DNA of 64,000 nt from Takakia lepidozioides (lineage: Eukaryota > Plantae > Bryophyta), in NCBI GenBank assembly GCA_030704615.1, contig CM060731.1:76694001-76758000 (forward strand), read 5' to 3'. This document shows positions 1-64,000 of this stretch, in pieces (position 1 is the first letter of the stretch; each line of letters opens with the position of its first letter). The notes below the pieces were generated by a model that saw nothing but the letters and a program-made list of their open reading frames with translations, was not told the DNA's origin and made no database searches. The translations under genes were made by a program, and so were the position numbers.

Positions 1-1500
1 GCTGTAGGCCTTTTTAGGGGTTAACTACATAGTCGGAAAATAGTGTAGTGGCAAAACATACAAATGGACAATGCCAAGTCTTTGATTGAATGAGTAAATT
101 CATCTTCCGCTAGGTTAGTGAAAACTTGACTATGGACTAAGTAACCGGCGAGAAGCCCCTAGTTACTGGGAATAGTCGGTGCATTAGCGGCGAGACTGTT
201 CCTAGTAACCAGGGGCTTGGAGCCGGTTACTTGACATAACCAGCTATGGGGGATGGCAAGCCTTTCCGGTTACTCACGAGGTTATGAAGGGTTTAGACCG
301 ATTCAGCCGGTTTAATCTAGGAGGTACCTGGTTGCACGGTAGGTAGGTCTTGCAAAGGTTCTAAGGTTTCAGGATTTTTCTTCATATTTCTTTAGGTTGT
401 GGCAGTTTAGTGTCAAGGAAGAGCCAAACTCAGCTTGAGTTTCTTTATGATTTTAGTCCTACAACGTTGGCTCATTCTTTAGCAGTGTTTTTCTACGACG
501 TTCAGAATCGTGATGGTACTCCTATGTCTACCACGAAATTGTTCTTTCAGTTTTGCATTCTGTTTTTGGTACGTTCGGAGAGTTCTATTTTGCACTATTG
601 ATGATGATAGGGACTCGGCGAACAAGATCTTCAAGACTGAAGAATGAGGAAGCCGTATCTGCATTGGATAATGCTTTACTAGAGACCTAGCTTCGAGCTC
701 TTGCCGCCATCTCCATGGACTCCTGCGTCCTCTATCGAGAACTCCAGAGTGAAGAATAAGCGTTGTATCAAGGGCTTTTGTAGATGTTAGTCGTCCGTCT
801 ACAGAGTCTTCTGTTCTATAGGCACCGTTTACACCAAAAGCTTGTTGGTGGTGGAGTTGTGCAGCACGTTATTGATTCTGGGAGAAGATTAGATAAGATA
901 ATCGTGGCAGTTTATTTCTTCTGGCGCAGCCATTAGCTATTAGGAATGATGAGGGCTTTCCTTTCAGATCTAGTAATCCTTTTCAAGGTTTTCTCTAATT
1001 TTAGTGGAGGCATGTTGAATCTGTTTCACTTCTCTGCTGTGGATCCAATCGCAGTTGCTAGAGATGTTTTACGCTAGGGTGATGTTGCCAAAGGGCAGTG
1101 ATCTTTTGGTGTGACTTTCATGAGAAAAAAACAATAATAAAACAAAAACAAAGTTGTACACAATGTACAACGAGTTAAAAAGCTTTCTCTCGTGTATCAA
1201 TGAATGAATAGTTGTGGTATCTGGGAATGTTGATGAAATCTAAATGAAATATTGATATTCTATCTGGACCAATGTGGATGAATGAATCTTTCTGTCCATG
1301 TACACAATTAGTTATGGATGATTTCTGTCCATGTACAGAGCTGGTTATGAATAATCTGTCCATGAAGAGGAGTTTCTGCGGACGGAGTAGGTACGAAACT
1401 GAAAAGTAGATAGATGGTTATGGGAAGTAACTTGTGAGTGGAGAACCAATGAGAATGCAGGAAAGTAGCTAGCCATTCCCTACAGCTGGTTTGTGAAGCC

Positions 1501-2043
1501 TGATTCTGGAGCTATGGGTTTATTCCCCTTCCTCTACCGGACAAAGCTCTATAAGGGGGATGTAGTCGATAGAGGGTTTGGCAGAGAAGACGGAATCTCA
1601 CTAAGAGGACGCAACAGACTCAAACATCCAAAAACATTCATAAGCCACTTAAGCACACCATTGCGCTCAGTACTCACACACGTAAGATGAAATCCACCAC
1701 CCTTCTTGCCACGGCAGAGGGGTTTAAATAGTATTAGGGCATAATCTAATCCTAGCGCCACGTGGCACATACACATAGGCTTTCCAAATGTTGTTCCAGC
1801 CTGACCATAGAAAGAAGCCACATCACCCAGTTCCATCCTAATCTGATCCTAAACTAGCTATTAGAATAAGACATTATATAATAAAGCCATAAGTTGTTGC
1901 CAGGTCATCCTCATGCGCAAGGTGTAAGTTCATCCAAACTTCATCCCGGTTCCGTCCATCCCTAAATCATCTGGAGCGCATCCTTCCTCCGTTCATCCAA
2001 GTCGAAAAAGCAGGTGAGGAGGGATCCCAGCTCCATATATATG
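1501..2043 (-). mobile_element. LTR copy (solo LTR or 3' LTR) of the family whose 5' LTR is at 29789-30316
   Basis: Direct repeat of 29789-~30316 over ~510 bp with scattered mismatches; starts TGATT on +; AAGCC lies at both 1496-1500 and 2044-2048 (candidate 5-bp TSD). Right boundary uncertain (2012-2044). Confidence 0.75.
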
Positions 2044-2338
2044 AAGCCTGTTGGGGCCACTAGAAACTGCGAGCTCCTACGAGCGATGAGCTCAGGAAGA
2101 ACAAAAAAAAAAAAAAAAACCTAGCCAAAACAAACTACACATCCGGCACACAAGTGATGAAAAAACCTAGGGAAGAAAACCTCACCCTGCAAGCTGGGTG
2201 GAGGACAATACATCCCATAGGAAAAACCCCAAGTGCTACAAATGGTACAGAAAACTAGCACGAAATGGAAAACTACGCTAAAGAAGAAGATGCCAGGGCC
2301 TGATCACGAGCTAGCCGAGCTGTAGGGGTAAAAATCAC

Positions 2339-3019
2339 CTAGCGGTTCTCAACATTCAAACATGTTAGATCAAAATAAAGAGTGCATGGAACAAGCAATG
2401 AAACATGAATGGAGCTAGCTAAGTGAGGAGTAGAAGCATGCTGGGGAAGCAAGACATATTGTATGCCAGGAAGAATATCAGAAATCGGGTAAGGGCCATC
2501 AATCTGACGCTTGGTTTTAGATACCTGCTTAACAGGTTGGAGCCTTACATAAACGGACTGGCCTACCTTGAATGACTCAGAATACACAACACGCCTGTTG
2601 TAATTCTTGGCCTGAGCAGCTTGGGCAAACACAATGTTAGACTTAGCTGTTTCGCGCAAACTACGTCGTCTAGCATCCATTGAAAGCAAAAATACTTCCC
2701 AATTTTCAGGCTCAGTTGCGGAGACCTGCAGCCAGGAGATATGCAAAGGAGTTCTACATTTCCTACCATACAAAAGTTCAAAAGGAGAAATTTTGGTACT
2801 GGCATGAATAGAGGTCCTATAGGCAAACAGCAGGATAGGCACAACAATGTCCCATTCATCTATGAGTGACCCATTTTTCTCAAGCATCTAGCATATTGTC
2901 TTGTTAAAACGTTCAGTCAAGCCATTGCACTGTGGGTTAGAAGGCGCAATCACAGCATGTTTAGTGTTTAGATTGAACAACACAATCTCCATAAGCTGGT
3001 TGCAGAATTCTGTACCTTG
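2339..3019 (-). pseudogene. Ty3/Gypsy integrase, C-terminal half, truncated by the CACTA insertion
   Basis: Minus strand reads QGTEFCN...PQCNGLTERFNKTI*MLEK...WDIVVPILLFAYRTSIHASTKISPFELLYG...GPY (rve core end plus GPY/F motif); in-frame stop near 2888; breaks exactly at the CACTA terminus. Confidence 0.85.
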
Positions 3020-5429
3020 CACTACAACAGATCACGCGCTTTAACATCTGCCACATTTGCCCAGTCGTAGTATATATGTCTACAAAATGCAAGGGGACAG
3101 TTCTGGTTGCCATTTGTGACCACCATAAGTCGTATATGCCACCTTGTACCTCCGCCACGTCAGGATCCGCGGTCAAACACGTTTGACCAGATAGGGGAAG
3201 ATGGTAGATACGACTAGGAGTCATGGCCAAAACTGCAACAGGATGACGTGGGCATGGGAATGTATGACTGCCAGTATTCACAACTGCACGTGGCGATTGT
3301 CGGTTGCCCAAGGAGTGTCTATGTGGACGATACAAACATAAATGGATGAAACAGATGCAGGATGTGATTGCAAATGATGACGTGTCAATCTATCATTGCT
3401 CGCAGGGTTGGACATTCAAATGCATTGGATGCAAGTGCATCTAACGGCTGCACATGATGCATGTTACTAACGCGTGGGCTTGGTGGAGAACAGAGACAAG
3501 TCCCGAACATGCATATGAGAGGCGACCATGCACGTTCTATGATGGTTGAAGCGGTTGCACTGCATTTTTCGAAAATCGGCAACACAATTGAAAGACAAAG
3601 GCTTGAGAGAAGACGAAACGATGCATTCAATGGATACGCACCCTGGTGCAAAACACCGGCCACTCATTCACATTCACAGTGATGCAAAATATGTGTAGAC
3701 AAAAAGACCCAGCGGGTAGTTCAGGGCACCCAAAAACGAGCGGCGTTCGCTATACCGCAATCTGCAAATGCACTGGCCTACTCAGAATCATGGCACATTG
3801 TGTGCGCAATGACTCTCAGTAAATTCACCTATGCATTTGATCCTCTTAGTGGTCTCTATCATATGTAAGGTTTTAGAGATTCAGTCTTCAATGTGCATGC
3901 GGAAGAAGCATGTACGCATCAAAGTTGGAAACAGTCAGTAGCTAGAGAAACAGAATACATCTCTTAATGTCAACGATTCACCCAATGCTACTCCTTCGAC
4001 CAAGTGCATCTTAATTTCTACCGATTCCTGCTATCCTAGTTGCAAGTGCTGGGATAGGAGAATACATAATGCCTTCACACACAAGAGTAGCAACAAACTT
4101 CATGACTGACATCCTGTCACAAGTCCTCTACAGGGAGAACCCAATTGGACAGGGAAGCTTAGTGATATGGTACCACGCCGCGTAGCCATATAGGTAGGGG
4201 TACCGACGCCCATAGGCGTCCAGCCTTTTGCTGCAAGCAGATAGGCAGAAAAATTGAGGCACGGCCTCCCTTCTGTGAATGCCGCTGGTTCCAAGCCAGT
4301 GAAGCACAATTAAACAAGCCTCTTCCGCATGACGGCTAATTGGCTGTGCTTCTGCCTGCTCTGCAGCATACTGAATTGTCTGCTCCCTCCGAAGGCGCTG
4401 CGGTGCCATTGAGCTGTGTGTGCAGTTCTCCTGAAGCGGGATCGCATGGTAGTCGTGTGATGATGGGGCGAGTTGGCCCACAACGATGACCACAGCAAAT
4501 GCGTTCGCATGCTAACCGTGTGATGCAAGGGCGACTTGCCAAACGACAAAGTGAACAGGGACGACGTAGACACTGCAAAGAAGCAAGAGCGATGAAGAGC
4601 GAGCAAGAGCAAACAGAATGAAAGGCAAGTGGAGCGAAGTGGAGATATAATCTGCGCTCCCGCCAACCTGCTTCCCGCCAAATTCAAATGCAGTGGCGAA
4701 ATGGGGGCACCGTTGCAAGCCTGACTATCAATGCATCATCAAACTGCCGTGGACTACAAGTTTAGGGGGGTGGGAAACACAAGGGAGAAAATTCTGAGGC
4801 AGGCTAACCGTCTGCCAGCCTTCCTGACAAGGCAAACTGACCACCTTGCATGTCCACGATTCCGTGTTTAGGCCACAAAATAGGCTACTGGTTACAAGCC
4901 TAACGCTGGATTACAGCTAGTGTTCGTCATGGGTATGGCTTGTGCGCAAAGACGAATTACGACTATGTGAGTGTAGCATGCATGATGCAGCAAAGTAAGA
5001 AATTGCAGATTGCTTCTTGTGAAAATTGAAGTGGAGTGGGTACTTCTGCAAAGCCTCCATACTGGTGGCATCGTGACATGGAAACATCACCCGACAAAAA
5101 TGAGGGGAATGGGTAAGGGTTATTCTTAGCAATAGCACAAAATAGCACAAGCCATGGTGGTGGCTCTGCCAGAAGTTCAAACCAACATTAACAGTCATGG
5201 TAAAGGCGTGCTAGTCATAGTGCAACCTGCAAGAAATCTTAGCCCCTCTACACTACAGGTGAACTTCACTACCACCCATGGACCTCTTGAAATCTGGATA
5301 GTAGTGAACAAGCATGATGTCCTAAATGCATTACACATCGACGTCAGGCAGCTCGTCCTCACTGTCATCTTCTTCCTCATCGGTGTTGTCATTCTCCACC
5401 ACAATGGGTGCCTCGTTGCGAACATCCCT

Positions 5430-6803
5430 GTATAGTGAGGCAAGAACTACGGGAGTCACTTCAATAGTCTGGCCCAAATTTGGGCCTGCAACATGTGTCT
5501 CTTCGACTCGTTCAGGGGCTAAGAGGCCTTCCACACTACGAAGACATCGTTACCAATTGACACATCACAAACCACCCAAGAAGATCTGGGGCTTTTCTCA
5601 AGGACCACATTCCACCAAGGTTCATGAACACAAGTGCTGAAAATACCTGCTCCACTTGTGACGGCAGCACAAATGGTTGCTCTTGTGGAGCCAACATTTG
5701 GGAGAAATTCACCAATGTGAACCCACAATCATCCTGCTTCATGGATGCCGGCTGATTGCGGCTCCCCTTCTTTACCCGAACCCACGAACACAACATCACA
5801 ATGGACCTTGTCTTCCCATAGTCAATTTCCAGTATCTCCCTAATGACACCCCACGTATCGCAGGCTTTCTACCACCTCCTCTCCTGCACTGTTTGTAGAT
5901 ACATGGTGGAAAATAGATGACACCCCTGAGTCATATGACACTCTACTTATGCCAATATTGGTTGAAGACACCCTGTAGTGGTTTCCATAAGCTGACATGC
6001 TATTGTATGAAGCTGCAATGATCGAGGGAGGCATGGACAAGTCTAACATTTTGGCAATACATGGGATCAGATTGGGAATTGGGAATCCTTGCCACATGTG
6101 AGCGCACAGCATCAACCAGCCAGTCTACATATTTGGGAGGAAGAGCCAAGTCAGGTGGGTACTCATAGTCCTCCCCATGAGCTGCCCTCCCTTCAACACG
6201 TTCTTCCTGCAGAAACAACCAGTGACTTGCCTCCACACGTGCTCGAATTGTTTCATACATCCTGACATATATGAATGTGTCCCTCCCGTGAGAACCAACA
6301 CGTGCACATAATGCAATTATATGACAACCAGCAACTACAAACAGGCATAAACATCAACAATGAACTGTTGCATTGTCACCTTCGTTAATGAGTTTCTCAC
6401 TTACTCGAACATGGTGCGCATGCTAGGATATTTTTCAATGATGTACTGGTGGAGAACAAAACACAGATCTACCGTGAATTTGCGAGGTTTCCCTGCTCCT
6501 TCCAACACACAGCCAGACACGGATTCCTCCTCTCCTGCATCCCACACTCTCCATCTAGTAGCATCAAAACTGGCCATGTACTCTGTGCAAAAGCCAAGAG
6601 CCTCCTCAAACATATAGCCCTCAGCCATATTGCCTTCGAGCTTTGCCATGTTGCGAATGTACCCTTTGAAATCCTTCATAGCCCGCTCCACAGGGTACAT
6701 CCACCGGGAGGTCACAGGGCCACACAAATCCAGCTCGTCAACTAGGTGAATAAGCAAATGCGTCATTATATCCAAAAAAAAAGGGTGGGAACTCTTTTTC
6801 AAG
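5430..6803 (-). pseudogene. CACTA transposase (TnpD-like), C-terminal part (DUF4218/DUF4216-like)
   Basis: LEKEFPP..DIMTHLLIHLVDELDLCGPVTSRWMYPVER...AEGY; downstream YGNHYRV...YDSGV and EQPFVLPSQVEQVF motifs; frameshifted. Confidence 0.85.
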
Positions 6804-7183
6804 GAGGTAGAGTGTGACAATCACCTTGTCGTGCACCTAATCATCGTGCCACAACATACATCGCTGTCCACCATACATTCTAAGCACACAATCCTAGAAA
6901 GCTATGCCACAATCGCCCCCCTAGCTGGTGATTAGGTCCTTCTAACACCGGATAGCTGACAAGTATTTATCTCAGTAAAATCATCGCTTGGTCTTCAATC
7001 GCACATGTCCCAGTATCTAAAGTCAATAGATCCAGAGGCCGGGTGCAAAAGTAGCCCCATCGTTACTCACCTTCCTGCAATCCATGATCTTCGATTAAGT
7101 ATCCATGGCGTTGAACTCCCATCAGCTAGACCTTGGATAACTTGTCAATTCCACCATTGTCATGCCCACTACCTATGTCCAAG

Positions 7184-7318
7184 GCATCGTGGACACAACC
7201 ATTCTCCACTAGGAACCTCCTCAAGTGGCGGTGTCAAGCATCCCATGTGCCACCCCCTCGAGCATTTGTCACACACCAACATGGCCGCGGCACCACCAGC
7301 ATGCCCACATAGCATGCA
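7184..7318 (-). other. PHD finger at the integrase C-terminus
   Basis: CMLC-x11-CDKC-x4-H-x2-C-x14-CPRC with PPLEEVPSGEW: canonical C4HC3 PHD pattern, in frame with the integrase tail (ORF 7169-7798). Confidence 0.92.
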
Positions 7319-8462
7319 ACGCAACCCTGCAGGTACCACTGCAAGGTTGGGATCTATTCTCCCATCCACATGTGGAAGGTGACATGGCGCACAATTGCGC
7401 ACATGGTCCTTCCATACCATGCCATCTCGACCCTCCAGAATCAACACTCCTGAAGGCAACACCTCCCGGACCCTTAGAATCACACGCCTTGCTGTGACAT
7501 CCAAAGTCGTAGGCGCTGTCTGCTGCAGATACACATAGTCCCCAGGGTGGAAACGCCGAACACCTGGCCGATATCCCCCTCCACGTATAGTGGCGTACAT
7601 CAATGTGTCTCGGTGTTGGGCAATAACAAGGTTCTCAAAAGCCATAGGCATGACTCTCTTGAACAACTCTGTCCGCTGGGCACATGCTTGTGTCCACACA
7701 TCCGGATCATCAAGGTTGAGAACTACTGCAGTCTCCCTGCGAATAGATGCAGTCAAATCTGGCTCTCGGCCAAAGGAAATACGGCGAGAATGAGGCAAGT
7801 GATGCTTGTTTGCTAAACCTGTAGCCCATGGCCAACCAAGGTAGCTGAAGGTCCCAATCTCCTAAGTGTCCCTTCTGCAAGCCATATTTGCGCAAGCCTC
7901 GCTTGATTGTTTGTACAACCCTCTCTGCCAGGCCATCAGCCTAGGGATGATCCCGAGAAGTAGTGCGGTGATCTATCAAGGCTTGCTCACACAAAGCCTG
8001 AAACTCCCCCAAGAACTCTCTCCCCTGGTCCGTGAGTACCTCGGCTGGAGCACCAAATTGGCTAAGCACTTGATCTAAGAATGCATACGCAACCCCCTCA
8101 CTTGCCTTGTCAGGCAATGCCACCAGTTCAATCCACTTGGAGAAATGTTCCACCATCACCAGCACATACTTGTTATGACGAATCGTTAGTGGCAATGGGC
8201 CTGCGAAGTCAAGACTCCAACGATAGCCCAAACCCATAATGGGTAAATGATGCAATTGTGGAGTAGATGCATTGAAAGAAGCTCGCACTCTATCACATAC
8301 CATGCACCTTGCCACTAACTGTTGCACATCTGTGTGCATGCCCCGCCACCAGTACTGTCCTTGCAGCAAACTATGAGTGCGCCGCATCCCAAAATGTTCC
8401 AACTCCTCATGGGCATGGCGTACCAATCGCGCTCGTTGTGTTGGATGAGGCACAATCCTCAC
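7319..8462 (-). pseudogene. Gypsy integrase (HHCC plus DDE core)
   Basis: HAHEELEHFG...CMVC; WSLDFAGP; VLTDQGREF; WDLQLPWLAMGYR; disrupted by stops and frameshifts. Confidence 0.92.
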
Positions 8463-8519
8463 TCGTCCATCCTCCCATACTCGGAGTAGGTGAGTCCCCT
8501 CCCATTTGAACCTATTGGC

Positions 8520-10930
8520 TCATTGTAGGATCCGATCTCTCTCCTTAGCAGTCACACTGGCTGCTGTCTCTCTAGTACGAAGGTAAGCCAACACTGCTGC
8601 ATCTTCATGCACATCCTTAGCACCACCAAGCTTCTCACTGATTTTCGGATCGTCATGCACACCATCTACATGACCAATGCTATGGGATGGACCAGCTTGA
8701 GCTCTCATTGCTAGGATTGCATGCCAGGCACCAGATGCATGCCATCCTGGCACCATCTCCTCATCCGTCTCACCATGCCACCGAGCTCCAGTATCATCAT
8801 GCTTGCTCGTGCATGGATTACGACTCAATCTATCTGCATCCCGATTGACAATACCGGCTCGATGCACCACCTGAAAGTCATATTCTTGAAGCATAAGTGT
8901 CCACCATGCAAGCTTCCCTTTAAGCTTGTCTGACTCCATCAACCACTTCAATGGTTGGTGATCCGTGACAAGGGTGAAGAGATTGCCATAGAGGTAGCAT
9001 GTGAAATGTGTCACTCCCCATACCACAGCTAGACACTCCCCTTCATAGGACATGTACTTCGCCTCGACATCATTGTTTGAGCGGCTAGCATATGCCACTA
9101 CGAACTCTCTTCCCTCATTATCCATCTGTGTGAGCACTGCTCCAATCCCCAGCATACTCCAATCCGTATGTAGCTAGAAAGGCCGCCCCCGAATAGGCCG
9201 CCTCAGAATAGGTGCAGAAGTCAATCGAGCCTTGAGTTCCTAAAAGGCTTCCTCTTGCTCCTCCTCCCACTGCCACTCCTGACCCACCTTGGTTAACTTA
9301 GTAAGAGCCTTTGCAATGTTGCTAAATCCCTTGACAAACCGTCGATAGTAGTTTGCCAACCCCATGAAAGCACGAACTCTGCTAACATCTATAGGGCGTG
9401 GAATGCGTGCAATGGCCTCCACCTTCATCTTTTGAACACCCAATCCTCCAGGGTATATCATGTGGCCTAGATACTCAATCTGGTTGTGGAAGAACTTGCA
9501 CTTCCCTAGGTGCAATTTCAACCCATGCGCTCTCAAGCGATCAAACACCACCTGAAGGTGTCTGTCATGCTCCTCAACCGTAGCACTAAAGACGATGATA
9601 TCATCAATGTAACACCGGGCAAAGTCTAGCCCCGCGAGAATCCTATCCATAACCCTCTGAAACTCTGCAGGAGCATTCTTCAACCCAAACGGTAGGAAGC
9701 GCCATTGGTACAAGCAATCCTTCCCATATTGGTCAATCCCCCAGAATGTCGTCTTTTGCTTGTCAGCCTCTTTGACTGGCAACTGGTGGTAACCGGATCA
9801 TAAGTCCAATGTGCTAAACACCTTCGCATGCCCAATGGCATCAAAGATTTCCTCTGGAGTTGGCATGACATATCTATCGAACTTAGTTTGACGGTTCACA
9901 TGACGATAGTCCCCACACATCCTTCTTTCTGTCCAATTGCCATAGATATCCTTCTTAGCTGGCATCACTGTTGCCGAGGCATACTCCCCGCCTAATAACT
10001 CCACCAATCCAGCTTCGAACAACTCCATAGTCCGTGACTGGATCAATGACCTCTCCATGTCACTATACCGGTAGGGCCTTCGAAATATTGGCGTGTGGGC
10101 AGTTGCAGGGTTGAGTGGACAAAAAACGGCAGATCCTGCTCCATGAAAGTCCATGACCAAAAAACAAAAGTTGATGATACTATCCCAATGTTTTTTTTAA
10201 TGATAGATAATGGTATACTGAACATATTTAGTAAAGAGTCCTACCCCAAATATTAAAGATATAATTCATTAAATATTTTAGTCTATTATTTAGAGAAATT
10301 ATGAAAAACTAAAAATTAGAGTTTACAAAAACATTTCAATATGACACCTAGCCATTGAAGATTATAGGTTTTTATACTTATAGAAAAACAATGACACCCA
10401 AAATCCACAAAACAAGATGAGCTATGGACTTTTCAAAAAACGCCTATTTTTTTGACATATATTAGTCCATATGAGTCAAATGACAAATGATTTTGCCACT
10501 TCAAATACATACCTATGATGTGGACCAAAATGGCCACCTTATGTCCAAATTTCAATGGAATTCACCAATGGCACATAGGAAAACTTGAGTCCATTGTAAT
10601 TCCATTCATTGCGGTAACAGTCCACAATGACGGTGTTCAAAAGTCCATAGCGGAGTCATTTCTTATCGGATTCATGATTGGAGAGTTGCTATGGGTGCGT
10701 ATTGAAGCTAGGAATCCAATGACATATATATTTTCTGGTTTTAATGAGTTAATTCAATTTCAATTGATGACACCATCAATTGCAGTCATCTAAAACTGTG
10801 CTGGTAACGTCCATTCTGGCCAGCCAACCCTGCGTTCACCCGTGTCACTTGCCAAATCAATACGAATCTCCTGACCCTTCAAACTCCCCAAATCCTTCAA
10901 ACCGAAGGCAAAGCAATTTCTATAAGCCCT
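8520..10930 (-). pseudogene. Gypsy reverse transcriptase and RNase H (interrupted by a MITE-like insert)
   Basis: RMCGDYR, FSTLDL, LPFGLKNAPAEFQR, CYIDDII, VRAFMGLANYYRRFV; RNase H GAVL...AYASR...EGECLAVVW...TDHQPL...DADRLSR. Confidence 0.93.
10097..10841. mobile_element. Non-autonomous TIR DNA transposon (MITE-like) inserted in RT
   Basis: AT-rich non-coding block; imperfect ~28-bp TIRs (GGGCAGTTGCAGGGTTGAGTGG vs revcomp GGGTGAACGCAGGGTTGGCTGG); GTGT (or CGTGT) duplicated on both sides; removal restores ...DLASDTPIFRRPYRYS. Confidence 0.85.
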
Positions 10931-11439
10931 TAGAAATCGCTGAATCCTCCGTCTCTCTCCTCCGGTGACTGTAGGTCCAACATCTGGTTCCCAATTGTCC
11001 TCAGTGATTGCAATCTTGGGTACATCAGGCTTGGAGATAGGAGACACATCCTTTGGTTGCTAGATAGTAACCTCTTGGGCCTTGTCCGCCCAATCTGACT
11101 GTGGCGTAGCCTCCACTTGCTCTGCCATAACCACCTTGAGAACATCCTCTGGGGAAGAAACATTCTCAACCTCTTCAAAAACATTGGCCACCTTGGCCTC
11201 CAACTGATCCTCAGTGTATGGCTCTCCCCACTCCTCATACTGCTGCTTGAGATATCCAAGGACTCTCTCTTTCCGCATCTCATCCCACATCTGCCATAGG
11301 TGTTTGCACCCCATGATCCTGTGCTCGCCCCCACTCACTGCCTCAACCGTCCCGGTTGGCAGAGGGGATACAATACCAAATGGGAGTGCAGAAGTAGCCA
11401 CCACTGTCTGCAACCTCCGTTGCTCAGCCATGCACAAGC

Positions 11440-12300
11440 CAATGACCCATGTCAAGCAATTTAGATCCATTGCTTGACCCAACACATGTCGGCGTGATGC
11501 CTCTGACAGAGCTGACACAGCTGTAGTGCCCGTGGCAAATTCCATTGCCCGCTCTCGCTCATCTGCATTGGACTCCACCAATTGTTGTAGCACTCTGTCC
11601 CAAATCAACCCAGGACCATTGTCTCAAAAAGCATGAAGCAAGAAAAAGCTCATGAGCGTAGGCAAGGCCGTACGTGGCTGCCCCACTCGATTTACCACTG
11701 CTAGAGGTGGATGGTCATCATGTCGCACCCTCTGTGGTTGCCTCCCTTGGTCCACCACAATTGAGGTCGATGCACTCGTGATCCCACCGCTGCTGCATCC
11801 AATAGCACCGCCGATCTAATCCAAGACCGCACTTGATACACACTGGCCATAACCCTGGCCCGAGAGTCCCCATAAGAGGAACATTCTCCAAGATATAGGC
11901 TAGAGGTTGCACTTGCCTCGTCTGCAAGTCACGCAACACTCTCAACATCTCCCAAAACAAATGCGATCGTGCATCATGCAAGCCGTTCCCATGACCTGCG
12001 GGAGAGTGTCCTTGGCAAGGCCATCCAACTATCACCAAGTCAATGGCACCATGCCGGTCCAAATCATCCGCCCCCAGCAAGGTAATGTCTGCTGGCAAAG
12101 CCTTTTGATACCCTTGAATTGCTGAGAGAAGCAACAACTCAGGATACCGGTGTGTGAGCAAGGCGATGTGGCGCATAGAAATACACCGAGCTATCTCATC
12201 CTTCTCCACATACAAGTACTTGCATACTTTAATCCCAGCTTGCAACACTCCTGCAAGCCCAGTGCTCATACCTCCAAACAGATCTAGCAAACAAATCCCC
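11440..12300 (-). pseudogene. Dnmt3-like C5 cytosine DNA methyltransferase domain within the retrotransposon pol
   Basis: Motif I LLDLFGGMSTG, II YVEKD, IV IDLVIVGWPCQGHS (PCQ at 12012-12020), VI YILENVP; after a frameshift VIII LDAAAVGSRVHRPQLWW; IX/X ERERAMEFATGTT...SEASRRHVLGQAMD. Unpermuted motif order. Confidence 0.92.
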
Positions 12301-12699
12301 GAGTCAGGTGGTTGCCAGGTAATGGGCACTATATCCAAAGGAGCTAACTGAGGAGGTCCAGGTGATATCACTGAACTCCCCTCACTCATCAATGGAAAGA
12401 CCTCTTGCCATGCTTGGTGCACACTCTCGTCTGCTACTCGTTGCAAATTCCCAACCGTACCCCACAGTGGAATATGCACAGGCACATGAGGAAGCAAATC
12501 AGCATTGTATGCCAATTGTTTGTCCTCATCAGGTGGTGGCCTATCATCTGCATGATTATTGCCCTCCAAGAGCTCACCACCCCAAGCCGCCACCCCTGAG
12601 AATGCAGCCAATGTGGGCATCATGTTCCTCTGATCCACCGTTACATTCCCAATAAACCGCACTGGGAGTAGTGCACATCGGCCATCCCCTGACTGCCAT

Positions 12700-15197
12700 T
12701 CCGGCCTGTAGGATGCCGTTTCTTCCCAAAAGTCCAAAGTAAAGCCCATCGGGTATAACACAGCTCCACCAACAAGCACATCATAAGACATCGCGCCCAT
12801 AACAATGGCTTTAGCTCTCATGACAGAGCCATCTGTAGGATGATCTGGTTGCAATCGAATGAAGAGCTCATGGCGTGTAATCCCATGTGCCTTCTCTGAA
12901 CCGCCCAAAGATGTTTGAATTTGGAAAGGACGAGGCTCCAAATCCGCCTCTGTAGGCCCAAGCCTACAATTGCTGCTTTCCCCAACATCAATGGCTGTGC
13001 TCCCGAGTCCAACAAGACCTGCAGTGGCCTATACCTCCTCCCGGCCGGGCCACCCAGCTGAAACACACCATCCTGATTGTCCACCAGGACTACCCCATGA
13101 GTCACCATACTACGCTCAATGGCTGGTCTAGCTGGCAACTCTTGCAACCTTGTAGCTGCCGCTTGCCATGGCGCAGCTGTGGCTGTCTTCACCCTTGAAT
13201 CCAGGGCATCCATGCACTGCACCTGATCCGCTATCCCCACAGACAGTGCCGATGCATCACCACTCTCACAGAGTCTAGCTGCCAGTCTAAACACTGCAGC
13301 TGGCCGCATCCCCGGCATTACAATTGTCGTGGTAAAAAATAATGGAGCTTGGCAAATTGCCGTAGCCGCCCCCAACAATGTACTGGTTGCACCTTGTTTT
13401 GCAGCACCACCCACTGGCATTTCCCGAGCCACACCAACTCTCCCCAATGGCACTCGTGGCTCTACCTCTGACACACTTGGACGAGCGGGTGCCATCGATG
13501 GCATAGTTGGCACTGTCTCAGCCAATGTAAAAGACTGTGGAAGCCTGGTCTGCCGACTTGCTTCCCCTCTTTGTGGATCAAAATCCACATCCGCTCCTCT
13601 TGGCTCAGGAGCACGCGTTGCTGCTTGAGTGACAGCAGCTGCAGAGTCCACATGCAATGGTCCTGCAAGTGTGGCTCCACACATGAAGCCCATACCAATC
13701 TGGTCTTCCGTAGGCATAGGAGGTTGTGCAGGTGGGGCTTGAACCTCAAGCCTTGGAGCTGGCGCAACATGAGTAGTGGCCATGGCAGCAAGACGTTGCT
13801 CTAGCTGGGCAAGTCTATCCACCATGCCTTGGTCATGACCCTGACCCTGACCCTGTATTCCTTGGTTTTGGTTACGACCTCCACCATGACCTTTGCCTCC
13901 TCTACCTCTCTGGACTACATTGCCTCGTCCTCGGCCACCATTGTTCCATTGGAACTGGCCTGGCCGTAGCTCAGGATGCAAGTCATAACAATGGGCCTCT
14001 TCATGCCCATACTTGCCACAATGCCCACATTGTAGTTGTGTAGGCTATGCCTGTGCCGGCCCTTTGCCTCTCTCTGGGCAATCTCTCTTAACACGGGGTC
14101 CTCCACAATCCCAACATGTCACACCCGACTGTTGTTGGCCTGAGAATGAAGGAAGTGACCTCTGCAATTGAGATCCTATCGGCCCTTCCCTGGGCTTCGC
14201 CTGAGCCCTCTTGTTGCCTTGAGCACGTTGGGGTAGTGGCTGTTGTTGGCCAAGAGCCCCACTTCGTTGTGTCTCCTTACCAAACCCCACCATGACCACT
14301 TGCTCCTCCACCATATTGAGCTCTATCCGCTCTGCCAGCAAAAACACATTTGCTAAGGTGGGTTGGTCCACTTGTAGGAGAGTTGCATCCCGCACCCTTC
14401 TCCTCAGCTCCTTGTCCAGGATCCCATACCAGAACTGGACTGCTTGAGCTTCTGTAACCCCTTGGGTTACGTTTATCAAGCGCCTCATGCGAGTGTAAGC
14501 CTCCCTCAAACTCTCAGTAGACCTTTGTTGGAACTCTTGCAAGCTCCGCAACTTCTCTGTCCTTATCCCTTGGTAGTTTCTCCTCAACTCCTCAGGGTTA
14601 AAGGCAGGCACGGGTGTTGGTGCTGCAGCGGGAGCTTGAGTGGATTTCCCTAGCTCTCGTACCACTTGTCCCACTACTAGTGCTTGCAGTTGGAGATGTT
14701 TGTGTAGCTGCTGGTGTCTCCGCTGCCCTTGTGCCTCTAGTGATGGAGACATAGTCAGGTGACCAATACACCCGCCATTCCTCAATCTCCACCTCATGTC
14801 CCCGCCTAAACTCATGGTAGTCATCCATGGGCGGCCCCTCAAGGTGCTGAAACAACCCCTTCTACGCCATAAAAGGCGTAAACAGTTGTGGATTGCGCAT
14901 CTGCTGCAAATCACACCAACTATCAAACTCCTGTATGAAATCATCAAGCTCGATGGTGCCCACAGCTCCAGAGTACCGACATGGCCCCTTGGTAGCTCCA
15001 TACATTTCCTCCATCGTATCCCACAACAATGGCACGGAAATGGCTTGCACCCTCGGCAAGAATCCTCCTAACTCTGAGTCTGAACCTTCCTCAAAAGACA
15101 CTGAAGGTGAAGGTGGCCTAAACCGCACACCTCGTCTTGTATACCCATTAGTATCGCTGGTGCTCGTACCGGCACTCTCCTCAGCAACTGGTGGCAC
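12700..15197 (-). pseudogene. Gypsy gag and aspartic protease
   Basis: FQQRSTESLREAYTRMRRL gag motif; knuckles CWDCGGPRVKRDC and CGHCGKYGHEEAHC; RG-rich segment; VLLDSGAQPLM...YDVLVGG protease; frameshifted. Confidence 0.85.
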
Positions 15198-15680
15198 CTC
15201 CGTGATGAAAATTCACAACCACACCTGTTGTAAACCTCTATCTCTAATCCCCCTTTCCACAAGGTAACCGGGTAGAGAACCTGTTGCGGCTTATGGCTTA
15301 GACTACTAGGTTTGTAACATAAACCTGCACTTGCATCCACCGCAAGCACTCATATGGTCTGCTGGTCATCAACCCAGCCTCACCATAAGAGAAACAATGA
15401 TGGTCTGACTGGTCATCACCCCAGCCTCACCACCAACAGCATGCTCTAGGATTGGCTGGTGATCAAATCCGGACCAACCTCCTATGAAAACAAGCACCCA
15501 CACAAACTGACATGATGCACAGTCAAGCATGCAGGTGTGGAGAGGATTCAAACACAAGAAAATCAATACAGTAACTCCCCCACAAAAAAAAAACACTCCA
15601 CAGTGTCGCTCCTGTAAGGACACCCCAGCCCAAACCCGGACTGATTCTTGTCTCCACGTACAGAAAGGTTTTGGCCTACA

Positions 15681-17964
15681 TAGAGGGTGGAAGACTACGA
15701 GGAAGAGAGACTAAAGCAATTCCTAATCCCAGAATGCTCTCATCCTACTAGTCTCCCCCTATCTCTAAACGCTCTTGCTCATGACCAACAGACATAACTA
15801 CCTTCCAGGGTCTCTCAAATAACTCTCCAAGAGCCCTCAAGATGTCTCTCAAACAATCTCACTAAGGCCCCCAAAGACTGTCAAATCTTGGCCCTCAAGA
15901 ACCCCAAAAAGTCCTTCAGACAAGTTGCCAAAGACTCCTTAAGCTCGCCAAATATTAGCCTCCAAGGACCCCAAAATAGTCCTCCAAACAGTCCTCCAGA
16001 TACACCCTAGATGTCATACTCTTTTAATTAAAACGTATGGTAGGCAAAGTCTCTCCACTTGTATCCATACACTGCTCATAAAAGAGTATGGTGGGGCAGA
16101 GGGAGCCCATACCTTGTTCACAAAAACGTATGTTGGGCAGAGGGGGCCCATACGTTGTTCACAAAAGTGTATGTTGGGCAGAGGGGTTCCATACGTTGTT
16201 CAAAAAAGTGTATGGTGGGGCAGAGGGAGCCCATACACAGTTTCTTGAAGAGTATGGAGACTAGGGTTTGTAGAGTATAGTAAGAAACACCTTCTTCATG
16301 GTATCTTCCCCCCTAACATGCATGCAAAATTGCATTATCTTACTTTGCAATGCATTCATCCCCAATTGACAAGTTCCTCTTGATCTCCTTGGAACTCATA
16401 GCACGCTAATGTGCCAAATGACAAGCGCCAAGCTTTGCTTGAATTTGAATTTTGTATGCCATCTTCCATGTGCTTTCCCTTGCATGGGCTAGTCACACAC
16501 ACTTCCACCTCTTGACCTAGGTGTTGTCTTCATTCATCATAATGTGTATCCACACCTCTATTCAAGAGCTTATCTTCTCAAACTTGAAGTCACAAGCCCT
16601 AAAGAGCATGCTCCACATAAGCATCACTTGCTTAATCAACCATCCACCACAAAACTTAAGCAAAAAGAGAATGAATACATGAGCTTCACCTTCCCCTTCC
16701 TTGTCTTGTCACAAGCTAATGTATGGTTGAAGTTGCTATGCATGCCGTGAGCCACAATCTCCTTTCTTCATGAAGACCACCTCCAATGATCTCCCATATG
16801 TGCTCGAAGCTCTTCAATACTCTAGGCTTGGTTTCACATCATCATGGATAGAATTCTCACCCACATGCTTCCCTTTGGAGTCATCTTGAGCTTCTTGATG
16901 CTCTCCAAGTGGTTGCTTTTGTTGTCTTCAAGCTCTAGCCTATGTAGCTCCTTGGTTTTTCTTCCACAACATGCACCACCTCATACACAAGGAATGAACT
17001 TGCTCACTTCACTTTCTAACTCTCCTCGAGCTTGAATTGGAAACCACACTTGGAAAGCATGCTCCACACATGCGCCACTTGCTTGGTCAATCACTTGCTT
17101 CACCAAGAGCAATGCAAGAACTCATAGAACTAGCAAAAGCACTCCCTTCTAGCGCCGCCTTCGCTTGCTTGTTTGTCAACCAAATGAAATCCCACTTGAC
17201 TTCATTTCACCATGGATAGAACAACCACTTCTTAGCTTCTCTTGAGCTACTCAATGCTCCTCAAGCTACCCTTGTTGTACTCCTTCTATGGTGTTTCCAA
17301 CCCAAGCGTGTGCCGCTCTTTGGCTTCTCTTTCACACCATGAACAACTAGAGCTTGCTCTTGAAACCCTAGTGTCTATCTTCTCCACACACAAGACGCTT
17401 CTCTTGTGATGCAAGAGCTCTTTTCAAAAGCTCTCCACCTCTATAGAGCAAAGTAATGCTTCTCAAACCCTAACATCCATGTTCTCCACGCCATAAGGAT
17501 TTTCCTTTGCAATACCTTGCAACACAAGAGCTCTTTACTAAGCTCTCTCCAACACACAAGTGCTAAACTAACCCTTACACTCCGCACTCACAAGCATAAG
17601 GAGATCTTCTTGTAGTGATAATGGAAGTGAACACACAATGGAAACACTCTACTCATGAATCCACTCAATCACATAAATTAAGTCAAGCCAAGGGCACCTT
17701 TGCTAAAGGAATCCACCCTACAAAGCCCTCACCATACTCCCTCTCAATACCTAGAGCTATGGAGGTGGGAGAGGCTCATGTAGGCTCAACTACAAGAAAA
17801 TGAGCCCTCCTCAACACTCACAAGGGGAAAACCCATCCCCATGTCCCAAGTGAGGTTTGACACCTCACTTGGCATGTGAGACCAAATGAAGTCCCAACAC
17901 ACAAAATACAAATACAAATATCCAAAATATCCTAGTTAACTAGAAGTAGGTAATTCTAGTTAAC
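15681..17964. mobile_element. Unclassified degenerate repeat (possibly LTR-retroelement derived) into which the DNMT-Gypsy appears to have inserted
   Basis: No convincing ORF, internal short repeats, PPT-like AGGGGGGAAG on minus near 16305-16314; together with 6804-6812 it interrupts the CACTA transposase between ...MALVM and LEKEFPP. Confidence 0.45.
16035..16240. repeat. ~41-bp tandem repeat, about 5 copies
   Basis: GTATG(G/T)TGGG(G)CAGAGGGRGCCCATAC..TGTTCACAAAA units. Confidence 0.85.
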
Positions 17965-19189
17965 CATGACTAAAGCCATGACAACCTCCTTCTTCAGCTC
18001 TTTGTGCTTGCTGGGATCAACCATTTTTGCACAGAGTTTGCGAAACACTCGGGATACTCGCAATATGGAATTTCGTACGCCCTTAGCCATGAAACCACGT
18101 AGAGCAAGAGGGAGAACTTGCTGCATAAGCACATGGTAGTCATGTGATTTTAGTTGTGAGAGTTTTTTTTTTACAACATATTTTTTAAAGGCAGATGCAT
18201 ACCCCGTTGGCACTTTCACTTTGTGATTGTGTCCAGGAACACCCTCAGTTCATCTCCTGTGAGCACATACGGCGCTGCGGGCATCACGAATGTGTTCTCC
18301 CTCGTGGGATGCCTTTGCAACCACAGGTGGGGACGAATGCCTTGTAGCTCAAAGTCACGACGCACCTTCATGGTATCATTTTCCCCAAAAATTGTCTTGA
18401 TGATATTTTCTGTGACATTCTTCTCGCAATGCATCGTGTCAATGGTGTGGCGGATCAGTAGGTGCTGCAATTCATGCGCCAAAATGATTCACAGGAAAAT
18501 CAAATGGTGACACAAATATGCCAACACACTAACACACATCTGTGAATAAAAAACAAATGCACAAATATGCGAAATAGACAAGCATGAGTGAGGAGTCCCC
18601 GTACCTCCCAATAAGGCAGACGATACAGAATGGACAACCGCTTGACACCATGGATTTTTGAGGGATCAGCCTCTGCGATTGAATCCTCATCCTCAACCCA
18701 TTTTGAGTATTCCTGAGCACGCATCTTGATTTCACTGGCTATCAGGAGTAGTGGAGCATGTCTCATTTCTCGTTCGCCATTGAAGAGCCTAGATCTCTTG
18801 TATGCATGGTCGGTGGGAAGAAATCTCCAGTGCCCTTGGAATATAATTTTGTGAGAGGCTGCCGAATACCGCGAATCAACTCCAAAGCCACAGGCAGGGC
18901 AACCTACATAGCCTTGGTGAACTTGACCTGCTAGCCGTACGCTAGGAAGTCGTGTATGCACCACATTATGATGGCCCACATGTTGAAAGCCCGTTCATCC
19001 CGAATGCTGGCCACATCATGGGCTGGGACTCCCACCCACAATTTCGCCAGCTCCTCCACGAGGGGTTCGAGATACACATCAATGTTCTTCATCTTCACGG
19101 ACTCCTTCCCTGGAATGAGCAGCGACAACATGACAAAGAATTTCTTGATCACCAACCAAGGAGGTAAATTGTAGTTGAGTAGTAGGATG
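17965..19189 (-). pseudogene. CACTA transposase, middle part
   Basis: LNYNLPPWL...LLIPG...DVYLEPLVEEL...WCIHDF; HRFLP-like; LPYW; RHTIDTMHCEKNV; KVPTGYAS; LKSHDYHVLMQQVLP. Confidence 0.9.
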
Positions 19190-19801
19190 TGTCATGGACA
19201 TAGCCCAGAGGAACTTACCAGGAGTAAATACCAGAAGTTACCAAATTACCATGTTACCGAAAGTTACCACGACTTATCGTGATTTACCATGATTTACCAT
19301 GATTTACCAAGTTACCGGGAGTTTACCAAATTACCAAGAGTAACTTGGAAAACTACTCAGGAAGCTTCCTTTGGAGGAAACTTCTCCATCAAGATACCTC
19401 CTTTGTTTAAGGAAGCTTCTCCATCAAGAAACCTTTGTTTAATCTTGGAAACTTCTCCAGCAAGAAATCTCCATAAGGGAAGCTTCTTGGGGAAGCTTCT
19501 TAGTAGCCAGTATATATAGGAGGCGAGACTGGACACTCTTCAGTCTCGCCAACACAAGTTCAAGCTACTCTTGTTCCAAGTCCAGTACTCCAGTCCAGCT
19601 TCCAGTATCCAGTCTAGTTTCCAGCATTCCAGTATCCGAGTCGAGTTCCAGTATTTTGTACTCTTGTCCACTGTTATAAAGATCATCTTGATTTATGTTC
19701 ACCTACCATGCATTCGGCCACGCCGACCTTGACTTCTTGTCTAGTCTTGTACCTCTAGTCTGATCTCTTCTTTGTATTCTGTCATGTTCTCATCCTTGAC
19801 A
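19190..19801 (+). repeat. 5' LTR of the chromovirus
   Basis: TG...CA; about 20 substitutions plus a 10-bp indel versus the 3' LTR (counted by eye); TATATATA at 19511. Confidence 0.97.
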
Positions 19802-19803
19802 GT

Positions 19804-19814
19804 TTGGCGAGACT
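19804..19814 (+). promoter_or_regulatory. Self-priming primer-binding site
   Basis: TTGGCGAGACT is the exact reverse complement of AGTCTCGCCAA at 19542-19552, ~30 nt downstream of the LTR TATA box. Confidence 0.8.
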
Positions 19815-19839
19815 AAAGTTTGTTCTTTAGTTAGTTAAG

Positions 19840-21423
19840 ATGGAAGGCACATTTGCGGAAATGGTCACCACATTGCAGAGTCTTTAGCTCCAGATGCAAG
19901 AACTTCGTACATCTACCGCCTAATTGCAAGCTGATCAGTCTCAAGATCTTGGCAACGCTCTCCACAATTTGCAACAACAAATTTCAGAGTTAAAGGAGTC
20001 GAACAATGGATCTTCAACCATACGAGTCCCTACTGCATCAGCTCCTACTGCAACGGTTCCTCTTCAACAGATTATGAGAGAACCAAAGATTAGCATGCCC
20101 GAGAAATTTGATGGGACGAGATCAAGATTTCGCGGTTTTGTTCAACAAGTACGACTGTTCCTACGACTACATCCACAACGCGATCCCGATGAAGGTATTC
20201 AAGTGGGATTCGTAGGCACCCTTCTGTCAGGCACTGCCCTATCTTGGTTTGCACCGCTATTAGAAAAAAATTCGCATTTACTATATAATTTTGAAGCATT
20301 TATGTCCTTTTTCACTGCAACGTTTGGAAAAAATGATAGAGAGAGAGAGTTGCAGAAACAAAAATGCGAAATCTTCGACTAGGAGCACGTCCTACTTCCG
20401 TTTATGCCGCCGAATTTCGACAACTTGCGTGCGACCTCGACTGGAATGAAAAAAGCCTCATTAGTCAGTTTCGATGTGGACTAAAAGATGATGTAAAAGA
20501 TTTGTTGCTGACAATGCCAAACGTGAGCACACTGAGTGAATTCATCACCCAAGTCATTGCATGCGATAATCGTTTGTTCGAAAGATGTCAAGAGAAGCGA
20601 TCTGGATGGTCTACGACGTATCATGCCACTACTACGATCCATCAGACATCCAGTAGTGATCATATGCTGATTGATGTTGTCCGATTCAAGCCATTGACGC
20701 CACAAGAAAAACAAAGACGGTGCTCGAATGGATTATGCCTCTATTGCGGAGAAGAAGATCACATAGCATTAAACTGCCCCAACAAGAGAAGATTCAAAGC
20801 TCGGGGCATAACTCAAGTGTTCGATACGAGGAGGTCGGAAAACGAAGATGTCCAGTCACAGTAGGGATCATGCGGCCGGACATCACAAATTCCTTACCGA
20901 AAAAATGTCTCTTTCTACCTCCAGACCCTGCACCTTGCTTCACAGTTCCGGTAAAAATCAGAGTGCAAAATTGAGATATCACTGTAGAAGCACTTTTGGA
21001 CTCAGGAGCTTCAGCTTATTTTATGGACAAAAACTTTGCGAAACAAAATAATTTAACGCTCGTAAAGAAGAAACTCTCGGCCCCCGTTGAAGTCATTGAT
21101 GGATGACCATTAGCATCAGGAAATGTGGACCATGAAACTCGACCACTTGAAGTGAAGCTTAAAGATCAAGCATCACATATTGTTTTCAATGTCATCCAGT
21201 CTCCAACGAATCCTGTAATCCTTGGACTTCCCTAGTTCGTATTTCACAATCTCGAAATCGACTGGCGATCGCGAAAAATTTCTGCAAGACAAAAATGTAG
21301 AAATAGCAAAGGTATTCAACCCCTATTCCTTGGAGCTAGAGCTTTCATGAGAGCTACAAAAAAAAGAGGCGACATTTGCACTTTATGCGACTCCGATCAA
21401 AACCACAACAGACAAAGGTACTT
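19840..21423 (+). pseudogene. Chromovirus gag and protease
   Basis: EPKISMPEKFDG...LLSGTALSW; YAAEFRQLA; CLYCGEEDHIALNC knuckle; ALLDSGAS protease near 20990; stops and frameshifts. Confidence 0.9.
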
Positions 21424-22148
21424 TGTCGCGCACCTCAATTCGGTAAACTCCCCTTCAAGTCATAGTTATTCGCTTTGATGCGCGCGCCTGACTCCCAACC
21501 TGGCCGCCGGGCCAACTTGGAGCTTCGGCTGCTCACCGGGACATAACGGCTCCCTTTCGCTTCCCTCTTAAACCCTCCACCTAATTGGGACTAGGAGAAT
21601 TCCCTTTGGTAGATGGCAGTCCGGAACAGCTCCCCACTCTTTGGTCGCTTTCCGGCTCGCTTGCTTACTCACTAGTTTTTGGTCACCAACGGGCTTGCAC
21701 CGTTCTCGGGGTTACTACTCCCTATATATACTTCTGTAGCTGTCCGCGGGGGTTTCACAACTAGCCATGCCATTTTATGGCGAACCACCACGAAGACCCT
21801 CGATTCCCGGTGGTGAGTCGCGGTGAGTCTTGGCCCGCTCACCACGGCCCCTATGGACCGTGATGAGTCCCAAGACTCCCCACGACTCCCACCTCGAGGT
21901 CTCCGCCCCCATGGTGAGTCCTATGTCACCCCCACTAAGTCCCACTAAGCTACCACCACCCCTTGTGGAGCCACCCCCACCGCAACCCGGTGTGCGGGGC
22001 TCCACCTAGTGAGCGCCTCCGCTTCCCTGAGTGCCTTGGGCACTCAAGGGTGCCTCAGCCCCCCATACCTATCGCTGCCGCTGCCCCCACCACAGGGGCA
22101 GCCCTCATGTGTCCCGACCCCCTGCCCTCAAGGCAAAGGGCCGCGACA
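21424..22148. mobile_element. Solo LTR nested in the chromovirus pol
   Basis: TGTCGCG...CGCGACA terminal inverted repeat; TACTT duplicated at 21419-21423 and 22149-22153; GC-rich, with TATATATA near 21723. Confidence 0.92.
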
Positions 22149-25094
22149 TACTTCAACATTATCCGCTCAATATCAAGATTTCAATGATGTCTTCGAGAAG
22201 AAAAATGCAGACATATTGCCAGAATATCGACCTTATGACTGTGCAATTGAGTTACAAGAAGGAGCCCAACCACCATTCGGCCCAATCTATAACTTATCCC
22301 ATATGGAGTTGGTTGCATTACGTGAATACATTGATGAAAATTTGTCGAAGCACTTCATCCGACATTCAAAATCACCCGCGGGGGCGCCTATCTTGTTTGT
22401 GAAAAAGAAGGACGGATCATTACGCATGTGTGTCGACTATTGCGGTCTCAACAAAGTCACAATCAAGAATCGTTATTCGTTGCCGCTGATTTATGGGCTT
22501 CTCGACCAGCTGGGACGAGCGAAGATTTTCACCAAAATCGACTTGAGAGGAGTTTATAACCTTGTACGGATAAAAGAAGGAGACGAATGGAAAACAACTT
22601 TTCGAACAAGGTAGGGACATTTTGAATACAGTGTTATGCCTTTCGGTCTTACAAATGCTCCAGCAATTTTTCAACATATGATGAATGACATCTTTCGAGA
22701 ATTTTTAGATGACTTTGTAGTCATCTATTTGGACGACATTTTGATATTTTCACAGAATGAAGAAGACCATGGCCGCCATGTACGCATTGTCCTTGATAAA
22801 TTAAGAGAAAAAAGACTATATGCCAAGTTGGAGAAATGTCTTTTCCATCAATCTGAGGTCGAATTTCCGGGCTACATTATTTCCGACAAAGACGTCTTTA
22901 TGGATCAGAAGAAAATACAGACCATCATCGAGTGGATTAAACCAACTTCGGTCCGAGATGTACAATGTTTTCTAGGCTTTGCAAATTTCTATAGAATCTT
23001 CATCAATGACTACTCCAAAATTGCTGCACCATTGACACGACTCACAGGGAAGGACAAATTTGTATGGGACGAGAAGGCTGACCATGCATTTGAAAGGCTG
23101 AAGCAGGCATTTACAACGGCTACCATACTGGTACATGCAGACCCATCTAAACCATTCTTCTTAGAAGCAGATGCATCGGACTTTGCACTTGGTGCGGTAC
23201 TCTCTTAATACGGTACAGATGGTCGACTCCACCCTGTTGGTTTTCGTTCTCGCAAATTTTCCACTGCGGAGATCAATTATGAAATCCATGACAAAGAACT
23301 TCTAGCGATTATCGATGCTTTTGAGGAGTGACGACATCTATTGGAGGGAACTAAACATCAGGTCACTGTCTATACCGATCACAAAAACCTCGAATATTTT
23401 ATGAGTGCTCGTGTTTTGAATCGACGTCAAGCGAGATGGAGTATGTCACTAGTAAGGTTTGATTTTATTATTACCTACCGTCCCGGACATTTTCAAGGAA
23501 ATTCAGATGCTCTCTCGCGACGATCGTATCTTACGCCAAAAGAAAGGGATCCAGCTTTTGACCAACAAAAATCCATCATCCTGAAACCAGCAAATCTCCA
23601 ATTGAATATGCTATCCATGTCCACCTATGACGACGCAGAGATCATAAAGGAGATTCAGGAAGCACTGAAGAGCGACCATTTTGCTACGACACTACGAAGT
23701 CAACTAAATCAACCTCGAGACAACCCACATGTTATAAACGACTTCGAATTCAAAGATGGCTTACTTTACTTCAAGGGACTTCTCTATGTACCTCCAGGAC
23801 CTACACGACTTCGAATTCTTCAAACATGTCATGATCTTCCGGCTGCAGGACATTTCGGCTTCAACAAAACATTGAAGTTGATATCCAGGGACTATTGGTG
23901 GCTGCAGATGTGGAAACTCGTGAAAGAATTTATAAAATCTTGCGACATGTGTGCTAGAGCGAAGGGACCACGACATCGACCTTACGGCCTTCTTCAACCA
24001 ATACCCATTCCCAGGGTCCATGGTCATCTGTATCTATGGACTTTATTACGGACCTTCCAATTTCCAAGACCACCGATTCAATCCTTGTTATTGTAGATCG
24101 TTTTACGAAGATGACACATTTCATTCCATGTAATAAAACGGTTACCGGCGAGGAAACTGCAAGTCTCTTCCTCAATAATATCTACCGCATTCATGGACTC
24201 CCAAAGGACATCGTATTTGATCGAGGACCACAGTTCATATCAAATTTCTGGAGGGGATTATTTCACATATTGGATACTAAGATCAACCTCTCTACAACAA
24301 ATCATCCACAGACTGATGGTCAAACCGAACGTGTAAACCAGATTTTGGAGCAGTATCTTCGCTGTACGATAAATTATCACCAAGATAATTGGACGGACCT
24401 TGTGTCATTGGCTGAGTTTGCCTACAACAACACTATACATTCTTCGACCAAACAAACTCTATTTTTCTCCAATTATAGTCATCATCCTCGAGCAAACCCT
24501 TTCCACATGAAAACTGTTGGAAGCCCTGCTGCAGAAAACCTTACTACTCATCTTGCTACGATTCACAAGGAGCTTACATCTCATCTCGCAGAAGCTCAAA
24601 AACAATACAACGAGTATGCAGATCAACGTCGTCAACTCCAACCCCAGTTCAAGGTCGGAGATCGTATGTGGCTTCTTCGACGGGACATACAAACCTCGCG
24701 ACCATCAAAGAAGTTGGATTATCAACGCCTGGGACCATTCAAAATTATTCGACAAATAAATCCGGTCAGTTTTCGGCTTGGACTCCCACGAAGTATGCAC
24801 ATCCATCCAGTCTTTCATGTTTCATTATTGGAGTTGTATCATCCATCGAATATTCCAGGGAGAGTTTCTGTACCACCTCCACCAATCGAAGTTAATCAGG
24901 AAATTGAATATGAAGTCGACGAAGTCCTAAACTCTCGCATCAAATATAAACGTTTTGAGTATTTCGTACATTGGAAAGGTTACGACATCAGCGAACGAAC
25001 GTGGGAACCTTCATCCAACCTCGTCAATGCCTCTGACAAAGTCCAAGAGTTTCATCAACGATATCCAGCTAAGCCCCGAGCTACATGTCAATGA
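22149..25094 (+). pseudogene. Chromovirus RT-RNaseH-integrase-chromodomain
   Basis: LRMCVDY, YLDD, DASDFALGAVL, TDHKNL, MDFITDLP, DRGPQF, GPF, and chromodomain EYEVDEVL...YFVHWKGY...TWEP; internal stops. Confidence 0.95.
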
Positions 25095-25698
25095 GACGTC
25101 ACAAACGATGATGTCAGCCAAGCTAGCTTCAAGGAGAAGACTCCACATTCAATGTACTTGATACACGCTAAGGAGAGAGAAACACCACACATCAGTATAT
25201 ATAGCTACACTTCCAACACTCTTGCATCTTGTATTGGCAGCATGGAGTCACAAGAACCAAATACATTGGAATTGTCGCTTACCCAACTACCAGATCAGCC
25301 GTTCCGACTCTCACGACCTTCAATATTACGCTGACGCTCTCGAGACGATGGGCCACCAATGCGATGTGTATTTCCTCATTTGGACCCCGTACGACAGCAA
25401 GTGGAGCCTACTCGAAGTCTAATAATTCAGTTGGAGGTTGAGGCTTCGGACCCAGAGGGCAACGAAATCATGTTTGAAGGCAACTTCGAAAATCAGAATG
25501 CTCAAATTACTGCGTGGTCCCAAGTTCAAGGTGTTGGACACTATCGATGGTTACAGGGACCTATAAATCATTTGAATCAAGAACGAAGAGCCGAATACTT
25601 GGCAAGTACCATTCGTCGGATTTTGGATTTTCTCCAACTCTAAGCAAGTCCAAGATTTTACCGCTCCTCGAGGAACTCGGCGCTAGAGGAGGGGGTGA

Positions 25699-26300
25699 TG
25701 TCACGGACATAGCCCAGAGGAACTTACCAGGAGTAAATACCAGAAGTTACCAAGTTACTATGTTACCGAAAGTTACCACGACTTACCGTGATTTACCATT
25801 ACTTACCAAGTTACCGGGAGTTTACCAAATTACCAAGAGTAACTTGGGAAACTACTCAGGAAGCTTCATTTGGAGGAAACTTCTCCATCAAGATACCTCC
25901 TTTGTTTAAGGAAGCTTCTCCATCAAGAAACCTTTGTTTAATCTTGGAAACTTCTCCAGCAAGAAACCTCCATAAGGGAAGCTTCTTGGGGAAGCTTCTT
26001 AGTAGCCAGTATATATAGGAGACGAGACTGGACACTCTTCAGTCTCGCCAACACAAGTTCAAGCTACTCTTGTTCCAAGTCCAATACTCCAGTCCAGCTT
26101 CCAGTATCCAGTCCAGTTTCCAGCATTCCAGTATCCGAGTCGAGTTCCAGTATTTTGTACTCTTGTCCATTGTTATAAAGATAATCTTGATTCATATTCA
26201 CCTACCATGCAATCGGCCACGCCGACCTTGACTTCTTGTCTAGTCTTGTACCTCTAGTCTGATATCTTGTTTGTGTTCTGTCATGTTCTCATCATTGACA
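25699..26300 (+). repeat. 3' LTR of the chromovirus
   Basis: Direct repeat of 19190-19801, preceded by PPT AGAGGAGGGGG. Confidence 0.97.
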
Positions 26301-27246
26301 GGATGGGCCACGTTGACCAACTCGTAGATTTTGCGCCATAAGGATTCACCCCAGCCAATGCCAAACCAAGATGCAGGTTGCGTGGATCTGATGCGAACTC
26401 CGGCCAAGTGTTGTCAATGTGCCACCAAGCTTTGTTGTCTGCAGCATGACGAACGAGCCCATCTTTGCTTTTGTGATTGTTATGCCAACTCATGAGCTCT
26501 GCCACCGATTTCACTCTAAACATTCGTTTCAACCTGGGTATGAGAGGGAAGTGTCGCAAAAATTTCTTAGGCACCTTCCCACGACCTGCAAAATACCTTC
26601 CACTTTGGCACTTTAGGCAAATCTCAGTTTTTTCAAGCTCTCCACGGAACAATACACAACCCTGTTTGCATGCATGAATCTGTTTGTATGTTAGCCCCAT
26701 CCTGGCTATCATTGTTTTTGCCTCATAATGTGATTTCGGCAACGCATTCTCTTTAGGCAAAAATGAATCCTTCAGTAATGACAGGAGCTCATCCACAAAC
26801 GCATTTGTACACTTGTGGGTCGTGCAACAATTCAGCAGCATCAAAGTTGCTGTCAATCTACTGTGATGACACCCTTCATACAAAGGAATCTGTGACTCAC
26901 TGAATATTTTGGCGTAGTCTCCTTCATATTGTTGCCTCTTATCCTCTGTCGTCATCCCACCTCCGTCGTGCAACCCAGTCGAATTTGTGGCATTGCCTGG
27001 TTCCTCAGTGCTTGCATGGGGAATGCCAAATTCATCTTCATTCGCTTGACAAGTCGCGTCCCTACTGATTCTGTCAGTTGTTTCAAAAGCCTCTTGCAAA
27101 GCACGTTGCATCTCCTGTTGTAAAAGTTGTTCTTGGTCAGGTTCACCCACACCCCTCGTTTCAGATGTACAACTGGACGGTCCTTCCTCCCCGTCCGAAT
27201 CTTCATCATACATAATGTGAGCCTGCAATTTGCAGCACCGAAGCAT
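26301..27246 (-). pseudogene. CACTA transposase, N-terminal part (Transposase_21-like)
   Basis: PLYEGC...IHACKQGCVLF...LRHFPLIPRLKR...RHAAD...W...FASDPRNL.LGL...GVNPY...STWPIL; joins in frame to LLNYNLPPW at 19184 once the chromovirus is removed. Confidence 0.93.
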
Positions 27247-27686
27247 GACTCAGCAGTGCAGATACATCAGTAAACGCGAAATGACAAGTCAATATTGTCA
27301 GCTGGTATGCCTTGGGCCAGTTCAAATATTGTTCGGGAACGAAGCCATTTTTTGCAAATTGGAATGATGCTTGATTCATTCACTTCAGCAGTTCAACAAT
27401 GCGTTTGGCTACTATCGATATCTATCCTTGCGGATCCAAGGTTGTCTTTGAGGTTCATCGTCAAACGGTGATCGCAACGTTAGTCTAATCTGGGATTGAA
27501 ACGCCCCCGTTAATCTACTTACTTGAAGTGTTTTGGTGCATGTGTGGAGGTTAGGACACACGTCATGCGATCGTGAAAACAGGTGTAGCCGTGCTTAGGA
27601 CTACCAACGGCATAAAATGTAGTCACGGCCATGACTACCCACGGCCCCACAGCCAACATCTGTGAGACACGTGTTTTGTTACAGGG

Positions 27687-28685
27687 GCAGCAGATTTCCA
27701 TCCTACCTTCGGCCTTGAAGGCCTGGAGTTCGCCCTGGATTTCATTACGAAAGGATGACAACTCATGCACAATGGAAGGAACCAGTTCTTCTGTAATGCC
27801 TTTCACTCCAAGGTCCCCATCAGTATTCTCTAGGTGTCTACTGTCACTAGATAGATGAGTGTGTTTCATGGGTTTAGAGAAGCCTGCCTTGGCAGCTTTG
27901 AGGCGAAGTCGTTCTTCAATTAATTCTACCATCTCATCCTCAGTAGTTTAAGTTTGTTTTTGAAGAAACACTTTCTCAGCTGGTGGAAGACCTTTCACAA
28001 AGCAATGCTTCAAAATAGCTGGTCTCTCTGAGGCAATTAGGACCAACTTACAAATATCAGTCCTTAAATCAAAGTAGTACTTCCACACACTGTCACCATA
28101 ATGAAACTTTAAGTCTGGTGTAGTATAGGCAATGGGCTTTTCTTCACGAAAATGCTTCCGATCCAACTCTCTTGCCTCTACCCAAGTCAGATCGTATTTG
28201 TCTTTGATGTTGGACTCAAACAGCTGCCTGACTTCTCCTTTGAGACAAATACGAAAAGACTTTACTTGGAATCTTGCTGGTACACCATTCATTTCGGTAC
28301 TGATTTCAAAAAATTCTAAGAAAGACTCAAAATCTGCCCCTAAGTTGAATTCAGGGTACTGTTGCTTATGCATTTGCTCGTCAGGTTCAGACTTTCGAGA
28401 GGGAGCATCAGAGGCCTCTGTTTGTCTCAGCAACATCTTCATGAGAGGGGGGCAATCAGAAATCACCCCCATAGCTTCGCATAATTCTTCCACGTCAAAG
28501 GTAGGTGGAGAGTCAGCTGCCGGATCCTTCTGTTTGAAATCTCCGGACGACTCTCCCCTTTCATAGTTCTTTGGTTCATTAGCTGCTGTCTCTCCCCTCT
28601 CCTCCGCTGCACGTTGTTCCAACTCACTTAGCCCCATAGTCTCTTCTGCCTCCTTTTCTAGCATAGATCTTGTGAAAACAGACAT
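27687..28685 (-). pseudogene. gag-like ORF of the tRNA-Ala-primed LTR element, truncated at the CACTA end
   Basis: YPEF...FESFLEFFE...LKGEVRQLF...TW...F...FVKGLP resembles retrotransposon gag; lies downstream of the PBS; one internal stop near 27948. Confidence 0.6.
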
Positions 28686-28703
28686 GAGAAAAAGAAATAC
28701 CCA

Positions 28704-29552
28704 CTACCTGTCAGAAGGGGCACTGAGCTGCGAGTCCCAGCCAGTCACACAGTGAGAGGCGATGAAGCGATGTTTGTGCAGCAGGTACACTCCTTCACCC
28801 AAGAATCCCCACAACTCTTCCTCACTCTTGAGCCAAAAGGTAACCTGCACAATGCTGCGCACGATTTTCTCCTTCACCAACAGAGTATGGGTAGGGTACT
28901 CCTTTGCTGCCTCAGCGTTGTATATCCCCACCGTCTCCTGACGGAAGCAGACCCCTGGGAAAATCACTACATCACTGGGACAAAAGGGAAAATCAGTGTC
29001 TGGAATACCCGTGATCCGGTCCTCCCAAGTGAGCTCTCGGGTAGGGGTGGGCGGAATCCTAGGCCTCAAATTAGCAAGAAGAATAGAGGTACCACCCTTA
29101 ACTAACTCCCACAAACGCAGGGGGCTTGGTTTGCTAGGCGGCAGGAAGCTTTCAAGCTCGACACCCAATTCCCGACTCACAGAGAACTGGGGAATGCCCA
29201 ACATTGCCCAGATGAGAGTCTCACCCCGTCCCAACTGCTCTTTAGCACTAGCAAGGGGTATTTGTAGGGAAACTTCCCTGGAATGAAGTTTGAGAAGAAG
29301 ACGCACAACATAGGCCCCCTGAAGAGACTCGTGAATGCGGCGGCTCTGCTCCCTACGCTCCGCTCTGGTGTGTATGGGCTTGGAGGCCTCCTTGCGAGCA
29401 GTTTCCTCGAAGGTCTTAGCCCAAAACTCAGAGGGTGTGTCCAGCGGAAGCTCAGGACGTGGGAGAAAGGTGGCAGGCGAGTTCGTAGATGTAACGAGAT
29501 TCAAGCGCCTGGGTTTGCCGCATGCATGGAACCTCAAATTGATCGAGCTCAA
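28704..29552 (-). CDS. Extra ORF upstream of gag in the LTR element, unknown function
   Basis: 282-codon stop-free frame between PBS and gag, non-ATG start in the ORF track; C-terminal FWLKSEEELWGFLGEGVYLL...W weakly recalls DUF4283/RRM-like LINE ORF1. Confidence 0.45.
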   Translation of the reverse strand: MSSINLRFHACGKPRRLNLVTSTNSPATFLPRPELPLDTPSEFWAKTFEETARKEASKPIHTRAERREQSRRIHESLQGAYVVRLLLKLHSREVSLQIPLASAKEQLGRGETLIWAMLGIPQFSVSRELGVELESFLPPSKPSPLRLWELVKGGTSILLANLRPRIPPTPTRELTWEDRITGIPDTDFPFCPSDVVIFPGVCFRQETVGIYNAEAAKEYPTHTLLVKEKIVRSIVQVTFWLKSEEELWGFLGEGVYLLHKHRFIASHCVTGWDSQLSAPSDR

Positions 29553-29770
29553 ACCACCCGCGCTCAGAGCTGGAGGCCATCGCGCTTGCTTATGAAAGTT
29601 TCAAAACACAGGGAAGCTTGAGCAGACAGACTCTCTCTCTCCCTCACTGCGCGAAACACACACGCCGCCATTTTGCTATCTCCTCTCTCTGCAATCATGC
29701 CAGATCCCCGTACGCGATCTACTGCCCCAGGTACTTCGTACAAGCTAAATTCTCTGTTACCGACATTCCC

Positions 29771-29788
29771 TACCCCCCATCTCCACCA
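29771..29788 (-). promoter_or_regulatory. Primer-binding site complementary to the tRNA-Ala 3' end
   Basis: Plus strand TACCCCCCATCTCCACCA abuts the LTR; plant cytosolic tRNA-Ala ends ...TACCCCGCATCTCCA-CCA (recalled; one mismatch). Confidence 0.8.
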
Positions 29789-30316
29789 TGATTCCGGAGC
29801 TATGGATTTATTCCCCTCCCTCTACCGGACAAGGCTCTATAAGGGGGATGTAGTCGATAGAGGGGCTTGGCAGAGAAGACGGAATCTCACGAAGAGGACG
29901 CAACTGACTCAAACATCCAGAAACATTCATAAGAGCACTCAAGCACACCGTTACGCTCAGTACTCACACACGTAAGATGAAATCCACCACCCTTCCTGTC
30001 ACGGAGATGGGTTTAAACAGTATTAGGGCATAATCTAATCCTAGCGCCACGCGGTACATACACATAGGCTTTCCATATGTTGTACCAGCCTCACAATAGA
30101 AGAAGCCACATCACCCAGTTCCATTCTAATCTGATCCTAAATTATGTTAGAATAAGACAACATATAATAAAGCCGTAAGCTATTGCCAGCTCATCCTCAT
30201 GCGCAAGGTGTAAGTTCATCCAGACTTCATCTTGGTTCCGTCCATCCCTAAATCATCTGGAGCGCATCCTTCCTCTGTTCATCCAAGTCGAAAAAGCCCC
30301 AGCTCCAGAGGTTATG
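29789..30316 (-). mobile_element. 5' LTR of a minus-strand LTR retrotransposon
   Basis: Repeat of 1501-2043, directly followed on minus by a TGG-initiated PBS. Outer boundary approximate. Confidence 0.8.
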
Positions 30317-30413
30317 AGTATTTGCCCCTCTTCTCTACTTTGTTTTAAAAAAAAAAGTATTTGCAGTACACTGTTTTTAGAAGACTGGGTTCCCCATGTA
30401 ACCTCCGGTTACG

Positions 30414-30441
30414 AGGGCCCGTCCCTAAACCCTAACCCTAA
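30414..30441 (+). promoter_or_regulatory. Site II-like GGGCCC plus telo-box upstream of RPS16
   Basis: GGGCCC followed by AAACCCTAACCCTAA, the usual motif pair in plant ribosomal-protein promoters. Confidence 0.7.
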
Positions 30442-30555
30442 CGTGTATGGAAGGCCTCGGGGTTGAAAAGCCGTCTCTCTTGGTGTCTTGTGTGTGCAGG
30501 CGTGGAGGTGGTGGCAGCCAGCCCTCTGTATCTTCCCGAGCTTGGGGAAGCAACG

Positions 30556-30978
30556 ATGGAGTCGGTGCAGTGCTTTGGACGCAAGAAGACGGCAGTGGCT
30601 GTGACGTACTGCAAGCGGGGGCGTGGGTTGATCAAAATCAATGGCTGTCCTATTGAGCTTGTGGAGCCTGAAATTCTGAGGTACAAGGCCTTTGAGCCTA
30701 TCTTGTTGCTGGGCCGTCAAAAGTTTGCGGGTGTGGACATGCGCATCCGTGTCAGGGGTGGGGGTCACACGTCACAAATCTATGCCATCAGACAGAGCAT
30801 TGCCAAGGCGCTCGTCGCGTTCTACCAGAAATTCGTTGATGAACAATCGAAGAAGGAGATTAAGGACATTTTGGTGAGGTATGACCGCACTTTGCTCGTT
30901 GCCGATCCTCGTCGCTGCGAGCCGAAGAAGTTTGGAGGGCGTGGTGCCCGTGCCCGCTTCCAGAAGTCTTACCGTTGA
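30556..30978 (+). CDS. RPS16: 40S ribosomal protein S16 (uS9), intronless CDS
   Basis: [16 protein letters not shown]...[13 protein letters not shown]...[24 protein letters not shown]; possible short 5' UTR intron ending at 30499. Confidence 0.98.
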
Positions 30979-33360
30979 GTGGAGCTGAGAACTTGGAGGG
31001 CGAGGAGGTGTATGGTTATTCTTTTCGGCTTTCTTCAGTGTGAACAGGAGAGTTTAGATAGGTGTTATGGGTTTTAGGGTTTATGCAGGGGGAGGTCGGG
31101 GTGCGGTTGCTGTTGCGTGGAATTTGAAGTGATTGAAGGTTCATAGCGAGCTGTTTGTTGGAAGGTCTGTCTGAACGCTTTCTTCAACGCGGGAAAATTT
31201 GAGCTGCTATTTGACATTTACAGGTCGTGCAATTTATCTGATTTAGGGAAGTTGTCTCAAGCTGATGGATGCTTCCCATGACACAGACTTGTAAACCATA
31301 GGTCTACCCTAGAACCTTGTGAGACTCCAGAGGGACACCCCTGGATGAGACTCTCTGAGAGGATTTTTGCTGTGAAAATACGCTGATATGCCTGTTGTCG
31401 TTTGCATTAAGCCTTTCTCTGACTGGCAATCAAAAGTTACTGTACTTGAGGGGGTTCTGTTTTAGTGGATTTATTGTTCTTCGGCAGATATTGGTTGGCG
31501 GAGAGCTGATTTGAGCGTCCAGTAATGGAGTCCTAACTGAGTCTGTACTACTTCTCTAAGGAGATTCCATCTATGAAACTGTTTAGCTACGATTCAGTGG
31601 TTCAGCATCATATCATCTCTCAAGTACATTCGTCATCTTCAGTTTTGGTCGTTTTAGAACCTACATCAGCTCTAATGTTTTGTTTCTTCCTGCATCCTCC
31701 TGTTATCAGCAAATATTGAGGTGCATTTAGCTGCATATATGTTACCTCTATTGTATTGCTTACCTGTGCAGGCAGGCGAAATAGTTTTATTTTTAGAGTC
31801 GTGGATGGATCATCCATAATGAACCGGCAGAGACTCTCAAATGTATACTGACCATAGTAAACCACCAAAGGGGCTGAAACGTAGGTGACCTATTCATTTC
31901 AAGCTCATGGCTGGCCTTTCTACACCCATTTGGGACTACTTCCCAAATTGGGACAGTCACCTGCAGTCTGTGTCTGCTTGTTGGTCAGCTGTTTTGAGTG
32001 GGGACCTAGTGGCGCTAGTAGTATATTAGTCTAATGTAGATCCTAACGTGCTGAAGCTTAGTCAGTGTGAGCATGAACCCTGCCACACAACATATGGGTG
32101 CCGGGCTTATTGCAGATTAAGAAAGCCCACCTTATGGCTACACAATGCTAGCCACTAACAACAAGGCAAGGGGAAGCAAGTTGGTACATACTGAAAGTGA
32201 GAGTGTCAAACAGCTTTGAGGCTTGGCTATCATGTGCCCATCTTCCACTTATGTCTCCTGGCTTACCTCACAAGGACCAAGATTTCAGGTCAATTACGCA
32301 AGGATAACATCTGAGAACTTAAGTCTTCAACCACCTTGATTGACCCAAAAAGTTAAAAGTGTCTAACATCCACACAGATCTATAGACGCAGAGCCCATTC
32401 AGGGGCCATTGGATGGTTGAAGCCCCATTGAGCACAATATTTGGTTTTTTTCTCTATCACGTCTTTAAGGATTTTTTCTAGCTGACATTGATGCTTAACA
32501 CAGAAGACACTAATGACTACAATGTAAACACTACATGATGGCTTTTACAACTGAAGTTCCAATGCTTGATTTAGGCAAGGCAACAACAGGAGCAATTTTG
32601 AGTGTCTCAGTCTGTGTTTGGTACTAAGAATACCTGTCCTCCCAAAACCATTTCACAATGAGAGTCCCAAAATTTGACCGACCTCAAAGGTTACAGTATG
32701 AAGACCTCTCCCCCCACCTGATATCAACTGAAAGTTGTAGTAATATAGCAGGTCTCTAGCTATAAAATGATTTCTGTCACAGACTCTCCTAGAGTGAAGC
32801 CATCAGTACAGCCTTGTCATGGGGCCCTCTCTGCGTTTATTGCACTGCAGCCAAAACGGAGGTGCAAGCTCTCTGGCAGCGGTTTGCACTTCCACTTGGC
32901 AGCACTTGGCCCTTCATGCCGTTGCCACATGGCCTCTCTCTTCTGGCAGTTCTCTATGGGCCTTGGGCCACCCTGTGCTCACTTTCATATCCAACTCTCT
33001 GAAGCTTTCAGCTCAAGTTCTTCCATTCTCTGATATTTCTGGCTCTATCTTATGTCTGTCTTTGGGTTGTTGTCCTCTGATTCAGCTGTTTGTGAGTATC
33101 AGCCTCTCCCATAGACGACCTCTCTTTCTACCTACATCCATCTCTGTTGGCTTGATCAAGAGGCCGCTCTAAGTCCCGATTATTTCAATATCCTTATTCC
33201 AGGGGCTCGGAAGCACTTTGAGCTTGCTTCCTGTCTTTCTAAGCTCTTTTGGACGAAGTGGGTTTTAGGCTGCGGTGTTTTTACAGGTAATAAGGGCTGT
33301 ATATGCCTGTCTCTGGATTAGTATTGGTTTGAGGTGACGTTACACTGTCAGGAAGAAAAC

Positions 33361-35514
33361 ATGGCGCAACAGCAACAGACAACGGTAATTTCTCTTTCCT
33401 GAATTTACTTGGATGCTAAAGTAGACGATCGCCCACATTTCGAGTGTTAGAGCCGTGATCTTCGAGAATATTTCGAAATCAGAAGATTTGGTGGTTAATC
33501 TCGAGACACTCATGTTACCGAGTCTGTGTATGTGTACTATAATCGATACATCTTTGAAGTCTAGGTATAGCTATACATATGAAGTGGTTAAGTTCGGAAA
33601 AAAAGTTGATAGTACGCTGTACTTCCTGAATTGAATCTTCATGGAATGTCGATTCAAAACAATATACAGTTGTGGGCAGTTGTGGAATGTCCCCTAGAGA
33701 CATCCCGGGTGCTCTACAAAAATGGTCTCAACTGTTTCAGGCCAAAATTGTTCAGATTCCAAGATCTCTGTGCATCATTTTGGAGGTGACATTTTTGAAA
33801 GCTCCGTAGGCTTGACATTTCTTTGCACAAGTTATAAGTTAGCTTATGATTGTGGAGCAGTTTGCTGGGACGTTCAAGTGATTATCAACCTGTCCCAGCC
33901 ACTAGGGGATTCGTCGAAAATCTGTGCTCAGAAATTGCGATGGTGTAAGAGGACTTGGACCGTGTGTGGAAGAACCTACGTACCCTGCATTATGCCCGGT
34001 GATATATGCAGCTTTGTGGTTTGTGCTTAATATTTTAAAGTCTCCGGTTTCGGGCTGAACTGTACAGCAGGCGGATGGAAAATCCGGAGGACAGCAGAGG
34101 GAGGGGGATGCAGCCATGCCATAGTCAGCACAACATCGAGCAGAGCAGCTGGTGCGTGAAGCAGCCGCTGCTCAAGAAGCCGCGCTGCAGGTACTCATGC
34201 GTAACTAATCTCAAAACTCCAGATTTTCATAGTCAGTCTAGAGCTACTCTTGAAGCTCATGTAGTTTTTGGTGTGCGTATAATGGCATGGGAAGGTGTTT
34301 GGGTTATCTCATTATTCCGTGCATGCACATACTGGTGCTTCATGTGAGCAGGCGACCAACAAAGCTACACAGAAGCAAATGGAATCGATGCAAGCCGCGC
34401 GGGTGGCTGCTGAGGAGGCCATGCAACATGAGGCAGTTGTAAAGGCTGCTGTGAAGGAGGTTGCCGAAGCGCAGAGGGAAGCAACTTTGAAGACCCTGCA
34501 AACCGGCACATTGCAGAACCTTGTAGAGAGGACTGCATACGCAGCTGCTGCAAAGATGGGGCAGAAAACACCCACACCACTTGCACAATATACTGGAAGT
34601 CAGGTTTGTGTCTCGATCGAATGAACTAGGTAGACAAGTATGTATGATCATGTAGATTTTCCCTTCTCTACCTCTGCACAGTTTGAAGCACTCGACCACT
34701 CGAGCAGATCTTCACCCGTGCTTCAACCTGTGCAAGTCATAAGCTTTGAAAGGCTGTACAAATGACTTTGGTCGAATTCTGCTCTTCATGAAAGATTTTT
34801 GGTAGCTCGGGTTTAGATATCTTGGTGGAACAAAGTTTGTCGGAGGTATCTGATCTGTATATACCTCAACACGTGGCCGACCCTTCCCAACAGATAGCAC
34901 CGGTACCTACGCAACTGCCTGCAACTCAAAGCGTCTGGCAGCGGCCGCAAATTAACACCGCTTTCAACAGTCCGAGTCCCTTTTCTGGCCAGCAACCACC
35001 ACCACCACAACCAGCATTTGGGGTAGCAAGCACTTTGCAAGAGAATGTGGGTGCACAGCAACCAACTCAATTTTTGAGGACTTCGGCTTATGATCAGGCG
35101 GTCCCCATCCATCAGTTTGCACCAATACAGGTAGCTGTTAGCTCCCCCCCACCCTTACTTTCCCAATCCGCCTGTGCTAGGAGGGAGGGAGTAATGAGAG
35201 CATACATACGATCTCTGCAGATTTCTTTCAATTGAGGTGTAACATGGAAGATGTACGCTTAGAGATCTCGTTATATGACACCTTAGTAAGTGGGGGTTCA
35301 ATGGCACCTTAGTCTCTTATCCGATTTTTCCAAATCGGAGAACTGTATATGAAATTTCGAGGAGCTGATTGGTGACTGGGCTAATTTGTACCTGCAGACA
35401 GGAGTAGTACAAGGAGCGCCAGTGGCGATAGCATCGCAGCAGCAAGGATCGTTCCAACCATCTTTTCCGTCGTACCCCCAGGAGCAAGGTCCCACTCCTA
35501 TGCAAGAAGGATAG
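33361..35514 (+). CDS. Spliced gene for a Gln/Ala/Pro-rich protein of unknown function (possibly a pseudogene)
   Basis: GT-AG exons 33361-33384, 34071(or 34125)-34190, 34352-34603, 34894-35130, 35398-35514, all phase 0 and in frame; in-frame TAG at 34122-34124 if the upstream acceptor is used. Confidence 0.65.
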
Positions 35515-35600
35515 AGACCTCAGATAGCTCTTGGACATGTTCTCAATTAAATTTTGCGGCTGTTACTGTAGATGATTTGTCGCGTATTGTGGCGGGATTC

Positions 35601-35888
35601 CTCCATTGCAATAGAACTTTGGAAAATGTTTCCAACATGCAGGTTCTTTAGAAGAGCTGTTCCACATCCCCACTTTGGAACTCTGTCATCTCATGCTTGA
35701 TTCTACCAGTTGTACAAAATTTTGGAAACTACAAACAATGCTTCTCCATTGCAATAGAACTTTGGAAAATGTTTCCAACATGCAGGTTCTTTAGAAGAAG
35801 AGCTGCTCCACATCCCCACTTTGGAACTCTATCTCATGCTTGATTCTACCAGTTGTACAAAATTTTGGAAACTACAAACAATGCTTCA
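35601..35888. repeat. Tandem duplication of ~143 bp, 2 copies
   Basis: CTCCATTGCAATAGAAC...CAAACAATGCTT repeated nearly identically. Confidence 0.9.
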
Positions 35889-36964
35889 ACTCCTGTAACC
35901 CTTACAGGAAGGATATTTCATATTCTTGCTAGCAAATCACACATGCATCTTGAGATCTAGGGGTTTAGGGGCTTATCTAATTGGCCATCCCTCTGAAGAT
36001 GGGGCCCTCTCTACCAGCTAACCCTGCCAGACTGCATTCAATGCAAGCTGGGCAGAGGGCGGCGCCCCACAATCTGCAGGACCACCCGTGCCCAAGATCC
36101 GAGCAGCGGGCAAGGCATATGCAGACCGATTATCCCCCGCATGACCCAAGCTTATATAGCTTTCAGTACATCCTCTTCTTCGTGCACTAGTTCGCCTCTA
36201 CTTAATGGTTCTTGTTATGTAGCCTGAGCACTGCTTTCAAGGAGCTGGCTGGGTAAAATCCACTCATTTCAATTCACATTTTGAGGGACAACTGACAACC
36301 CATCTTACTGTCATACTGACAGCACGATTTTTGAAAAATACTATCATTAGCATCTACCTGGTTACAGAGGAGAGCCGAGACAACAGTTGTCGAGGCATGT
36401 CAGAACTTTTCAACCAATGCTTCGTTTGCTCAGTAGACACATACAAAGTATGCTTACACCTTTAAGATAATATATTATACGGCTCAGATCAGCACGAGCC
36501 ATAGCTCCATTGGACACTGTAAATCGAGGTCAAAGGGAATATCCACCGCCCCACCAATTGAGCAAAGAATAACTGTTCTCTCAGGTCGGATGGTTGTTTC
36601 TTTCCTGATAAAGGCTGTCCACAATGGTCACTCATGTTGACTCCAACAGACTAGAGCTCTAGAGAGCTATCTTCCTGGGGCGTAGGTGCTGACTTGATGG
36701 AACTCTCAAGGAACAATTGTTCTCTCGGCAAAAATGGTTGTTCTCCTGATAAAGATGGCCAGAAACACTCATGTAGCTGCAAACAGCCTTAGGGCCCTAA
36801 CAAGAAGACTTGGTGGGCTCAAATCTTTCCGATCTACATTAATGAGATGAACTGTGGAATAAAAACCCTTCAGCCTGGAGTGATCCACATCACTGCAAGC
36901 TTCAATTTATGAGTAGAGATCAACCATCCTTTTGATCAAAATTTAATGTGTAATCCACAGGTGC

Positions 36965-39237
36965 TCAGTCCTCATCATCAGAGTTAACCACCTGTTGAAC
37001 ATCTCCATAGCCTTCAAGCTCGGATACGTCTGCCCTGCTTCCTAGGAAAAGAGGCACTCGATGATACAATTGGGCAGGCTGGACTTCCAAGATGCGTTGT
37101 CTGCCATCACTGCATTTCCCACCACCATGCTCAACCAAATAGCTGAGTGGGTTCGCCTCATACACTAAATGGAGGTTGGGCCTTGGATTCATAGCTATCC
37201 CACCATAGAGAATAGTGCGGTGAAGATCAGCTACCATCGAACAAATGTAGCGTGATGAGTATCTTCTTGGATTTTGGCCTTTCCCTTGCCGGATGGTGTC
37301 AATGTACCTCCGCAATGCTGGTGGCCAATCAAAATACCTTGCATCATTGACCGAGTATATTTGCCCTGCAAAAATGAATCAATTTTCCACTCTGTTATTC
37401 TGCAGTGGCTGGTGGGTTTCCATCTGAAGGCAGAAGACCGAGAGGCAGAAGACCGTGGTAATATTTTTTGCTACTAATCTCAAGAGTTTAGCATGCATGT
37501 GCTACTCACTGGTCGGCTCTGCATACAAGGAATAAGAAAACAGTGAGACAAAGGCGGCCACCTCTTTCAGGAACTCGAATGTCAGGATGGGTCAGCACAA
37601 ACTCGCCAATCTCCCGATCCAAGGTGAAACCATGTAATCCGGACCCAACTGAGACACTTAACATGGTTGCTGACGAATACAAGGTATAGCCTGCAGCCAC
37701 CAGCCTCTCTCCTCTTTGCAACGTATTGATCGCTGCCTTCTCTCTTAAGGCTAAATGGTCAGCTTCTGGTAACCGCAGATAAATACCAAGAATGGTGCCA
37801 GTAGGTGTGAAAGCATCAACGCTGTCGGATCCGTCCAGGGGATCGAAGACCACGACGTAGGGACCCTCCCCGAACCAAGTTGGTTCATCATCCTCTTCAG
37901 AGGCAATGGCTGCTACTTTTCCTGAACTCCTGAGGGCCGCCTTGAGTATGTTATTCTGCCTGCCAGCAAAGTGTGTGCGGCGTCAAATCCTTGAGATCCA
38001 TGGATACATATTGAGCAACCTTCCGATTACATGAAGCTATCAGCACAACAATACATTATATGTAGTGCAAGTTACGTCACCAAGGCATACAGAACCTTTT
38101 AGCAAGGCACTTTCTAACAGCACGAGCATTTCCAAATAGTTATCTCTAGCACTGAAGATAACTCCCTTCATCACCACTGAAGAACCACCTCCAGTGCACG
38201 AATGCTATGAATGCTAAAGCAAAACACTATTCTGAGAGGGGGATGCTGCCGTTAGAAAAACGTTCAAGAGCTGATGTCATACGAAAATGAGAGTGTGTTT
38301 GACTCGATACCAATCTTTAAACCCTCAGTCGAGAGCAAGCCCCATTTCTCCCGAACAAGGGGAACCCAACGACCCTGAAGGCTGGAAAGTCGAAAGGATT
38401 GCCGGACTTATTAGAAATCGTGAGACTAATATATTGCCTAGAGCTCGGTTGCATACTAGAGTCCTTTTGATGTCAATCCAGTTTCGACGGCAAGAGATCA
38501 CCCGAAGGCACTCCTTACTTCAGCGGAAACGGCGGAATTGACTAAGATGCTGGTACAGTCCAATGAGCAGACATTGCTAAACCGTACTTTCAAGGACCCC
38601 TGAGGACGCAGCTTAAACCCATTTCACTCAGTCCAGGAAAATATGCAAGGAGCAATGAAACACCCACCGAAATCACATTTAACGACTTGGAAGAATCCCG
38701 GCCCCCTCCCACATCAGATTCAGAGGCCCATGCTTGAAGATCCGTTGGGGATGCCAAAAGTGAAGCAATGTGCTTGCAAGCAGCCTGCACATGGGTCAGC
38801 AGCACCACCATATCCACATCCACGTTGGAACCTTCAGTGCCCAAAAACGCAGTCAAAGTGATGATCCCCTCGGCATTGCGGGCTGCCGCATACGGGCTCA
38901 CTGGGGAACGCGCGAAGGATGGTTTGCTTGCCACAGGCGGAGGTTTCCGCATTTTCGCAGGTGATGAAAACCAGCGCTCAAACACCGAAGGCGATTTCGG
39001 AATATATGCAGAGGGAGGAGGACTGTACGTATACTGAGGAGGGGGAGGGGGAGGGGGCCGAGGCGGTTTTCTCATAGACGACATCACTCTGTGCAGCGTT
39101 GGCGATGGCCCCGGTGGCGTTCTCTGCGTCCTCGTGAAGGAGAAGGAAAAGGGCGTTGCTGCTGTCGACCTCGTGCGAGACCATTTATGGGAGACCAGAG
39201 GCACAAAGACGATGAGAAAGAGGAAGAAATAGTTCAT
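36965..39237 (-). CDS. Fructose-1,6-bisphosphatase, chloroplast FBPase II-like, 3 exons
   Basis: Exons ~39237-38668, 37955-37562, 37365-36965; IASEED, FDPLDGS, AAGYTLYSS, YSVNDARYFDWP, RYICSMVADLHRT, YEANPL; GT-AG introns. Start codon uncertain. Confidence 0.92.
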
Positions 39238-39719
39238 AGGGAATCCTTCCCCCGTGAGAAAATTTTCATCAATCTGCACACACACTATCTATCACTCCTC
39301 TACACCATTTCCAGCTCACTCTCTCGCACCTGGGAGCTACATCACCCTCTCTGCACCTTCCTCGCCTACATCCTCCTGCCTACCAACTACCAACCTCGCT
39401 CCGCCATCGCCAGTCCCACCCCAAGCTCTCCTCCTCTCCGCCCCTCCCATCTGGACTCCATAGCCGCGTTGCTTCAGACCAGCGAGTGTGCAGGAAATGG
39501 GCAGGAAACACCAGCGAGCTTTTCAAATCCAGCGGGGCGGGCAGTACCCTCTTTCGCCACCCTTTTACCCCCATCTCTCCCAACCCCTCTCTCCCTTAAT
39601 AAAACCCTAAAAAAGAAACAAAAGAAACAAAAAAAACCAAACCCATTGCCGGTCCCTAACCGATCGGCAGGTGCACAAATTTTCCGCAAAATCCTAACAA
39701 ACGTCCTTGCGTGTACACA

Positions 39720-40770
39720 CAATTTGTTGTGACGGATTGCAAGTTGGGACTTTTGCGCGGACAAAGAGTCAGACTCCGGCATTAACAGAATGGTGAACAA
39801 TGATGCTACCTTTGCGTACATACAATTCTTGCGACGGATTGCAAGTTGGGACTTTTGCACAGACAAAGAATCGGACTTGATCGCGGCGCCGAGGAAATGG
39901 TGAATAATGTTACCAACAACTGCAGTTGGCGTCCTCCTCTCTCTCGCTTTCTTAATAAATGAACACTTGACACAATTGTTTTGATGGATTGCAAGTTGGG
40001 ACTTTTGCGCGGACAAAGAGTCAGACTCCGGCATTAACAGAATGGTGAATAATGATGCTACCTTTGCGTACATACAATTCTTGCGACGGATTGCAAGTTG
40101 GGACTTTTGCACAGACAAAGAATCGGACTTGATCGCGGCGCCGAGGAAATGGTGAATAATGTTACCAACAACTGCAGTTGGCGTCCTCCTCTCTCTCGCT
40201 TTCTTAATAAATGAACACTTGACACAATTGTTTTGATGGATTGCAAGTTGGGACTTTTGCGCGGACAAAGAGTCAGACTCGGCATTAACAGAATGGTGAA
40301 TAATGATGCTACCTTTGCGTACATACAATTCTTGCGACTGATTGCAAGTTGGGACTTTTGCACAGACAAAGAATCGGACTTGATCGCGGCGCCGAGGAAA
40401 TGGTGAATAATGTTACCAATAACTGCAGTTGGCGTCCTCCTCTCTCTCGCTTTCTTAATAAATGAACACTTGACACAATTGTTTTGATGGATTGCAAGTT
40501 GGGACTTTTGCATGGACAAAGAATCGGACTCGGACTCGATCGACCTGGCGCCAAGGAAAAATAATATTAGTTGTAACTGCGGTTGGCGTCCTCTTTCTCG
40601 CTCTTTCTAATAAATGAACACCATGACACAATTGTTGTGAGGGATTGCAAGTTCGGACTTTTGCATGGACAATCTATTGATCGACCGAGCGCGACGAAAT
40701 GGGGAATAATGTTACTAATAACTGCGTTGCGTCTTGCGTCCTCTATGTCTCTCTCTACTAAATGAACACC
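39720..40770. repeat. 252-bp tandem array (about 3 near-identical plus degenerate copies)
   Basis: GATTGCAAGTTGGGACTTTTGC anchors at 39735, 39987, 40239, 40490, with a second related anchor ~102 bp into each unit. Confidence 0.95.
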
Positions 40771-41166
40771 ATGAACAAACTGAAATGATGCCCGGTTGGG
40801 TCACTCACAAGGTGTAGAATAAATAAATAGATAAATAATTATGGCGAAACTGGGTGGGAATGATGGCGAAACTGGGCCCCACGAGACGTGCAGTGAGCCG
40901 CAATCGGTCAATAAAACGCCGGCTCTGCTCTGACACGATAGCGGCTATCCCAGATCTGCAGATCTCTATTTTATTTATTTTATTTTATTTTATTTTCTTT
41001 GTTTATAGCATGGCAGCAATTCAGTGATAAAGTCCACTCTCCGTTGTCACAAGTCCAATACCGTGGGTGTAAAAAGTACTTGGGTGTAAAAGTCGACTTG
41101 CTGGCCCCCTCCGCTAAGGCGGTGCGAAGAGGCGTGCCGAAGTTTGCCCATGGGTTTTCACACAAC

Positions 41167-41455
41167 CGATCCCGGCCCAACAAATGAACTCCATCCCGGC
41201 CTGACAAATGAACTCCATCCCCGCCCCACAAATGAACTAGATCCCGGCCTAACAAATGAACTCGTTCCCGGCCCAACAAATGAACACGATGCCGGCCCGA
41301 CAAATGAACTCCATCCCCGCCCGACAAATGAACTCCATCCCCGCCCCACAAATGAACTAGATCCCGGCCCAACAAATGAACTCCATCCCCGCCCCACAAA
41401 TGAACTAGATCCAGGCCCAACAAATGAACTCGATCCCGGCCTGACGAACGAACGA
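41167..41455. repeat. 24-bp minisatellite, about 12 copies
   Basis: Consensus near CCATCCCGGCCCAACAAATGAACT. Confidence 0.95.
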
Positions 41456-44294
41456 GCGGCCTCATGATGGACAAACGAACAACTCTTGCGGATAATTGAG
41501 TGAATGTCCATAATGCAATGGCATATTCCGCATTGCATTAGGAGGTTGACCTTTGGCTTATGATACAGTAGTGAACAGATCTAGGGGATCCAGTGGTACC
41601 ACTTATCACTTGGTTATTACTGTACCATGGTTCAGTTCACCCTGGGAGGAATTTACTGTATACACCAGTAAATGACGCTAAATAAATGTGCACGGGCCAA
41701 TGAGGAGCACGTTTGCACGTTGGTCTGATGACGTGTCCACTATCCAACGGCTTTCTTCTCTTAATCGCCCCATTTTCCCTGGTTCAAAATCTCAGTAATT
41801 AGGGTTGCGGCTCGCAGTAGGGCAGCCCACCTAATATTAGGTTGTACCTGCCCGTGCACCTTGTCCTGCCCGCCCATACCGGTTGCAGTGTTTTGCTGAT
41901 GAATGAAATCATGTTCCATCCATCGATGGAACATTGTTACTCTGCACGTCCGTCATCTGTGACGGGCGGTGACGGAGCAGCGTTTGGAGCGTCTGGCGAG
42001 GGTGACGAACGGGGACGAAGACGTGGCCGAGGACGAAGACTTCTTCAGATCCCCGGATCGACGATTCTAAATCTTTCGTGATACTCGTCCCATGGCCACC
42101 TTTTCGCGCAGCTGTCCTGGAGAGGAGGGATGGGGAGAGAGGGAGGGCTGTGCGTGCATGTCTTTCTCTTCCCACTTGCAGCTTGTTGTGCTTAGGCCTT
42201 CATGTAGAGTTCAGAAGACACCCACGGTACTGTGGTGTGGTGTGGTGGTCGATGCGAGGAAGCAAAGAAAGAGAACTGAAATGAGATGGTGCTTTATAAC
42301 GTCGACTGCGGGAAGCTCAAAGATCTTCTGGGACAGGAGGAAGAAAGAAACAAGTAAGAGAGACGGCCACATATCAGAAAGAGAGACCAGAGGCAAAGTA
42401 TATGATCCAACCCTCTTATGAATACGAAAGAAAATTCATGAGTGTAATAAGGTTGCAGTCCATACTTGAATGATCCTGGATGGGACAGGTCGAGGAAGAA
42501 AGAAACAAGGGAGATGGGCCTGCAAGAGAGACCAGAGGCTTGTGATGAATGAAAAGTATATGATCCAACCCTCTTATTAAGACGAAAGCAAACATGAGTA
42601 TAAATATGGTGCAGTCCCCTACTTGAATGACCCTCAGAATTTTTTCTATCAAAAGAGGATAATTTGGTATGGGCTGCAGGCATGTTTGTTTCGGTCATCA
42701 TTCGGGGTCTTACTCGGCCAGTGATTTGCGCTCAGGTCACGAGACAATCTGACAGTCGACCTGATTGTCTACGCATAACGTCCAGTTGCCAGTATGATGT
42801 GACGACAGGCTATACAAGTTGCATGCAGATGCTGGCAGCTGAGATTCAAGGGGGCACAGCTCACGACCAATATCCGTCAACATAAATGTTCGATATATTC
42901 AAGCTTGGAAAGCAGTTATCTGAAGGTAGACAACTTGTGTGTTGTCCAACGATGGGGGGTGTTTGCAGTTGTTTTTGCTCTTCAAATCATGCATGATCAG
43001 CAGGTGCTGAAAAGTGCTGACGGTCAGATTTTTACGATTTGAAGATTACGAAAATTCTCACCATGCCGAAGTCTGGATCAGCATTGTATGTATAGTGAAC
43101 GGTACCTCAATTAGTAATTCATGAAAACTTTACATTTGATTCGGTGTTTCTAATTGCTCGTGAATGGTGGCTCCAAGATGATGTAGAGCCCGCTTCAGCG
43201 TGCATTTTCTCTTCGTCTTTCATCAGTGGCTCAGCAGAAGCTCAACAAAAACTCTGGTTTGTTGTAATATTGGATGGAGGAGGGGTGGAGATTCAAATGT
43301 TCCTGCGATCTGGGCTACGGATGAGTTAGGTCCCCAACGGTCGATCCATCGGCGGCCAATTTAGGATGATTTCGGGTTCAATCCATGAACCAGTTTGGTG
43401 AATCGCAGTTGCTGAAGAAGCTTTAAAGGCACACGAATACTATGCAGTAATGGCAGTTTTGACTCAACCACAAGGTCTCTGCCAGGTTGCCCCTGAGGTT
43501 GTCGAATGGAAGATCGGCCGGCAGGTGTTATCATGTGTTACAATGGCAAACTGACTTCACAGCTTACGGATCTAGTCTTTTCCGATGCCTCGTGTGTACA
43601 AGTCTCACTGACAGCGTACTCCGCCTCGTGTGAGACAAGCAGCAGCACTGCATTCTTCAGGATTGCCCCCAGGACTCCGATGGCTGAATACTGACCCACA
43701 ATATCTTTAACAAGCAGCTTGCATTTAGTCGTAAGGTCTTCATATAAATATTTCCCGAGATAGTAATTCCCCAAGAGTTACTTTTGTTGCTCGTGATCAG
43801 AGCAGACTTAGCGCCAGGCCGTTGATTGGCGTTGGCTGGCTAGTCTGAAGACCGGCGCATCGGTAGTGGCTTCACTTGCTTATATTCCGTCTTCAGTACT
43901 GTTCAACTGGTGTTCTTAAACTGGGCTTTCTCATTGCAGCTGGGTACGTTCAGGACTTGAGAAATCCACAACCGGCCTCCTAGATTAACAGCGTTAAGGG
44001 ACAGTGCCCCCAACTAAAGTTGGGCAAGGAGCTCCAGCACACTTGGCTTAAATATGGATGTGTCAGAAGTTCCTCAGATCAGATACTTGAACTTGTCATC
44101 CCATCAATTGGAGAGATTCCAAGGATAAACTCCCCGGCGTGACCACCCAAGGCCTGCACACGCCTAGATAGGCTTGCCAGATGCCTGACAGATCACCTTG
44201 GCCTAGTTTATCTGGCAACGTCAATCTAGAGAAAATTTTGTGAGCGACTTTGACCAGTCGATTCTTCCGAGCCAAAGGGCTTCTCTCATTGCTA

Positions 44295-47200
44295 TCAATC
44301 AGTTCCAGGTTGAAAAATATTGTCCTGGGCAACTTTCTTTGCTCGCCCACTAGTACTAGGTAAATCCTCGGTACGTTTATGATTTTGGTCAGCAGGTTTC
44401 TTGGCCCATTTAGGGGCTTGGTCAGGTTCGTAGTGGTAATCATAAAAGATTTCCTGCCCTGCGAGAATTCGCTCCTTCGCATAGATACCCACCCTATGAT
44501 CTCCAGCCACCAAGAGCACCTGCTACATGGAAATACATCAGTTTCTGATGCTTGCAGTGCATGACAGCATCAGTATTGTTATACAATATATAGTATGGTG
44601 GAAGCTTCTGATCCAAAGGTGTCTCTATATTTCGTGTTGTCTACCAAAGCTTGATATGTTGGTACGTTTGCTGCCCTTACAAGGTTTTTTGATTCGGGTC
44701 CCATTTGTTGTTCTCTGCCTGGGGGCGCTGCCCCTTTTTCTGTTTCCAAGGTGGATGTGTTCATTCTTTCTTTCTTTTCAGAGCTTATTTAATGACATAT
44801 GCGCTTTGAGCTTCCCTGGCCATTGTAAAGTTACATTCACATTTCTTTTCTTTTCTTTTCTGCGGCCATTGTAAGAAAATTGTTAAAATCTGGGTAGCTA
44901 TAAAGTTCCATTTCATTCCATTTCATTCCATTTCATTTAATTCCGACTGACTTTCTTTGCTATGCCAACAGTACCATGATGTTACTAGATTCAGTAGGCA
45001 CATACCTTGGGATAGCAATTCGGGTTGGGCGAATGATTGGCAAATTTGAGCTTGTCCCCCTTCCGACATGCATCAAGCACATACTGCAGAACCACTCAAA
45101 CCAATTAGTATTTCGACCCCTATCTAAAAGTAGGTAGACCAGCTTGTATAGAATAGTTCATTTGAATCGGAAGGCAGTAGCCCTTAGGGGTCAAGTGACA
45201 CCATTAGTTGAATTTGCTTAGGTATGAGTGTACATTTAGTTTTATTTTTTTTAGTTCATTTGATTAATGGGACATAGGGCTCTTCTATAACCTGAAGGAT
45301 TTCCGTCTCTTGACATCTGCAGACCGTCCCATGGAGAAGCATTACAATTAAGATTAGAAGCCAGGGAATAATTCCGGTCCTATGTGCTGATCAGCTTTAA
45401 AAACACAAAAAAAAAAAGGTGTAATATAGCATCATATTAATGTGGGTATTGAAAATCGCCTGCTATTGAATTTTGACAAAGAACAATCCCCCCATCTGGT
45501 ATACTAGGCAAGCAAAACCATCACAAGCAAGGATGCTCCTTGACACCTACATAATATGTGCACATTACAAGAAAATCGATTCAGGTCAAAGTTAATGATG
45601 CTCCAAGTTCTTAGAGCTTGCCTGATCATTCAGGTTGAAAAGGAAGGAGGAGTTCTCACGATCGTAGACTTTGCCCCGCTTGTCAGCCTCACGATGAGAA
45701 ATCTGTTCGCCTGTGTACTCCCCCAAATACTCGTGTTTTCCCACTGTATTCTGTGCCAGACACAAGACAAGGCAGAAATGTAAGTTCAAATTAAAAACCT
45801 TCTCCCATTGCCTTGGTTGAAAGTGGACGTTGAGAAATTGCTACAGCGGGGCACACTCGTTTGGAGAACTGATGTTGTAGTATTCCAAAAGTGCAAGCCT
45901 GAGAGCCTCCCAGATATATGCATCTGAAAAGTGACTGTAATCCACAATAACAAGCCCCCCCACTCGTCCATCAGCAAAGGAAACAAACAACACAAAAAAC
46001 AAACATTTAATTGTCTGACCTTCAAAAAGGCACCCCAACCTTCTACATCTGATCTGCCCAAGAGCACCTGCTCAACCACCGCCAGCAATATCCCATCCAC
46101 CACTGATCAGTTTTTATAGTTCAAACGTGACACTCAATTGGGACCTTTGAGAAAGGCCCAGTAGAACAATACCCTGTACAGTATACATATGCCCACAGGT
46201 AGCTCACAAAAAAACTGCTCTTCAGAGTTCAGTGATCTCAAGTGCACCCGTTGATGTTGCTTGAGCAGAAGTTTCATGTTCTGACATTTGTAGTCATCCC
46301 CTTGTGCAGGCGGTGCACCTAGTGTACCATCTCCGCACCTACAAACCAACAGCATACTGTTTGAGAAAGAAAGAACAATATTCACATAATGTCCACCGAA
46401 AGAAGAGAAAATATTACTGCCTCCACAGATTTTATTATGTCCACATACTAGGAAAAGCAACATTGTTACATCCACGAGAGGCCCAGGTGGCATGTGGGTC
46501 AAAACCCAAAACAGTTTAACTACAAGAGAAAATCGAGAACATCAATATAGATACTAACTCTTGACTTCCATTTGTGGACCCAAACTCATTTTGTATCCAT
46601 AGAATCATATAACATGCCAAAATATGTTTTACTGTGCTGGTGCTTTCTTATTGTTCTGTCTCTAGACGTGGATACTTTGGGTCCAGCTGTGGGATGTTTT
46701 CCCAATTTCAAGTATTAATAAAAGCTTTGCATTTAACACTTGAAACCCGAAACTACTTGGCCTAGTGACATGACTCAGAACTGATAGACACTCCTAATTC
46801 CGATTTCCAACTGTAGACATTTCACGGTAAGAAGCTTCATCAAAGTATAGGAAAGAGCAAACTGACCCAATCCAGCAATTGCGGCAAACATCAGGGTCAC
46901 ACTCACGCTTTCCAGCAAAGCAAGGACATTTACTGCTGCAGCACTGGCTCTTTGCACAGTGGCAGCCTCGAAACCGGTTCTTACAGCTCTTGGAACACCT
47001 GCATATCCCATACACAAGAATGCTTCATTCTCAGCAACAAGTCAAATGCCTTACGCAATTGTAGTCAGCTCCTCACCTTATATACTTTGGCTCCAATGCC
47101 AAGAAAGCAGAGCCTACCAGAGAGAGCAAGACATACTTCTCCGCTACTTTCACTCCTGCCCAGTTCAATAAGAAGTCTGGACATGCTAGTACTTTTTAAG

Positions 47201-50200
47201 GACAGAGATGGAATGACGGAGCTACAAGAATTTGCTCTAGAATGTAAGCAGTAATTTCACAGCCACACAGCAGTGAGACAGCAGTTTCATTCTGACACAC
47301 TGACATCCGAGTGACATTCTAAGGAATCTATAAAGAACTATGCAGCAGGTAAAGTGGCAATACTGTGATAGGCCACCCAACGTGGTAAATTAGGGTTGCA
47401 CCCACTGGCGCACATTATAAATCTTGCTTCCAATATACGACATTTCTTGTTCAAACTTATGACGAAATTTGTCTTGTTTGAAAAACGCGAAGAGGGCAAA
47501 ATTCAGTTCAGGCACTGACCCACAGTATTTTTCACAGGCAGTTCCATTGAGCAGGCAGGGGCATGTCTTGCTACAGGTCAAGAGACAGTTGCAGGGCGTG
47601 TACTGGGTTGGTTGGTCTGACTTCCACGTAGATTTCACCTTGGACCACACTCTACCCTTACGCCGGCCGCTGGACATTCGCACACGGGTCTGGGTCTCCA
47701 TGTTCTGCATAAGTACACTCAGTTCGTTCAGTATTGCCTGACATAACACAATTAGGTTCCAGTAGACAAAGTATAGAAAACAATAATGGTAAGTTCTGTA
47801 CTCCCTACCGTGGTACTAGGTATCGTAACTATTATACAAATTGTGAGCAAAACTTTACTATTAACGGGCGAAGAATGTTCGAACTACAGCATCTAGAGCT
47901 TAAGAACCGTCAGAATCTGTGTCTACGTTCAGTTTTATCTAGACTCCTCCCCACTAGCATCGGCAATCAAAAAGAGAAACCAAAAATCTTGAGAAACACT
48001 CAGGGATGGCGGGAAGAACACAAAGACCAAACTATCGGGGTAGCCGTTATGCTTCCCAGCTGCTTCTTGCTCCAGTGCGAATTGTGCCACCTCCACACAG
48101 GTTTTCGAGCCCCGAAGCATATTGCAGGCTATTAAACAACTGCAGTATCATAGGCCCCCTCCCCAAGTTCCACATGAGAGCTTCAAAAGCATGACACTAT
48201 TAAGGAGCCAGTAGAGATACAGACCAGCACCTGTAAGTAAGGAGTTTGAAATAGAGACCATATGAAACCCAAGCGCATCATATCAGCTGGTTATTGAGCT
48301 TTCATGTGAGGTAGAAACATTGGGCATTCAGTTGTTAGTCATCACCTTTGTGCAGTATGTGAAAAGGAAACTTTGAGAAGGGTGTTTACCAGCAGTAAAC
48401 AAACTCTACCTGCTTTTGCCAAAGATTTGGAGACCCTTCTGGTACAAGCCCTTTTCCAGTTCAGTCCAGCAAGGGCCATCCACTTTGGATCTCCCTTTGC
48501 CCTTTGCATTAACCACTGCATCTTCATTGCCTTTGGATTTTTCATCCTCCCTGGGTTCTGTCTGTCCCCCTTGCAGTTCCTTTCCACCCTCCTGTTGATT
48601 GTCGCCCTGCATGTCATTGCCTTTCCCAACATGTGACTGCTCTCCTAAAAGCTTTCTGCTCTTGGACACTTCTGGCAAATCAACAGTCTCTGTGCTGGTA
48701 GACCCAGCCACCTACCACAGCGCAAGCCATCATGACAAAACTACCTCAGTAACCACAATGTATGAAATCAACAGAAATGAAATGGTACTTTACAACGTCC
48801 GCGGAAAGCTCAAAGAGCTTATGGGACAAAATGGAAAAAAAACAAGAGAGAGGAGACAAAACGAAAGCCGAAAAGCAGCCGAAAAGCAACTACTGCTCAA
48901 GGGATTGCCTAAGGGTCAAGGCCCAGCTTGCAGGTAAGCTGCCAAGCATTTCTAATCCTCATAATGGAAGACTTCAGTGAGAGACTGAGTCCCACAGAAT
49001 AGACAGTGGAATCTCCCACAGATATCATAATAAAGAGGGCAATAAAAGAAGAAGTGTTCTTCAGTTTCAATTTCCTGGTTGCGCCCCATGCAAGCTGGGC
49101 ATAGGCAGTCCTCCCATTGCAGGTTTTCCCATCTGCCAGTCTCTATCCGCAGATCGTGCGAGCCCACCCTGAACGAAAGAAAGAAAGAGCAAAGAAATTC
49201 ACTATGGTGGCTGTGACATAGTCCCCGTGGGATACTAATCCTTCAAGAGGTGGTTGTGGGTCTCATCCCTGTTTCACCCCGACAGGATCTATACCCACCC
49301 TGAAATTGCCATAGTGCTCAGACACAGACATTGTCTGTAGACAATGCCTCATGTAGATCTGATCCTCGCAATGGAAGAGCTCTGTGAGAGATGGGTATCT
49401 TGGAATAGACAATAGAATCTCCCACGGATCTCATAGTAGAGAGGACAGTAAGAGAAGAAACATTCTTCACTTTAACTTCCCTGTTGTTTCCAGCGCAAGT
49501 GGGCACAGGCGGTCCTCAGGTGCCACAAGATTCTCATCACAGGGGACCGAGAAATACCCCAGAGAACTCAAGTGTAAGATTGGCTGGTTTCCAGCTTCGC
49601 CTGACGTGAAGTTCCACGAGGAATTTTGTACACCTCCACAGGAAGCTCAAAGAGCTTATGGGAGCTTCCTGTGGAGGTTTCTGACAAAAGAAAGGAAGAG
49701 CTCTATTATATCCATGGAAGGCCCAGAGGACCCAAGGGACAGAAAGCAGTGGGAACCAGTTCAGAAAGAATGATAGAACTGCTATAGAACAACTTTAGGA
49801 ACAAAAGAATATAAAATAGAAAACAAGACAGGAAAATGGGGCCCCAAACCACTAGCCACCACGTCATAAAACTACAATTCCTCCAGAGGTTGAGAGCCTT
49901 GTGCAGACATGTGGCAAGGCACCTTGTAATGGAAAACATCTGTCAGGAACTGGCTGTCTTTAACAAGGTAATAGTAGCAGCCCTGGACTTTGTAGTAGAG
50001 AGGACGGTGACAGAAGAAATGTTCTTCAGTCTCATTCCTTTCTTGTTTAGCTCAAACAGGAAAAAGGTATTTGGCATGCTGCAGCTTATCCCATGTGCCA
50101 GTCTTGATCCTTGGATTTCCAAAGCAAACCTTAAATATCAATGTGGGTTCCTGATGGCCCATGGAACACAGAGGTGCATAAGATATGCATATGTTTACCT

Positions 50201-53200
50201 CTCAGCCAGTATCTAATGGAACCCAAACAGTCAGCCACACTGATCAGAATTATGACCAGTCCATCACTTGTTTAGCAAAATATCCCTAGTTACAAACATC
50301 ACCAGATCATGAAACCCCTACCATATCTGATGGTCGAGGAGCATATACCTCCTGTTGAGTTGCATTCAAATTTGATATTTTGTCTTCGGAGTATTCTTGC
50401 ATCCCACTCAAATAGGATGCCATAGATTCTTCATGGCTTTGCTGAGACTTCCCGGATTTGCACATGTCGTCTTCTGTCCTTGCTCTTATCTCTCGACGCT
50501 TGAAAAACTTCAACATGTTACTTAATCGTACGTCAGGTTCTTTCTCTCCCAGAAGCTCAGGACTCTCAGATGCCATTGCTCCACCTGTTGACCTTTGCGA
50601 AAATTCAACTGTATTATCCAGTGCTTCTCTCACTAGTGACGAGTCACATTTGGCCCCCAAGGTCTTTGCCCAAGAGTCCTTTGTCCCCTCCCCCTTGCTC
50701 TCCTCCTCTTTCTGAGAATGAGAAAAGTCTGGTTGCTGCTCTCTACTTCTAAAGGGGACTTCATCTCCTTCATTGACATCCAGATTACCAACCGCAATGA
50801 TTGACGAAGAGTGCGGCTCACTGTTTGAGAGACGAGACTGCCAGCAGCACAATTTCCAGTAAATGGAAACAGAGCCACCACATCAGCACTATGTCAAACA
50901 CCCTACCCAGCTCATGAGCTCCCGAAATGACATGCATGATTCATTAACATGCTGTTGCCATTTGCATTGAGTCTCTCAAAACAGATGTAGTCGTATGCTT
51001 TGCACCAAGATGAAATTTCTGCCTCCAACTCTTGTATGCATTCAAGATACCACCAAAGACAAACATACTTACAAATGGGTAGTGCAATCCAGCCCCACCA
51101 TTTCCCTGCTAATGGATGTAAAGCCTTGCATTTTTTTAGACAATTTTCCCATTCTGCCCACAAGTGAGCACATTTAAACAGCTCTGAAATTGTCCACTTT
51201 TCAGGGGGGGGCCTAAACTTACCAAGAGATAGCAATCTTTGCCACATGGACTCGGGGGAACAGATTCATTCGCGCCACTCCAAGGGGCTTGCCTCTCACT
51301 CTGCAGAGAAATCCATTGAGTTCATGGATACATTCTCCTGGTTCCCTATACAGCGTATTATAAAAATCCAACTTCAACATGAAGGACGTCCAGATGCAAG
51401 CACTTCTCTCACTCCCGTTTCATTCCACTTGAAAAGCGAGAGAATGGAAGGAGGGGTATGCAATATATATATTGCAAGCATGTCAAGCTTACTGGGTGGA
51501 TGAGAGGCTGGGAGCAGCCATGCAACTTGCAATCAAATACCTGCATGCATTGCCACAACCAGTCACCCTTAAGTTACCTTCACTTCATTCTTCACCGCAG
51601 ATCCACTCGGAGACCATCATTTATTCAAACTAAGCTTAATGATGATATGCCATTGTTTGCAATACTTCCAGACTCTGGTGTTGTGCATAAGCAGTCAATG
51701 GAATGATCTCTGCTTAAACTTAGATTTCAGTCCAGGTAAATACCTGTAGTAGCCCAGTAGGAGAGATGAGGATAAGTAGTGGACTGACATACCATGAGGA
51801 GACTATAATGCTACCAGTTTGATAGCCCATTATCTATATCTACACCCAGAACGTTGAGTTTGGTTACACATTTTGAAGGTCTCAAAGCAGGGAGACAGGC
51901 AACCTCACATCAACACTCGATAGAAGTGGTAGGCAAGTACCAAACAACGTCGGCAAAAGAGATTGTCAAAGGAATCCAGGGCTGTAAGCAGATCTTTGGG
52001 TTCACTTGCATTGGCCGACGGCTGTTGTACAGCAACTTCTGGTTTGTAAGTGACATCCTCATGAAGTGGAGCACCCAATTCTTCATTGACAGCTTCTTTA
52101 GGTTTTATCCAGGCATCAGCCCAAGCGGGGTCTCGAGGTGACGTTTTCCGGCCGCCGGGGGAGGATTTGCTCTTCCCAACAACGTCTGTCTTTGGAGTCT
52201 TCGTCTTAACCTTCTCTTCAGCTTCTTTTAAGAGAGCATTACACTTGGCCTGTAAAAGAGATGCAATTTACAATGATCATTTGGGGGTCTATATGACAGC
52301 AAGAAATGAAATGAACTGGTACTTAATAACGTCCGCGGAAAGCTCAAAGAGCTTATGGGACAAAATGGGGAAAAACATGAGAGAGGAAACAAAACCAGAG
52401 CCAAAAAGAAAGGACCTTATTAACCGTCCATGGGAAGCTCAAAGAAAATACGACAGAAAAGTGGGGCATATGAGGTTCACTTTTTGCATTAGGAGGCAAT
52501 AAGGAATCTATACTTCGATGAGACCTTACAAGTGTTTGTTAAGACAAAGTTCGGGGTGAGGGAGGACGTTTTTAACTACCTCAATATCCTCGCGTTCAAT
52601 GTCCATAAATTTGGACAGCTCATCCAAGAGCTCTGAACTCACCCCTTGCTCCTGGATAGCCATCCTGCACACTACACAAGGTGAGAGAATTTCTTTGGCA
52701 ATACTCACACCCAAGGTATGACTCGTTCTTTGTCATTGTATAGCTCTCCTGCTCCCTGAGACTAAATTATACTTCGGAGTGTGTGAGCGCATTTGGAGCT
52801 GAGTTCCAAGCAGTAGTCCTAGTGGATCAAAATGCCATCTTTCTCCAAGCCCTAGTTGATTGAAACTGTCGGGTAATCATCTCAAAATGTTAGTATCCTA
52901 CCATCCACCAAGCAGTGGTCAATAGGTACATCTGTTGTCTACGATTGATGTGAGTTAATGTCACTACCAATAAAAAGCTCACAAATCTTGGCTCACCAAT
53001 AGATTGTGAGGTGTTGTGATGCATACGTAGTCACCCCATTTTCTGATATGGGGTGTGCAAGTAGCATATGTTCATAATGTTCAGTGTCTTGCAATTATCC
53101 TGATAAATCTCAATGGCTACAGCAATAAGGTGTGGTTTCTTGCAATGATCTGAAATAGTTCACAGTTTTCTGGCAAGGGTAAGCTGTGTTCATCATTCAG

Positions 53201-56200
53201 TGTTTCGAAGCTGAACAAGCTTGACTACACAGCATCCAAACATAGGCAGCTCTAGAGTGTATTATATATTTTCATACTTCTCTATCATGCCTTTGAACTC
53301 GTGAGTCTAAGTGTGGTTCAAATCATTATTGATTTCAAGAAAGTGCTTGAATAAAAAATAAGAATTTTTCAAGGGGCTACTGTTCACTAACAAGGCTACC
53401 ATAAATCAATTGTAGCTTTCCAGAGAGACCATTAGTTGATGGAGGATTGATGTTCAATAACCAGGCACCATAATTTGAGCCTAGCTTTCCAAAGAGATGT
53501 AGTTAAGGAACAGGTCAAATTCATGGAAACAAGACTCAAGCTAGTAAACTTTGCCCCTGATGTTGAAGTAAAGGGGCTATTTGAGAGAAAGCACCAGATG
53601 ATGTAGTCCTCGCCCTTTGTGAAGTCATGTTTAGGGTCTTCCTTAATGTGGTCACACCCACCCTCTTCTTCCTCGCTATCACTGGCAATGAGCGTTTCAT
53701 TGCAATCATTGTCATAATAAAGACGGCGTCGTCCCACAACCGATTGATCATCTGCCATACGGTGATTTCTGCATTGCCCACTCCCAAACCTTGATATAAG
53801 ACACTTGCGAACTGACAAGTATACATGCCAGAAAAAGCTTCAACCAAGTTCATTTGTCTCTGGAGTAGCATTAGTTTTACTTAACCGCCATATGATGATT
53901 CCTGCATTACCCCACTCTCAAACCCACCTTGATTTAAGACAGAGAGTTGCCAAGTGTAAGAGCCAATATAAGCTTTGATAGTTCATTTGTTTCTGGGAGT
54001 AGCATTAGTTTAGTTACCTAAAATAGATCATTCATATATATTTTCTCTTTCCTCCCCCCCACACTTGTACATGATAAAACCCGTAAATCTGGGCCGCAAG
54101 TCCTCAAATTAGGCATTCTCCTCACACATACCTGTCCAAGTAGATCCAAGTTGTGTATGGTGGCACATTCTCGACCTGACTAAGCTTCTCATGACGCACA
54201 GCAGTTTTGCCACCTTGACTACTTCCAAAGATGATAGATATAGGGCGATTTGGCAACCCATCCTGCCTTGTTTCAGTTTCATTCTCTGCTTCAACTTCAT
54301 TAGGGTTGCTCAAGTTTTGAAGATGTCGCACATTCTTTAGGGACTGGGACTCAAGACTTCCCGGTCTCTGCCCTTTAGAAACCTGCTTGATGCGATCTGC
54401 TAGTCCCTCCGCCAGACTTTGAGTGTGGTGCATCAGCCTCGCCCTGTTAGCCTCCATTTTCATCTACAATGCGTGCACCATCTTATATAAGCTAGCTAGC
54501 ACTCTCTCTGGTTTTGTCTCCTCTCTCATGTTTTCTTCCATTTTGTCCCATAAGCTCTATGAGCTTTCCGCGGACGTTATAAAGCACTATTTCATTTCAT
54601 TTCATTTCTCTCTCTCTCTTGCTCCCTCACAAACAACACCATGAATCAACTCATCCATGAGGATTTCATGAGGATATCTCCAAGTGTGGTGCTTCACCTT
54701 CACCCTGTGGCCTCCATTTTCATCTACAAGACACCATTCTGATATAAAAAAGTTACTCATTTCATTTCATTTCTCTACCTCACTAAGCCAAACGATTTCA
54801 AGAGGATGTATGTGCAATGCACATGGGGACATAAAGAATCATCAAACTCTCAATCATACTACAATCCTACATAGGGATTTTCTCGTCATTACAACCAGGT
54901 AAGCATGCCTTCCTATCTCTATGTATCTCTCAAACGGGCATTCGCCACTTTTAGAGTCAGTTCCTACACCTTGCAGATTGAGATGGAGAAATCATCTACC
55001 GAGGTTAGTAGGTGTCCTAATTCTACTAGTGGATAAGAGTTATATTTCTTCTTAACCTGTTTAAGAAGTAGGGGCCATTTTTCTTCACATATAAATGAAG
55101 TAGAGACAAAGTACCATAAGTTCTATTTCAAACCATTGCTTCTTTTGTCCTCCCTACTACTAGATCTGAGGCAGATACTCTTGTCTCTCTAGAGACTCCT
55201 ACACTTGGGGAAAGCTCTAACTTGAGGACCCAAAGTGCCTATGCAATTGTTGGCTCTCTATAGAATCCCAGACTCGGGCAAAAACTTCCCCTTGTGAGGG
55301 CCAAAAGTACCTCAGTCTGCAAGAAGAGAACTGTCACTTTAGAGACTCTCAGATTTTGGCAAAAGCTTCAGCTTTGACAGACTAGGTTGTTTATATTCAT
55401 GTCTAAGACCAGCTGTAGAGTAGAATAGATGAGTGATTGGCACATCTTCAAGACCATTCAGCTGTACAAATCCATAGTAACATCATAAGATTGAGTTCCC
55501 TAATCCTGCTGAAGTATGCACAGGCAAGCAAATTGTATGTTGTCTACTGCAAGAATTGGGGCCTATCCCCCAATACGCACAAGATACTAATGGAATTGCA
55601 TCAAGGCACGCAAATTGCTTTCTTTTCTGCGTGGATTGCACAACATTCGACTAGAATTCCAGGGCACACTGATTTGCAAGGTTTTTTCAGTGTGATTGGG
55701 TTGATGAGGCCTCAATCAGTATTAACTATTGAGTTGTAGGATACAATCTTGCAAACAATGGCACACCTAATGTTTGGGGGAAGCCACCCGAGGATGTCCC
55801 ATCTAATGTATATTGAATATCCATCAATTGTGTGCACAATAATGCATCTCACCTTGACATGTGCTCGGCGGTCATCTTGCACTTGCTGCCTAAGCCTTGC
55901 CAGAGTTGAAGCCAGGTCATCAGTCTTCTTGTTGCCCTGTAAGATGTCATTTGGCTCCAGGTCAATCTGCCCACAGACTCCTTAGAATCGTTTGTATGCA
56001 TCAAAATCTATTCAAATTCAGTGTTTGTTTTGTTAATTTCAAGCCTCACACAGGCTCGGTAATGTATAGTTTGGCTCCCGGCTAATCTGCACACTTGATT
56101 TCAAACTTCAAGAGAAGCTTGGTAATAGTTGCTCCCGGTTACATCCTCCAGGATTCAGAATCAATGGGTTCCGGGTTCATCTGCAAACTTGATTTCAAGC

Positions 56201-56857
56201 TTCAGACAAATTCTGATAATGTATGGTTTGACTCAGGGATACTGCACACATCCTCCCCAATTCAGCATCGGTCATCGGATGATCTTTATTTGACGCGTCA
56301 GTCAGTCCTACAGGTGCATCAGAACTATCAGATTCAACGTTCGTTGAATACAAGTTCAAGAGAGGCTTTCCAAGATTCACGTAAGACCAGCGTCGGAATC
56401 TATCGGAATTCAGACATTTGTTGATTTCAAGCTACATACATGCTTTCCAAGATTCTCCGAAATCAGCATGTGCTTCAATTTCAAGCTCCATTGCAATTAG
56501 GTTTCTTGACAGAGGCTTCAAAGTCGTGGATTTGATTGCACACTCCCAAACCAGCACCCAAATTTTACGGTAAAGTGTCAGGCACAACTCTAAAGAATGA
56601 GCCACGACTCGTCGGCTATACACTCGTACAAAGCATACATTCAAAACAACCCCAAAAACGCCGTACACGCAACTGAACTGTGGTTCCTCACAAAATAATC
56701 TGCGGTTTGACGAGGCTCAGAAGTTCCAACAACCCACCAAAACATTTGTTGTCCTTTGATTGCCACTCACGTCTTCCTCCTCCTCCTCCTCCATGGCTAC
56801 GTGCTCCAACACGTCAGACACGTCCCTTGGCAGGACCTTCCCTGCCTCCATAGCCAT
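44295..56857 (-). CDS. Enhancer of zeste / CURLY LEAF-like PRC2 H3K27 methyltransferase (about 17 exons)
   Basis: [31 protein letters not shown]; [14 protein letters not shown]; [13 protein letters not shown]; CXC PCNC...CEKYCGC...CHC...[10 protein letters not shown]; SET GWGAF...EYTGE...FLFNLNDQ...KFANHS.NPNC...[10 protein letters not shown]...FYDY. ATG at 56857 inferred; TATA-like motif near 56945-56953. Confidence 0.95.
48770..50130 (-). mobile_element. Cluster of 5'-truncated LINE 3' ends in an E(z) intron
   Basis: [10 protein letters not shown]...CPAC...[14 protein letters not shown]-terminal zinc finger (48952-49167), with two more degenerate copies (~49380-49510, ~49990-50130); 3' UTR ends in CATTT repeats. 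Confidence 0.75.
52300..52450 (-). repeat. Short 3'-end fragment of the same LINE family
   Basis: AAATGAAATG...AACGTCCGCGGAAAGCTCAAAGAGCTTATGGGACAAAATGG shared with 48774-48836. Confidence 0.8.
54500..54608 (+). repeat. Short 3'-end fragment of the same LINE family, opposite orientation
   Basis: CCATTTTGTCCCATAAGCTCTATGAGCTTTCCGCGGACGTTAT...(CATTT)n. Confidence 0.8.
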
Positions 56858-59759
56858 GCGTTGCCGCCCTGCCTGCTCCCGAGACGTGACAAGCGATGGT
56901 GATGGCGGGAGGCTCGAGAGGGTGGAAACTTGTGATTGAGACCCCTTTATATACACTCCTACAAATAGTAGATATCATCCGCTTTGGGAGACTTCGTTAG
57001 TAATCAAGAGGCTTACCATACTTTTCGGAAAAGCATCAACACAAAAATGAGTCATAAATCAATGCTATACTTACACCAAAGACCCATAAATTTCGATTGT
57101 GAGATTCGGATAAAATCCCACCTTCAGATTCCCAGAAGGGGTTTTGTCAATTATAGATTGAAAGATTTGTATGGTGCCAAGTAAAATGTGGGTCATCATT
57201 GGCTTTAGGGTACCGTCTACTATGTCAGTGTGGAAGCCTAATAATAACCATCCATAGACTCCCCACATGGTTTAGATTACACTTGTTGTCCGGTTGGGGT
57301 CTGAAAGGTCCTTTTTTGTTAAGTTAGGTGTCATATGGAGAGGATGTGTATGTGTATGTGTATGTGAGTTGGCCTGCCACACATGGGTCTTGACAGTTTA
57401 TGTGTGTGAGATATCAAGAGTCTTTTCAGGGGCAGAAGTCCCATCTCCAACGACTACTGATCTACAGTGCCTGCTGTTAATGGGTTCAAACAAAATTTCC
57501 GTGGGTGGAGTGCAGTTTTTGCCTTGGCCATAATTTGGCCACTCCACAACCGTACTTGGGTTTTTTAGTTCATTTGAAATAATGAAAGCAGTGGTACACA
57601 AGGTAAGTGACAACCAGGTCATGGCTGGCAATGGCAACCAATAACATTGTATGTCTCTTTCACTCCTGCTACACACTAAGGGGCGTGCAAAGATGCGTAC
57701 AGAGAAGTCTCTAGTGCCAAAGGATCCACACATGGACTTAGTGAATGTTTTGGCTAACATGGTGAAGTGATGATCTACTAAGAAATGACTAGGCAATTGA
57801 AACAAGCTTATGATGGTGGAGGGTCCTTGCCTCAAGTTTGGGGTAGATGCAAATTCTTCATAACTCCATGTAGGCGGCCATGCTATCTTCCTTGGAGATC
57901 TACTCGGAATGGCACATGCCCAGGAATCAACTTAGCACTGACAAACTAAATAGATGTAATCAGTTGAAGTAAGCTAACCAGCCGCAACTACCTTCGTCGT
58001 GTGCTGCCAGACGTCGAACTAGCCACGATCTTAGCCGTTTATTTAGCAAGTCTCATTACTGCCATGATTTGACATTGGGAGGAGGAACCAGGACAATGCT
58101 GCAGGCAGGCTTTACGTAGCTTTCGTCCTGGAGGACAATGCTGCAGGCTTTATGTAGCTGCCGCCCTTGAATGGAGTCTCCAGATAGATCTGGGGGAAAG
58201 AGGTTGGCCATCGCTCGGCTTCATTTTGGGTTTCGAAATAGTGACTTGCCACCAGTTTCGAATGCCTGAGGTTTCTCTGAGCCATATTGCAACTGTTCAT
58301 CGCTGGATAAGGCGTTTCTTAAGGTGGGTTTGCTTCAATTGTGTTGAAATTCCTTGCTCTTACTTTGAGGCTGATCAACGCAATGGTGGGTTGCGGTTTC
58401 TTTGACGTTCCATCTCTGTGATAGCGAAGACTCTGGATCTCATGTGTTTCTTAAGGCGGGTTTGTTGAAATTTGTTGTTGATGTATATTGATTTGATTAC
58501 ACATGCTGATCAACACAATGGCGTTCATCTCTGTGGCAAATTGAAGGCGCTCTCACTCATTGTCAGACTAGTGCCAGGCTCTTCCGCCTTGGTGCTGCGA
58601 AGAATGAAATTCCTGACTCACGTATTCTGATTGCAGGTGTCGATCCACACAACGGCAGGTTGAGTTTGACGGTTCATCTCTGTGACAGTGCAGGCACTGG
58701 AATAAGGTATTGCTTGAGGTGTGTCTATTTCAATTGCGTTGAAATGCCCTGCTTATCTAGTATTTTGATTGCGTGTGTCGATCAAGACGATTAGTGGTTG
58801 CCCTTTCTTGGAACCATCTACATCTCTCTGACTGTGAAGGCCCTCTCACCCGTCAACTTGTTGGAGTGGATTTTTCCGCCTCGGATATAGTTCTGCGGAG
58901 GGTTGCTGTCTTGATATTTCTAGTCACATTGCTTCAGCGATGCTAGTCGATCAGGCTAGAAAACTTCGAGGGAAGGAGGAGGGACTTCAGGGGGAACAGG
59001 ACCAGACCTCGACCAAACAAGCTGTACGTTAGCACTTTGTAGCGTGTGTTCTGAGATCCACAAGAGCTTTGGTACAAATTGCAAGTGCAGCTTTGATTTT
59101 TCTCCTACTACATGATCGGACTACAGGATCGCAGCCGATCAAGTCACTTCATTGGTTTTCTTTTCTTCCTAGACGTTTTTCAGATGATCAGCCACACTGG
59201 ACTGAGACTCCCTGATTCCAACACGAGGCCATCTGATTAAAAGTGGCCTGATGGGATTCAGAAAATTCTAGCACTAGCACTAATTAAGACTAGGCTTTGT
59301 TAGAGATGGAATCACATTGTGGCCATCCACTTGGATTGCGCGAGTAACCACAACGAGGCAAAACTCAAAGTAGGGATTGTCGTGTGTGTTAGATTCGATC
59401 TACTTGAGGCCTTCATTTGACTGGTTCTACGTTTGATCTGCTTCCCGTGCATTGTTTAGTCTGCAGAGGAAGTGGCTACTCTGGACTTTCAAGGAGTGAT
59501 CAATGCACTGTCCTTTTGTCTTGACGCACTGCATCTATGTCTGTCATCAATCTACGTCTGTGGTTTCGGTGACATCGTCTGCAGCAAATGTTTTTTTTTT
59601 CTATCATATGAGTCTGGCAGCTATGTTTTTGTGACACCTTCAGCACGTGGATAGACCTTGGGATTTGAGCTGGAAATTTCTGCCCAACTCCAAACTGCAA
59701 TCTAGCCGTGTTGGTGATCGTTCGTTGTGACAGCTCTGCCCCTAGAAGCAAAGCCTCAT

Positions 59760-62700
59760 ATGGTTGAGTTTCAAATGGCGTGCGCATTGTGCACTCAAAT
59801 CTGCTATGAAACTCATGGAGATCATGACCGAGTTACTGTCCAACAAGGAGTTCCTTCTTTCTTCAAGGTGGTTTCTGACCAAAATCTACGCAGCGGCTCC
59901 TTATTTCTGGTAACACTTCACCCACCCTCTCGCTCCCTTTGAATTGGCTGTGATCTTGACTTGGTCAAAGTCCTCTCCATATCTGTGAAGAATGTTCATA
60001 CATCTCCTGGGAGAATGTTATATTGTATCTCACCCTCCTCTCTCTCACCTGTCCCTTGTTTTCCTTGTATCATGCTTTCCTTTGTCCCATAAGCTCTTCG
60101 AGCATTCCATGGACTAATAAAATTTCTTTTTCTTTCTTTCTTGTTCTTGCGTCCCTGGGGCGTTTGGGCTTCCCAACGTAGCTTCAAAATACCTCTTCTT
60201 TCTTTGGTTCCCTGGGGGCTCCTCTGGACGTTATAAGCTTTGTGGAAGTAAGAAAGTTCTTCTTTTGTATTTCTTTCACTCTTTCTCAGGATTTGTCTCT
60301 AACAAGGAATGGTTAATCTTTTCAAGTAAACAATATTTTAGCAGGATTGGAAAAATACACTTAAAGCAGGGTGAATTGTGGTTTTCACAGACCTAGCTCC
60401 TTGGACTAGTCCTAACAGGAAGGTTGTCATGCACCAAACAGTTCTGGCAAATTGTAAATGTTCTAAGTACTTTCTGCTTCTGTCACAGCGAATCCCTCCC
60501 ATGTTCATGGAGGACTACGGCTACAACATTAAAGATAAGGTTACCCTGAAAGGGCCGACTGGCTATGTCTGCGAGCTTCGTCTGGGATACAACAGAGGAT
60601 TGGGCTTCAGGACAGGTTTTGGGGAATTTTTGGACTACCATAGCATCGAAAAAGGAGATCACATTCTGTTCACCCTCATTGCTAACTCGCAGTTTGCTGT
60701 CAAAGTGTACAGCAAGTCTGGCTGCGAGAAAGCTATCCCTCCAGTGACTAACAACCACAGGGGGAGGGTCCACGTAGATGCTGAGCCTAGCAAGGGGGCT
60801 GTCATACCTCCCTCTCACACCAATGATTGGTCTGGAAAGAGTGCTAATATGAAGAAAAATGCTCCACGTATCGATGCTGGGCCTAGCAACAAGGCTTTCA
60901 TACCTTCCCCACACATCCATCACCATTCTGGGAGATATCTGAAGAACATTGCTTCATGCCTTAAAATGTTGAGGAAGAGAGATAATGCTGCCAGGCTAGG
61001 GCAAAAGCTCAAGCTCAGGAGGGAGGGAGGGGCCTCCAAGCAAAAGGCCAATGAACATATGATGAAGCTAGCTGTATTTGAAGATGAGGGTATGACCAAA
61101 GCTGGCCATGGAAACATGGGGAGAAAGAGAGATGATGAAATGAAAAGAGGCTTTTCAATGTTAGAGCAATGTTTGTTGCCATTACCCATCTCAAAAATTG
61201 CAAGGAAGGATTTGGGTTCACAACAAGCTGGAGAAGAGAAGCACTCTTTGTCTAAGGGTGATGATAAAAGTGACCATGACAGCGTGGAAATGCTAGATGG
61301 AGAAGGACTGCGCAATGTATTAGCACAGGTGCAGCCACATACCAAACCACAAGCTCTGGATGGGCATATTGAGCAGGATTCGTTGACTCCAAATCAATTC
61401 GCAAGTCCTGAAAGGGGCTTAAGTCCAGAATGCAAGAGACAAAGTGCTGAGAAAGAGGACCTCATTGACATTGGAGCTGATTTTCAGAGTAGCAGAGGAT
61501 TGAGAAAGACCACGAGTGCAAGTTTTGAACCGCAAGTGCAAGGTTCACATGAAGGAGCATCTTCAGAACAGCAGTTCAGTCTTGAAAGAAGTCTAGGAGA
61601 AAGATTGGACAACAAATTGAAGCAACCTGAGGACGAGTCTAAGGTCAGCCTGGGCAGTTAATGAAAAATAAACTGTGTGTCATTAAACCACCAATCCTAG
61701 GCATTGCATGTTTCTTGGCAACCAAGTTAGCAATGCTGCTCTTCTTAAAGCAGTTCTGAATATACTGTCCCTAAATAAACTTTAGCAGCAAAGGCTTCAC
61801 TTCCAGTACCAAGACCCCAAGTTGTATTGCCTGAAGTCCACCTCCATTTTGCAATCCTTGGTTAGCGTGTGGATGGGTTCACTAATGAGATGGTTCTCAT
61901 AGACCATGGCTGGTGCTTACATACAGGTGCCAGGAGTTCTGCCGCTGGCATCAAGAACAGACATATCTCAAAAGATTCCAGCAGCAGTTAAGAAATCGAA
62001 TCTTGAGGCTGCACATGCACATACGATTAGCAACCCAAGTGTTAGTGTCGTCATAACCAAGACTTACAGCAGCAAGGGCTTCCTGGTGAGTTCTATATAT
62101 GTTGTGCAACTAGAATAGGGAGTAGAGCAACTACACTTGAATTACATAAAACAGATTTGATGTACATTCCATGTGCCTAAGTTGCTTGAGCTTCCTGTAG
62201 CACCTGCCAGGGTTGATTTCTGGAACAACATCCCAGTGCTCAAGTGGAGTTAACTGTGATTAGTGATTGGCGAACACCTGGGCTGCATTTTAGTATGGTC
62301 TGTGCATGAGGTCTAAATGTGGTAAGACTGAAAGATTTTCACTGTCTTGAGTAGATGAAAGTTGCCAGCTGGACAATGCATCGTAGGTAAGCAGGCAAAA
62401 CCTCCATTGGTTCACCAGGACACCGTCAAAGAGGGTTCAGCAGTAGGCTGTTGAGAATGTTTTGCATTAGCACAGGTTACTTTTGCCTCTCAAGCCATAT
62501 GTTACTATTGAGTCATTGCTAACTTCAAGGATCCTATGTGTGGTATGTTGGGCTCTTCTTTGCAGCACTTTCCGACAGCTTTCGCGAAAAAATGGTTCCC
62601 CCAAGTAACCGCAGACTTACTGCTAGTAGACATCGCTGGTGGGCATTGGCCTGTCAAGTGGTATCCAAAGCATGTGCATAAGCGTTTTAGTGCTGGGTGG

Positions 62701-63508
62701 AGGCAGTTTTCTCAAGCACACAAACTCAAAGAAGGTGATGTTTGTGTATTCGAGCTGAAAAACCCAAAAGAGATCACATTCCTGGTTCACATTTTCAGAG
62801 TGGCTGATTCAACCTGTAATGCAAATGGAGGCCATAGCCATGATGAACAGGCAGCGATTGGCAGGGTAACACTTGAGGGACAGAGCAGTGGAAACTGTGA
62901 AAATGACACAGTGCAACCAACTAATGTACTTCATGAGAAGCACTCTATACTCTTAGAGAAGAGTTTGAATATTGACAAAGGGACCGTACCCAGTACCTCC
63001 AAGAAGGATGCCAGCATTTCTCCAGAGCACACAGCAGGAGAGGTCAGCAAGAGTGGGAGATCTTGCAAGTCCAGGAAGGATGTGGGCAGGTCAACATCCT
63101 CTCCAACTAAAGCCGTAACGGCAGCGCAGTACTATGCAGGCCGGGAAGGCATGGTGGTTAATGCTTTGGCAGGGGAGGAAGTGAGCCGAGAGGAGAGTAA
63201 AGGTGACAGCGTGGGAGGTATGGGTCCACCACAGATAATCGTTCTCATGCAAGTATATCAATTTGATTGGGATTGACCAAGTTTGAGTTTTCTTGCTTTC
63301 ATGTGCAGAAAGAGGCCCAGCTTTGGTGCCACAGCAAGAAACTACAGCAAATGACAGGAAAAGGAGATATCACAAGATTTCTCAAGGATGTCGGTCCACA
63401 AACAGTATGAGGCAGAAAGCCCTGGATGCAGCAAATGCACTGCAGACAAGCAATCCACACATTCCGCTTGTTATGAGACCCTCAAATGTCGGCGCTGCAT
63501 TTTCTGTT
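59760..63508 (+). CDS. Multi-B3-domain REM/VRN1-like transcription factor, 3'-incomplete
   Basis: Exons 59760-59909, 60489-61643, 61927-62085, 62566-63217, 63309-63508, in consistent phase; B3 motifs PSFFKV/RIPP.F...VTLKGPTG...F...H.IEKGD...F and GWRQFSQAHKLKEGDVCVFEL; a third B3 begins (NPHIPLVMRPSNV). Confidence 0.92.
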
Positions 63509-63651
63509 GTAAGTGGATTACTCCTGGCATTCTGTAGTGTTATGGTAGAGAGACAGCAGTAAATGGAAGGTGGGGAGAAGGTAGAAAGCTGTGCATAAAG
63601 AGATGGTAGAATGTGGTGACTGGCATTGCCAAGGACCCAGTAGTGGTATTT

Positions 63652-63876
63652 ACCTTTGGAATGATTTATTTGCTCTAGCAAGGTTCCCTGCCCTTCACTT
63701 CAAACCTCCAGAGCAATTGCCAATGAAGGCAATGTGGTAAAGTTAACTAGCAAAAGAGTGGTGACCTGACCTTTCGAATGATATATTTGCTCTAGCAAGG
63801 TTCCTGCCCTTCACTTCAACCCTCCAGAGCGATTGTCAATGAAGGCAATGTGGTAAATTTAGCTAGCAAAAGAGTG
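63652..63876. repeat. Tandem duplication of ~117 bp in a B3-gene intron
   Basis: ACCTTT.GAATGAT...CTAGCAAAAGAGTG, twice. Confidence 0.88.
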
Positions 63877-64000
63877 CCAACAGGTCACCATGGGGGTATG
63901 AATTTGCAGCAAAGATCCTGTGGTGAGGCTCATGGACCTACGAACCTTCTTAGCAATCATTTTGTGTTTGGGTCGGAGTAGCAACACTGAAGTTACTCTA

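Follow-up and report, generated by a model that had tools for sequence, protein, structure and literature searches.

The 64-kb window analysed here (the whole 64,000-nucleotide stretch of Takakia DNA) contains a dead copy of a green-plant Gypsy retrotransposon family. In intact members of this family the encoded enzyme is likely to act on the element's own cDNA, methylating it ahead of integration, a reading to which we assign a probability of about 0.55. The Ty3/Gypsy element occupies 11,157 bp of the minus strand (6827-17983) with the domain order Gag-PR-DNMT-stop-RT-RH-IN-PHD, and sequence comparison places it in a retrotransposon family of liverworts and mosses with algal relatives. An earlier reading of the window from its letters (the sequence-only reading) had proposed a land-plant Ty3/Gypsy element in which PR and RT flank a Dnmt3-like domain with its motifs unpermuted, a proposal that the domains and relatives described below bear out. 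Gypsy-DNMT3 elements as a kind have been known since 2018; the present family extends the kind to land plants and chlorophytes and shows a conserved stop at the end of ORF1, a PHD-bearing integrase and LTR-less ends. The features of the window element are as follows:

6827..17983, minus strand: whole element in A-coding-B form (TGTCATG...CACGACA), with a 7-bp terminal inverted repeat and a 4-bp flanking duplication
17984..17987, no strand: target-site duplication, 5′ side, ACCT on the plus strand
6823..6826, no strand: target-site duplication, 3′ side, ACCT on the plus strand
15213..17983, minus strand: 5′ non-coding region, end A plus leader
14045..15212, minus strand: Gag (PF03732, E 1.5e-4, under the cut-off; 44-65% identity to the N-terminus of Marchantia P0001)
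14003..14029, minus strand: zinc-knuckle-like Cys/His motif CGHCGKYGH, read from the sequence
12690..13040 (end coordinates approximate), minus strand: aspartic protease, LLDSGA at 13015-12998 (relatives match PF13650/PF13975)
11411..12302, minus strand: Dnmt3-like C5 cytosine methyltransferase, motifs I-X unpermuted, broken here
11054..11062, minus strand: in-frame TAG then CAACCA, the conserved end of the Gag-PR-DNMT ORF
9241..11008, minus strand: reverse transcriptase split by an insertion, with YIDD at 9611-9600 (PF00078, E 3.9e-26)
10092..10840, no strand: AT-rich, MITE-like insert of 749 bp bounded by imperfect terminal inverted repeats
8880..9240, minus strand: RNase H (PF17917, E 1.9e-31)
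7319..8444, minus strand: integrase with H2C2 zinc domain, rve core and C-terminal region (PF17921, E 1.8e-15; PF00665, E 1.5e-15)
7184..7318, minus strand: PHD finger fused to the integrase C-terminus (PF00628, E 2.3e-11)
6827..6923, minus strand: repeat B of the 3′ end, preceded by a purine-rich tract at about 6923-6914 (similarity of 80-85% to end B of the related locus L006 in a pair of short segments)

Excision of the element in silico restores a continuous CACTA transposase reading frame exactly, and because of this and the perfect terminal repeat the 5′ end was set at 17983, replacing a first candidate at 15799 that had two mismatches to the terminal repeat. At the DNA level the 5′ leader hardly resembles those of three moss-like loci (see below), and the 5′ non-coding region (15213..17983) may contain a nested insertion. 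A Pfam search of the ORF bearing the zinc-knuckle-like motif gave no match, inspection by eye recognised no tRNA primer site after end A and self-BLAST found no LTR pair in the window element. The observed/expected CpG ratio was similar throughout (0.53 in the DNMT, 0.46 in the whole element and 0.53 in the window) and was uninformative.

The Gag-PR-RT-RH-IN order with a DDE integrase, the TG...CA ends and the 4-bp target-site duplication (TSD) are all those of Ty3/Gypsy elements, whereas the two direct LTRs of that class are missing, the LTR pair being absent in the window and at locus L015 and the repeats being split at L006. The element is an atypical Ty3/Gypsy member, classed by its enzymes. 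It was not assigned to the chromoviruses, carrying a PHD finger rather than a chromodomain at the integrase C-terminus, nor to Troyka, whose CG...CG ends, 3-bp TSD and animal hosts are not found here and which is also without split repeats. Phygy (REXdb; Neumann et al., 2019; PMC6317226) is likewise a non-chromovirus moss Gypsy of similar length with a 4-bp TSD but differs in its NCGN target sites and its tRNA PBS and has no extra domain listed; none of the three TSDs recorded here (ACCT, TACA and AATC) is NCGN and this assignment was also rejected.

Two forms of end are present in the family. L015 reads end A-coding-end B between TACA duplications, while L006 reads A-coding-B-AT-A-B between AATC duplications, its A copies being 88% and its B copies 96% alike. 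A degenerate A-B-A-B pattern with no recognisable 5′ end occurs at L018, such that the full split-repeat form is seen in two loci, clean in L006 and degenerate in L018. Among the seven visible 3′ ends, including that of the window, two continue into A-B and five stop at B. B has a purine tract ahead of it, and the join CA-AT-T(G)TC looks like a circle junction; a DDE integrase that cut circular cDNA at this point would yield both end forms. This is akin to circle-junction integration and we tentatively suggest, at somewhat under even odds, that the split ends arise from integration of circular DNA at the B-AT-A junction.

The window copy is dead. Frameshifts lie near 14651 (Gag), 12953 (protease) and 11867 and 11750 (DNMT), with about 25 codons fewer at the last of these than in the relative P0003. 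Gag is stopped at 14864 and 14047, the DNMT has a nonsense codon at 11626 and a motif VIII without its second conserved arginine, and RT-RH-IN carries five stops plus the 749-bp insertion in RT, which is skipped by contigs in 4/4 sequencing runs compared (GC 0.38 in bin 10001-11000). The copy had been described previously as frameshifted, which is correct, but the extra frameshifts, stops and insertion make the damage greater than was stated. The C-terminal PHD finger, the conserved stop at 11062-11060 and the LTR-less ends had gone unremarked in the sequence-only reading.

All of the C5-MTase motifs listed by the sequence-only reading lie on the minus strand in unpermuted order, 3′ of LLDSGA and 5′ of the RT YIDD (LDLFGG 12287-12270, GWPCQGHS 12026-12003, ILENV 11894-11880, HRPQLWW 11772-11752, ERERAMEF 11560-11537 and RRHVLGQAMD 11494-11465), and in the PF00145 search that it had called for, the ORF at 11718-13028 (motifs I-VI) matches with E 1.1e-11 and 45.2 bits against a cut-off of 22. 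The domain is intronless and unpermuted with catalytic residues: across 29 aligned DNMT domains the catalytic Cys and motif VI Glu are invariant and the motif VIII arginines are present in at least 90%, while the Pro preceding the catalytic Cys is absent in 17/99 motif-IV matches. Against the PDB, a family profile built from 29 sequences scored 97.7 bits with DNMT3A, 91 with DNMT3B, 46-50 with entries 4onj/4onq (named 'DNA methyltransferase'), 38 with DRM2 and 35 with HhaI, and one intact Marchantia domain searched singly had DNMT3A as its top match (E 3e-11; DRM2 0.21). Foldseek with the AlphaFold model of the intact Marchantia domain (pLDDT 93.9) likewise gave DNMT3A/B as best (E 5e-19, TM 0.72). 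The profile and the folded relative agree with the earlier description of the domain as Dnmt3-like in placing DNMT3A/B first, and it is on this ranking by score and predicted structure that the label rests. The lead of DNMT3A on the profile is modest, since four phage methylases (L019-L022, chosen from 585 tblastn matches) score 67-84 bits on the same alignment. The closeness of these phage C5 enzymes to the DNMT3A score is a lead on prokaryotic relatives of DNMT3. In IMG/VR no family member was found for P0025, the profile matching only viral methylases 25-45% identical, and the ESM Atlas was uninformative, its two phage clusters scoring the same as its one Streptophyta cluster, which may be that of the query itself.

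Among the 22 longer proteins found with the window PR-DNMT ORF as query, 15 carry the name Marchantia polymorpha and one that of Sphagnum fallax. With the intact P0003 domain, 76 proteins of similar length (including Calypogeia fissa, Sphagnum troendelagicum, Closterium and Monoraphidium) and 39 longer ones, adding Scenedesmus, were found, most of these being metagenome proteins. One Marchantia cluster has 18 members, of which at least five are Gag-PR-DNMT ORFs of 1,278-1,281 aa, and full-length Gag-PR-DNMT ORFs in M. polymorpha (e.g. Mp_4g09160, Mp_Vg00370 and Mp_5g06330) are annotated as hypothetical genes. The 39 long relatives comprise six with PR-DNMT-RT in one ORF, 31 with RT-RH-DNMT-IN(-PHD) and two ending after the DNMT; in Closterium P0056, the DNMT shares its ORF with RT and RNase H. 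Proteins P0124-P0155, with P0130 from Scenedesmus, make up a large and apparently chlorophyte group in which the DNMT lies after RNase H and before integrase; several have a non-Pro residue before the catalytic Cys, and no description of this group was found in the literature searched. The 119 stretches matched in a scan of metagenomes yielded 18 loci, with the DNMT followed by RT in 11 and the rest without the downstream part; these loci are called moss-like because two of them, placed in trees, group with a Sphagnum protein (100/99). At L005 a second, more distant RH-IN-PHD element (12628-14484, 40-48% identical) directly follows the DNMT element. In sequencing run X1, 45,883 contigs fall on a 10-kb stretch, most 90-99% alike and with the DNMT included, and the family is abundant in the species of the window or in one closely related to it; contig depth in X1 is not copy number and was not used for ranking domains.

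In a DNMT tree of 56 rows with complete or nearly complete domains (fragments and near-duplicates excluded) the window is placed among liverwort and moss sequences in a group of 12 rows (100/99), while 12 RH-DNMT-IN rows and two short rows form a separate group (100/97). An RT-RH tree of 39 rows, made by a quick method, joins the window with Marchantia and two moss-like loci (99) and unites 25 RH-DNMT-IN rows (99), such that one land-plant group and one RH-DNMT-IN group are common to both trees. Thirty element rows form one group (99) against four phage methylase outgroup rows, with long branches and an unsure deep order. These trees would fit one old DNMT capture inherited with RT, after which the module moved in the Scenedesmus-containing group, and horizontal transfer between lineages may have occurred.

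Between the window and the moss-like loci, pN was 0.21-0.30 in the DNMT, 0.18-0.19 in RT and 0.13-0.20 in integrase at a saturated pS of 0.68-0.78, giving a DNMT pN/pS of 0.29-0.42 at saturated pS; by these comparisons the DNMT is under purifying selection between them. Among the decayed moss-like copies themselves, dN/dS was 0.32-1.32 for the DNMT N-half (28 pairs), 0.34-0.77 for the C-half and 0.33-0.54 for RT (10 pairs), a weak constraint, as expected of decay after insertion, and one that is looser for the DNMT than for RT. The alternative that the window copy captured a host DNMT3 fragment in a one-off event draws on nothing beyond the decay of that copy and is extremely improbable given the same position of the domain in liverwort, moss and algal elements, the matching trees and the strong constraint. 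The sequence-only reading had sought relatives sharing the PR-DNMT-RT order, and these exist in liverworts, mosses and algae; the two outcomes that it considered fatal, no PF00145 match or a one-off capture, are refuted by the PF00145 match and the family data.

The DNMT and RT share a frame, with TAG at 11062-11060 between them followed by CAACCA in the window. The readable moss-like junctions have a stop in 10/10 (five TAG and five TAA), then CAA in nine, while L018 was excluded from this count for an insertion there; with the window included CAA follows the stop in 10/11, compared with 2/82 decay stops in the loci. As the ten loci belong to one closely related family, they are not ten independent cases, and the junction DNA is that read in the window and these loci. 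The window context is an exact match to CARYYA, a described readthrough context (PMC3441728), while the loci read CAACCC, one base off the consensus, with CAACTC at L014 and TAACCC at L006. TAG-CAA-CC has been kept in the window although synonymous sites are saturated and the linker is otherwise hard to align. The ORFs of Marchantia, Calypogeia and metagenomes stop 70-99 residues past GQAMD (the moss-like loci at 99), and in a 30-row DNMT group none of the 25 intact protein rows, all of which were counted, extends more than 180 residues beyond the domain, some of them maybe ending at contig edges; gene models that fuse the DNMT to RT skip the stop site. Three folds, made without shuffles, gave no evident conserved RNA structure 3′ of the stop.

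These sequences indicate that in land plants the DNMT belongs to ORF1, whichever way Pol is translated. The sequence-only reading had put the domain inside pol: its position between PR and RT stands, but the land-plant clade has it as the last domain of the Gag-PR ORF, ahead of the conserved stop. Expression of the DNMT at Gag levels would not be universal, given the 31/39 long relatives with the RNase H-DNMT-integrase order and the 6/39 with PR-DNMT-RT in one ORF. From the stop context, Pol is likely to be made by occasional UAG-CAA readthrough, and the DNMT would therefore be produced in the amounts of Gag and enter particles with it. Translation of Pol from its own start, by reinitiation or from a separate RNA, could use the in-frame ATG found two codons past the stop in 10/10 moss-like loci and would accommodate the half of these loci that have TAA instead of TAG. 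The window copy is without that ATG yet retains TAG-CAA-CC across saturated divergence and a poorly alignable linker, in a context that matches CARYYA exactly, and an own start for Pol is an improbable account.

In the favoured mechanism, Gag-protease-DNMT would be translated as one ORF up to the conserved stop, with RT-RNase H-integrase-PHD in frame beyond it, occasional readthrough would yield Pol with the DNMT at Gag levels and packaged, and the packaged Dnmt3-like enzyme would methylate the element's own cDNA prior to integration. The intact enzyme is quite probably active, judging from its conserved residues and model. We hold it slightly favoured that the element's own cDNA is the main substrate, so that in a host whose genome is methylated the new copies would already carry methylation on arrival. 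In yeast, the related SymbioDIRS-Dnmt3 carries out de novo methylation of CG, while KnitGypsy-Dnmt3 of Klebsormidium nitens gave no methylation there, a result called inconclusive by the authors (de Mendoza et al., 2018; PMC5890265). The inactivity of the Klebsormidium enzyme in yeast and the 17/99 motif-IV matches without the Pro would be in keeping with a domain retained for binding nucleic acid or for structure, with methyl transfer slight or absent. Human DNMT3B failed in the same yeast assay (PMC5890265), and with an invariant catalytic Cys and motif VI Glu and nearly invariant motif VIII arginines, a merely structural role is very doubtful.

A less remote alternative, though still an unlikely one, is that the DNMT acts after integration or in trans, silencing inserted copies or altering nearby chromatin and so limiting harm to the haploid-dominant host. 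The ORF1 location would yield far more enzyme than one cDNA requires, and host-beneficial dampening was listed as a possibility by de Mendoza et al. (PMC5890265). Against this, its being fused to Gag and protease suggests that the enzyme is packaged in particles, and where the DNMT lies beside the integrase, as in most of the long relatives, it stays with the cDNA-bound enzymes.

The solved domains nearest to the element PHD are those of CHD4, PHF12, KDM5B/5A PHD1 and PHF21A, several of which read unmethylated H3K4. By analogy with chromodomain integrases, the PHD may well steer integration via histone H3 tails, for which the odds seem rather better than even. Chlamydomonas transposons are known to carry PHD fingers as accessory domains (PMC8557442). 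In its most extended form, which we regard as speculative and unlikely to hold in full, the lineage would predate the chlorophyte-streptophyte split, a Dnmt3 made at Gag levels through the leaky stop would pre-methylate circular cDNA, and the PHD-bearing DDE integrase would insert the circle at the internal B-AT-A into chromatin chosen by histone marks, leaving LTR-less copies missed by LTR finders. Were this true, active Marchantia copies could contribute to host methylation patterns.

Retrotransposon-borne methyltransferases in Symbiodinium and Klebsormidium, mentioned in the sequence-only reading, are indeed described in the 2018 study (PMC5890265). KnitGypsy-Dnmt3 has in common with the element here its Ty3/Gypsy domains, an intronless unpermuted Dnmt3-like domain and purifying selection, and its DIRS-like A-coding-B-A-B repeats have a counterpart in L006 (de Mendoza et al., 2018; PMC5890265). 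It differs in its host, an alga rather than land plants, and in a DNMT that lies in the Pol ORF with RT, where the land-plant clade has a conserved stop between them; the main text of that source has no match to 'PHD', which the element here carries (PMC5890265). No Klebsormidium-named protein was among the matches of the protein searches and the likeness is by description. SymbioDIRS-Dnmt3 similarly has a retrotransposon-borne Dnmt3 fused to replication proteins but is a tyrosine-recombinase DIRS element and an independent capture (PMC5890265). The EpiLTRs of Cymbomonas and Euglena are also LTR elements with a methyltransferase and a chromatin reader but carry DAM, a DNMT4-related enzyme and a chromodomain and are stated to be distinct from Gypsy-DNMT3 (bioRxiv 10.64898/2026.05.21.726589). 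Bryophyte host DNMT3 (e.g. MpDNMT3b) and DRM share the Dnmt3-type catalytic fold, but host DNMT3 is multi-exonic and DRM permuted (PMC5890265), whereas the element domain is intronless, unpermuted and fused to Gag-PR.

'Streptophyte' DNMT3 retrotransposons are mentioned, as previously described or citing the 2018 study, in two further sources (bioRxiv 10.64898/2026.05.21.726589; PMC12344493). The literature searched gave no land-plant description of the family, in line with the earlier statement that no characterised land-plant family was known; supplementary trees, Repbase and subscription papers could list bryophyte members. The 2018 study left open the activity of Gypsy-borne DNMT3 and why a transposon keeps an enzyme that silences it (PMC5890265). 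The intact Marchantia ORFs bring this question into a transformable model with methylation mutants, and the conserved stop predicts enzyme dosage. LTR-less ends would explain how a common bryophyte family could escape LTR-based surveys, and element ORFs may confuse counts of host DNA methyltransferases.

Elsewhere in the window, direct repeats at 1501-2011 and 29789-30297 (92% identical) are probably the LTRs of an outer retroelement, which has integrase-like remains near 2540-3070 and into which CACTA, Gypsy-DNMT and chromovirus elements totalling 28 kb have inserted in nested fashion. CACTA transposase pieces (Transposase_21, DUF4218 and DUF4216) lie on the minus strand at 5536-6826, 17984-18994 and 26281-27249, split by insertions. 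A second Gypsy element at 19190-26301 on the plus strand has LTRs 95% identical and a chromodomain integrase, with a pol CpG observed/expected ratio of 0.87 versus 0.46 in the DNMT element. An intronless RPS16 gene (30556-30978, plus strand) adjoins the outer repeat, exons of a fructose-1,6-bisphosphatase gene (PF00316) lie at 36965-39288 on the minus strand, and exon-like pieces at 47390-53839 (minus strand), with no Pfam match, are presumed from their motifs to resemble an E(z)/CLF-type PRC2 gene. A gene at 60375-63276 (plus strand) has two B3 domains, its protein having a best cluster with Sphagnum proteins (only 55% over 92 aa) and angiosperms as the next named matches. The B3, RPS16 and fructose-1,6-bisphosphatase genes, together with the CACTA elements and the chromovirus, are those of a land plant, and the weak Sphagnum match, taken with where the element falls in the trees, suggests a seed-free one. 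Tandem arrays occupy 39717-40780 (about 252 bp) and 41121-41501 (about 24 bp), and a MITE-like short repeat of about 70-100 bp is present in several copies in both orientations at 48764-60135 and also near 42280.
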